Shown: piece by piece, positions 1-32,000 of the stretch
Layout: each line of letters opens with the position of its first letter
Numbering within the stretch: the first letter of the stretch is position 1
NCBI RefSeq assembly: GCF_008065095.1
Contig: NZ_CP042911.1
Span: forward strand, 2,970,001-3,002,000
Source: Gemmata obscuriglobus
Lineage (GTDB): Bacteria > Planctomycetota > Planctomycetia > Gemmatales > Gemmataceae
Length of the DNA: 32,000 bases
Reading direction: 5' to 3'
Notes under the pieces: generated by a model
What the model saw: only the letters and a program-made list of their open reading frames with translations
The model's database searches: none
Told to the model about the DNA's origin: nothing
Made by a program: the position numbers and the translations under genes

Positions 1-60
1 AGGAGTTCGACCACCTGCGAAAGGCCGTTAACGGGAGCTGAATAACGGACGTTCTTCCAT

Positions 61-90
61 CGAGCCGGAGCGGAACGTCGCTCCAGCTCG
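61..90. other. Imperfect GC-rich hairpin between a possible incoming + strand gene end (stop at 39-41) and the SNF2 gene stop
   Basis: cgagc-c-ggagcg / cgctcc-a-gctcg arms around a 6-nt loop. No flanking T-run on either strand, so terminator function is only a guess. Confidence 0.2.
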
Positions 91-130
91 ATGGAGCAAT
101 CAAACGCCTCACAATCCCTCGCTTGACTCC

Positions 131-3100
131 CTAACAATCGCGTTTTCGATTAATCACCGTTGGTGACAGATCAATCCGGAATTTCGTGGCCACCTCTGCA
201 ATTTCGTCCGGTGGCAGTTGGGTCAGAAGGTAGCTGACTAGGTCTTCCTGACGGCTCTGACCGAACACCATTCGGTAAACAGCGAGCGTCCTGCGAAGCG
301 CTTCCATTCTTTCCGCATCGCGACTGAGAGGGAATGTGATCAAGTGTCGCTCAACCGACGCACCGCCCTCAAGTGGGTATACCCAATAAGGCACGAGGTC
401 CGACGTTTCAGGTTTTCGCTCCGCTACGCCCGCAGCGAACAGCGCGTCCCACGGGTCGTCAGAAGTCGTGAGGGCGGCCAAGCCAAATTTCGCTGCCAGA
501 TTTTTTCGCACCGCATGCCCCTTGTAGCGGTGGACGCGGCCCTCGCGCTGCTCAAGGTCGACGGGGTTCGCCGGCAGATTCCAGTGGACCACCGCATGAC
601 AGTAGGGGTGGAAATCGAGCCCTTCTTGTCCGACCGAGGTGGTAGCGAGAACGAACGGCCAGAAGGGGGAATTGAACGATGCGCGCACTTGTTCCGCCCG
701 GTTGGCGCCACGCTCGCTGTCCTCCGACCGCTCTTCGCCGAACCGCACGGCGAACCGCCCGCGCATCGTGCGATTTTCGACTCTCACTGTTCCGCGTTTG
801 CTTGCGCGGACGTCATCGACTCCCAGAGCCGAGGTGCGAAGGGACAACGCCGCGTGCATGCCCGCGGCCACCTCCTCGCTGATCCGTGCACTACTCCCAC
901 CGGTTTTCCCCTGAAGGTCTCTCTGCACGTGTGCGTATTCATCTAATACAGCCTGGATACACCCATCGAGCGAGTATTCAATTGCCCGCCGCCAGTAGGG
1001 CTCTGCGCCGTTCCGGCCGCGGATCATCGCGGTTACTTCGGGGAGATTGAACAAGCGGAGGAGCGCGTGCCCCACCCACCCGGCCTCGTGGCGCAGTAAT
1101 GGTCTCGACGGATCAGGCAACTCCCCCGACACGCGGGCTAATGCCCGAAGGGCCGACACCGCCGGACCCGCGAGCGCGAGCTCGGCGAGAACGTCGACGA
1201 GGTCCGACGGCTGCGGTCCGAGCACCACTTTGCCGGCGACGAGTTCACGCGCGTGAGCGACGTGGGCGTGCCAGAGTGACTCTTCAACGTCACCGTCGGT
1301 GGCGCCGTCGTTTTGTTCACCCGCCCACGAGTCAGCGAGTTCGTTGTCCCTAAACCACGCCCGGGTCGAATCTTCGTGTCGTACGAGGTCAAGCAGGATC
1401 GGTGCTGCCCAGTACCACGCTTCGTCCTCCGCGCCCGTGTCACTCGACGTTGCGAGCGCAGAAACGAGCGGTCGTAAATGCTCGGCAACACGTTTCCTCA
1501 CCGCTTCCAGGGTGAGAGGGTGCTCGAACGGTTCGGCGGAGAGAGCGAGTGCGAGCGGGTCGCCGACCGCCGCGAGTGTCAGACTTGGGTAGACCATTCC
1601 CAACACGGGAAGACCCGTGAGTCGCTCATCGGAGCGGGCAAAGCGCAGGAGCGGCCGTCGGCGTTTTCGTTCGTCGGGGGTGTTCTTCGGGTCCGTCTCG
1701 AACGAGCGCATCATCTCCCGCTCGGCCTCGTAGCTCAGAAGGCACGTGATCGTTTTGGGCACCACGTGCCACGCAGAGAACACGAGCCGCTTTGTGAAGC
1801 GGCCGGCACGCTCGCCGGCGAACGCCCCGGCCGGTTGATAGTAGGGGAGTGACGGCGGCACCCAGAGCAACTCCCACGCGCCGGCACCGACCGTTTCGGC
1901 GGCGAGCTTTCTGAGTCCCGCGTGACCGGGATCGACGGCCTGGTACGCGGACACGTCCTTCCATGAGAGCAGAAGATCCGGAGTCTCCGACAGAATGCCT
2001 GCGAGCGTTTCCTCCCTCGCCGTCACTTCTAGGGCGTCTCGAAAGGCGCGCTTGACCTCATAGTTCTCCATGAAGTTCAAAAGAAACGGCGCCGATTTCC
2101 AAAACTCAAGCACTTCGCCCGCGTCGAGGGCATCGGCGACGCGGCGAAGCTGGGGGTATGTCGCCACGTCCCGCGCCGTGAGTGTGAGGCCCGTGCGCGG
2201 CATCTCCTTGAGCATGCCGTCCCGGTTGTGGGTGACGGCGAGCCGCTCCGTGCGGACGATGGTTTTCCGTAAGCGCCGTTCCAGATCGTGCTTCAGGGCG
2301 AGGAGCCGGTCAAGACTGCCGCGGCCGATGCGGAACAGTTCGCGGCGGAAGTCATCGAGTACGCCTTCGAACCCACGGGCCTCCGACGGCTCAAGGAACG
2401 TGAGCGTGCGCAAGAAGTCCGCGTAGTGGTTGTCGTCGTGCGCCTCTGCGGCGAGCGTGTACATCTTGTACGGAGTTGCTGACAAGAGCAGTACCCGCAC
2501 GTCGTCGTATTCGAACAGGTCGCTCGCAAGCTGCCCGAGTTCGCTGTTATCGGTGAGCAGATCCCGGAACCGCTGGAACTCGTCCAAAACAATGAGGTCG
2601 GGTTTAAGTGCTCTGAGACAGCTTGCGGCGAGCAGAGTGCGCACCTCGCCGATCCAGCGCGCCCGCTTCTCCCGTGCGCCGGCGGGAGCCTCGTCTTTCA
2701 CGTGTCGAAACAGATCGCACAGTTCGTTGAACCGCTCGCGGAGCGTCAGATGGTCTTTCGCCCGTTCGGCGGCCATGTGGTGGTCGAGGCTCTTGAGAAA
2801 TTGCTCGGCGAGCCCCGCGTCAATCACCGGCCCGCCGCTCCCGTCGGAGCGGTCGAGGAGGGAGATGAAGTTCTCGGGCGTGCAGTTGCCCTGAAACACT
2901 TTTCGGGGCGCGACGCCGCTGAACTCCCACGGCTTCTGGAGGAGTCGGTAAAGGAGCACCCGCTCCTGAACGTGGCCGAGGCTCGACTTCAGATCGAAGG
3001 AGGTGCCGGGCGTCAGCGAGATGAAATTGAGCGGATTCCTTTGGAGGTCTTGAATGCGCGTGGGCAGCAACGTGATCCGCTCGGTCCGAACGAACTCTTG

Positions 3101-3391
3101 GGCCTCTGTGACGTTCAACCGGTTTACGTTCTGGCGCGCGATGTCGGCGTTCGAGCAAATGTAGACGACGTCGATGCGGTCTTTTTTGTCCCAAAGGTGG
3201 TCGATGGCTTTGGCAATGACGCCGCGGGCGACGAGAGTTTTCCCGAGCCCGACTTCGTCGGCGACGAGGACGCGCGGGGTGGCGGCAGGACCATAGAGTC
3301 GCGAAAACACATACTCCACCGTATCACGTTGAAAGTCCTTGAGCCCGCGCAGAATGGCTGCGGTGTCGGGCCGCGCGACTCCTGTTCTCAT
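131..3391 (-). CDS. SNF2/SF2-family helicase ATPase (1086 aa from the coupled ATG; the ORF stays open to an ATG at 3430)
   Basis: Motif I ADEVGLGKT, motif II LIVLDEFQ, C-terminal helicase motifs TTSVGQEGLDFH and QREGRVHRYKG. The ATG at 3391 overlaps the PLD gene stop as ATGA and has AGAGGA 7 nt upstream. Confidence 0.9.
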   Translation of the reverse strand: MRTGVARPDTAAILRGLKDFQRDTVEYVFSRLYGPAATPRVLVADEVGLGKTLVARGVIAKAIDHLWDKKDRIDVVYICSNADIARQNVNRLNVTEAQEFVRTERITLLPTRIQDLQRNPLNFISLTPGTSFDLKSSLGHVQERVLLYRLLQKPWEFSGVAPRKVFQGNCTPENFISLLDRSDGSGGPVIDAGLAEQFLKSLDHHMAAERAKDHLTLRERFNELCDLFRHVKDEAPAGAREKRARWIGEVRTLLAASCLRALKPDLIVLDEFQRFRDLLTDNSELGQLASDLFEYDDVRVLLLSATPYKMYTLAAEAHDDNHYADFLRTLTFLEPSEARGFEGVLDDFRRELFRIGRGSLDRLLALKHDLERRLRKTIVRTERLAVTHNRDGMLKEMPRTGLTLTARDVATYPQLRRVADALDAGEVLEFWKSAPFLLNFMENYEVKRAFRDALEVTAREETLAGILSETPDLLLSWKDVSAYQAVDPGHAGLRKLAAETVGAGAWELLWVPPSLPYYQPAGAFAGERAGRFTKRLVFSAWHVVPKTITCLLSYEAEREMMRSFETDPKNTPDERKRRRPLLRFARSDERLTGLPVLGMVYPSLTLAAVGDPLALALSAEPFEHPLTLEAVRKRVAEHLRPLVSALATSSDTGAEDEAWYWAAPILLDLVRHEDSTRAWFRDNELADSWAGEQNDGATDGDVEESLWHAHVAHARELVAGKVVLGPQPSDLVDVLAELALAGPAVSALRALARVSGELPDPSRPLLRHEAGWVGHALLRLFNLPEVTAMIRGRNGAEPYWRRAIEYSLDGCIQAVLDEYAHVQRDLQGKTGGSSARISEEVAAGMHAALSLRTSALGVDDVRASKRGTVRVENRTMRGRFAVRFGEERSEDSERGANRAEQVRASFNSPFWPFVLATTSVGQEGLDFHPYCHAVVHWNLPANPVDLEQREGRVHRYKGHAVRKNLAAKFGLAALTTSDDPWDALFAAGVAERKPETSDLVPYWVYPLEGGASVERHLITFPLSRDAERMEALRRTLAVYRMVFGQSRQEDLVSYLLTQLPPDEIAEVATKFRIDLSPTVINRKRDC

Positions 3392-5241
3392 GGGTGCATC
3401 CTCTGTCTGGCCTGCCACACCGGAAGCCATATCTCGTCGAACCCCGCGGGCAAAAGGCCTTCGCCCGCGGCCCGCAGGTCTTCAACGAGCTTGGCCACTT
3501 GATCGAGTTTGGTCGGGCTCTGGTCGAGCGCCTTCATCAGCGACTCGAACAGGGGCACACCGCCTGCGCCCCACTGAAAGGGCCCGCTGCCAAGTTCGAA
3601 TTCGTCGGCCGCCGATTCGAGCGGGCCGCCCTCGGCGCCGAACTCCGACAGGAGAAACATGAGAAACCGCAGCACCTGCTCCGGCGTACTGAGGAGCCCC
3701 TTGAGAATACGTTCTTTGCGATCGGACGGCGCGCCCGATAGTGGGACGTTGAGCACGAACCGCAGGCAGGCCGTCTTGCCGGACGATTTGGCGATGACGC
3801 GAAACGCAAAGAACGAAGTGAGCGCGGCGAACGAGAGCGCGTGATACGTCGCGAGTGTGGTGCCGCCGGACGTCGCAACGGCTGTGTGCTCAGGGAGCGT
3901 GATCGGCCACGCGCGAACTTCGGCACCGGAGACGAACGGCGAAAGCGTGCCGCTCTCGGTGCGCAACGCTACATCGAACAGTTCGGCCCCCGCTGCCGAC
4001 GAAACATCCGCGACGAGAGCGAGGCCGCTGATTTCCCGTCGCACCGTTTCGGCTAATTCGTCCAGGCTCTTTTGCTCGGCATCGACGACAGTGGCGTCCA
4101 TACCGGGAGTGAAGGGTTGAAGGAGGTCCGCGAACGAGAGGCCGCCGTCGGTCCGTTTCAGGAATATGTCGATCCCGACGCGGCTCTTCCTGCCCACGAG
4201 CTGCACCAGGAACTCGACGTTGCCGCCAAACGCGGCGCTCGTGGCATTCGCCGATCCGGTAAACACGCTCGCGTTCCACCCGTGCTCGGCGATGTAGAGC
4301 TTTGCGTGAAGCCCGCTCGTCGGGGCGCCGGACGGCGCCTCCTCTTCTTCCTCGAACGCCTCCGCTCGGGCTTCCTCAACCTCGGCCGACGGGTTCAACG
4401 CGTGAACCGCAGTGAAGCCGTCGAGCGCGCCGGCCCCTAGCTCTTGGAGCGAGTCGATTCGAGACACGAGGATCGCGTCGTCGGTGATCTCGGTCACGCG
4501 CTCTAACAGAGGGGGCGACAAAAACGGCGACACGACGAGCACGCGGCTGTACCAGTTGCCGAACGGCCACGACGTCCGGCCTTCGATGCCGAGTGGCCAG
4601 AAGCTGATCTCATCGAAACCGTCGGGCGGCACGAAAGGCACGCGCCTCAGCTCCGCCGCACAGAGTTGAACGCGCTCGGCGGTCTCCGCCGGCAGCGGGA
4701 GCTTGGACATCCCCGGAAGCGCTGCGAAGAAGTCGCCGAGCGGGTGGTTCGCCGCGATCGCGTTCTTGCGGCCCCCCAGTTCGCCTTCGAGAACGAGCGC
4801 CGTGTCCCACGAGCGGTCGAAGGTCAAGTTGCGACTGAGGCACAGGACGCGGTAGCACACCGCGCCGTCGGCAGCCACAAAACGTAGCGCCCACACCTTC
4901 GGGTGAAAACTCGTCACCGGGCCGCGGGCCGCCACCTCGAACACCGAGTTTTCGAGATAGCCGAAGAGGACGCGGTGCTGCTTGGGCACGAGCGTCTGGC
5001 CCGCCTGGCAGAACACCGCGATGCGGTCCGAGTAGCGGCGCAGCGCTTCAAGCGTCGCCAGCGGGTCCGCGCTCGGCCGCCCCTCCGCGTCTTGCCAGTC
5101 GAACATGGTGAACGCGAGCGGCGCGGTCAGCAACGCGACCAGGTCGAGGGAGTAAGTGGTGCCCACGGCGAAGTCGAGCGAGTACCCTTCGGGCGGGCGG
5201 AGCGCGTCGAGCAGCAGGCGGCGGTCGTGTGGTCCGAGCAT
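3388..5241 (-). CDS. Phospholipase D-family (HKD) nuclease-like protein, 617 aa
   Basis: Canonical HKD motif LHAKLYIAEHGWNASVFTGSANATSAAF (HxK...GSxN) plus an N-terminal degenerate copy FHPKVWALRF. The start lies 3 nt after the upstream gene stop, and its own stop overlaps the helicase start. Confidence 0.88.
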   Translation of the reverse strand: MLGPHDRRLLLDALRPPEGYSLDFAVGTTYSLDLVALLTAPLAFTMFDWQDAEGRPSADPLATLEALRRYSDRIAVFCQAGQTLVPKQHRVLFGYLENSVFEVAARGPVTSFHPKVWALRFVAADGAVCYRVLCLSRNLTFDRSWDTALVLEGELGGRKNAIAANHPLGDFFAALPGMSKLPLPAETAERVQLCAAELRRVPFVPPDGFDEISFWPLGIEGRTSWPFGNWYSRVLVVSPFLSPPLLERVTEITDDAILVSRIDSLQELGAGALDGFTAVHALNPSAEVEEARAEAFEEEEEAPSGAPTSGLHAKLYIAEHGWNASVFTGSANATSAAFGGNVEFLVQLVGRKSRVGIDIFLKRTDGGLSFADLLQPFTPGMDATVVDAEQKSLDELAETVRREISGLALVADVSSAAGAELFDVALRTESGTLSPFVSGAEVRAWPITLPEHTAVATSGGTTLATYHALSFAALTSFFAFRVIAKSSGKTACLRFVLNVPLSGAPSDRKERILKGLLSTPEQVLRFLMFLLSEFGAEGGPLESAADEFELGSGPFQWGAGGVPLFESLMKALDQSPTKLDQVAKLVEDLRAAGEGLLPAGFDEIWLPVWQARQRMHP

Positions 5242-5244
5242 CGC

Positions 5245-6432
5245 TCACTCCTCCTCGCAGAGACCCTGGCGAATGTCGCGTAGGATCACCCGCGTCGGCC
5301 CCCACCGAAAATCGAGCGCCCCGGTGCCGGCGGCCCCGTTCCAGAGCTCGAGCGCCCGCTGATTGTCGAGGCGCGAGAGCCCGCGCTTGAGCGCCCGCTC
5401 ACGGGTCGCCACGAGCTGCCGGGCGGCACCGCCTGTAGATTTTTTGCCGTCCCCGTCGAGCGCGAGGCCGAGCCACCCGTCGATGAACATTCGCGTCTGC
5501 GGGCTGACCCGCGCTCCCGCACCGACGACGAGTTGCCAGAATTGCGTCCGGTCCCAATCTCGAAGGGCCGCGCCACGTGCCTCAAGCTGTTCGTGCCACT
5601 CGTTGAGGAGCTTGGCGTACTTTTCCACCAAGTCGTCGGCCGGTTTCTTCTCGGCGAGCATTAGGTTGTAGAGGTAGGCCGCCCCGTGGATGGCCTCAGA
5701 GAAGTTACGGGCGTGCGCGAGAAGCTCCTGGAGCGGGGGAGGGAACTCTTTGGAGAGCGGGTGCGCCCACGGAAAATCGACTTCCGCCTCCGCCCCGTCG
5801 GAATCGACCAAGAAGGCGAGAAGCGATTTGGGCACGCGGGCGAGAACGCGGTCGCGCAGGTACTGGGCCTCGCCGGGAGTCAGCCGAAACGTGATGTTCT
5901 CGGGAAACCCCTCGGGCGCGCCGGGAAGCCCCGCGTGCCAGTTCGGCGCGGCCGGCAGCTCGGCGTCGGCGCGGTCCGCGCGGCGGTAGTAGCCATCGAG
6001 CGAGCGGTGGTACTGGTCGAGAGAACCAGGGAAGAGGCAAACGCCCCACACGCGCAGGCCCTGCCAGTACACGCTGCTCGGCAGCCGCTGCAGAGCTTCC
6101 TTTGCCTGCTTGCCGAGGAGTCCCGACGTGTCGTTGGACTTAAGGAGCGCGAAGATGGTCGCGACCTCGCCCTTTCGTGCGCGGTCGCGCGCCTTGTCGC
6201 TCGGCACCCGCCGGTGTTCGAGGTCGCGGTACACCCACGGCACGAAGAAAAAATACCGAGCGCGGGTCTGGATCGTGCTCGTCCCAGGAAAGAACGCGTC
6301 GGCAAAGGCGTCACGCACCGTTCCGATGCCGAGTTCGTCGCGCGTCTCCTGTTCGCGAAACAGGTCGATCACGTCGAGCATCTGGCGTCGATGCTGTTCG
6401 GAGTAATCGAGCCAAGTGAACGTTGATTGCAT
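5245..6432 (-). CDS. Conserved hypothetical protein, first gene of the PLD/SNF2 operon (395 aa from ATG 6432; GTG alternative at 6453)
   Basis: Long ORF with protein-like composition (FTWLDYSEQHRRQMLDVIDLFREQETRDELGIG..., TRARYFFFVPWVY). It is tightly packed with the PLD gene. I recall similar proteins being catalogued as a DUF (DUF6361?) next to helicase+PLD pairs, unverified. Confidence 0.75.
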   Translation of the reverse strand: MQSTFTWLDYSEQHRRQMLDVIDLFREQETRDELGIGTVRDAFADAFFPGTSTIQTRARYFFFVPWVYRDLEHRRVPSDKARDRARKGEVATIFALLKSNDTSGLLGKQAKEALQRLPSSVYWQGLRVWGVCLFPGSLDQYHRSLDGYYRRADRADAELPAAPNWHAGLPGAPEGFPENITFRLTPGEAQYLRDRVLARVPKSLLAFLVDSDGAEAEVDFPWAHPLSKEFPPPLQELLAHARNFSEAIHGAAYLYNLMLAEKKPADDLVEKYAKLLNEWHEQLEARGAALRDWDRTQFWQLVVGAGARVSPQTRMFIDGWLGLALDGDGKKSTGGAARQLVATRERALKRGLSRLDNQRALELWNGAAGTGALDFRWGPTRVILRDIRQGLCEEE

Positions 6433-6545
6433 AGATACTGTGATCCAGTACACGTCGAACGGCGACGAGGGGTATTACAACAAAAGATACCTACACGCTT
6501 AAGCTTGCGGAATCGACTGAAGGGGAAACCGAACGAAAGTAACGG

Positions 6546-6583
6546 GCGTGACGCCGATCGCAAATTACGCCCCGGCGTCACGC
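6546..6583 (-). terminator. Hairpin terminator candidate downstream of the DUF6527-like gene
   Basis: 11-bp perfect stem gcgtgacgccg/cggcgtcacgc with a 16-nt loop, 9 nt after the stop at 6592. On the minus strand it is followed by CCGTTACTTTCGTTC (moderately U-rich). Confidence 0.45.
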
Positions 6584-6591
6584 TGCGTCGC

Positions 6592-7065
6592 TCAAGTTCC
6601 GAAAATCCATTTCCAGAAGCGTGACCACCGTCCGCGCTTTTTCTCCTCGGGGGCAACAGTCGGCACTTTCTGAGGTTGTGGCACCGGCGGCAGTTGCGGT
6701 GCCGGCTGGACATTCGGCGGTGTCCCGTAGTGTTGCGCTCGTGCGTCCCGGTCACGCTGGCGTCCGGCCTCGATCTGCGTATCGCTCCATGGCGGTGCGG
6801 TGAGCACGCGCCCGTGGTCGATGACGTAGTGCGACCGGCACCGCAGGCTCCAGTTGCCGATCGAGGGCCACAAGGAGACGGTTTCTCCGTCGAACGTCAT
6901 GCGCCACTGCGCAGGGCTTAAAGGCGTCACCACCTCTTCGCCGCAACCGCAGCAGCAGATGTGGGAGGCCGTGCAGAACTCGAGTGCGATGTAGAGCACA
7001 CCGGGCTCGAGTTTTTCGGGCACGTACTGCACGAAGCGGTGTTCGAGTCTCTGGCAGCGCATCAT
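6592..7065 (-). CDS. Cys-rich DUF6527-like protein with a P/Q-rich linker and a Trp-rich basic C-terminal tail
   Basis: Motif EFCTASHICCCGCGEEV plus LRCRSH (putative Zn site). The tail is ...PQLPPVPQPQKVPTVAPEEKKRGRWSRFWKWIFGT. The ATG at 7065 overlaps the E1 stop as ATGA. Family name is from memory. Confidence 0.8.
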   Translation of the reverse strand: MMRCQRLEHRFVQYVPEKLEPGVLYIALEFCTASHICCCGCGEEVVTPLSPAQWRMTFDGETVSLWPSIGNWSLRCRSHYVIDHGRVLTAPPWSDTQIEAGRQRDRDARAQHYGTPPNVQPAPQLPPVPQPQKVPTVAPEEKKRGRWSRFWKWIFGT

Positions 7066-8243
7066 GGGAGGTCACCGTTGATGAGCAGATTGCTTTCGGT
7101 CGTGTAGGTCGAGTGGTGCTCCCGTTCCGCGTCGCGGTAGAACCCGCGGATCTTTTTCCACTTCATCACCGCGAGCGCTGCGTTCATCGCGTTCAGCTCG
7201 ACCACCTGGATGTTCGAGGCGTAGACGTCGTCGGCGCCCCCGCCGACGAACGAAATTCGACCGCCGTGAACGTGGTCGCGTTTTTCGGGCGTGCTCGCCG
7301 TCACCCGCAAGATGCCGCCGAGCATCCCGTCCGCGTCCAGGTCGAGGCCCATCCCCACGTCAACGAACGCGGCCCCGATCTTTTCGAGGTGGCGCACCAC
7401 GCCCCGCTTGTCCTCGCCCGCGTCCATGCTCAAGAACGCGAAGGTGGTACCGTCGAGCAGGTGCACGTTGTCGGCCCGCAGGAACGTCCGGTGCGCGACG
7501 ACCCGGCGGTGCATGCGCGAGTAGATCCCACGAAAATACTCGACCTTCGGGAACACCTCGCGCAGTTCCTCGATCGCCGGCGCGCCAGGGGCGCGAAAGG
7601 CGTTGTGTTGGAGAAACTCGTCGCCGTCGAACAGGCGAATCTCTCTCACCGGTGTCTTAGCGACCAGGTCGAGGACGTACGACCCGGTCCCACCGAGCCC
7701 GACGAGCGACACGGTTTCGTGAGAAAGTTTCTCACTCAGCGCGCCGATGCCGACACGGGCCGATGCGGTGTCCAGATAGTTGAAAACGCCGTCGCGTTCG
7801 TCCTCCGGCGTGCGGAACACGCGCGGGTTTGCGCCCTCTTCGAGCACCGCCGCCGGCCCCGAGATGACCCCCGCGTAGGTCGTCATCTTCTCGTGGTAAT
7901 CGGTGTACCCCGAGTCCCTGGGTTTGCTCGAGAAGTGGTACTTGGCGGTCACCCCGTTCCCGAGGTCATAGTTCCCGCTGCTGTGACCGATGCCCTTGAG
8001 TTCGGTGCCGTCGGCGTTGCAGGGAAACTCCCCGTCAAACCACACCTGGTGCGAGTCCGGCTTTTGGGTGACGTCCCCGGCCAGAGTGAGGCCCGAGACG
8101 AGGGTGCCCCGGCGGACGCACTTTTTGCTGTCCACGTAGGGCACTTCGCGCATCACGAGCAGCGCGCCCCGGATCTCGACGAAGTAGCCTTCGTCTCGAA
8201 GGCTCTTCAAGTCCGGGTTACGAGCGAACAGTTCGCGTGACAT
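7062..8243 (-). CDS. E1-like ThiF/MoeB-family adenylyltransferase with an extra ~170-aa N-terminal domain (393 aa)
   Basis: Rossmann motif LVGLGGTGSYVLDLV, then RLFDGDEFLQHNAFR and LSMDAGEDKR (ThiF/E1 adenylation signatures). AAGGGAG lies 8 nt upstream of ATG 8243; the ORF is open to 8282. Confidence 0.85.
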   Translation of the reverse strand: MSRELFARNPDLKSLRDEGYFVEIRGALLVMREVPYVDSKKCVRRGTLVSGLTLAGDVTQKPDSHQVWFDGEFPCNADGTELKGIGHSSGNYDLGNGVTAKYHFSSKPRDSGYTDYHEKMTTYAGVISGPAAVLEEGANPRVFRTPEDERDGVFNYLDTASARVGIGALSEKLSHETVSLVGLGGTGSYVLDLVAKTPVREIRLFDGDEFLQHNAFRAPGAPAIEELREVFPKVEYFRGIYSRMHRRVVAHRTFLRADNVHLLDGTTFAFLSMDAGEDKRGVVRHLEKIGAAFVDVGMGLDLDADGMLGGILRVTASTPEKRDHVHGGRISFVGGGADDVYASNIQVVELNAMNAALAVMKWKKIRGFYRDAEREHHSTYTTESNLLINGDLP

Positions 8244-8940
8244 TGAACCGACTCCCTTTTTTGATTTGAACCGATCCGCCACGGCCGAGTTCCCCGACGG
8301 GCGGCGTCGAAGCGGCGTGGGTGTAGTTCATGGAGAATTCGACGTTCGGGTCGTGGTCGCCCGGGAACGCGAGCTGAACGATCTGCTCGTAGGTCACCGT
8401 GTTCCCGGTAACGGTCTTGGGCCGGCCGTTGACGAAGATCTCGAACGTGGGCACCGGGCGCGGTCCGGTCACGAAGCGCTCGACACCGGCGCCCGCGAGA
8501 TCGACGATGTCACCGGGCTCGATCAGCCGGTCTTGGCCCCCGCGGGCGTCGAGGAACACGGCCTGGCCCGGCCCCACGTTCGCGAGCGTGTACAGAACCG
8601 AGCCGAGCAGGTTCTGCACGCCCCAACTGATCGCGCGCCCGTCGAGCGTGAACCGGTAGACGCGGTCGGTCTTGAACGCGACGAACCGTTCGACGCCCTT
8701 GCCGCGAAGGTCGAAGAGCTCGTCGAGCCGCACGTCTTCGAAGTCGCCGCTCGGCAGGATGGCGAAGAGGCTGTAGTCGTCCACCGGCGCGTACCCCGCG
8801 GACGCGAGGAGTTGGCGTCCGAGCGGCACCGGGTCGGTCGTGGTGTGCGGGCGAAAGTTGAGCGTCTCGTCGCTCACCGCGAACCGGTAAGCGCTCGCCG
8901 CCTTGACCTTCTCGCCGCCGGATTCAGTTGCGTCGTTCAT
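8218..8940 (-). CDS. Multiubiquitin-type protein with three tandem beta-grasp-like repeats (240 aa)
   Basis: Internal repeats are visible: YRFAVSDETL...LRGKGVERFVAF / YRFTLDGRAI...LAGAGVERFVTG / FEIFVNGRPKTVTGNTVTYEQIVQLAF...GSVQIKKGSRFNVTRT. This matches my memory of Pfam Multiubiq. GGAG lies 8 nt upstream of ATG 8940. The 90 codons further upstream in the ORF overlap the terminator and the neighbouring gene end. Confidence 0.8.
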   Translation of the reverse strand: MNDATESGGEKVKAASAYRFAVSDETLNFRPHTTTDPVPLGRQLLASAGYAPVDDYSLFAILPSGDFEDVRLDELFDLRGKGVERFVAFKTDRVYRFTLDGRAISWGVQNLLGSVLYTLANVGPGQAVFLDARGGQDRLIEPGDIVDLAGAGVERFVTGPRPVPTFEIFVNGRPKTVTGNTVTYEQIVQLAFPGDHDPNVEFSMNYTHAASTPPVGELGRGGSVQIKKGSRFNVTRTVRS

Positions 8941-9082
8941 GTGCGTAACTCCGTTGTTAAGTCCGGGTACCATCGCCCGCGGTGTCGTTGCAGCCCCTCG
9001 TCGGGCCTCTACTTCTCTTGAACCGCGGGCGTCTCGAATCCGGCAGTCGGATTTGAAAAAAGATGTGACGGGCTCGATCGGG

Positions 9083-9114
9083 CCAAAAACAAAAGCGGGG
9101 GCATTTGCCCCCGC
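9083..9114 (-). terminator. Rho-independent terminator of the helicase-nuclease operon
   Basis: On the minus strand gcgggggc-aaat-gcccccgc (8-bp GC stem) is followed directly by TTTTGTTTTTGG, 35 nt after the stop at 9149. Confidence 0.75.
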
Positions 9115-9148
9115 CTGTGTGAAAGAACGGTTGTGTGCCCGAATGCAA

Positions 9149-12100
9149 TCAGAGTGGTGCGCCGTGCGAAGGGCATACGAAGTAGTAAGCGCAGTTCGGG
9201 CAGTCGTCACTTTCTTTGGGGTCGAACGCGCCGGTCGCCACCGCGCGCACCACGTCCTCGATCACCGTGAGCGACTTGGAGAGTTTCTTGGTCTCGACCT
9301 TGGACCGCTGGCGCTCGGTTGTGAGCAGCGACACGTGCTCGAAAACGATCTCCTGCCCGGGGTGAGCGTTCCCCACGGCTACCTGCCACAGGGTGTAGCG
9401 AAGTTTTTCCGTCTCTTTCTTGGCGAGCCGACTCGTTTTCAGTCTGCGGATGACGACCCCCGCGCTCGTCGCTTCGATGTGATCGGCGCGGCAGTTGACC
9501 ACGGCACCGGTCTCCGGGAGCGTGACGGTTCGGTCGACCGGAAGCGCTTGCCCGTCCATCACCGCCAACGCGTTCGCGATCATTTTGTCCGCGATGCCGC
9601 GGTAGAACGGCTCGAACGCGTGCCCCTGCGGGCCGTGCTCGCTCCAGTCGAGTTCGAACTGCGCGCGGATTCCCGCGCTGCGCTCGGCCGCTTGCGGGAC
9701 GCTCCGCAGCCAGGCGAGGCTCGCGTGCAGCGCCGACTGGAACTGCAAGTACGGACCTTCTTCGTCGCGGGCGTTGAGCGCCAGCGCGTGGTCGTAGTAG
9801 TAGCGGCGCGGGCACTCGTCGTACGTTTCGATCGCGTAGTACGACCACGCGCCCGTCACCGCGGCGGCCGCGAGCCGCGGGCGGCCCTTTGCCTGGTGGC
9901 CGAGGTTCTTCCACCCCGCCGCGGCGTCCACCGCCTTCGGGAGGTGAGCGGTAACATGTTCGAGAAACGACGACGGCCCCCGCTTAACCGCTCCGTTCGT
10001 CTCCGAGCGCGAGAGGTGCAGCACGTCCTTCGCGCGGGACATGCCGACGAAGAACAAGCTCTCCTCTTCAGCCGTTGCCGTCAAGAGGTCGTCTGCCGCG
10101 ATCATTCCGGCCGGCGGCGGGCACGGGTCGGACCGGTTCCCGAGCGGGAAAATCGTCTTCGCCAGCGACACGAGGTGGACGACGGGAAATTCGAGGCCCT
10201 TGCTCGCGTGCACCGTCATCAGGCGCACTGCGTCGATGTCGCCGGCCGCTGCGGGGAGCTGCCGGAGTTGCTTCTCCTCGTCGAGAATCGTGAGCCGGCG
10301 CACGTGATTGAGGAACGCGTGCTTGGGGTCCTCTTTCTCCGGCGGCTTGAACGCGAACGCGAACTGAAGCAGTTGGTACACGGCGAGCCGGCGCTGCTGG
10401 TCTTGAACCGTGTTACCCGCGAGGAGCAGGCGCACGTGCTCTCCAGAGCCGAACAGGTACTCGGTGAGAAACCGGTGCGGGGAAACCGTCCACGACCAGT
10501 GCCTCGTGTCGAAGACGAGGAGCTTGATTCCGGCGCGACCGACGTCCGTGAGGTCGCAGATTTCGTCCGCCCGCCGAAGCGCCGAGAGCATGGAGATTGC
10601 CTGCTCGCGGCGCCACTCGACTACCTTGATGATGTCCGCGGGAGGGACCGCGTACTGCGGCATTTGCGCGACCCGCAAAAGTCCCACCCCGCGCTTCTCG
10701 GAAACGACGGACAGGAGCGAGAGCAGGTCGCGCACCTCGGGCCGCTCGAAGAAGTCTCCGAAGTAGAGGCACGGCACGCCGGACCGTTCGAGGTGCCCGG
10801 CCAGTCGCGCGAGGGTTGTGTGCGAGCGGGCGAGGACGACCTGGTGGCGAAAGGGCACCCCGTCACTCTGGCGCTTCTTGATCGCCTGCGCAATTCCCTC
10901 GGCTTCCGCCTCTCTTGACACCGCCACGTCGTACAGAACGTTCCCGTTGGTTTCGCCCCGGTGGGCCGTCAACCCGGAATTGGGGGCGAGGGGCGCGGCA
11001 GTCATTTTCTGCCCGAACGCCTCGAATGCGCGCACGATCTTGCCGCCGGAGCGGTAGTTGACGGTGAGGTCGGTGACGGCGGCGCCGGGAAAATCTTGCT
11101 CGAACCGCGACATGTTGAGCGGCGACGCGCCGCGGAAGCGGTAGATCGCCTGGCGCACGTCGCCGACGACCCAAGGACCAGCTTTCGGGGTAACAATCTC
11201 CTTGAGAAAATGGGCACTGGCCCGGTTCATGTCCTGGTACTCGTCAACCAGGATGTGGCGGTACTGATCGCGAACCGCGTCCCGAACCTCCGGGTGTGCG
11301 CGGAGCAGTTCGACGGGGCGCGCCACCAGGTCGCCGAAATCGACGCGCCACTGCGAGCGGAGTTCGCGCTCGTAGACGCTGTACACGTTTGCGACCTCGA
11401 GTGCTTTTTCGGCCCTGGTGATCGCGTCGGGATCGCTCGCGGATGCGAGCATGGCGTGGGCCAACTCGCCGTACCGCTCGGGGGTGACGAGGTCGTCTTT
11501 GGCGCGCCCGATGGCGTTCAGAATGTCTTTGAGCGCCCGCGCGGGCTCGTACAAGTCGAGGTAGTGGTTCAGCGGCAGTTGGGGTAGCAGTTGTTCGAGG
11601 AACATCAGCGAGTCGGTGCGGTCGAGCAGCTTCGGCGGCCCCTCCATGCCGAGCACATGGCCGTGTTTGCGCAGAAGCTCCAGCCCGAACGCGTGGAACG
11701 TGCCGGACCACACCGCCGTCGCCTTGTCACCCACCGCCGCGCGAATGCGGGCGGCCAGATCCTTCGCCGAGAGATTGGAGTAGGTGAGTGCGAGGATCGA
11801 ACCCGCGGGAACGTTTCGGGCTCTGAGCAGGTGGACGACTCGGCCCACGAGCGTCCGCGTTTTTCCCGTCCCGGGGCCGGCCCGCACTTGGCGCGGGCCG
11901 TCGCCCGCCTCGATCGCTGTGCGCTGGCTCGCGTCCGGCTCGTCGGCGTCGCTCGCCCGCGTCTCTTCGGCGCCGCCGTGCTCTTCAGGTAGCAGCGCCA
12001 CGTCGGTCATCTGGTGCAGCACCAGGTCGACGGGGACGCCGAGTTCCGTCGCGAGCGCGCCCGCGTCGAATTGTCCGTGTTCGCACCGACGGCGGAGCTT

Positions 12101-12532
12101 CTCGCGGGGAACGAGAAACTCGCGGGCGAACACGTTCGCCTGGGCCTCGGACCGCTCTTTGGGGCTGTACGAGTCGGCGTCGCCGACGACCGAAGGGGCG
12201 GGCTCCGCCGCGGTCAGCATGTCGAGATCGTTGCAGTCACAGCGCGCGACTACCGCCCCGAGCCAGTGGTGCCCGTACTCGTGGGCGACGTAGAATCGCG
12301 CCAGCGGCTCGGCGTGTTCGCGCGAGTAGTAAATCTTCTTCTTCTCGCTGTGGTAACACGCTTCGCCGCCGTCGAGCAGCGCGTCGCCCTTGGGTCGCGA
12401 GTGCCGGGTTACGCCGGTCGCTCGTTCGGCAGCGTCGAGCAAGGCCGCGGCGGGAACCAATTCGTCGGTGGTTCCGAACAGGTCGGCATGCCGTGCGGCG
12501 GCGAGGCGCCGAACTTCATTCCACGCGCTCAT
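9149..12532 (-). CDS. Fusion protein: ImmA/IrrE-type (M78) metalloprotease + UvrD/PcrA-like SF1 helicase + Cas4/AddB-like PD-(D/E)XK domain with a Fe-S cysteine signature (1127 aa)
   Basis: N-terminus: HEYGHHW (HExxH) and EAQANVFAREFLVP. Helicase: AGPGTGKT, ILVDEYQDMN, VGDVRQAIYRFRGA, VNYRSG, TVHASKGLEFPVV, ESLFFVGMSRAKD. C-terminus: ECPRRYYYD plus CPNCAYYFVC (C-x2-C-x5-C). The ATG overlaps the upstream stop as ATGA. Confidence 0.9.
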   Translation of the reverse strand: MSAWNEVRRLAAARHADLFGTTDELVPAAALLDAAERATGVTRHSRPKGDALLDGGEACYHSEKKKIYYSREHAEPLARFYVAHEYGHHWLGAVVARCDCNDLDMLTAAEPAPSVVGDADSYSPKERSEAQANVFAREFLVPREKLRRRCEHGQFDAGALATELGVPVDLVLHQMTDVALLPEEHGGAEETRASDADEPDASQRTAIEAGDGPRQVRAGPGTGKTRTLVGRVVHLLRARNVPAGSILALTYSNLSAKDLAARIRAAVGDKATAVWSGTFHAFGLELLRKHGHVLGMEGPPKLLDRTDSLMFLEQLLPQLPLNHYLDLYEPARALKDILNAIGRAKDDLVTPERYGELAHAMLASASDPDAITRAEKALEVANVYSVYERELRSQWRVDFGDLVARPVELLRAHPEVRDAVRDQYRHILVDEYQDMNRASAHFLKEIVTPKAGPWVVGDVRQAIYRFRGASPLNMSRFEQDFPGAAVTDLTVNYRSGGKIVRAFEAFGQKMTAAPLAPNSGLTAHRGETNGNVLYDVAVSREAEAEGIAQAIKKRQSDGVPFRHQVVLARSHTTLARLAGHLERSGVPCLYFGDFFERPEVRDLLSLLSVVSEKRGVGLLRVAQMPQYAVPPADIIKVVEWRREQAISMLSALRRADEICDLTDVGRAGIKLLVFDTRHWSWTVSPHRFLTEYLFGSGEHVRLLLAGNTVQDQQRRLAVYQLLQFAFAFKPPEKEDPKHAFLNHVRRLTILDEEKQLRQLPAAAGDIDAVRLMTVHASKGLEFPVVHLVSLAKTIFPLGNRSDPCPPPAGMIAADDLLTATAEEESLFFVGMSRAKDVLHLSRSETNGAVKRGPSSFLEHVTAHLPKAVDAAAGWKNLGHQAKGRPRLAAAAVTGAWSYYAIETYDECPRRYYYDHALALNARDEEGPYLQFQSALHASLAWLRSVPQAAERSAGIRAQFELDWSEHGPQGHAFEPFYRGIADKMIANALAVMDGQALPVDRTVTLPETGAVVNCRADHIEATSAGVVIRRLKTSRLAKKETEKLRYTLWQVAVGNAHPGQEIVFEHVSLLTTERQRSKVETKKLSKSLTVIEDVVRAVATGAFDPKESDDCPNCAYYFVCPSHGAPL

Positions 12533-13158
12533 CGATTCCCTCCCGTTATTTGCTCTTGGTTCACGATCTCAACCCACCGGGCCTTCAAGTCCTCTGGCAG
12601 GTCGGAGGAATCGACGGCGGCGAGAAAGTCTTCGGTCGGAACGGTCGGCTTGTTTTTGGCCTTATTCGCGACCGCGCCGATGGGCTCGCCGGTGAACATG
12701 GCCCGAACCGCGTCGATGGTGAAGTCGAGCGCTGCTGCTGCCAACTCATGCAGTTTCTGCGGAATACCGGAGGGGATTCGCCGTAAATCGAGCTTGTCGA
12801 CGAGCGATTCGTCGAGGTCGCACTTCTTCGCGAACTCTCGGTCGGTGAGGCCGCGCGATTTGATCGCTTGGCTCAGTCTGCTCGGGGCCGCCGCCGGTAG
12901 AGTGGCAGCGGCCGGTTGGCCCGCGAGAAAGTCGAGCGCCTTACTCAGCATGCGATCGCCGGCTCGAGCCTCGTCCACAGTCACTTGTTCTCTGGACGTT
13001 TCTTGCAGAGCCCACGTCGCGAAGAAGCGACTGAGCGCTTCGCGGTGTTTCGGATACTGGGCGGTCCAGCGCACGAGGGCCTCGTGAGTTGGCTTCTCTT
13101 CCTCAAGCATAATTTCGTCGACAACGTCTTCGAATGTGTGGGGGGAGTGGGTGCTCAT
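12529..13158 (-). CDS. XRE-like HTH protein (ImmR-like partner candidate), 209 aa from the coupled ATG
   Basis: HTH-like segment LSQAIKSRGLTDREFAKKCDLDESLVDKL. The ATG at 13158 overlaps the sigma gene stop as ATGA, and its own stop overlaps the protease-helicase ATG as ATGA. Confidence 0.65.
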   Translation of the reverse strand: MSTHSPHTFEDVVDEIMLEEEKPTHEALVRWTAQYPKHREALSRFFATWALQETSREQVTVDEARAGDRMLSKALDFLAGQPAAATLPAAAPSRLSQAIKSRGLTDREFAKKCDLDESLVDKLDLRRIPSGIPQKLHELAAAALDFTIDAVRAMFTGEPIGAVANKAKNKPTVPTEDFLAAVDSSDLPEDLKARWVEIVNQEQITGGNR

Positions 13159-13925
13159 AAATTTTCTCCTATCCTCGCTCGCACCTGGCTCATCGCAGTG
13201 CGTAGCCAGGTGTTGATTTGGCGCTCCTTGACATCGAAGTGTCGGCACAGCGTGGCAACGTTCGGATCACTCGGGTCGATCGGCCAGTTGTACCCGTATC
13301 GAAGGACGAACGCCTCGCGATGTCGCGGGTCAGTGATGGCGTCGAGGCCCTCGAACAAGATCATCAAATCGTCGGGCGGGAGTGCTGGATCGGCGACGAC
13401 TACCCCCACGTCTTCTTCTGTTACTGTGTCTGCGATTCGAACTTCAGAGTACTCGTTGGCGCGCGCGAAGTGCGCCTCGACCGCGTTGAGCGCGAGGCCA
13501 CGGGCGACTTTGCGAAACGACACTTCGAGGAATTCGCCCTTACGGGTCGGTGCAGATTCAAAGACCAAGCTGACGATTCGACCCTGAATGCTGTCGATGA
13601 GGTCGTCCCGCGCCTGGTTCCCGACACCACGCGAATTGTCACTGACAATTCGAGCAACGCGCCGGCCCAGTTCCCGTACCAATGCGCTAAACTCCGGCAT
13701 AGTTCGGGAATTTTCCCGCCACTTCCGGAGAAGGTGCACAATGGTTTCACTTCGAAAATGAGGAATGTCCCACACGGGCGGGTCCACCCCGTGCGCTTGG
13801 CGAATCTGCTCACGCACCTCCGACTTGCGCACGTAACGCCTACCGTCCCGCGTTCCGAGCGTCAGCGCGGCGGGACAATTTGGATCGTGATTCGCCGTCG
13901 TGGCGTGGGTCGTTGATTCGCTCAT
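13155..13925 (-). CDS. Sigma-70/ECF-like transcription factor (256 aa)
   Basis: Region-4-like segment LFEGLDAITDPRHREAFVLRYGYNWPI...ATLCRHFDVKERQINTWLRTAMSQVRARI. Region-2-like segment ALVRELGRRVARIV...DDLIDSIQGRIVSLVF. First gene of the three-gene operon. Confidence 0.55.
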   Translation of the reverse strand: MSESTTHATTANHDPNCPAALTLGTRDGRRYVRKSEVREQIRQAHGVDPPVWDIPHFRSETIVHLLRKWRENSRTMPEFSALVRELGRRVARIVSDNSRGVGNQARDDLIDSIQGRIVSLVFESAPTRKGEFLEVSFRKVARGLALNAVEAHFARANEYSEVRIADTVTEEDVGVVVADPALPPDDLMILFEGLDAITDPRHREAFVLRYGYNWPIDPSDPNVATLCRHFDVKERQINTWLRTAMSQVRARIGENL

Positions 13926-14027
13926 ACCCCTCTCGAACCGGGTTGTCTGCGAAACCGGCAGTCAATTCGCAAAGATTTTTTTCACCCCCGTGCCGGCTGG
14001 TCCGGCGAGCCGAGCCACGATAACGCT

Positions 14028-14035
14028 CAAATTTA
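14028..14035. repeat. Left target-site duplication of the IS1595-family element (CAAATTTA)
   Basis: Identical 8-mer at 14867-14874, immediately outside the terminal inverted repeats. Confidence 0.9.
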
Positions 14036-14866
14036 GGTGATTAGCAAAATTCTAGGGCAGCAAGTAGTCTGTTCCTATGACCCTCGAAGAGTATGAGCGG
14101 CACTTGGTCGGGCAACTCTGTTGGCGGTGCCACCAGGCCACACACCAGAATTCGGCCCGGCAGCGGCAGTGCCCCAGTTGCCGGGCCAAGTGGAGCTATC
14201 ACCGGCGCAAGACGGAGTGGGAGCTGCTCCGGGCGTTCGCCTTGAGTACCACGGCCCACCACGCGGCTCGGGTGGTCCGGTGCAGCTACCCAACGGCCTA
14301 CGCCGCGTACACGCGGTTCCGCCTCACCCTCCAGGCCATGACCGACGAGGAGAAGCGCCCGCTGCTCGGGGCACTGGAACGGGACGAGTCGTACTTCGGG
14401 GGCAAGCGGAAAGGCAAGCGGGGCCGCGGGGCGGGCGGGAAAGTGCCCGTGTTCGGCATCCTGGAGCGGGCCGGGCGGGTGTACACGGTGGCCGTCCCGA
14501 ACTGTAGCAAGGAGACCCTGATGGCCAAGATCCAGGCCGCAACGGTCAAGGGGAGCGTGTTCTACACGGACGAGTTCGCCAGCTACAACGACGTCCAGAG
14601 CCACGGCAAGCACGTCCCGATCAACCACCAGGAAACATTCGGGGTGGGGGCCGCGCACATCAACGGGATCGAGGGGTTCTGGAGCTACGCGAAGCGGCTG
14701 TACCGGCACGTCCACGGGGTCGAGCCGGGGAACTTCCCGCTGTACCTGGCTGAGTATGAATTCCGGTACAACCACCGCGGCGAGCACCTGATGACCCTCC
14801 TGTATAACCGCCTAATCCGGGCCGCCGCCCCAACCCAAACCCAGCCCTAGAATTTTGCTAATCACC
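14036..14866 (+). mobile_element. IS1595-family insertion sequence (831 bp), apparently intact
   Basis: Perfect 23-bp terminal inverted repeats GGTGATTAGCAAAATTCTAGGGC (14036-14058; reverse complement at 14844-14866), 8-bp direct repeats, and a single transposase ORF. Confidence 0.92.
14077..14850 (+). CDS. IS1595-family (ISXO2-like) DDE transposase with an N-terminal Zn-ribbon
   Basis: CWRCHQ...CPSCRA Zn-ribbon. DESYFGGKRKGKRGRGAGGKVPVFGILER, FYTDEFASYN, INGIEGFWSYAKRL and EYEFRYNHR are typical of this family. Confidence 0.9.
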   Translation: MTLEEYERHLVGQLCWRCHQATHQNSARQRQCPSCRAKWSYHRRKTEWELLRAFALSTTAHHAARVVRCSYPTAYAAYTRFRLTLQAMTDEEKRPLLGALERDESYFGGKRKGKRGRGAGGKVPVFGILERAGRVYTVAVPNCSKETLMAKIQAATVKGSVFYTDEFASYNDVQSHGKHVPINHQETFGVGAAHINGIEGFWSYAKRLYRHVHGVEPGNFPLYLAEYEFRYNHRGEHLMTLLYNRLIRAAAPTQTQP

Positions 14867-14874
14867 CAAATTTA
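14867..14874. repeat. Right target-site duplication of the IS1595-family element (CAAATTTA)
   Basis: Matches 14028-14035. Confidence 0.9.
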
Positions 14875-15241
14875 ATCCTCTCAACCAGTTGCGGCCGCTA
14901 GTTACGGCATCGTTGTAATTCTCAAGCGTGAAATCAGGGCCAAGAATATCGCGGCTCGTTGACCGGTTACCCGGCACGTAAGGTGAATCTTCTACCGATC
15001 GGCTACCGCAGATGGTTTTCGGTGGCTTTACCGCTTCGGCTGATTCCGAGCAGTCCAGCACACGTTAGCGGAGCTAAGGGGAGATGTCTGTTGATCGAAC
15101 TGCTAGGAGTGCCCGAAAAGCGAAGCGGCCTGTCAGATTAGGTGAACTTGCCACCAGTTGATGAAGTGAGAGGGAGCGATTGGCGTCTGAAGCGGCATGG
15201 GCAACCGGTTTCTAAATCAGTGAGGTCAAGCCCTGTGAAGA

Positions 15242-17932
15242 ATGATTGCTTTGGATAGGGATGTGCTCCGGGTGATGGTGGTACGCAGCAGCAAGGGAGC
15301 GAAACAGTATTACAGCGCGGGAGATTACTACAGCGCAGGCCAAGAGCTGCCCGGCGAGTGGGGCGGAATCGGGGCCGCGCACCTTGGACTCACGGGCACC
15401 GTCGAGCGTGGTGAATTTGCTCGCATGTGCGACAACTTCCATCCACGCACCGGTCAGCGGTTTACTCTGCGAACCAATGTTTCGCGCCGCGTCGCCTTCG
15501 ATCTGAACTGGCACGTCCCCAAAAGCCTCTCGGTGCTGTTCGGTCTCACTCAATCGGCCGAGTTACTCGCAGCATTCCGGCAGGCGGTCGAAGAAACGAT
15601 GCGAGAGCTTGAGCTTCGTGCCCAGACCCGGGTTCGGATCAAAGGCGCGAACCAAGTGCGCACCACCGGGAACCTGACCTGGGCGAGTTACGTGCACACG
15701 ACCGCACGACCGGTCGGCGGAGTTCCCGACCCGCATCTGCACTGCCATGCCGTCGTCTTCAACGCCACTTTCGATCCGATCGAGGGGCGCTGGAAGGCAC
15801 TCGACCTGTGCCAGGTCAAACGGGCCGCGCCGTACTTCGAGGCGACCTTCCACGCCCGTCTCGCGGCAAAATTGCGACACCTCGGTTACGACACGGTCCG
15901 CACCAGTAAGGGCTGGGAACTTGCGGGCGTTCCGCGTCGCGTGCTCGAAGAGTTTTCACGCCGAACGAAGCTGATCGAGCGGGTAGCCGAAGAGCAGGAG
16001 ATCACCAACGCTCACGCCAAGGACGCGATCGGAGCTCTGACCCGCGAGCGCAAAAGCACCGCGCTTTCGCTTTCGAAGTTGCGTGCGCGCTGGCGCGCTC
16101 GCATCACCGGCGACGAACTGCGGGCCCTCGAACTGGTCGCTGCCAAAGCCCTCGACCGTCCCCCTCGAAATCTCAACGCGGTCCGAGACGCTCTGCACTA
16201 TGCCGTCGAGCACTGCTTCGAACGCGAGTCGGCCGTGTCGGTCGACCGGTTGCTCGCGGTTGCACTCCGTCGCGGCGTGGGCGAGGTCGCGGTTAATGAG
16301 ATCCGCGCGGCGTTTAAGGGTCTGGGGCTTCTCGTGCAGGAGCGAGACGGCGTGGAATACGCGACCGCGCGTGAGGTGCTCGCTGAAGAAATCCGCATGC
16401 TGGCATTCGCCCGAGACGGGCGCGGCATATGTGCCCGCTTGGTTCCGAACCATTCGCCAATCGCGCGCGAGTGGTTATCGAATGAGCAAAAAGCGGCCGT
16501 GGCCCATGTGCTCGGATCACATGACCGGGTGACGCTGTTACGCGGTGCGGCCGGCGTCGGGAAAACGGCCCTCATGATTGAGGCCGTCGAAGCGATCGAA
16601 AAATCCGGGACACGAGTTATTCCCTTGGCACCATCAGCCGCAGCGAGTCGCGGCGTCCTTCGCGCCGAAGGCTTTTCCTCGGCCGACACGGTGGCGCGGT
16701 TTCTCGTCGACGCCGAATTCCAGGAACGTGCCCGTGGGCACGTTATCTGGGTTGATGAGGCGGGACTTCTGGGCACTGTGGCGCTTGCCGCTCTGTTTGA
16801 TACTGCTGGGCGACTCGACGCGCGGGTGGTATTGGTCGGTGATACCCGCCAGCACTCTGGCGTCGCTCGTGGGACCGCACTTAAGCTCCTCGAGTGTGAG
16901 GCCGGACTAGCCCCGTTCGCGGTTACCGGTATTCGCCGCCAGCACGGTCGATACCGTGAAGCGGTCGGGTTGCTGAGCGAGGGACGGGCCGTCGACGCGC
17001 TCGACGTCCTCGACAGACTCGGATGGGTGCGCGAGTGTGATCACGAGGCTGGCGCGCAGTTGATCGCGGCTGAATATCTACTCGCACATCGTGAGGGAAA
17101 ATCCGTTCTGGTGGTGTCACCGACGCATGCCGAGGGTGAGCGCGTCACCCGAACGATCCGCACCGAGCTCCTATCCGCACAGGTGCTGAGCGGGGAGCCG
17201 CGATTCTTTCCGCAGTTGGTTGCAGCAAATTTCACGATCGCAGAGCGGAGCGACGCAGCGAACTACGAGCCCGGAATGGTGCTCCAGTTTTTCCGTCATG
17301 CCCCGGGATTTCGAAGCGCGTCTCGGTGGGTGGTCGTATCGGCCGCACCCAATGTCTTGCGGGTTCAGGATGCCAGCGGCGATGACGCTCTGCTTCCGCT
17401 TCACTTCGCTAACCGGTTTCAGGTTTTCGAGTCGCGCGAACTCGAACTCCGGATCGGGGACCGTGTGCGTTTGACCAGCAACGAGAGAACCCGCGACGGA
17501 CACCGGCTCGACAACGGGGCTCACGGTGTGGTGAAGCGGTTCACCTCCAACGGGGATATTCAGCTCGAGTCGGGGGCTGTGGTGCCGTACGACGTTGGGC
17601 ACGTGGCGCACGGCTACTGCGTCACTTCGCACGCGTCACAGGGTAGAACCGTCGATCAGGTGCTCGTCTCCCAAAGCGCCGAGTCGTTTGCCGCATCCTC
17701 CGTCGAGCAGTTGTACGTGTCCGTGTCACGCGGCCGCGAGCGCGTGCTGCTCATCACCGACGATAAGGCCGGGCTGCGACTGGCCGCCGAACGCTCGGAC
17801 CCGCGGCCGGCGGCGACCGAAATATTTGCCCCCTCGGCGCTCTGGCGCTCGTGGGCCCAGAGGCGCATCGTACGGGAGCCACAACCGAATAAACGAGCGC
17901 GAGGGGTGGCGGAGGTTTTAGTCGGGCGATGA
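15242..17932 (+). CDS. MobF/TrwC-type conjugative relaxase fused to a RecD/TraA-like SF1 helicase (896 aa; possible later start at 15275)
   Basis: N-terminus AKQYYSAGDYYSAGQELPGEWGGIGAAHLGLTG (catalytic Tyr pairs) and His triad DPHLHCHAVVFN. Helicase part LLRGAAGVGKT, VIWVDEAGLL, GYCVTSHASQGRTVDQVLV. Confidence 0.92.
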   Translation: MIALDRDVLRVMVVRSSKGAKQYYSAGDYYSAGQELPGEWGGIGAAHLGLTGTVERGEFARMCDNFHPRTGQRFTLRTNVSRRVAFDLNWHVPKSLSVLFGLTQSAELLAAFRQAVEETMRELELRAQTRVRIKGANQVRTTGNLTWASYVHTTARPVGGVPDPHLHCHAVVFNATFDPIEGRWKALDLCQVKRAAPYFEATFHARLAAKLRHLGYDTVRTSKGWELAGVPRRVLEEFSRRTKLIERVAEEQEITNAHAKDAIGALTRERKSTALSLSKLRARWRARITGDELRALELVAAKALDRPPRNLNAVRDALHYAVEHCFERESAVSVDRLLAVALRRGVGEVAVNEIRAAFKGLGLLVQERDGVEYATAREVLAEEIRMLAFARDGRGICARLVPNHSPIAREWLSNEQKAAVAHVLGSHDRVTLLRGAAGVGKTALMIEAVEAIEKSGTRVIPLAPSAAASRGVLRAEGFSSADTVARFLVDAEFQERARGHVIWVDEAGLLGTVALAALFDTAGRLDARVVLVGDTRQHSGVARGTALKLLECEAGLAPFAVTGIRRQHGRYREAVGLLSEGRAVDALDVLDRLGWVRECDHEAGAQLIAAEYLLAHREGKSVLVVSPTHAEGERVTRTIRTELLSAQVLSGEPRFFPQLVAANFTIAERSDAANYEPGMVLQFFRHAPGFRSASRWVVVSAAPNVLRVQDASGDDALLPLHFANRFQVFESRELELRIGDRVRLTSNERTRDGHRLDNGAHGVVKRFTSNGDIQLESGAVVPYDVGHVAHGYCVTSHASQGRTVDQVLVSQSAESFAASSVEQLYVSVSRGRERVLLITDDKAGLRLAAERSDPRPAATEIFAPSALWRSWAQRRIVREPQPNKRARGVAEVLVGR

Positions 17933-18345
17933 GCGGCACGGGGGACGAAAAGTGGGCGAGCATTCCGCGTCTCGAGTCGCTGCTCGACGAGAAGGTGGTC
18001 GAGCAGCCGGCAAACACCGACTATCGAGCCTTCGGAATCGCTGGCGACGAATTTATGCGCCATGTGGCGATGCTCGAGGTGCGTCTCCGCACCGGCAACG
18101 GGCACCTCTTCGCGTACCACCTACTCGGCCGGGTGGACCGGAACCTGTCGCACGGAATCGAGCTCATTTTCGGAGACGCGGTGGTGACGCTCACCGGGCG
18201 GAACCTGTCCACGTTATACACCGCGCTCCGCGACCAGAAGGTGTCGTGGGTGCAGGAGGCCGACGAGAGAATTGCCCGGCTGGTGCCGAGCGGGGCGCCG
18301 CTCGTCGAGTCGGTGGTGGTCGAGTTAAACGTGCGCGGACGATAA
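17929..18345 (+). CDS. Hypothetical protein coupled to the relaxase (138 aa)
   Basis: The ATG overlaps the relaxase stop as ATGA. Balanced, protein-like composition, with no family recognised. Confidence 0.6.
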   Translation: MSGTGDEKWASIPRLESLLDEKVVEQPANTDYRAFGIAGDEFMRHVAMLEVRLRTGNGHLFAYHLLGRVDRNLSHGIELIFGDAVVTLTGRNLSTLYTALRDQKVSWVQEADERIARLVPSGAPLVESVVVELNVRGR

Positions 18346-18372
18346 GGGCCGGGCACAGGTAGGTGAGGGGAT

Positions 18373-18771
18373 ATGTTCGGACCGGATCAATTTCACAAGC
18401 GAGTTGCCGGTGACGGCGCGAGCGTCACGGACCGGCCAACAGTGAAATACGTCGGCGTGCGAACCGACACCGGTGTGACCGTCGCGCGCGAGGACGACCG
18501 GGGAGGGATTCACCCGTTGGCCGCTCGAACCGATCTGAAAAATCACTCGCCGGCGGGGTTCGAGTGGGGATACGGTGGCTCGGGACCGGCACAACTCGCA
18601 CTGGCAGTTCTTGCTGACGCTCTGGGCGCGGAGCGGGCGCTCGCAAGTTATCAGAAATTTAAGTCCCGTGTGGTCGCAAAACTTGCCCGGACGACCTGGG
18701 AACTTTCGCGCGACGAAGTGGTCGCTTGGTACAGGCAACTCACGGCCGAGCCAGATTCGCAACCGGAGTGA
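18373..18771 (+). CDS. Small conserved hypothetical protein (DUF6166-like from memory)
   Basis: Motif GFEWGYGGSGPAQLALAVLADALG. GGTGAGGGG lies just upstream of the ATG. Same strand as the relaxase, 27 nt after the preceding gene. Confidence 0.6.
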   Translation: MFGPDQFHKRVAGDGASVTDRPTVKYVGVRTDTGVTVAREDDRGGIHPLAARTDLKNHSPAGFEWGYGGSGPAQLALAVLADALGAERALASYQKFKSRVVAKLARTTWELSRDEVVAWYRQLTAEPDSQPE

Positions 18772-19030
18772 TCCCGCACCGGCCACGGGTGCTCCGCCGC
18801 GATGGTCAAATTGCGCTCATAGTGCGTGGTGTGTAGCCCCCGAGTTGTGCGACGCACCGCTCGGGGGCTCGCGCTCGCAACAACCGTTCCTGCTCCGATC
18901 AGCAACGGCTTCTACGGCTGCTCAGCTCTTTCACGCGCTTGACGGTGCGTGAAGAATCGGTCGATATTTGGGCGGGCCCCCGTCCCACAACACAGTGGTC
19001 ATCGGGCACAACTTGCAAGCGCCGCCGGGG

Positions 19031-19065
19031 ACCCAAATAAGTGCCGGGGGCTCATCACCCCCGGC
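19031..19065 (-). terminator. Terminator candidate for the DUF932 gene
   Basis: 8-bp GC stem gccggggg/cccccggc with a 7-nt loop, 16 nt after the stop. On the minus strand it is followed by ACTTATTTGGG. Confidence 0.5.
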
Positions 19066-19080
19066 GAGAAATCGCTCGCG

Positions 19081-20034
19081 TTACGGCAACGCTAATTCAA
19101 AAGCCCGTTGCTTGAGCCGCGCCCCGCTGCCGAACCACGCCGAATCGAGTCGACTATCTGCGTCTTTAACGCCGCGCGTGTGGTCGACCCAGTCGGTGAT
19201 CGCGTTGTAGGCCCCCCAGTACGTTCCGAAGACGCCATTTATCCGCGCACCGGGAGCCGCGTGGTAGGCCCATTGCAAGGTGTCCCACGCCTTTGGCATT
19301 TTACCCATGCGTTGAACCGATTCGGGCACCTCCAGCACATCGATGACGTATTTGCGAAACCCGTCGACGGGCAACCGCCGCGACACCATGCGTTGATAGT
19401 CGGCGAGCGAGGCCGAAAAAGTCTTCGCCGCCATGTCGATGGTGTGTTGCACCAGAACGAGACTCGTTTCAAGGCCGGTGGTGTGCCGCACGCGTACGCA
19501 GTCCTCGAATCCGCGTTCGGCCCGCCGGTCGGCAGCGTTCAGCGTGTTCGCACACACCACGCGGATGCTGGTAAACTGCGCCCGTACTGCTTGGCTCGCG
19601 TCATGTGCGTTGGAGAGCAGGAAATACCCGCGCACCGGATCACCGTCGACGACTTCGGCCTCGGCTCCATTAATTCGAGCGAGGACCCAAATCCGCTTTC
19701 CTTCTTTGAGTGAGCCGGCCGCTTCGAGCGAGCACGCGCCGGCTGATAGAAACGGCTCGAAGAACGAGAACGCCCGATCGTTCTGCATGAGGGTGTAACC
19801 GCTTCCGACGACCCCTATTACTTTCCCATCTGATTCGCGAACGGTCGCACGGTGCGTCGGCACCGGACAGCCGGCCTCGGTAAATAGCGGCACCATTCGC
19901 ACCCGCCAGTCGAGCCCCGCGAGACGGATCGCGTCTTCGACGTTGGGCGCCTCGTGGAGCGTAACGCCGAGACGGTGCCAAGCCGGTTGACGGACGAAAA
20001 AACCTGATTCAAACTCGTGTGTCATATTCCTCAT
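19081..20034 (-). CDS. DUF932-family phage/plasmid-like protein (317 aa; alternative ATG at 20025)
   Basis: N-terminus MTHEFESGFFVRQPAWHRLGVTL and the overall length match my memory of DUF932/TIGR03299 proteins of conjugative elements. Confidence 0.75.
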   Translation of the reverse strand: MRNMTHEFESGFFVRQPAWHRLGVTLHEAPNVEDAIRLAGLDWRVRMVPLFTEAGCPVPTHRATVRESDGKVIGVVGSGYTLMQNDRAFSFFEPFLSAGACSLEAAGSLKEGKRIWVLARINGAEAEVVDGDPVRGYFLLSNAHDASQAVRAQFTSIRVVCANTLNAADRRAERGFEDCVRVRHTTGLETSLVLVQHTIDMAAKTFSASLADYQRMVSRRLPVDGFRKYVIDVLEVPESVQRMGKMPKAWDTLQWAYHAAPGARINGVFGTYWGAYNAITDWVDHTRGVKDADSRLDSAWFGSGARLKQRAFELALP

Positions 20035-20043
20035 TTGTGAAAG

Positions 20044-20075
20044 GCCGCCAGGGCTTTCCCCCCTGGCGGCTTTTT
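20044..20075 (+). terminator. Canonical intrinsic-terminator-shaped hairpin on the + strand, with no + gene ending nearby
   Basis: gccgccaggg-ctttccc-ccctggcggc (10-bp stem) followed by TTTTT. It sits 10 nt upstream of the minus-strand DUF932 start. Confidence 0.45.
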
Positions 20076-20138
20076 GTTGAACGCCCGCCGATTCTGGCTG
20101 CTTCGGGCGACCTTAAAACTCCCAGCCCCAAATCGCGT

Positions 20139-20208
20139 TTTTTCGGCAGGTGGGGGAATCGGGTTTCTCACCCCTTCTGGAAACCCGATTCCCCCACCTG
20201 TCGAAAAA
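20139..20208 (+). other. 70-nt hairpin with a 29-bp stem and 12-nt loop in an intergenic region
   Basis: tttttcggcaggtgggggaatcgggtttc / gaaacccgattcccccacctgtcgaaaaa. The only non-Watson-Crick pair (g20146:t20201) is a G:U on the + strand. Confidence 0.8.
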
Positions 20209-20515
20209 GGCAATTCCACGCACGGCCCGCCCTGGGGCCGTGACAAGAAAGGTCGTCACGCACCCTCGAGAAATCAGCGCAGCGGTTGCACGGGTAGTGG
20301 CGCAGCGAAGCGGAGCGGAACGACCGTTAGGTTGGCACGCCCGTGCTGCCGCGTAGCGGTGGGAGAACTTCAGAGCCTGCGAATCGCGACACCCGAAATA
20401 ATTCGCAACATGCGCTCGGGATCGAACGGGCACCGACGAAGTGGAAACTCAAGCCCCGTTGCTTGGCCTGCCGATACCCGGGGTCGAATGTCCCAATGAG
20501 AACGGAGCCGGCTGG

Positions 20516-20719
20516 ATGACACCGTTTGAGCGCCCCGACCGCTGCTGTCCGAAATGTGAGCACAAAGGGTATTTGTTCCGAGCCCGGAGAGCAGTCGACG
20601 GCAAACCGGGCGAGGGGAACTTCGTCGAGACCAAGTACCGGTGCCGGTCGTGTGCGCACGAGTGGTGGGAGCGGATTCCGGCACCGCCGGAACAGAAGCG
20701 AACGGGCGACGCTGCGTAA
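20516..20719 (+). CDS. Small Zn-ribbon protein (67 aa)
   Basis: CPKC...CRSC four-Cys ribbon. GGAG lies 8 nt upstream of ATG 20516; the ORF is open from 20441. Confidence 0.45.
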   Translation: MTPFERPDRCCPKCEHKGYLFRARRAVDGKPGEGNFVETKYRCRSCAHEWWERIPAPPEQKRTGDAA

Positions 20720-20774
20720 CGCAACTCTGACCGCATGCGGCACCCGAGCCACGCGCGGCCAAGTGAGTTGTGAT

Positions 20775-21020
20775 TCAAATCCTCGAGCCCTGGGTTCCTA
20801 ACGCACCGTGCGGCCGGTGCGTGTGCAGGTCGGCGAACGGACCGCCCGCCGCGTTGAGTTCTGTGAGCGCCAGTTGCATCACCTCGTCGATCGATTCTCG
20901 AAGGCATTTTGGCCCGTCGCACCCGCAGTGTCGGACGCAGTACGCACAGCGGCGACAGAGGCCAACGACACAGTCGCAGTGCCGGAGGTTACCTCGGCGG
21001 TAACAGCACCCACAGGTCAT
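20775..21020 (-). CDS. Small cysteine-rich protein (81 aa, 12 Cys in the first 39 residues)
   Basis: MTCGCCYRRGNLRHCDCVVGLCRRCAYCVRHCGCDGPKC... AGGAGGG lies 8 nt upstream of the ATG. Confidence 0.55.
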   Translation of the reverse strand: MTCGCCYRRGNLRHCDCVVGLCRRCAYCVRHCGCDGPKCLRESIDEVMQLALTELNAAGGPFADLHTHRPHGALGTQGSRI

Positions 21021-21504
21021 GAGTTGAACCCTCCTGGAAAACCACGGAAGGGTTCATTGAAGCGCGAATGTAAAATTGCGCAATGCCGGTTGCAACGATT
21101 TTGCGACCGGCTGCGCTTCTCGCGAGCAATGAGCGGGGATGCCACCGGCCCTTTTTCAGCGCCGAATACTGGAGCACGGCGCCGGGAACGGTGTGGGCGA
21201 GCGAAACCATTTCGAACGAACAATGTTCTTGTTAGCTCGTGCGCACCGCGAAAAACACCGATCAGCCGCCAAATATCGTGAAAAAGCAGCAGGTTACACT
21301 TCTTAAATCACTGTACGAGAAATGCAGAATATGCTATTGTCCAAACGAAATTACGACACTCTCCCGAATTACCCTTATTGCTTATGGACGACATGAATCA
21401 TGATGAAAATCTAAACGCAAGCGGTGGTGACGGGAGAGCACCGCTCGTTTGGACTCGTGAGCCGTGGTAGCCGTAAACAACGAAATGGCGACGCAAGGAG
21501 GCCA

Positions 21505-21732
21505 ATGGACAAGGTCAGAGTGAGTCTTGCCGGACAAAATGGGAACGCTTTCCACCTGCTCGGAGTGTTTCGGCGAGCAGCAGTAAAACAGGGCTGGTCG
21601 GACGAGGAGATCCGCACCGTGTTCGATGAAGCGAAGAGCAAAGATTACGACCACCTGATTCGCACCCTTTTAGCTCATTGCGAAGAACCAAGTGACGACG
21701 CAGAGGCGGGATGCCGGAATCCCTCGTGGTGA
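21505..21732 (+). CDS. Small conserved plasmid/phage-type protein (75 aa)
   Basis: AAGGAGG lies 4 nt upstream of the ATG. MDKVRVSLAGQNGNAFHLLGVFRRAAVKQGWSDEEIRTVFDEAKSKDYDHLIRTL resembles a small family I recall from mobile elements, with no name assigned. Confidence 0.65.
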   Translation: MDKVRVSLAGQNGNAFHLLGVFRRAAVKQGWSDEEIRTVFDEAKSKDYDHLIRTLLAHCEEPSDDAEAGCRNPSW

Positions 21733-21998
21733 TCGGAAAAGACGACCGACTTGTTCGGCTCGACACGAAGTCGGCACTCCCGGCAGTCATTAGCCGGCCC
21801 GGGTCACGTGCTGAGGCAAAGTTCTTCTCGGTAACGATACGCGACATCAACAACGCTCGGGTTGCGTTCGACCGGTGCAGAAGTTTTTCGCTTGGGTCGA
21901 GGACCTGGACGGGAACGTCTTACGCTCACGACCCGACCCAAAGGGGTGCCCATTCACTGAAAACAGAGGAACATGACGGGAGAGCACTTAAGTCTTGA
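21711..21998 (+). CDS. Overlapping small ORF A carrying the LVVIGKDDRLVRL motif
   Basis: Paralogous to ORF B (22256-22393). The shared 13-aa motif differs mostly at synonymous third positions. It starts 22 nt inside the preceding gene. The true 3' end is uncertain. Confidence 0.4.
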   Translation: MPESLVVIGKDDRLVRLDTKSALPAVISRPGSRAEAKFFSVTIRDINNARVAFDRCRSFSLGSRTWTGTSYAHDPTQRGAHSLKTEEHDGRALKS

Positions 21999-22326
21999 AG
22001 AGAAGATGACCGCGTTCGCACAGACGTTCCCCAGCATGACAGATGCCATGGGCGTAGCCCCCTGGGATGCGGGCGCCTTTGACCGGTGGGCCGACGAAAC
22101 ACCGATCTCGCACGGCGAACGCATCACCGCCCAGTTCCTGCTCGCCGTGTGGGACTCGGGTAACACGTGGAAGTGCGGACGGTTCGACGTCGTGCAAGCT
22201 TTGAGGCTCTGGGGCCCCAGCACCGAGCCGCATTTCTCGCTTGGGTCGTTAATCCATGGTGGGCGTGAACAGCAGAAGTCTGACCGTGGGATTTCCAAAG
22301 CCCGATGGCCTGGTTGTGCTCGGTAA
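21973..22326 (+). CDS. Small ICE/plasmid-type protein, with a possible frameshift near 22211-22218
   Basis: HGERITAQFLLAVWDSGNTWKCGRFDVVQAL resembles a small protein family from integrative conjugative elements (from memory). After the G4C4 run the annotated frame turns low-complexity, while the -1 frame reads QHRAAFLAWVVNPWWA-stop at 22266-22268. Confidence 0.55.
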   Translation: MTGEHLSLEEKMTAFAQTFPSMTDAMGVAPWDAGAFDRWADETPISHGERITAQFLLAVWDSGNTWKCGRFDVVQALRLWGPSTEPHFSLGSLIHGGREQQKSDRGISKARWPGCAR

Positions 22327-22393
22327 AGATGACAAGCTGGTGCGCCTCACCAACCCGGCAGAGATAATTGTTTACTCGGCATCGGAACGCTGA
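22256..22393 (+). CDS. Overlapping small ORF B carrying the LVVLGKDDKLVRL motif (45 aa)
   Basis: Not in the supplied ORF track (too short). MVGVNSRSLTVGFPKPDGLVVLGKDDKLVRLTNPAEIIVYSASER. Paralogue of ORF A with synonymous-type divergence. Confidence 0.4.
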   Translation: MVGVNSRSLTVGFPKPDGLVVLGKDDKLVRLTNPAEIIVYSASER

Positions 22394-22773
22394 ATCTCTT
22401 GGCGCAGGTCGACACGGGCCTCGGCGTTCATGGCCAGCACGCGCACGGTCGCCCGTCCGCACGGGGTTCTACCGGCGATGACCGGCCCTTGAAACTCGAA
22501 GTGGTCGTCCCACGTCTGCCGGCGCGGATGAAAAAGGGGCTCGATCGCGTCTGTGACCGGGTCGATGCCCGACAGATTTGGGCCCTTGTGCAGGTTGCAG
22601 TGGGAGCACGCGAGGGCCAAATTGCTTTCGTCATCGCCGCCGCCGTGCTGGATCGCGATCACGTGCTCGGTCTGGTACGTGATAAACGGCTCGTCGCTCT
22701 GCCGGGTGCGGCAGTACTCGCAGCGGTGACCGGCTCGATCGCGGACGAGTCTGCGGACGGCGGCGAGGACCAT
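22372..22773 (-). CDS. HNH endonuclease (133 aa)
   Basis: RCEYCRTRQSDEPFITYQTEHVIAIQHGGGDDESNLALACSHCNLHKG (CxxC...H-N-H...CxxC...). The start overlaps the upstream stop (TAATG). Confidence 0.9.
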   Translation of the reverse strand: MVLAAVRRLVRDRAGHRCEYCRTRQSDEPFITYQTEHVIAIQHGGGDDESNLALACSHCNLHKGPNLSGIDPVTDAIEPLFHPRRQTWDDHFEFQGPVIAGRTPCGRATVRVLAMNAEARVDLRQEIQRSDAE

Positions 22774-23048
22774 TACGCGCGCGACCTGTTAAGAACCGAG
22801 CGGGCTTTGGCCTGGAGCACGGCAATGAGGTTCGCCCCGCTGACGAGGGCCTCGTACTCGGCTAGTTCCTCGGGGGCGAGCTGACCTTCGTGGTGACGGT
22901 GTGCGAGGTCTTCGATTCGGTCCTGGGTCACCTGGTCGGCGCGCAGGTCGGCGATGGCGCGAGCGACCTCGGGGGTCAGGATGTCGCGGACCGGGTTCAG
23001 CAGACGGTCGAGCACCTGATGGCGGTTCTGGGCGGCAGTTTGTGCCAT
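22773..23048 (-). CDS. Small helical partner protein of the HNH endonuclease (91 aa, antitoxin-like)
   Basis: AGAGG lies 8 nt upstream of the ATG, with a 1-nt overlap with the HNH start. Charged helical composition (EGQLAPEELAEYEALVSGANLIAVLQAKARSVL). Confidence 0.65.
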   Translation of the reverse strand: MAQTAAQNRHQVLDRLLNPVRDILTPEVARAIADLRADQVTQDRIEDLAHRHHEGQLAPEELAEYEALVSGANLIAVLQAKARSVLNRSRA

Positions 23049-23318
23049 AACTTCAGCCTCTCTTCACACATTACCACCCTAATAGTACCCGAAAAACACG
23101 GACCAGTCGAGTGAAACGGACGTGCTGGGACTCGCTTCGCGAGTTGTCCAGGCGGAAGGTCGCGTGCCCCGCTCCAGCATCGCAGCACGAGCCTCCGGCT
23201 GCCGTAGCGATCTTGGTCCGCTCAGCCTCGGTGACGTGATGAATGGCCGGCCGGCCGGGCCGAGAGGTGAAACTTGAATAACTTGACCCCATCCGACATG
23301 AGCTGATACGGTTCGTCC

Positions 23319-23822
23319 GTGGCTCGCGAACTGACGATTTCCAACTTTGGGCTCTTCATCGGCTATGTGCTGCCGGGTTTTACGGCCCTCGGTGGGTTGC
23401 CGTTCCTGGCCGGTGCTACTGGCTGGGGAACGGCCGCGGACGGTTCCGATCCCTCGATCACCGAATTCCTCTCGGGTACGGTCGAGGCGGTGGCAACGGG
23501 CCTGACCGTCAGTACCGTCCGCTGGCTTGTGGTCGACACGATCCACCACCGCACCGGGCTCCGGCCGCCGCGCTGGGATTTTCGGGTGCTGGACGAAGCG
23601 GCAGACGCGTTCGAGCTCCTGATCCAGATCCATTACCATTATTATAAGTTTTACGCGAACATGGTCGTCGCGCTCGTTTGGGCGTATCTGGCCGGGGGCT
23701 ACGCGTACGGGTGGCGAGGGCTCTGGTACGGGGTGCTTGCAGCACTCTTCTTCGTCGCTTCACGCGATACGCTCATGAAGTACTACGAGCGATCGGGCCG
23801 TCTTCTGAGTTCGTCGTCCTAG
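23319..23822 (+). CDS. Hypothetical membrane protein (167 aa, GTG start)
   Basis: Hydrophobic segments FGLFIGYVLPGFTALGGLPFLAGA, FYANMVVALVWAYLAGGYAYGW and LWYGVLAALFFVA. The antisense ORF 23079-23639 is R/P-rich junk. Confidence 0.6.
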   Translation: MARELTISNFGLFIGYVLPGFTALGGLPFLAGATGWGTAADGSDPSITEFLSGTVEAVATGLTVSTVRWLVVDTIHHRTGLRPPRWDFRVLDEAADAFELLIQIHYHYYKFYANMVVALVWAYLAGGYAYGWRGLWYGVLAALFFVASRDTLMKYYERSGRLLSSSS

Positions 23823-24073
23823 ACCCCGTTCTTGGGCGCCCGGATCGGCATCAGGGCCGCCATCTCCACTTCCAGGGCAACCGCCAGCCGCTCGATGTTT
23901 TCCAGCGAGATGTTTCGTTTGCCCCGCTCCACGCTGCTCACGTACGTGCGGTGGAGCCCCGCGAGCTCGGCGAGCCTCTCCTGCGAGATGCCGGCACCTT
24001 CCCGGACCTCGCGCAGCCGCTCACCGAATCGCTCGCAGACATTGGCCAAGACCGCGCACCCGACGAGAGCCAC
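23819..24073 (-). CDS. XRE-family HTH transcriptional regulator (84 aa, GTG start)
   Basis: FGERLREVREGAGISQERLAELAGLHRTYVSSVERGKRNISLENIERLAVAL is a textbook Cro/C1-type HTH. Confidence 0.88.
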   Translation of the reverse strand: MALVGCAVLANVCERFGERLREVREGAGISQERLAELAGLHRTYVSSVERGKRNISLENIERLAVALEVEMAALMPIRAPKNGV

Positions 24074-24126
24074 AAACGAAAATACCGTTTGACGTGACTC
24101 TCGGGGACCGCATACGATAGGTCCAC

Positions 24127-24155
24127 ATCCTTTACGTCACGGTGACGTAAAGGAT
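24127..24155. promoter_or_regulatory. Perfect 29-bp palindrome, candidate operator of the XRE regulator
   Basis: ATCCTTTACGTCAC-G-GTGACGTAAAGGAT, 54 nt upstream of the XRE start. An extra TGACGT half-site lies at 24090-24095. Confidence 0.6.
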
Positions 24156-24185
24156 TCAATCGCAACTCGGTGCAGAAGGGCCCAC

Positions 24186-24326
24186 ATGACCAACGGCGGC
24201 AGCCCCCACGGCCACGGGAAGAAGGCAGACGAGACCAAGACGAAGGAAAAGCAGGACACAACGACGCTGGCCAAAAAGAAGATGGTTCCAAAGGACCAGA
24301 AGAAAGAACCGAAAAAGAAAGCGTAG
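24186..24326 (+). CDS. Lys-rich micro-ORF (46 aa) divergent from the XRE gene
   Basis: MTNGGSPHGHGKKADETKTKEKQDTTTLAKKKMVPKDQKKEPKKKA. AGAAGGG lies 5 nt upstream. A hairpin starts 3 nt after the stop. Not in the supplied track. Confidence 0.35.
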   Translation: MTNGGSPHGHGKKADETKTKEKQDTTTLAKKKMVPKDQKKEPKKKA

Positions 24327-24328
24327 CC

Positions 24329-24364
24329 AAGAGTGCCGGACCGCTCCTGTGGTCCGGCACTCTT
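24329..24364 (+). terminator. Hairpin terminator candidate after the Lys-rich micro-ORF
   Basis: 14-bp stem aagagtgccggacc/ggtccggcactctt with an 8-nt loop, followed by cgTTTaaa (weak U-tract). Confidence 0.5.
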
Positions 24365-24597
24365 CGTTTAAACAAGTTCACAAAACCGCCAAGCCGCAGA
24401 CGTTTTGAGCAGCCGCGACAGCTCTGCCTCGGATCGTCGACTACGGCACCTCCCGAGCGGATGGTGCGGATGGCGAACGTGCGGGCGGCTTTGCCTTTTC
24501 ACCTACGAGTGATCGGATTTCGGCTGCGAGTGTGTTGGCGATTCTTCCGTGTGCGTTTTCACCCCCGTGGCGCATTTCCCCCCTTCCAACTCGGTCA

Positions 24598-24669
24598 CCC
24601 CGTCACCGTTGGCCGCCTCTCGCGGTGCTCGCGGCGAGTGGCACCGCAGAGGCGGCCGACGGTGGCGGG
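24598..24669 (+). ncRNA. Candidate structured RNA element: 29-bp hairpin inside a ~700-bp ORF-poor stretch
   Basis: Positions 24599-24628 pair with 24641-24669, with one bulge (c24621). Two pairs (t24610:g24658, t24603:g24665) are G:U only if transcribed from the + strand. The loop is 12 nt. Confidence 0.3.
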
Positions 24670-25072
24670 AAAGGGGGTAGCTCGACTGTCTGATGAGCCC
24701 GTCTTTGGGGCACCTTCGAGCCCGAGGGAGCCGGGAGCGGTGCTCACGTCTGCCCGCCACGTTCGCTTTCGAGGCCTCCTTTAAAGAGGCGATTCGTGGG
24801 TAGGTCTTGAAAGGGAGGGTGCGGGAACCGCAGGTTCCTGCAAAGGGTGAGGCTTCCCTCCGCGTTTATCTTGGGCGTTTCGCTGCCACCATTTGAGCGA
24901 TGCGCCGAATGCGACAAGTGAACCTGCTGCGCCTCAAAAGGCTCTATCCATTTCCGCCACTGGATTCGCCCAATGCCAGCAACCCACCAACTCGACAAGT
25001 AAGCTATTTGCCCCCGACCGGCCCGAACTGGTGAAGTCACCGAAGCTAAAGCCCTCTTGGAGGACGGTACGG

Positions 25073-25666
25073 ATGGAAACTCCTCGTATCCCGGCTCTCG
25101 TGACCCACGACCTTGGCGACGATCTGGCGTTTTTCGCAGGCCGGCTCCCCGACGAATTGACCTGGGACCAGTCACTTTTTGAGAACGCCTGGGCGTTCCA
25201 CCCGACTGAGCGACCGGTCATCCAAATGATCGGGAAGCCGGTTGCCATCCCCCGGTGGCAGATGGCCTTTGGCCACGATTACCGCTTCTCAAATCAGACC
25301 AGCGTTGCGGCTCCCGTGCCCGAACTGCTTGAGCCGCTTCGGGGGTGGTGCCAGAAGCACATCCACCCACGGCTCAACGGTCTGCTTTTGAACTGGTACG
25401 AAGGCCCCGGCCACTACATCGGCGCGCATCACGATGAGGACGAGCAACTCGTTCCGCACACGCCGATCGTCACCATTTCGTTTGGAGAGACGCGAAACTT
25501 TCGGCTCATCCGGGGCCGGGAGAAGCGGGATTTTGCCGCCCCGAGCGGAACGGTGTTCGTTTTGCCCGCCGACACAAACAGGGCGTGGAAGCACCTTGTA
25601 CCGAAATCGACCAAGTACAGCGGTCGGCGGATCTCGGTGACGCTTCGCGCGTTCGAGACCGCGTAA
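25073..25666 (+). CDS. AlkB-like Fe(II)/2-oxoglutarate dioxygenase (197 aa)
   Basis: LLNWYEGPGHYIGAHHDEDE (HxD) and RRISVTLRAF (RxSxTxR). GGAGGA lies 8 nt upstream of ATG 25073. The ORF is open from 24893, but that extension has poor composition. Confidence 0.85.
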   Translation: METPRIPALVTHDLGDDLAFFAGRLPDELTWDQSLFENAWAFHPTERPVIQMIGKPVAIPRWQMAFGHDYRFSNQTSVAAPVPELLEPLRGWCQKHIHPRLNGLLLNWYEGPGHYIGAHHDEDEQLVPHTPIVTISFGETRNFRLIRGREKRDFAAPSGTVFVLPADTNRAWKHLVPKSTKYSGRRISVTLRAFETA

Positions 25667-25757
25667 GCCATCCGGCGCGGGTGGCAGAGCCGGGTGTAAC
25701 GACCGTCCTGTCTCGAATCACGTCCTCGGTGCCGCTCTGGCTGCCGCGCTCAGCAGA

Positions 25758-26627
25758 TTAACCCGCAAGCGCGTTCGTTGACCAAAACCTCTCGAGCAAC
25801 GTGAACGCCTCGAGGTAATCGGTGGTCGAGATTCCGGCTTGAGCCGCCATCCCAACGAAATCCTCTTTCCACGAAGGCGGAGGAGGAGCGAGTGCGGCTG
25901 GCAACGGGTGGGTACTGCGTGTGGTGAACGTGGTCACGAGTGCCGCACGAATTTCGGCCACAGCGGGCGCTCCGCGTTCGATGAGGAGCACCAGGTCGAC
26001 CAAGTCTTTCGTGCGGCTGTTGAGCCGCCCGACCCACGGAAACGTGTAGGCGTGGACCTTCTCGGCAAATTGCTGCGGTTTGGGAATCGCGAGCACCGCT
26101 GCCGGTGGCACGCCCACGAACTCGAGCAGGTCCTCTCCGACGAGCCGCTCGGGGGTACCGATGAGCGCGTCCCCAACGCCCACATCGATGTGAAACGCGG
26201 CGTACGTCTTGCCAACCAGTACCGCTTCGCAGGGAAATTGCGCTCCACCGCCGGGCGCGTTTGTGAGCTCGCGCTTGGGGGTTCCGAGGCGAAAAGTCAA
26301 ATAATCGCCGAGGTCGACGTCGAGCGCCTCTTGCAGCCGATCTCGCAGCCCGGCGGACCGTGCGTCGCCCCCACCAGTGATGAGCGAGACCGATAGGTCC
26401 ACGTCCTTTGTCGTTCGCGCTCGCGGTCGAAACCGCAGGTCCATCGCGAATCCGCCCTTGAGCAGCCACGGCGGATTTTCACCCGCGAAGAGCCGTGCGA
26501 GCAGTCGCTCGATTACGAACTTCAGCTGCACGGTGCTAAATGGAACGCCCCGTTCGATCGCATGACGACGCAGGTGCGTTTCGAGAGCCGTTTTGAACGC
26601 GGCAGCGGTTCTGAATTGTTTTGCCAC
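25758..26627 (-). CDS. abiEii: AbiEii/AbiGii-family nucleotidyltransferase toxin (type IV TA / abortive infection)
   Basis: N-terminus AAFKTALETHLRRHAIERGVPFSTVQLKFVIERLLARL...LLKGGFAMDLRF...TKDVDL is typical of DUF1814/AbiEii. It lies 24 nt downstream of the AbiEi gene. Confidence 0.85.
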   Translation of the reverse strand: MAKQFRTAAAFKTALETHLRRHAIERGVPFSTVQLKFVIERLLARLFAGENPPWLLKGGFAMDLRFRPRARTTKDVDLSVSLITGGGDARSAGLRDRLQEALDVDLGDYLTFRLGTPKRELTNAPGGGAQFPCEAVLVGKTYAAFHIDVGVGDALIGTPERLVGEDLLEFVGVPPAAVLAIPKPQQFAEKVHAYTFPWVGRLNSRTKDLVDLVLLIERGAPAVAEIRAALVTTFTTRSTHPLPAALAPPPPSWKEDFVGMAAQAGISTTDYLEAFTLLERFWSTNALAG

Positions 26628-26651
26628 GGCACTCCTTTGCCACCGACAGCG

Positions 26652-27266
26652 TTATTTTGTGTTTGCCTTAATTCGGCCCAGCGCCGCTTTCAGGCGTGAC
26701 AGCCGTGGATTCTGTTCCACCGCTTGAGACAGCTTCGTGCGCCGGACGAGCCCGCGTGTGAGCGCGTTCGCGACCGCCTTTTCGAGCTCCTCTTGACTCA
26801 CCTCCGATTGCGCCGAGTCGAGCAGCGTGCGAAACGGACTCGTGACCCGAAAACCCGTGCGTTCTTCAACGTCACCTTCCGCGATTACCGCTTTGTGAAG
26901 CACGCAGCCGGTTGGTGTGGGCTTGCGGAACGTTCGCGGCACGGTGAGGTGGATGCGGTCGGGAAGCAGGTCCGTCATCTCGTGGAGCACGAGGGCAGAG
27001 TCGTGCGACACAACGGCCTGGGGCTCGTCCTTTTGGTTTCGGCTCCAGAGCGAAAGGCGAATAAGCTCGTCGTGCTCGTCACGAGGCACCGCTGGGATGC
27101 GGTAGAGGCCGTGGTCGACCCGTTCGAAGTTGCCCGCCGTCTCGTGGTAATCGAGGTGGTTGTAGCCGTAACCAGCTTCCTTTGCTTGCTTTGTGGTGAA
27201 ATACCCGCCCTGTTCGTGGGCCAGTGCGGCAAGAGTTTGGGCAGACTGCCTGGCTGAACGGGGCAT
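26652..27266 (-). CDS. abiEi: AbiEi-family antitoxin/transcriptional regulator
   Basis: N-terminus TLAALAHEQGGYFTTKQAKEAGYGYNHLDYHETAGNFERVDHGLYRIP (AbiEi_4-like wHTH). Gene order is AbiEi then AbiEii. Confidence 0.85.
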   Translation of the reverse strand: MPRSARQSAQTLAALAHEQGGYFTTKQAKEAGYGYNHLDYHETAGNFERVDHGLYRIPAVPRDEHDELIRLSLWSRNQKDEPQAVVSHDSALVLHEMTDLLPDRIHLTVPRTFRKPTPTGCVLHKAVIAEGDVEERTGFRVTSPFRTLLDSAQSEVSQEELEKAVANALTRGLVRRTKLSQAVEQNPRLSRLKAALGRIKANTK

Positions 27267-27270
27267 GTAA

Positions 27271-27295
27271 AATCCTCCAAAAATCTTGGAGGATT
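27271..27295. promoter_or_regulatory. 10-bp-arm palindrome covering the AbiEi ribosome-binding site
   Basis: AATCCTCCAA-aaatc-TTGGAGGATT. On the minus strand its 3' arm contains GGAGGA, 6 nt upstream of the AbiEi ATG. Confidence 0.5.
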
Positions 27296-27397
27296 ATGCG
27301 CGAAACTTAGAGGCAATGCAACCGACGATTTTGGCTGGTGGTTGACCCGGAACTGCGGAAAGTGATGAGCGGATGGCGCCGTCCACGCCCCGCAATG

Positions 27398-27628
27398 CTA
27401 TTGCCGCCTGCGACACCCGGTGCCGGCCGGGCAAGCCATGTAGTTGAGTTCGACGGTGAGGTCTCGCATCGCGTCTTGGGCTCTACTGACCGCCTTAAGG
27501 AACGCGTCATCCAAAGGGAACCCGAGTTGGTCGAGCCGCTGCCGCACTCGGCTCAAGTGCCCGAGCACGGGGTGGTAAGCGTCGTAGAGTTTCCGCGCCT
27601 GTTCGGTGGTGATGTCGTCTATGTCCAT
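27398..27628 (-). CDS. Small hypothetical protein (76 aa from the internal ATG; ORF open to 27664)
   Basis: MDIDDITTEQARKLYDAYHPVLGHLSRVRQRLDQLGFPLDDAFLKAVSRAQDAMRDL has helical, protein-like composition. No family recognised. Confidence 0.35.
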   Translation of the reverse strand: MDIDDITTEQARKLYDAYHPVLGHLSRVRQRLDQLGFPLDDAFLKAVSRAQDAMRDLTVELNYMACPAGTGCRRRQ

Positions 27629-27982
27629 GGTGTTTTCGCGACAATTTCGATGTCGAAAGTACATCGCTTTTCACGACATGGTCAACTCGGATATCTTGCA
27701 AGCGCGTTCGCAGACTAAAATCACCCAATCAATTATCGAATCGTTCGAAATCACCGCCGTCATGTGGTAGCCGAGATGCTCAGTAGCTCTTTCGCCTGCT
27801 TACTAACCGACCTACCGCGACCGCGAGCCACTCGTTACCTTCACGTAATTTGACAAATTCAGTAGCGTCAGCGCGGTCGGTGGGACTCATGACTGAGCGC
27901 CTTGTGAACTTGTGTTCCCTATGCGTTCAGGCAGCGGATATACTCCTTCAAGCCGCATCGCGCATCGTTTTCCGAGAATCAC

Positions 27983-28670
27983 ATGGGTAACGCCAACTCA
28001 TTTCAATCTGGCCATGTACTGAACGTCGCCCCGCTCGAATTAGCCGGTGGCCCGCTTGAGGTCGAGCGGTTGCGTTACGTGGATGCCGATTGGCTTCGAG
28101 AGCTGCACATCCGGACTCGCGAAACACACGTGGTGCGGCGAGATGGAGACACTGTCGTCTGCGTGCCGCTGAAACGCACGGGTGCTTCACTCGGCGGGGC
28201 AAGTGAAATCATCGAACTAAGGGATGATCTTTTCCTCTGCGCGAGTCTGGTGCGAAATGCGCTTCTCGCCTACCTAAACAGCATCGACCGGACCGTCCTT
28301 CACTACCGCCCTGTCACCTTTCTGGCGAGTGGGGGTAACGATGATTACCTCGCGGCAGCCCTTCCCGAAGGGGTCAAGAATTCTGAGCAGCTGCGGGTGA
28401 GCCCGGTGTTCGCCCTTGATGTTCGAGTCATCTCGCCTGAAGATCAGCCTGCATACGTGGCAATTATCTTCAACGGATTCGTCTCCCGCCGGGTCCTGGC
28501 GAGCTGTGCGGAGCTTATTCGCGCAGGTGTCGACTTGCGCGGCGTTTACGTAAAACGGATCGCCGAGACGAGTGACCACCGTCTCGCGCCGAAGCTCGAA
28601 ACGGTTGGGCAGGTCTCGTCGGTCGACGGCGACACGCTTACGCTCGTTGATCACCGGGAAGAAACGCCAA
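27983..28670 (+). pseudogene. 5' fragment (N/L1/PAZ-like region, 229 codons) of a long pAgo gene interrupted by an IS
   Basis: The ORF continues 18 codons into IS sequence and stops at 28726. The frame joins exactly to 29745 once the IS and one CCAA copy are removed. Confidence 0.8.
28667..28670. repeat. Left 4-bp target-site duplication (CCAA) of the pAgo-disrupting IS
   Basis: CCAA is repeated at 29741-29744, directly outside the IRs. Only this TSD choice restores the pAgo frame. Confidence 0.7.
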
Positions 28671-29740
28671 CTAGGACTTACGTAGTTGACTTTTGGGTAA
28701 GTAGGTATGTAGGTGCGGCGAGGTAGGTTCGCACCGCTTCGCGCACGATGGCCGTCTTGGCCGCGAACCAACTGACGCCGGACTTGAGCCGGTGCCACTC
28801 GAGCCGCAGGAACGCGCGGATCGCGAGCCCGATGTGGACCGCTTGGGCCCGGCTCATGCGCACCTGGCACCGGTCCACGTGGCAATGCTGCTTGAGGCCC
28901 CGGTGATACTCCTCGATGCCCCACGCGTGCCCGGCCAGAACCGCACGAGTGGCCTCGTCCATGTCGAGGTCGTTGGTGATCCAATGCTCCGTGCCCCCAT
29001 CACCGGTGGCGATCCGGAACGCCTTCACCAATCCGAACCCCTCCAGGTGCACCACCGTACCGGCGGCCCCGATCGGGCACCCCTCGATGGCCCGATTGCC
29101 CGTGCGATCCGGGTTCACCCGCCGGTTGCTCCGCACCCGGGTCAGGAAGTGCCACCCCAGGGCCCGCACCGCCTTCAGGTTGTCCTTGCCCGAGTACCAG
29201 GTGTCGAACAGTACCACCCGGGGCGACAGGTCCCGTCCCTTGGCGACCGCCAGCATGGCTCGGAAGTGGTCGTTCTTGGTCTCGGCTCGGGCCGGGTCGG
29301 CGAGCCGGTAATCACACGGTACCAGGGCGGCCCCGTCGGTCCACAGCAGGGTCACCAGCCCGATCCCGCTCACCACCCGGCGGTGCCGCCCGGACCAGCA
29401 CCGGCGCACCAGCCCCATGTGCCGGGCGAACGGCTTGTCCAGCACCGAGTCGTCGAGCACCACGGCACCGCCCGGGCGGACCGACGACCGGGCTTCGTCC
29501 CACAACGCCGCTGGGTCCGGTTCCAGCCGGTGCAGCAGTCGGGTGAACGCATCATGCGCGGGCGCCGTCGGATGGTCCGGTTGGGCTCGCGCGGCTTCCG
29601 CGGCCGACGCCACCTTGGGGGTGGCGATCAGGAATTGGATGTAGTCCTCGGCGCTCGCACGTGGTGCGTTCATGGCCCGATCATAGACCAACAACACACC
29701 ATGCGCAAATCCTGCGCCAGCGCAACTGCGTAAGTCCTAG
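28671..29740 (-). mobile_element. 1070-bp IS (IS701/IS4-like DDE transposase) inserted in the pAgo gene
   Basis: Terminal IRs CTAGGACTTACGtAGTTG / CAACTgCGTAAGTCCTAG (12/12 perfect, 17/18 overall), a single transposase ORF, and 4-bp CCAA direct repeats. Confidence 0.85.
28678..29673 (-). CDS. DDE transposase, IS701/IS4-like (331 aa from ATG 29673; GTG alternative at 29697)
   Basis: Candidate DDE triad in VVLDDSVLDKP, VLFDTWYSG and WGIEEYHRGLKQ. The stop lies inside the left IR. Confidence 0.8.
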   Translation of the reverse strand: MNAPRASAEDYIQFLIATPKVASAAEAARAQPDHPTAPAHDAFTRLLHRLEPDPAALWDEARSSVRPGGAVVLDDSVLDKPFARHMGLVRRCWSGRHRRVVSGIGLVTLLWTDGAALVPCDYRLADPARAETKNDHFRAMLAVAKGRDLSPRVVLFDTWYSGKDNLKAVRALGWHFLTRVRSNRRVNPDRTGNRAIEGCPIGAAGTVVHLEGFGLVKAFRIATGDGGTEHWITNDLDMDEATRAVLAGHAWGIEEYHRGLKQHCHVDRCQVRMSRAQAVHIGLAIRAFLRLEWHRLKSGVSWFAAKTAIVREAVRTYLAAPTYLLTQKSTT

Positions 29741-29744
29741 CCAA
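29741..29744. repeat. Right 4-bp target-site duplication (CCAA)
   Basis: Matches 28667-28670. Confidence 0.7.
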
Positions 29745-31390
29745 CGATTCTCGCGAGCGAGGCCTTCCCGCAAGCTCGCGGTCATTTCTTCGATCGCTGC
29801 GTTGAGGCGCTGTTCCCCAGGCACGCGGAGACGATGCTTACGAGTATCGAGCAGGCGACGGCAAATTTCCGTCAGGGCGGGCAGTTGCTCGATCGCCTCA
29901 GCTCGGTGCGTGAGCACTTTGCGAAAACGCCGCTCCCGCTGCCGCAGGGGGTAACGTGCGCCATCGATTATTTCCTTGCGACTGCGGCCAAAAACGATCC
30001 GCACCCGTTCCCAAAAATTCACCGCGCCAGAAGTCCGGTTTACCTCTTCGACCCTGCGACGACGAGCAAGGCATGCGAGTGGCCGGTGGATGCTGGCATT
30101 ACCCGCTACGGCCCGTACTCGAGCCGGGGGTTCACCCCGAATCGCCCGAAGGTGTGTGTCCTGTGCCACAAGGCCAAGAAGGGGCAGGTCGAACAGTTCC
30201 TCGTGAAATTCAAAGACGGTGTTGCGGCAGGTGGAGATGGCATTCAGCCGTTTGAGCAGGGGTTTCTCGACAAGTACCACTTGGGCGGGATCGACTTCGA
30301 GTTCTTCGTAACCGAAAACAACTCGGCTGCAGCGTACCGCAAAGCGGCCCGAAGCGCGATCTCGAGCCTCGGGCCGGGCGGGCAGAAGTGGGACATCTGC
30401 TTCGTCCAAATCGAGGAGCGATTTCGGAACCTCCCGAACGCCGAGAACCCGTACCTCATCTGCAAATCCGAGCTGTTGACGCATCAAGTTCCGGTTCAGG
30501 CGTTCACCGTCGAGACGATGGAGCTGTCCACCTACTCGATTCAGTTCGCTCTGAACAACTTGTCACTCGCTTGTTACGCGAAGATGAATGGGACACCGTG
30601 GCTTCTGAAATCGGATCAGCCGCTCTTGCAAGAAATGGTGGTTGGCCTCGGTAGCGCTCGGATCGGCGACTCTCGGCTCGGTTCTGGGCAGCGGGTCGTG
30701 GGAATCACGACCGTCTTCACCGGCGACGGGAATTACTGCCTTTCGAACCTGTCGCGGGCCGCCTTATTTGAAACCTACCAAGAGGAGTTGCTGGACACGC
30801 TGCGTCTCGCGGTGCGACAGGTGCGTACGGATACCGGGTGGCAGCGTGCTCGCCCGGTCCGACTTGTGTTTCACGCCTTCAAGCCGTTTCGGGATGCCGA
30901 GATCACGGCCGTGAAGGAAGTGATGCAGGAACTCGGCGAATTTAACGCCGAGTTCGCCTTCGTCCACGTCGTTGAGGATCACCCGTACCGGTTGTTCGAT
31001 CTGAACCAGCGAGGGAAGCTGGACAAGAAGACCCGCTCGACCAAAGGCGTCCTGGGTCCCAACCGGGGGCTCTTTATGCTCCTTTCCGAGCGCGAGGTGT
31101 TGCTTACCCTCACCGGGTTCAAGGAGGTGAAGCGGCCAGAAGACGGAGTTCCGCGACCGGTCTTGCTTCGCATCCACGAAGACTCGACCTTTACCGATCC
31201 GGTCTACTTGGCGCGTCAAGTGTACGCGTTCGCCGGACACTCCTGGCAGGGCTTCTTCCCGTGCGACATGCCGGTTACGATCGAGTATTCTGCGATGATC
31301 GCAAAGCTGCTCGGGAATCTCGCTACGCTGCCGGGGTGGAACCCCGCAGCGCTGATAGGAAACATCGGCTGGACGAGGTGGTTCTTGTGA
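29745..31390 (+). pseudogene. 3' fragment (L2/MID/PIWI) of the interrupted, catalytically inactive long pAgo. An internal ATG at 29834 gives a 518-aa ORF.
   Basis: MID: RYGPYSSRGF, PKVCVLC, NPYLICKSELLTHQVPVQ (YxxxK..Q). PIWI: CYAKMNGTPWLL, VVGLGSA in place of GxDV, LVFHAFKPF in place of RDG, PVTIEYSAMIAKL, C-terminal TRWFL. Confidence 0.88.
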
Positions 31391-32000
31391 GCACCGGCCG
31401 CGAACGACTGCTTTCAGATTCTCGGGTTGCCCTAGAGCGGCAAATCCGGACCTCGGCGAACGTCGATTTCGCCGACCGTCTGTTCGCGGCCTGGCTGCTC
31501 GGTGTCGACAAATTTCCCTTCGACGACACGGTCGAACTTCAAACGCTCGTCGTCGAACGAACCCGAAGTTACCGCCAAGTGGCGGCACTTGGCTTCGCAG
31601 CGCTGCGAATGAGCCCCTCGTGCTCATTCCGAAGTGAACTCTGTGAAGCGCTCGTCTGGCTCAGCCAGCGCCCCATGACCATCGTCAACACGATGGCCGG
31701 GTTCGTCCTCGATCCGGTGGCCCTTCTGGGGATCGCGAGCGGAATCCGTTGCTGCGGAGATGCCAAAGTGGAGGAGCTTGCGTCCAATTGGATGCTGCGC
31801 GTTCTATCAGCACGTGCGAATCTGCCGATGGTTGCTCCGTGGGAGCAGTGCCTGATTGCCGCAGTGGGTTACCGGCTGCAGTTGCCGAACGCTTCAACCG
31901 TGCCCAGCGCGCCGAATATCGCCGATTGTCGACTCGCCCTTCGGGCACGCGGGGCCTTGCCACAAACGCACGTAGCCGACAGCCGCGCGGACGAGGCACA
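31387..32000 (+). CDS. Unknown protein coupled to the pAgo gene (partial, at least 204 codons, runs off the window)
   Basis: The GTG start overlaps the pAgo TGA (GTGA). My manual translation of this frame is stop-free to position 32000 (VSTGRERLLSDSRVALERQIRTSANVDFADRLFAAWLLGVDKFPFDD...). It is absent from the supplied track because it has no stop in the window. Confidence 0.6.
   Translation, partial: MSTGRERLLSDSRVALERQIRTSANVDFADRLFAAWLLGVDKFPFDDTVELQTLVVERTRSYRQVAALGFAALRMSPSCSFRSELCEALVWLSQRPMTIVNTMAGFVLDPVALLGIASGIRCCGDAKVEELASNWMLRVLSARANLPMVAPWEQCLIAAVGYRLQLPNASTVPSAPNIADCRLALRARGALPQTHVADSRADEA

Follow-up and report, generated by a model that had tools for sequence, protein, structure and literature searches.

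Bub operons are widespread and carry out a cysteine-free ubiquitination chemistry, yet, according to the authors who described them, they have neither a known biological role nor a phage phenotype. The stretch of Gemmata obscuriglobus DNA analysed here (32,000 nucleotides, hereafter the window) contains a compact operon with a multiubiquitin gene, an E1-like gene and a DUF6527 gene, and the locus raises the question of which conjugation system these genes encode and how far the unit to which they belong extends. The preliminary description of the locus had guessed at a Bub-type operon, and this was right, since both the architecture and the defining residues fit Type II Bub. The three-gene extent given there was too small, as 53 of 81 loci show the same arrangement of the upstream helicase gene and two small genes. 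Our main reading, to which we assign a probability of about 0.8, is that a Type II Bub operon forms the downstream half of a six-gene unit, under a proposed control by a sigma-like factor and an M78 peptidase. The three bub genes by themselves contribute nothing new. As far as can be read from sequence, the new element is the linkage of Bub, in those 53 loci, to a helicase-nuclease with a regulatory-type peptidase, a sigma-like factor and a promoter-like box. The features of the locus are collected in Table 1.

Table 1. Features of the bub locus and of the genes upstream of it, in window coordinates.
Feature	Position	Strand	Description
Hairpin past the bubE stop codon	6546..6583	minus	12-bp stem; weak terminator candidate
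bubE	6592..7065	minus	157 aa; predicted DUF6527 Ser-His peptidase (C4 zinc site, Pro/Gln linker, Trp-rich basic tail)
bubBD	7062..8243	minus	393 aa; E2-E1 fusion
bubA	8218..8940	minus	240 aa; triple beta-grasp (Ubl3), C-terminal Ser240
Promoter-like bipartite box upstream of bubA	9015..9046	minus	CTGCCGG-N16-GTTCAAGAG
Intrinsic terminator 3' of the helicase gene	9093..9116	minus	10-bp stem with 8 G-C pairs, then TTTTGTTTTT
M78-UvrD-nuclease protein	9149..12532	minus	1127 aa; Peptidase_M78 (IrrE/CapP-type), UvrD helicase, PD-(D/E)XK/4-Cys
up2 (GobsT_25380)	12529..13158	minus	helical protein of 209 aa; predicted XRE-type HTH domain
up1	13155..13925	minus	256 aa; ECF-sigma-like protein
Degenerate third box within the 3' part of up1	13348..13379	minus	CCGCCCG-N16-GTTCGAGGG; 3 mismatches
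Second box copy just upstream of up1	13930..13961	minus	CTGCCGG-N16-GTTCGAGAG; exact pattern match

Identity of the three-gene operon

The open reading frames of the window confirm the gene overlaps described earlier, 26 nt between bubA and bubBD (8218-8243) and ATGA between bubBD and bubE (7062-7065), and the homologue of E. coli CP61_Sichuan is annotated with identical 26-nt and 4-nt overlaps. The start of bubA is the ATG at 8940, with a GGAG 8 nt upstream. Of the two terminators that had been proposed, the one past the helicase gene is strong (T-run, -23.5 kcal/mol, z = -6.2), whereas the operon's own is a weaker candidate, with an 86-nt stretch folding at -33.4 kcal/mol (z = -2.2) and a poor T-tract, and a consensus scan did not call it.

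The prototype of Type II Bub (formerly 6E.2) is the BubA-BubBD-BubE operon of E. coli ZDHYS365 (Ye, Gong, Chambers & Corbett, bioRxiv 10.1101/2024.11.21.623953; Gong et al., 10.1101/2024.11.21.623966), and the type is defined by three genes encoding a ubiquitin-like protein (Ubl), an E2-E1 fusion and a DUF6527 protein, without JAB (10.1101/2024.11.21.623953). Judged by its predicted proteins, the operon of the window is an ordinary Type II Bub operon. The genes and their order agree, the Pfam families Multi_ubiq, DUF6791, ThiF and DUF6527 were all matched, and the operon carries the E2 residues S105, H65 and K107, the E1 residues R217 and Y341, the zinc and dyad residues and the tail of BubE, and a Ubl3 with the acidic residues of the Ca2+ site.

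In BubA, Multi_ubiq was found in three stretches (E = 1.9e-57), and the sequence matches in the PDB are the solved Ubl3 proteins 8u38 (the best match), 9d5b, 9d59 and 9cd2. [quoted passage not shown] The triple beta-grasp and the lack of a Gly-Gly end were thus described correctly, the C-terminal sequence being ...FNVTRTVRS. The GRGG motif (residues 219-222), 18 residues from the C-terminus, is placed within the third beta-grasp by the alignment to 9cd2, as had been supposed. Moreover, the C-terminal residue of Type II BubA is Ser in all 78 unique homologues and never Gly, a feature that the preprint texts and Table S1 of the Bub papers do not mention.

BubBD, for which more than 7,700 homologues were found, had been described as an E1 adenylation domain with an unexplained N-terminal domain. 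The E1 assignment stands, with a ThiF match from residue 170 that just passes the Pfam cut-off (28.2 bits vs 28.1) and a match to NCBIfam PRK06153.1-1 of 669 bits (cut-off 601). The N-terminal domain is DUF6791 (residues 10-159, 2.3e-57), which makes up the E2 part of the fusion protein already published; the E2-like part covers about residues 1-159 and the adenylation domain begins at about 165. In the E. coli Type II protein, the E2 has an invariant catalytic Ser (S106) with Lys and His, and the E1 has an adenylation Arg (R219) and a crossover-loop Tyr (Y342) without a conserved catalytic Cys (10.1101/2024.11.21.623953). Over 145 cluster representatives at 50% identity, H65 and R217 were present in all, Y341 in 143 and S105, within the motif HFSSKP, in 141, and none of the Cys positions was conserved; K107 is kept in at least 90%. 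In a profile comparison with the PDB, Citrobacter BubCD (9ea5) came first (E = 4.7e-10), and the adenylation Arg residues of the two proteins align.

The third protein matched DUF6527 (2.6e-23). Its translation contains CTASHICCCGCG, a Pro/Gln linker and the tail RGRWSRFWKWIFGT, so the Cys-rich character, the linker and the Trp-rich tail remain as described, but it is not only a membrane-interacting Cys-rich protein. BubE proteins combine DUF6527, a C4 zinc site and a Ser-His dyad with a hydrophobic extension at the N- or C-terminus (10.1101/2024.11.21.623953), and in the window protein C37, C39, C41, C76, S68 and H79 are kept in at least 95% of 79 homologues, with the same spacing as C57/C59/C61/C99 and S92/H102 of Citrobacter. 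The gene product is therefore the predicted counterpart of the published Ser-His peptidase BubE, which replaces JAB. No separate E2 or JAB reading frame was found at the bub locus, as had been noted, because E2 and E1 are joined in one protein and the DUF6527 protein is a Ser-His peptidase; an E2 as such is not absent.

A housekeeping pathway of the ThiF/MoeB type, which would serve a sulfur carrier or a cofactor and not protein conjugation, has next to no probability. It could draw on weak ThiF/MoeB/TcdA similarity in the nucleotide-binding region, but the scores are far under the family cut-offs (17.5 bits vs 275 for ThiF TIGR02356), BubA ends in Ser, and conserved Cys, a rhodanese domain and a Gly-Gly end are all lacking. 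Furthermore, the E. coli Type II BubA and BubBD yield conjugates in vitro, and the surveyed neighbourhoods are mobile elements and plasmids with a patchy spread: Bub was found in 3 of 5426 E. coli genomes and on 121 plasmids, and it occurs on plasmids of Acinetobacter, Klebsiella and Rhizobium. The defence-island setting proposed for the locus was right. It had also been stated that this form has no demonstrated role. None of the Bub operons tested by Ye et al. protected against phage (10.1101/2024.11.21.623953), which agrees with the statement, but the form is a named type with conjugation in vitro and not an uncharacterised one.

The conserved six-gene neighbourhood and its promoter-like boxes

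Helicase genes flank the bub operon on both sides, as the preliminary description said. The downstream system is ZacABC, which is separate from and unrelated to the bub operon. The upstream helicase is not an unrelated neighbour: it is syntenic with bubA and shares a box with it. Of the 81 loci examined, 53 have a full-length homologue of this helicase directly upstream of bubA; they belong to Planctomycetes, Alpha-, Beta- and Gammaproteobacteria (including E. coli), Verrucomicrobia and Acidobacteria, and the same arrangement occurs on 76 plasmids. In nearly all of these loci the helicase is preceded by two small genes, up1 and up2 (up2 as a syntenic gene for a protein of about 190 aa), which usually overlap each other by 4 nt. 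In the window, up2 overlaps both neighbouring genes by 4 nt, with ATGA read at the up1 junction, and the sigma-like, XRE-HTH and M78-UvrD-nuclease genes form a translationally coupled unit just upstream of the bub operon. Comparative genomics shows a conserved cluster of six genes, with the bub operon as its downstream half. The link to these three genes is unmentioned in the Bub preprint texts and Table S1; the version published in 2026 may describe the helicase link.

A bipartite box with 16 nt between its halves recurs at two or three fixed sites of each locus; it co-varies between these sites and is a candidate promoter. The pattern of the window, CTGCCGG-N16-GTTCRAGAG, was derived from its own two copies, occurs exactly twice in the window and differs from the majority consensus, TTACCGG-N16-CGATT; its bubA-side box takes the position at which 47 of 53 other loci have TT[AT]CCGG-N16-CGATT, and L082, the closest helicase relative of the window, has a similar variant. 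Among the 53 helicase loci, 47 have TT[AT]CCG[GA]-N15-17-CGAT[TG] at the stop of the helicase gene, 37 carry it within up1 and 7 ahead of up1, against a background of about 14 stray matches in 2.1 Mb with both strands counted. The degenerate third box of the window is homologous in position to the box inside up1 of those 37 loci. This internal box overlaps conserved codons (YRxRLDAAI), and part of its conservation could therefore be driven by the protein. In an alignment of 32 sequences the two boxes alone were invariant, and the two copies of one locus were of the same variant in 33 of 35 loci, many of which are related and not independent.

These data bear on the idea that the operon is self-contained and lies merely beside an unrelated helicase-nuclease system in a defence island. 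Type II Bub was published as a three-gene type, the helicase gene is followed by a strong terminator before bubA begins, ZacABC on the other side is truly unrelated, and 28 of the 81 loci are without a full-length helicase homologue, although some contigs end early there. Nevertheless, 53 loci from at least five phyla keep a fixed gene order and spacing despite helicase divergence to 34% identity, the box copies co-vary within a locus, and the box of the window is duplicated before both units. The idea is largely refuted, and we consider it very improbable. On account of the terminator, the two halves could still act independently.

The upstream genes and the proposed control

Pfam resolved the helicase protein into M78 (8e-12), UvrD (7e-62), UvrD_C (4e-32) and PDDEXK_1 (6e-15). 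Among 52 sequences, H84-E85-x-x-H88, E129, Walker A (218-225), DEYQD (430-434) and the cluster C907/C1111/C1114/C1120 are invariant, and a conserved Lys in the PD-(D/E)XK nuclease domain was not found. A sequence match of the M78 domain to CapP in the PDB reached only E = 0.15. Gabija was considered and rejected: the GajB-model match of 223 bits reflects the generic UvrD core, and there is no adjacent GajA-like gene.

For up2, no Pfam family was found. Its AF2 model (pLDDT 73.7) gave weak Foldseek matches (E 0.05-0.3) to the HTH proteins SinR, C-proteins, CapH (7t5u; TM-score normalised to the target, TMt, 0.80, E = 0.19) and DdrO (6rnz; TMt 0.71), and the fold match is confined to an HTH domain of about 60 residues. 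For up1, which NCBI annotates as a sigma-70 family RNA polymerase sigma factor, the sequence scores stay below the ECF family cut-offs. Pfam matched Sigma70_r4_2 in 17 of 24 orthologues (best 1.1e-7), and the L084 orthologue matched Sigma70_ECF. The top Foldseek matches of the AF2 model of up1 (pLDDT 81.6) are nearly all sigma factors, among them sigmaE 1or7 over both domains (probability 1.00, E = 3.9e-3), 4lup for region 2 (TMt 0.60) and 3hug for region 4 (TMt 0.70). The boxes are candidate cognate promoters of up1, as expected for an ECF-type sigma factor.

The conjugation steps would follow those of the homologues, for which ATP-dependent Ubl conjugation through oxyester intermediates and cleavage by BubE have been shown in E. 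coli and Citrobacter. By analogy with Ye et al., the E1 half of BubBD would adenylate the C-terminal carboxylate of BubA (Ser240), with R217 as the adenylation arginine, and BubA would move onto the crossover-loop Tyr341 as an oxyester, then to Ser105 of the fused E2 domain, aided by His65 and Lys107, and finally to a target lysine. BubE, with C37/C39/C41/C76, S68/H79 and its hydrophobic Trp-rich tail, would cleave the conjugates, and BubA retains the Ca2+-site residues behind filament formation in the solved homologues.

As for control, the pairing of an M78 peptidase with an HTH protein is a known logic of regulated proteolysis. The sigma-like up1 may drive both transcription units from the bipartite boxes, and, as in CapP/CapH, IrrE/DdrO and ImmA/ImmR, the M78 domain could cleave up2 when the helicase-nuclease meets damaged or foreign DNA, which would turn Bub on. 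The same up1-up2-helicase genes and box also precede Bil-like operons (L083, L084), which points to a common upstream control module for Bub and Bil-like operons. A wider proposal is that the three genes are a portable DNA-sensing switch, in which the helicase-nuclease would sense damaged or invading DNA, the fused M78 peptidase would remove the HTH protein, and the ECF-like sigma factor would then transcribe Type II Bub or Bil-like operons from a co-evolving promoter, with Type II BubA conjugated through an invariant C-terminal Ser and not Gly. We put this forward tentatively, at somewhat less than even odds for all of it jointly; no description of these genes as a DNA-sensing switch was found in the literature.

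The helicase-nuclease could also be a part of the response instead of a sensor or regulator, that is, the DNA-degrading or translocating effector of one defence system, or its target, with Bub conjugation marking, activating or restraining it or its substrates. With Walker A, Walker B and the 4-Cys cluster invariant, the motor is probably active; the protein has strong GajB-like and AddA/RecB-like matches, its partners in the loci inspected are always Ubl-conjugation operons (Bub or Bil-like), and it diverges much faster than BubBD (about 34% identity vs 60-75%), as expected for contact with invaders. On the other hand, the logic of M78 and HTH is regulatory, the nuclease Lys is not conserved, and a terminator and a promoter-like box stand between helicase and bubA. 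In addition, Bub loci without up1, up2 and helicase have CapH+CapP-like or wHTH regulator pairs in the same position, CapH+CapP being pure regulators. An effector role consequently seems rather unlikely. It should be noted that such a role is compatible with the sigma and promoter findings and concerns only the function assigned to the helicase.

If the reading as a switch is true, Bub operons tested without the module may never have been turned on, and this could account for the missing phenotype. The link would also offer an inducer to seek (DNA damage or foreign DNA), a means of switching Bub on, through expression of the sigma-like factor or loss of the HTH gene, and candidate targets.

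Comparison with known systems

Genes, order and catalytic residues are the same as in Type II Bub of E. coli ZDHYS365, as is the setting in a mobile element or defence island. Bub operons are often, but not obligatorily, linked to the regulators CapW, CapH+CapP or CapK+CapS; no WYL, stand-alone M78+HTH_3 or STAS/GHKL gene was found adjoining the operon, and unlike Type II Bub as published, the window has the sigma-like, HTH and M78-UvrD-nuclease genes in the regulators' place. Type I Bub (6E.1; Citrobacter BubAB-BubCD-BubE) has in common a homologous E1 adenylation domain (9ea5), a Ubl3, BubE and oxyester chemistry through Tyr and Ser. However, the Ubl of the window stands alone and has a C-terminal Ser, E2 and E1 form one protein, and JAB is lacking; assignment to Type I was rejected on the free-standing Ubl and on an E1 N-terminus that is DUF6791 rather than JAB, without any JAB match.

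Type II CBASS Cap2/Cap3 (and 6A-MBL) shares the E2-E1 fusion and the antiphage-island setting, but Cap2 has catalytic cysteines and conjugates a CD-NTase instead of a Ubl, and CBASS has the JAB peptidase Cap3. This assignment was also discarded: the PADLOC E1-E2 models gave 10-24 bits (maximum 24.5), mostly over a stretch of about 50 residues near the nucleotide-binding loop, there is no conserved Cys, and JAB and CD-NTase are absent from the window. Bil (bacterial ISG15-like) Types I and II likewise have a Ubl, sometimes a Ubl3, with E1/E2 machinery; unlike the window, they have a separate E2, a JAB peptidase and a catalytic-Cys E1, without DUF6527.

Regarding the upstream half, up1 resembles ECF sigma/anti-sigma modules in its predicted sigma2 and sigma4 fold, in the bipartite box with a 16-nt spacer, which in some loci also precedes up1 itself, and in its predicted co-transcription with the gene of a partner protein. 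It differs in about 70 additional N-terminal residues and in a partner with an HTH and not a known anti-sigma domain. As in CapP/CapH, IrrE/DdrO and ImmA/ImmR, an M78 domain with HExxH adjoins the gene of a predicted XRE-type HTH protein directly before a defence or stress operon. In the window, however, the peptidase, a UvrD helicase and a nuclease-like 4-Cys domain form a single protein, up2 has about 200 aa with additional helices, and the pair is accompanied by a sigma-like protein and by promoter-like boxes of its own.

Identity of the three flagged genes

The beta-grasp, E1 and DUF6527 assignments made earlier for genes 1, 2 and 3 were upheld by the Pfam HMM search (Multi_ubiq, DUF6791 plus ThiF, and DUF6527, respectively), and the reading frames confirmed the overlaps of 26 nt and then ATGA, with which the E. 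coli homologue is also annotated. Gene 2 and GobsT_25350 of Gemmata obscuriglobus share 100% identity. Bub operons (bacterial ubiquitin-like conjugation operons, formerly 6E or DUF6527 operons) were defined by Ye, Gong, Chambers and Corbett (bioRxiv 10.1101/2024.11.21.623953). [quoted passage not shown] Judged by its predicted proteins, the operon matches this architecture exactly and is an unexceptional case of a type already described; the guess of a Bub-type operon in the preliminary description thus fits in architecture and in defining residues.

In Bub homologues, the Ubl is adenylated and passed as an oxyester to a tyrosine of the E1 and then to a serine of the E2 before target conjugation; cleavage of conjugates by BubE and Ca2+-dependent filaments of Ubl3 (triple beta-grasp) proteins have also been shown (10.1101/2024.11.21.623953). 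According to the alignments, the residues required for the conjugation pathway are all present in the window proteins. BubBD H65, S105 (in the motif HFSSKP), R217 and Y341 are kept in 141-145 of the 145 representatives of 50%-identity clusters, across which no conserved cysteine was found; K107 reaches 90% conservation or more. S105, R217 and Y341 correspond to S106, R219 and Y342 of the E. coli Type II protein, together with the accompanying lysine and histidine. Single-sequence PDB searches with BubBD and with BubE gave no matches, and a profile was needed for BubBD to reach its best solved relative, Citrobacter BubCD (9ea5, E=4.7e-10), with the adenylation arginine aligned. At least 95% of 79 BubE homologues keep C37/C39/C41/C76 and S68/H79, which have the same spacing as the zinc site C57/C59/C61/C99 and the dyad S92/H102 of Citrobacter BubE. 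BubA matched the solved Ubl3 proteins 8u38, 9d5b, 9d59 and 9cd2 in a PDB sequence search, and keeps D92 and E154, the equivalents of the E. coli Ca2+ site-1 residues D73 and E136.

Since both architecture and defining residues match Type II Bub, the "unexplained" N-terminal domain of gene 2 is the E2 half of BubBD, catalytic residues included, and gene 3, described earlier as a Cys-rich protein that looks membrane-interacting, is a DUF6527 deconjugating peptidase with a conserved C4 site and Ser-His dyad. Nor is the three-gene form an unnamed minimal variant, being a named type whose E. coli proteins form conjugates in vitro (10.1101/2024.11.21.623953). It is still so that no biological role has been demonstrated, and phage protection by Bub operons was not found by Ye et al., whose Table S1 includes a Gemmata massiliana operon (10.1101/2024.11.21.623953). 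PADLOC (2023 models) did not recognise the system, giving only weak Cap2-like matches for BubBD and none for BubA and BubE. A sulfur-carrier (ThiF/MoeB-type) reading was rejected, as was membership of CBASS, Bil (a related operon class) or Type I Bub for the window operon.

The BubA C-terminus reads FNVTRTVRS. Ubiquitin-like modifiers usually end in Gly or Gly-Gly, whereas the last residue is Ser in 78/78 unique Type II homologues (consensus FNVT.T..S, loci L001-L081; window codon 8218-8220). This serine is unmentioned in the Bub preprint, which treats the Type I C-terminal Gly only. The GRGG at residues 219-222 lies within the third beta-grasp when BubA is aligned with the solved E. coli homologue 9cd2, as had been supposed; with that position and a conserved true C-terminus, it was rejected as a processing site.

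The defence island and the six-gene unit

The cluster is in a mobile defence island, in agreement with the setting proposed earlier: ZacABC, AbiEi/AbiEii, a Piwi-domain protein and mobile-element genes all lie in the window. ZacABC is directly downstream of bubE, a synteny with Bub seen in no other locus. The stretch 14077-20034 forms a mobile-element backbone (transposase, relaxase, DUF932), and no tRNA gene marking an integration site was found in the window. As for the two terminators claimed, the one after the helicase gene is strong and the operon's own is weaker.

Coordinates of the features in the window
Feature	Position	Strand	Details
ZacABC candidate defence system	131-6453	-	PADLOC: ZacC 1146 bits, ZacB 588, ZacA 462 (Pfam DUF6361)
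Hairpin after gene 3	6546-6583		12 bp, poor T-tract, z=-2.2
Gene 3 (bubE)	6592-7065	-	157 aa; DUF6527, 2.6e-23
Gene 2 (bubBD)	7062-8243	-	393 aa; DUF6791 at residues 10-159 (2.3e-57), ThiF nucleotide-binding region
Gene 1 (bubA)	8218-8940	-	240 aa; Pfam Multi_ubiq in three stretches, E=1.9e-57
Box copy before bubA	9015-9046		CTGCCGG-N16-GTTCRAGAG
Terminator after helicase gene	9093-9116		Strong, z=-6.2
Helicase	9149-12532	-	1127 aa
up2	12529-13158	-	
up1	13155-13925	-	
Degenerate box copy at homologous internal up1 site	13348-13379		
Box copy before up1	13930-13961		CTGCCGG-N16-GTTCRAGAG
IS1595-family transposase	14077-14850	+	
TrwC relaxase-helicase	15242-17932	+	
DUF932 protein	19081-20034	-	
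2OG-Fe(II) oxygenase superfamily protein	24893-25666	+	Pfam 9e-17; lies in the island
AbiEii nucleotidyltransferase toxin and AbiEi antitoxin	25758-27266	-	Pfam 4e-28, 7e-11
Piwi-domain protein, short-Argonaute-like	29834-31390	+	518 aa; Pfam 7.6e-11

The upstream helicase had been taken for a separate neighbouring system. The neighbourhood survey, covering 80 loci from a scan of species-representative genomes plus the E. coli locus, placed a full-length homologue of this 1127-aa protein before bubA in 53 of 81 loci, ending about 80-150 nt from it. In E. coli CP61_Sichuan, the operon is preceded, as in the window, by two small genes and a gene for a UvrD-domain protein of 1136 aa. In nearly all helicase loci two genes, of about 260-285 aa and about 190 aa in this order, lie directly upstream of the helicase, overlapping by 4 nt in most. 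The window junctions up1/up2 and up2/helicase are both 4-nt overlaps, with ATGA read at up1/up2. The unit is larger than the three flagged genes, a six-gene synteny. The helicase-linked loci span Planctomycetes, Alpha-, Beta- and Gammaproteobacteria, Verrucomicrobia and Acidobacteria, and 76 plasmids carry a full-length copy. In the same loci, identity to the window is only about 34% for the helicase versus 57-75% for BubBD.

The helicase carries Peptidase_M78, UvrD, UvrD_C and PDDEXK_1 domains (Pfam). Its invariant residues include the M78 HExxH (H84, E85, H88), Walker A (218-225), DEYQD (430-434) and four cysteines, C907, C1111, C1114 and C1120, an AddB/Cas4-like cluster in the C-terminal PD-(D/E)XK-like domain (9149-9600). 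At least 90% of sequences keep D1017 and E1065, and no conserved Lys was found in this domain among the aligned homologues, so nuclease activity is uncertain.

Upstream proteins and the promoter-like box

Modelling predicts a sigma-like fold for up1 and an HTH fold for up2. Sigma70_r4_2 was detected in 17 of 24 up1 orthologues (best 1.1e-7) and Sigma70_ECF in one, and annotation pipelines name the protein sigma-70 family factor or sigma-24. Its AF2 model (pLDDT 81.6) has almost exclusively sigma factors as top PDB structure matches, among them sigmaE 1or7 (E=3.9e-3, prob 1.00); further matches are to sigmaE region 2 and to a sigma4 domain, with TM-scores normalised to the target (TMt) of 0.60 and 0.70. 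The up1 and up2 profiles gave nothing significant against PDB sequences, and no Pfam family was found for up2. The up2 model (pLDDT 73.7) contains an XRE-type HTH and matches SinR, restriction-modification controller (C) proteins, the CapH N-terminal domain (7t5u, TMt 0.80) and DdrO (6rnz, TMt 0.71), with weak E-values of 0.05-0.3. CapH and DdrO are substrates of the M78 peptidases CapP and IrrE.

The helicase-bubA spacer is variable except for TT[AT]CCGG-N16-CGATT, the sole invariant columns in 32 diverse sequences. This promoter-like box occurs at the helicase stop, upstream of bubA, in 47/53 loci, within up1 towards its 3' end, some 200 nt ahead of up2, in 37/53, and upstream of up1 in 7/53; stray matches number only about 14 in 2.1 Mb, both strands counted. 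The copies of one locus share their variant (TTTCCGG, TTACCGA or CGATG in both) in 33 of 35 cases, although independent co-variation events are fewer than these counts suggest because many loci are related. L024 and L027 have a 17-nt spacer in both copies (helicase stop and upstream of up1). The internal box is overprinted on the up1 codons for YRxRLDAAI (loci L002-L060); in L017 and L027 it is absent and the motif is relaxed.

The majority box is absent from the window, and a sigma-70 consensus promoter scan gave zero sites in 6300-14200. A k-mer comparison of two intergenic regions revealed the window's own variant, CTGCCGG-N16-GTTCRAGAG, present in exactly two copies.

The bubA leader, from the CGATT box to the start codon (window equivalent 8941-9014), was seen to contain a nested inverted repeat in loci L001-L060; the outer arms of this repeat join the Shine-Dalgarno region to the bases that directly follow the -10-like box. 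Pairing is kept despite sequence change, with z<-2 in 23 of 32 leaders folded separately; RNAalifold on the MAFFT alignment gave a consensus of 3 pairs only, the nested hairpin being seen when each was folded alone. The leader in the window shows no folding advantage over shuffled sequence (z=0.28). The repeat could be an RNA hairpin hiding the ribosome-binding site, or a DNA operator.

Proposed control and comparison with other loci

Regarding these data, up1 may direct RNA polymerase to the boxes, while the helicase part would sense DNA and its M78 domain would cleave up2, releasing expression. It is also conceivable, but rather unlikely, that the helicase-nuclease is the effector or the target of conjugation and not a sensor. 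The Bub preprint with its supplement, Iyer et al. 2006 and the CapK/CapS paper name neither "helicase" nor "UvrD" as a linked gene, and literature searches for a connection of Bub, Bil or 6E operons with a helicase, an M78 peptidase or a sigma factor gave no result; the 2026 version of Ye et al. was outside this scope and may hold priority. The ApsAB paper, considered as a candidate precedent for the helicase link, proved unrelated. Mesorhizobium metallidurans, which has the three upstream genes, is in Table S1 of Ye et al. with no regulator given (10.1101/2024.11.21.623953).

The sensor and control reading can be compared with other loci. On plasmids of Rhizobium and Roseovarius (L083, 4414-12239; L084, 4384-12607), the three upstream genes, with the same box, stand before Bil-like operons that encode DUF7665, Prok-JAB, a ThiF E1 of roughly 450 aa (459 aa) and small ORFs. 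On a Sinorhizobium plasmid (L082, 4569-12829), only a ThiF E1 gene and the variant box TTGCCGG-N16-GCAGAGAG were confirmed; the helicase there is the closest relative of the window's (48% identity, versus about 34% for Bub-linked copies). L043 (7416-9087) and L056 (7439-9163), Ubl3 Type II Bub loci without the three upstream genes, carry at the same place genes for an unassigned protein of about 370 aa and for a MarR-like wHTH protein of some 185 aa; these two may be the CapK+CapS pair known from the literature. Type II Bub loci L059, L064 and L079, also without the three genes, have divergent HTH_3 and Peptidase_M78 pairs there, resembling CapH+CapP. This pattern of loci agrees better with a portable module for control or sensing than with chance proximity.

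Follow-up and report, generated by a model that had tools for sequence, protein, structure and literature searches.

A three-gene sigma factor, XRE-type protein and protease-helicase cassette ahead of bacterial ubiquitin-like operons: apparently a widespread variant of a known DNA-damage-sensing switch

The window analysed here, a 32,000-nucleotide stretch of Gemmata obscuriglobus DNA, carries on its minus strand a three-gene cassette, all the open reading frames of which were found where the original prediction had placed them. Gene A (13925–13155, 256 aa) encodes a putative ECF-like sigma factor, gene B (13158–12529, 209 aa) a CapH-like candidate XRE helix-turn-helix (HTH) protein, and the third gene (12532–9149, 1127 aa) a fusion of an M78 protease, a UvrD-type helicase and a Cas4/AddB-like domain. 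The genes are coupled by ATGA overlaps at 13158–13155, where the gene B ATG (13158) and the gene A stop codon overlap, and at 12532–12529; the three such junctions counted originally are thus two, and a further ATGA overlap (7065–7062) lies outside 9149–13925. The terminator predicted at the operon end was recovered at 9083–9116 on the minus strand (GGCGGGGGC-AAAT-GCCCCCGC, then TTTTGTTTTT). Its stem (9116–9093) comprises 10 pairs, 8 of them G-C, with a loop of 4, and is followed by TTGTTTTT; it is clearly the top-scoring terminator-like site in 6400–14200.

For the products of genes A and B the Pfam search returned no family at E ≤ 0.01. The AF2 model of the gene A protein (pLDDT 79) shows a sigma2 and a sigma4 domain, with some 35–55 N-terminal residues extending ahead of the first predicted helices, and each of the best 50 listed Foldseek matches in the PDB is a sigma factor or a sigma/anti-sigma complex, among them sigmaE (1or7), sigma2 (4lup, TMt 0.61) and sigma4 (3hug, TMt 0.70). 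The TIGR02937 match is weak (E 0.0066); a 100%-identical Gemmata protein is named sigma-70 family sigma factor by NCBI. The model of the gene B protein, of modest confidence (pLDDT 66), comprises an N-terminal four-helix domain (residues 9–79), in which a tyrosine-proline pair, Y35-P36, is near-invariant within an RYPQ consensus, an XRE HTH (95–155) and C-terminal helices (175–207). It resembles SinR (3zkc, TMt 0.74–0.77), DdrO (6rnz, 0.70) and the CapH N-terminal domain (7t5u, TMt 0.76, rmsd 1.7). A PDB profile search matched residues 95–165 to XRE HTH proteins at a sub-threshold level, and the PADLOC capH model matched weakly (E 0.0046). The predicted structures support both identities that had been proposed, an ECF-like sigma factor and, next to it, an XRE-like candidate substrate.

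The three modules assigned to the fusion protein from sequence alone were confirmed by Pfam. Its residues 1–185 (11978–12532, minus strand) form a CapP/IrrE-like M78 zinc protease with an HTH-like linker (Peptidase_M78, PF06114, residues 58–175, E 8e-12); by sequence its nearest solved structure is that of CapP (7t5t, E 6.5e-4), with IrrE (3dte) next. The HExxH motif is H84, E85 and H88 (HEYGHH) and the third zinc ligand is E129; E129 aligns with CapP E129 and C98 with the cysteine-switch residue C113, the roles of the zinc ligands and of this cysteine in CapP being described by Lau et al. (2022). A conservation set of 50 sequences with 28–49% identity shows no variation at H84, H88 or E129 and a single exception at the catalytic E85 (49 of 50).

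Residues 196–865 (9938–11947, minus strand) constitute a complete SF1A UvrD/PcrA-type helicase (PF00580, residues 201–482, E 7e-62; PF13361, residues 732–844, whole-protein E 4e-32), which scores E 5.6e-91 against the PcrA model TIGR01073, yet falls far under its equivalog cut-off. Walker A is GPGTGKT (219–225) and Walker B DEYQD (430–434), and G221, K224, T225, D430, E431 and Q433 are invariant with the sole exception of one K224-to-R replacement. The remaining residues 885–1127 (9149–9880, minus strand) form a Cas4/AddB-like domain of the PD-(D/E)xK fold (PF12705, residues 896–1121, E 6e-15), whose Fe-S cysteines C907, C1111, C1114 and C1120 are invariant in 50/50 sequences.

The canonical catalytic motif is absent from this domain, which reads D1017 ... 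R1030-L-K1032. At the acidic position of motif III, 40 of the 50 sequences have R, 3 have Q and 3 have K, and none of the 48 residues tabulated there is Asp or Glu; conservation is also lacking at the motif I acid. The doubt originally raised about the acidic residue in VVIRRLKTS was thus justified, and it applies to the whole family. Conserved residues were checked across 20 close and 49 distant homologues, in which those of the protease, the helicase and the Fe-S site are invariant apart from single-sequence differences. Because (D/E)xK reads RxK/R in every homologue examined, the nuclease-like domain is probably catalytically dead, and the helicase-nuclease effector initially envisaged is not supported, its nuclease motif being absent family-wide.

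The architecture is not specific to one lineage. The same Pfam domain set occurs in more than 120 full-length homologues, a few of them lacking one precomputed match, and homologues are often plasmid-borne (76 plasmids with a full-length copy). When the C-terminal domain alone served as a phmmer query, 425 clusters at 50% identity were recovered; the domain is placed C-terminally in proteins of about 1110–1200 aa, and the shorter matches look like fragments.

The cassette is not self-contained, and the operon past its terminator had been overlooked. This is a Type II Bub operon (8940–6592, minus strand), the first gene of which, bubA (8218–8940), encodes a ubiquitin-like protein (PF14452, E 9.8e-57; three stretches matching the Multiubiquitin profile). 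It is followed by bubBD (7062–8282; DUF6791, PF20590, E 2.4e-57; ThiF E1 adenylation domain, PF00899 match; NF004802, E 1.7e-201), the product of which corresponds to the E2-E1 fusion in the Type II Bub operon definition of PMC11601596, and by bubE (6592–7065; DUF6527, PF20137, E 2.6e-23), whose start overlaps the bubBD end in the ATGA mentioned above. Among 69 loci with at least 1.5 kb downstream, sampled by similarity to the fusion protein and including some near-duplicates, a Bil or Bub operon lies downstream in 64: BilABCD on the same strand in 56 and inverted in 2, and Bub in 6, with neither in 5. The ubiquitin-like (Ubl) operon is on the same strand, at a fixed distance, in 62 of the 69. 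Of the 54 loci with room upstream, 51 carry genes A and B, and independent gene calls are consistent with these neighbourhoods. In the tree of the fusion protein, Bub cargo is scattered over three separate clades among Bil-linked ones, which indicates that the cassette is modular and its cargo swapped. The window itself is a defence island in which Azaca, AbiE and pAgo are present, and a TrwC relaxase and IS elements lie nearby within it.

A bipartite, directional, promoter-like motif (TTCCGG, about 16 nt, then GGTTGA or CGCTT) stands in front of the sigma gene as well as of the Ubl operon. Upstream of gene A (13926–13961, minus strand) box 1 is CTGCCGG (13961–13955) and box 2 CGGTTCGA (13940–13933); upstream of the Bub operon (9004–9046, minus strand) they are CTGCCGG (9046–9040) and CGGTTCAA (9025–9018), and a GTAGAGG box (9012–9006) holds the predicted start at about 9010. 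The offset between the boxes is 21 nt at both sites. In the clade of the window the gene A ATG lies 7 nt past box 2, and a leaderless gene A mRNA is therefore predicted. In nearly all of about 50 loci the motif stands 54–105 nt ahead of the Ubl gene start, with outliers at 124 and 277 nt. A weight matrix trained solely on the Ubl-operon sites found a same-strand match beside the gene A start in 30 of 58 loci and 9 matches elsewhere in 1.89 Mb, i.e., 0.0016 expected per search window. Lineage-specific variants of the motif are common to both sites of a locus (29 concordant pairs against 1 discordant). At L150, one of the two inverted Bil loci, a high-scoring reverse-strand match to the motif lies beside the start of the inverted bilA, which fits a motif that travels with the operon. 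No sigma-70 consensus promoter was detected in 6400–14200.

The original prediction regarded the combination as unlike any named system, but the core pair without gene A, that is the fusion protease and the HTH protein B, is a recognisable relative of the CapH/CapP regulator family. CapH and CapP regulate CBASS, Bil, Bub, DISARM and other systems, and a sigma-70-family gene beside capH and capP had already been recorded in 24 CBASS systems (Lau et al. 2022). CapH and CapP together occur with 168 of 544 Bub and 25 of 162 Bil-type operons. The cassette shares with them the M78 HExxH zinc protease, the cysteine-switch residue, the HTH-like linker, the adjoining XRE-HTH partner, the Bil/Bub association and, in some CapH/CapP cases, a sigma-70-family neighbour. 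It differs in that about 930 residues, comprising a UvrD helicase and a probably dead Fe-S nuclease-like domain, stand where CapP has its GAF domain, that gene B has an extra 80-residue N-terminal domain, and that the cassette runs in the same direction as its cargo instead of divergently, with a terminator in between, and is linked almost only to Ubl operons. In the searchable literature CapH and CapP beside Bil/Bub operons are recorded, while a helicase-fused version of the protease was not found, so the three-gene cassette is apparently a widespread variant of a known DNA-damage-sensing switch that is seemingly new to the literature.

The same logic, in which DNA damage leads a COG2856/M78 protease to cleave an XRE repressor, operates in IrrE/DdrO of Deinococcus and in ImmA/ImmR of ICEBs1 and phages, DdrO being itself among the structural matches of gene B; these systems, however, have no helicase, nuclease-like domain or sigma factor, and their targets are repair or mobile-element genes, not a ubiquitin-like operon. 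ECF sigma/anti-sigma pairs (sigmaE-RseA, SigW-RsiW) likewise consist of a sigma gene followed by a translationally coupled partner, with an autoregulated promoter-like motif at the sigma operon and a protease as the proposed trigger, but in the cassette the putative anti-sigma is a cytoplasmic XRE-fold protein instead of a membrane one, and the protease is cytoplasmic, CapP-like and helicase-fused. An SF1 UvrD-like motor and a C-terminal PD-(D/E)xK fold with the C...CxxCxxxxxC iron-sulfur signature are also found in AddAB/RecBCD-type helicase-nucleases and Cas4, from which the cassette is distinguished by its single polypeptide with an N-terminal protease and by the RxK/R of motif III, with activity probably lost. 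The AddB Fe-S domain is required for DNA-end binding, which suggests by analogy that the Fe-S domain of the fusion may sense DNA ends. CapK+CapS (kinase and STAS-wHTH) and CapW/BrxR (WYL-HTH) likewise control Bub/Bil operons from an upstream position, in response to single-stranded DNA or DNA damage, although their biochemistry is unrelated to that of the cassette.

We consider it rather probable that the cassette is a CapH/CapP-type inducer of Bil/Bub immunity to which a sigma factor and a helicase sensor have been added. We infer the reader of the motif, the cleavage of B, the type of DNA signal and the direction of regulation as follows. Sigma factor A would read a dedicated bipartite promoter before its own operon and before the ubiquitin-like one. 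In the resting state the CapH/DdrO-related protein B would keep the system off, either by binding A in the manner of an anti-sigma factor or by repressing both promoters, and the CapP-like protease would be held inactive by its cysteine switch. The place of the CapP GAF sensor would be taken by the active helicase and the probably dead AddB/Cas4-like domain, whose engagement with DNA, likely ends or single strands arising from phage replication, restriction of phage DNA or DNA damage, would free the protease. The freed protease would then cleave B, and the sigma factor, once active, would boost expression of its own operon and turn on the genes for Ubl, E2-E1 and BubE. The original suggestion that the system is signal-gated and serves in defence is supported. 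The bipartite motif could also be an operator for B instead of a sigma-A promoter. Several observations count against the proposed switch: canonical capH/capP genes are read divergently from the operon that they regulate and lie upstream of it, whereas the cassette is co-directional with a terminator before the cargo; it is almost confined to Ubl operons, while the known Cap regulators act on a wide variety of systems; and a whole ATP-driven helicase is a costly sensor.

The near-exclusive Ubl linkage could mean a functional partnership and not a purely regulatory one. The fusion might be a working partner of the ubiquitin-like pathway, either in place of a regulatory role in transcription or in addition to it. 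Its helicase could, for instance, load onto invading DNA and there bring in or license conjugation of the Ubl, or its protease could process a component of the pathway, the Ubl precursor being one candidate. The full conservation of the helicase would agree with this, and a protease might be needed in Type II Bub operons, from which a JAB peptidase is typically missing (PMC11601596). Nevertheless, Bil systems carry the cassette despite a JAB peptidase of their own, and the Bil operons in the literature (PMC11601596 among it) perform Ubl-target conjugation and phage protection with the helicase unmentioned. The sigma factor and the co-varying two-site motif would be left without a function if the partnership were purely enzymatic, the CapP-like protease is paired with a CapH-like HTH protein, and the terminator stands between the cassette and the operon, which leaves this explanation unlikely.

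Still more doubtful is a self-contained, signal-gated helicase-nuclease in which the protease removes an inhibitor, foreign DNA is then degraded, and the Bub adjacency reflects defence-island clustering. The helicase does score strongly against GajB and other defence-helicase models, the PD-(D/E)xK-family domain bears an Fe-S cluster signature, and the window is a defence island. However, 46 of 50 diverse homologues have Arg, Gln or Lys in place of the motif III acid and the motif I acid is not conserved, the 62 of 69 Ubl operons at fixed distance and orientation far exceed island co-occurrence, and a GajA/OLD partner was not found adjacent.

An ImmR/ImmA-type switch of the surrounding mobile element, steering ICE or plasmid excision or transfer upon DNA damage, would suit the control of prophage and ICE induction by ImmA-family proteases, the nearby relaxase and IS elements and the many plasmid-borne homologues, but it is very improbable, given that the conserved neighbour is the Ubl operon and not an integrase, relaxase or transfer genes, that T4SS-like genes lie downstream at one locus only (L135), and that the motif marks the cassette and the Ubl operon with just the 9 matches elsewhere. 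At L150, one of the two inverted Bil loci, a high-scoring reverse-strand match to the motif lies beside the start of the inverted bilA, which fits a motif that travels with the operon.

The cassette is encoded on the minus strand by three genes, namely gene A (13925–13155, a 256 aa ORF), gene B (13158–12529, 209 aa from its ATG) and the fusion gene (12532–9149, a 1127 aa ORF), and both of its junctions, A/B and B/fusion, are ATGA overlaps. The original prediction had noticed this coupling, but counted three such junctions where three genes have only two; a further ATGA overlap lies downstream of the cassette, between BubBD and BubE (7065–7062). The terminator assigned to the operon end is present as a stem at 9116–9093 (10 pairs, of which 8 are G-C) with a T-tract after it, and is much the best such site within 6400–14200. 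The real unit, however, is larger than the range first delimited: it extends over 13961–6592 and comprises the cassette, the terminator, a second promoter-like site and a Bub operon, which is one of the bacterial ubiquitin-like (Ubl) conjugation operons. The latter consists of BubA (8940–8218, three Multiubiquitin-profile matches), BubBD (8282–7062, DUF6791 and ThiF) and BubE (7065–6592, DUF6527, PF20137), all on the minus strand. Multi_ubiq, DUF6791+ThiF and PF20137 thus occur in order over 8940–6592, as in the Type II Bub operon defined by the Corbett laboratory (PMC11601596). The initial observation is confirmed, and its interpretation was right in part.

Pfam supports each of the modules recognised earlier in the fusion protein: the protease (Peptidase_M78, PF06114, residues 58–175, E 8e-12), the helicase (UvrD-helicase, PF00580, residues 201–482, E 7e-62; UvrD_C, PF13361, residues 732–844, E 4e-32 for the whole protein) and the nuclease fold (PDDEXK_1, PF12705, residues 896–1121, E 6e-15). 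With more than 120 full-length homologues (48–91% identity, about 1110–1130 aa) having this common domain set, a few of them without one precomputed Pfam hit, the architecture is not a one-off restricted to a single genome. The homologues come from Planctomycetota, Acidobacteriota and Alphaproteobacteria, with Chloroflexi and Gammaproteobacteria represented among the related loci, and 76 plasmids carry full-length copies, whose annotation goes no further than UvrD-like helicase. The database labels of the family are limited to 'UvrD-helicase domain-containing protein' and 'hypothetical protein'. The C-terminal domain used alone as a query yields 425 clusters at 50% identity, and its full-length matches are all of about 1110–1200 aa with the domain at the C-terminus.

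The protease shares with CapP and IrrE the HExxH motif, the downstream Glu ligand and the Peptidase_M78 fold. All members of a set of 50 sequences (49 diverse representatives of 28–49% identity plus the window protein) have the zinc ligands H84, H88 and E129, and 49 of them also have the catalytic E85. The best solved relative of a profile built on residues 1–195 is CapP (7t5t, E 6.5e-4), the next being IrrE (3dte), and in the alignment to CapP our E129 corresponds to the third zinc ligand, CapP E129, and C98 to CapP C113. This cysteine is invariant in 20 close homologues and occurs in 33 of the 50 sequences of the diverse set. In CapP the cysteine-switch residue fills the zinc site and the enzyme is inactive until ssDNA binds (Lau et al.); an internal cysteine-switch loop is present in 33% of CBASS CapP proteins. 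In CapP and IrrE the peptidase domain is connected by an HTH-like linker to a GAF domain. In contrast to CapP, where a C-terminal GAF follows the linker, the fusion protein has no match to a GAF domain in Pfam or NCBIfam; after the linker (about residue 185) its chain runs straight into the UvrD helicase, so that the helicase and a dead nuclease-like domain have replaced the GAF domain.

The checked residues of Walker A (GPGTGKT) and Walker B (DEYQD) are invariant save for one K224-to-R substitution. Against the PcrA/UvrD/Rep equivalog the helicase scores 306 bits, below the cut-off of 911, so that it is not assigned to this equivalog. The C-terminal domain has in common with Cas4 and AddB nucleases the fold and the four Fe-S cysteines, C907, C1111, C1114 and C1120 (pattern C...CxxCxxxxxC), which are invariant in all 50 sequences, but the catalytic D...(D/E)xK of these nucleases is missing throughout the fusion family. 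Motif III of the window protein reads R1030-L-K1032; its acidic position is occupied by R in 40 sequences, Q in 3 and K in 3, D and E being absent among the 48 residues tabulated, at the lysine position 26 sequences have R and 14 have K, and the motif I glutamate is unconserved in the 50-sequence set. The doubt about (D/E)xK raised in the original prediction was well founded and holds family-wide, and the Cas4/AddB-like Fe-S domain has, as judged from these residues, very probably lost its nuclease activity. Since the profile of this domain gave zero matches to PDB sequences, the active site was assigned from Pfam/TIGR match ranges and motif reasoning and not from structural alignment. Two known systems were considered and rejected. 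The helicase matches GajB of Gabija (E 1.4e-66), yet its neighbours are gene B and BubA, and an OLD/TOPRIM GajA is not adjacent; an AddAB-like repair enzyme does not agree with a single chain bearing a dead nuclease and a protease and found in mobile or defence contexts.

Genes A and B have no Pfam match at E <= 0.01, and neither reaches the curated cut-offs of Pfam, NCBIfam or PADLOC. For gene A the sequence-level evidence is a TIGR02937 match with E 0.0066, below the cut-off of that model. Each of the best 50 Foldseek matches to its AlphaFold model (pLDDT 79) is a sigma factor or a sigma/anti-sigma complex, for the most part ECF; among them are E. coli sigmaE, several ECF sigmas of Mycobacterium tuberculosis, SigW and AlgU. 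The two domains, fitted separately, match sigma2 of 4lup (TM-score, TMt, 0.61) and sigma4 of 3hug (TMt 0.70). The modelled structure thus appears to combine the sigma2 and sigma4 domains of an ECF (group 4) sigma factor, in agreement with the ECF-like assignment made initially.

The model of gene B (pLDDT 66) contains a five-helix XRE domain at residues 95–155, matched by Foldseek to SinR, C.BclI, DdrO, which is the substrate of IrrE, and the N-terminal domain of CapH (7t5u, TMt 0.76, rmsd 1.7). Searched against the PDB, a profile of 22 diverse homologues recovers XRE HTH proteins over this stretch with sub-threshold E-values, and PADLOC capH also matches gene B below threshold (E 0.0046). The earlier suggestion of an XRE-like candidate substrate encoded beside the protease gene is therefore backed by the modelled fold, all of the sequence scores being sub-threshold. 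CapH lacks the N-terminal domain of gene B, which has 80 residues in four helices and a near-invariant Y35-P36 ('RYPQ' consensus). The presumed recognition helix (residues 117–124, DESLVDKL) is hydrophobic or acidic in most homologues and is devoid of the polar and basic residues usual for DNA-reading XRE helices; for this reason gene B might have a protein, e.g. the sigma factor, and not DNA as its binding partner. Gene B matches GobsT_25380 with 100% identity over the full length, and gene A, over 71% of its length, has 100% identity to a protein that NCBI calls a 'sigma-70 family RNA polymerase sigma factor'.

Related loci were gathered from genomes, exact-protein look-ups and a metagenome scan with a family-specific motif, and were annotated using HMMs built on seed sequences. 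Scanning of contigs with the full-length alignment retrieved generic UvrD motifs, true family members being 6 of 80 loci, and a family-specific sub-alignment was used for the metagenome contigs instead. In the 69 loci with at least 1.5 kb after the fusion gene, BilABCD lies downstream on the same strand in 56 and is inverted in two, a Bub operon is found in six, and neither Bil nor Bub in five. A self-contained cassette does not accord with a Ubl operon downstream in 64 of the 69 loci. Upstream of the fusion gene, genes A and B are present together in 51 of the 54 loci having room for them. When the fusion proteins are arranged in a neighbour-joining tree, those with Bub cargo fall into three separate clades amid the Bil-linked ones, which indicates that the cassette is a module recombined with different Ubl operons.

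The five Ubl-less loci include one with an IS-truncated fusion gene, one with T4SS-like genes, one with metabolic genes and two with other cargo. In locus L144 (5626–10463) the fusion gene is followed by genes for a DUF7226 protein and for an SNF2 helicase of 1192 aa that has a NOV_C domain, and in L119 (13653–14273) a high-scoring promoter motif stands about 1.9 kb past the fusion gene, just before a YbjN-like gene, so the cassette may occasionally control non-ubiquitin systems. The inverted BilABCD operons of L150 and L155 converge on the cassette.

In about 50 non-redundant loci a directional motif of three boxes lies in the stretch that separates the fusion gene from the Ubl operon. It was found by Gibbs sampling with the coding parts trimmed; the untrimmed run yielded the bilA ribosome-binding site and start. 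Box 1 is aTTTCCGGTTTT, box 2 begins 21–22 nt past the start of box 1 and has the lineage dialects CGGTTGA and TCGCTT, and a third, TAGAGG-like box lies about 8 nt beyond box 2. Two loci excepted (124 and 277 nt), the motif is 54–105 nt before the Ubl start codon. A weight matrix trained solely on these Ubl-side sites has a same-strand match at the gene A start (–300 to +40) in 30 of 58 loci. Elsewhere the matrix matches nine times in 1.89 Mb, corresponding to 0.0016 expected per such interval, and the directional two-box pattern of fixed spacing, which lies before gene A and before the Ubl operon, is enriched about 300-fold. One of the matches elsewhere is on the reverse strand of L150, beside the start of the inverted bilA, which fits a motif travelling with the Bil operon, and another is ahead of a displaced Bil operon. 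When the two sites of a locus are paired, they agree in dialect and even in lineage-specific quirks in 29 cases (concordant) against one discordant.

In the window the gene A site (box 1 13961–13955, box 2 13940–13933) and the BubA site (box 1 9046–9040, box 2 9025–9018) are both on the minus strand and have an identical box offset of 21 nt. The gene A ATG is 7 nt past box 2, a pattern that recurs in the clade of the window, and a leaderless gene A transcript is predicted from it. Transcription would accordingly begin at about 13925 for gene A, and at about 9010 for the Bub operon. The public annotation of the sigma gene gives 181 aa from a later start, and homologues keep all 256 residues (13155–13925). 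Given this conservation and the spacing of 7 nt from the motif end to the upstream ATG, the start codon in the public record is probably wrong and the mRNA probably leaderless. No sigma-70 consensus promoter was found within 6400–14200. On the sequence data, the simplest reading is that the motif would be a promoter for the locus-encoded sigma factor, placed before its own operon (autoregulation) and before the Ubl operon. Bipartite promoters of ECF (group 4) sigmas are typically also found before the sigma gene itself, and the two-box motif before gene A and the Ubl operon is a candidate for such a promoter. Alternatively, the motif would serve as an operator for gene B.

The near-exclusive tie of the cassette to Ubl operons also speaks for the fusion protein being an enzymatic partner of the Ubl pathway; this, however, leaves the sigma factor and the promoter motif unexplained, and we regard it as rather unlikely. 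Still less probable is a stand-alone helicase-nuclease effector, to which the signal-gated helicase-nuclease of the original prediction comes close, since the catalytic motif is missing family-wide and the linkage to Ubl operons is fixed. A mobile-element switch is highly improbable because conserved mobility genes are absent beside the cassette.

At its most novel, and at slightly less than even probability, the cassette would represent a fourth, undescribed family of 'Cap' controllers, in which an ATP-driven UvrD helicase and a dead Fe-S domain would sense DNA ends or ssDNA on behalf of a fused CapP-type protease, cleavage of a CapH-like protein would free an ECF-like sigma factor, and the latter would drive Bil or Bub from its own promoter class, the whole being self-amplifying and Ubl-dedicated. 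In the mechanism that we propose, the cassette would follow the CapH/CapP logic with two additions. The layout of genes and domains, its conservation, its association with Ubl operons and the counts for the motif are observed, and from them we infer the biochemical steps of the switch to be as follows. At rest, gene B would restrain the system, either by binding sigma A like an anti-sigma factor or by acting as a repressor on the motif, and the protease would be locked by the cysteine switch. The helicase and the Fe-S domain would engage a DNA substrate arising from phage replication, restriction of phage DNA or damage. The Fe-S domain of AddB is required to bind DNA ends; from this, and by analogy with the ssDNA-activated CapP, we take ssDNA or a DNA end to be the probable substrate. 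Its engagement would unlock the protease, gene B would be cleaved, conceivably around its near-invariant F178, and sigma A would act at both promoters, resulting in self-amplification and in expression of the ubiquitin-like machinery.

In the CapH/CapP module the ssDNA-stimulated cleavage of the HTH protein de-represses the operon, and the protease gene is likewise adjacent to an XRE HTH gene. The canonical module is upstream and divergent and has a promoter region in common with the operon, whereas our cassette is upstream and co-directional, and a terminator and a separate promoter-like motif stand between it and the Ubl genes. According to the Corbett laboratory, CapH+CapP adjoin 168 of 544 Bub operons and 25 of 162 Bil-type operons, and a sigma factor is found beside capH and capP in 24 CBASS systems; CapK + CapS constitute a third regulator pair. 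Some of the fusion loci may already have been tallied as 'CapH+CapP' in the supplementary tables. The word 'helicase' is absent from the main text of the papers of this laboratory on these Cap regulators and on the Bil/Bub operons, and the M78-UvrD-PD-(D/E)xK fusion is undescribed in the literature reached by full-text search. The cassette is thus CapH/CapP-like in its logic and in the homology of the protease and of the HTH protein, and it adds a putative helicase/dead-nuclease sensor and a putative dedicated sigma-promoter pair.

The ubiquitin and ISG15 conjugation systems of eukaryotes have bacterial relatives in Bil and Bub, and for Bub a phage-protection phenotype is yet to be demonstrated. 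The cassette, which is spread over hundreds of lineages and many rhizobial plasmids, would provide these operons with a concrete, testable input pathway made up of a defined sigma and promoter motif, a candidate substrate for the protease and a sensor that engages DNA, and induction of Bub through it may reveal the conditions of Bub action. In the ssDNA-responsive CapP protease an entire helicase module can apparently take the place of the GAF domain, and the fusion family is a clear case of a Cas4/AddB-like Fe-S domain kept without its catalytic residues.

Directly downstream of BubE the window contains three genes (131–6453, minus strand) with full-length matches to the Azaca defence system, namely to ZacA (5245–6453, E 4.5e-139), ZacB (3388–5241, E 5.8e-177) and ZacC (131–3430, 1146 bits), for which Pfam reports only DUF6361, a weak PLD domain and DEAD/Helicase_C. 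At 27983–31390 a class II prokaryotic Argonaute is apparently split by an insertion: its N-terminal part (27983–28726) covers pAgo_II profile positions 2–203, its C-terminal part (29834–31390) positions 235–724, and a DDE transposase ORF lies between them on the minus strand (28678–29697). An AbiEi/AbiEii pair, of the toxin-antitoxin type acting in abortive infection, is encoded on the minus strand at 25758–27266 (AbiEii E 4.8e-83, AbiEi E 3.1e-65); AbiE pairs are also present beside the cassette in L081 and L082. On the other side of the cassette, an IS1595-family transposase gene (14077–14850) starts about 115 nt upstream of the gene A motif, which is intact, and a TrwC/MobF relaxase gene (15242–17932) lies beyond it; these two genes place the island within a conjugative or mobilisable element. 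The window also encodes a DUF932 protein (19081–20034) and a 2OG-Fe(II) oxygenase (24893–25666). L081, a close relative of the window island, has 2OG-Fe(II) oxygenase, DUF6573 and RadC genes, which suggests that the two have a common conjugative-element backbone.
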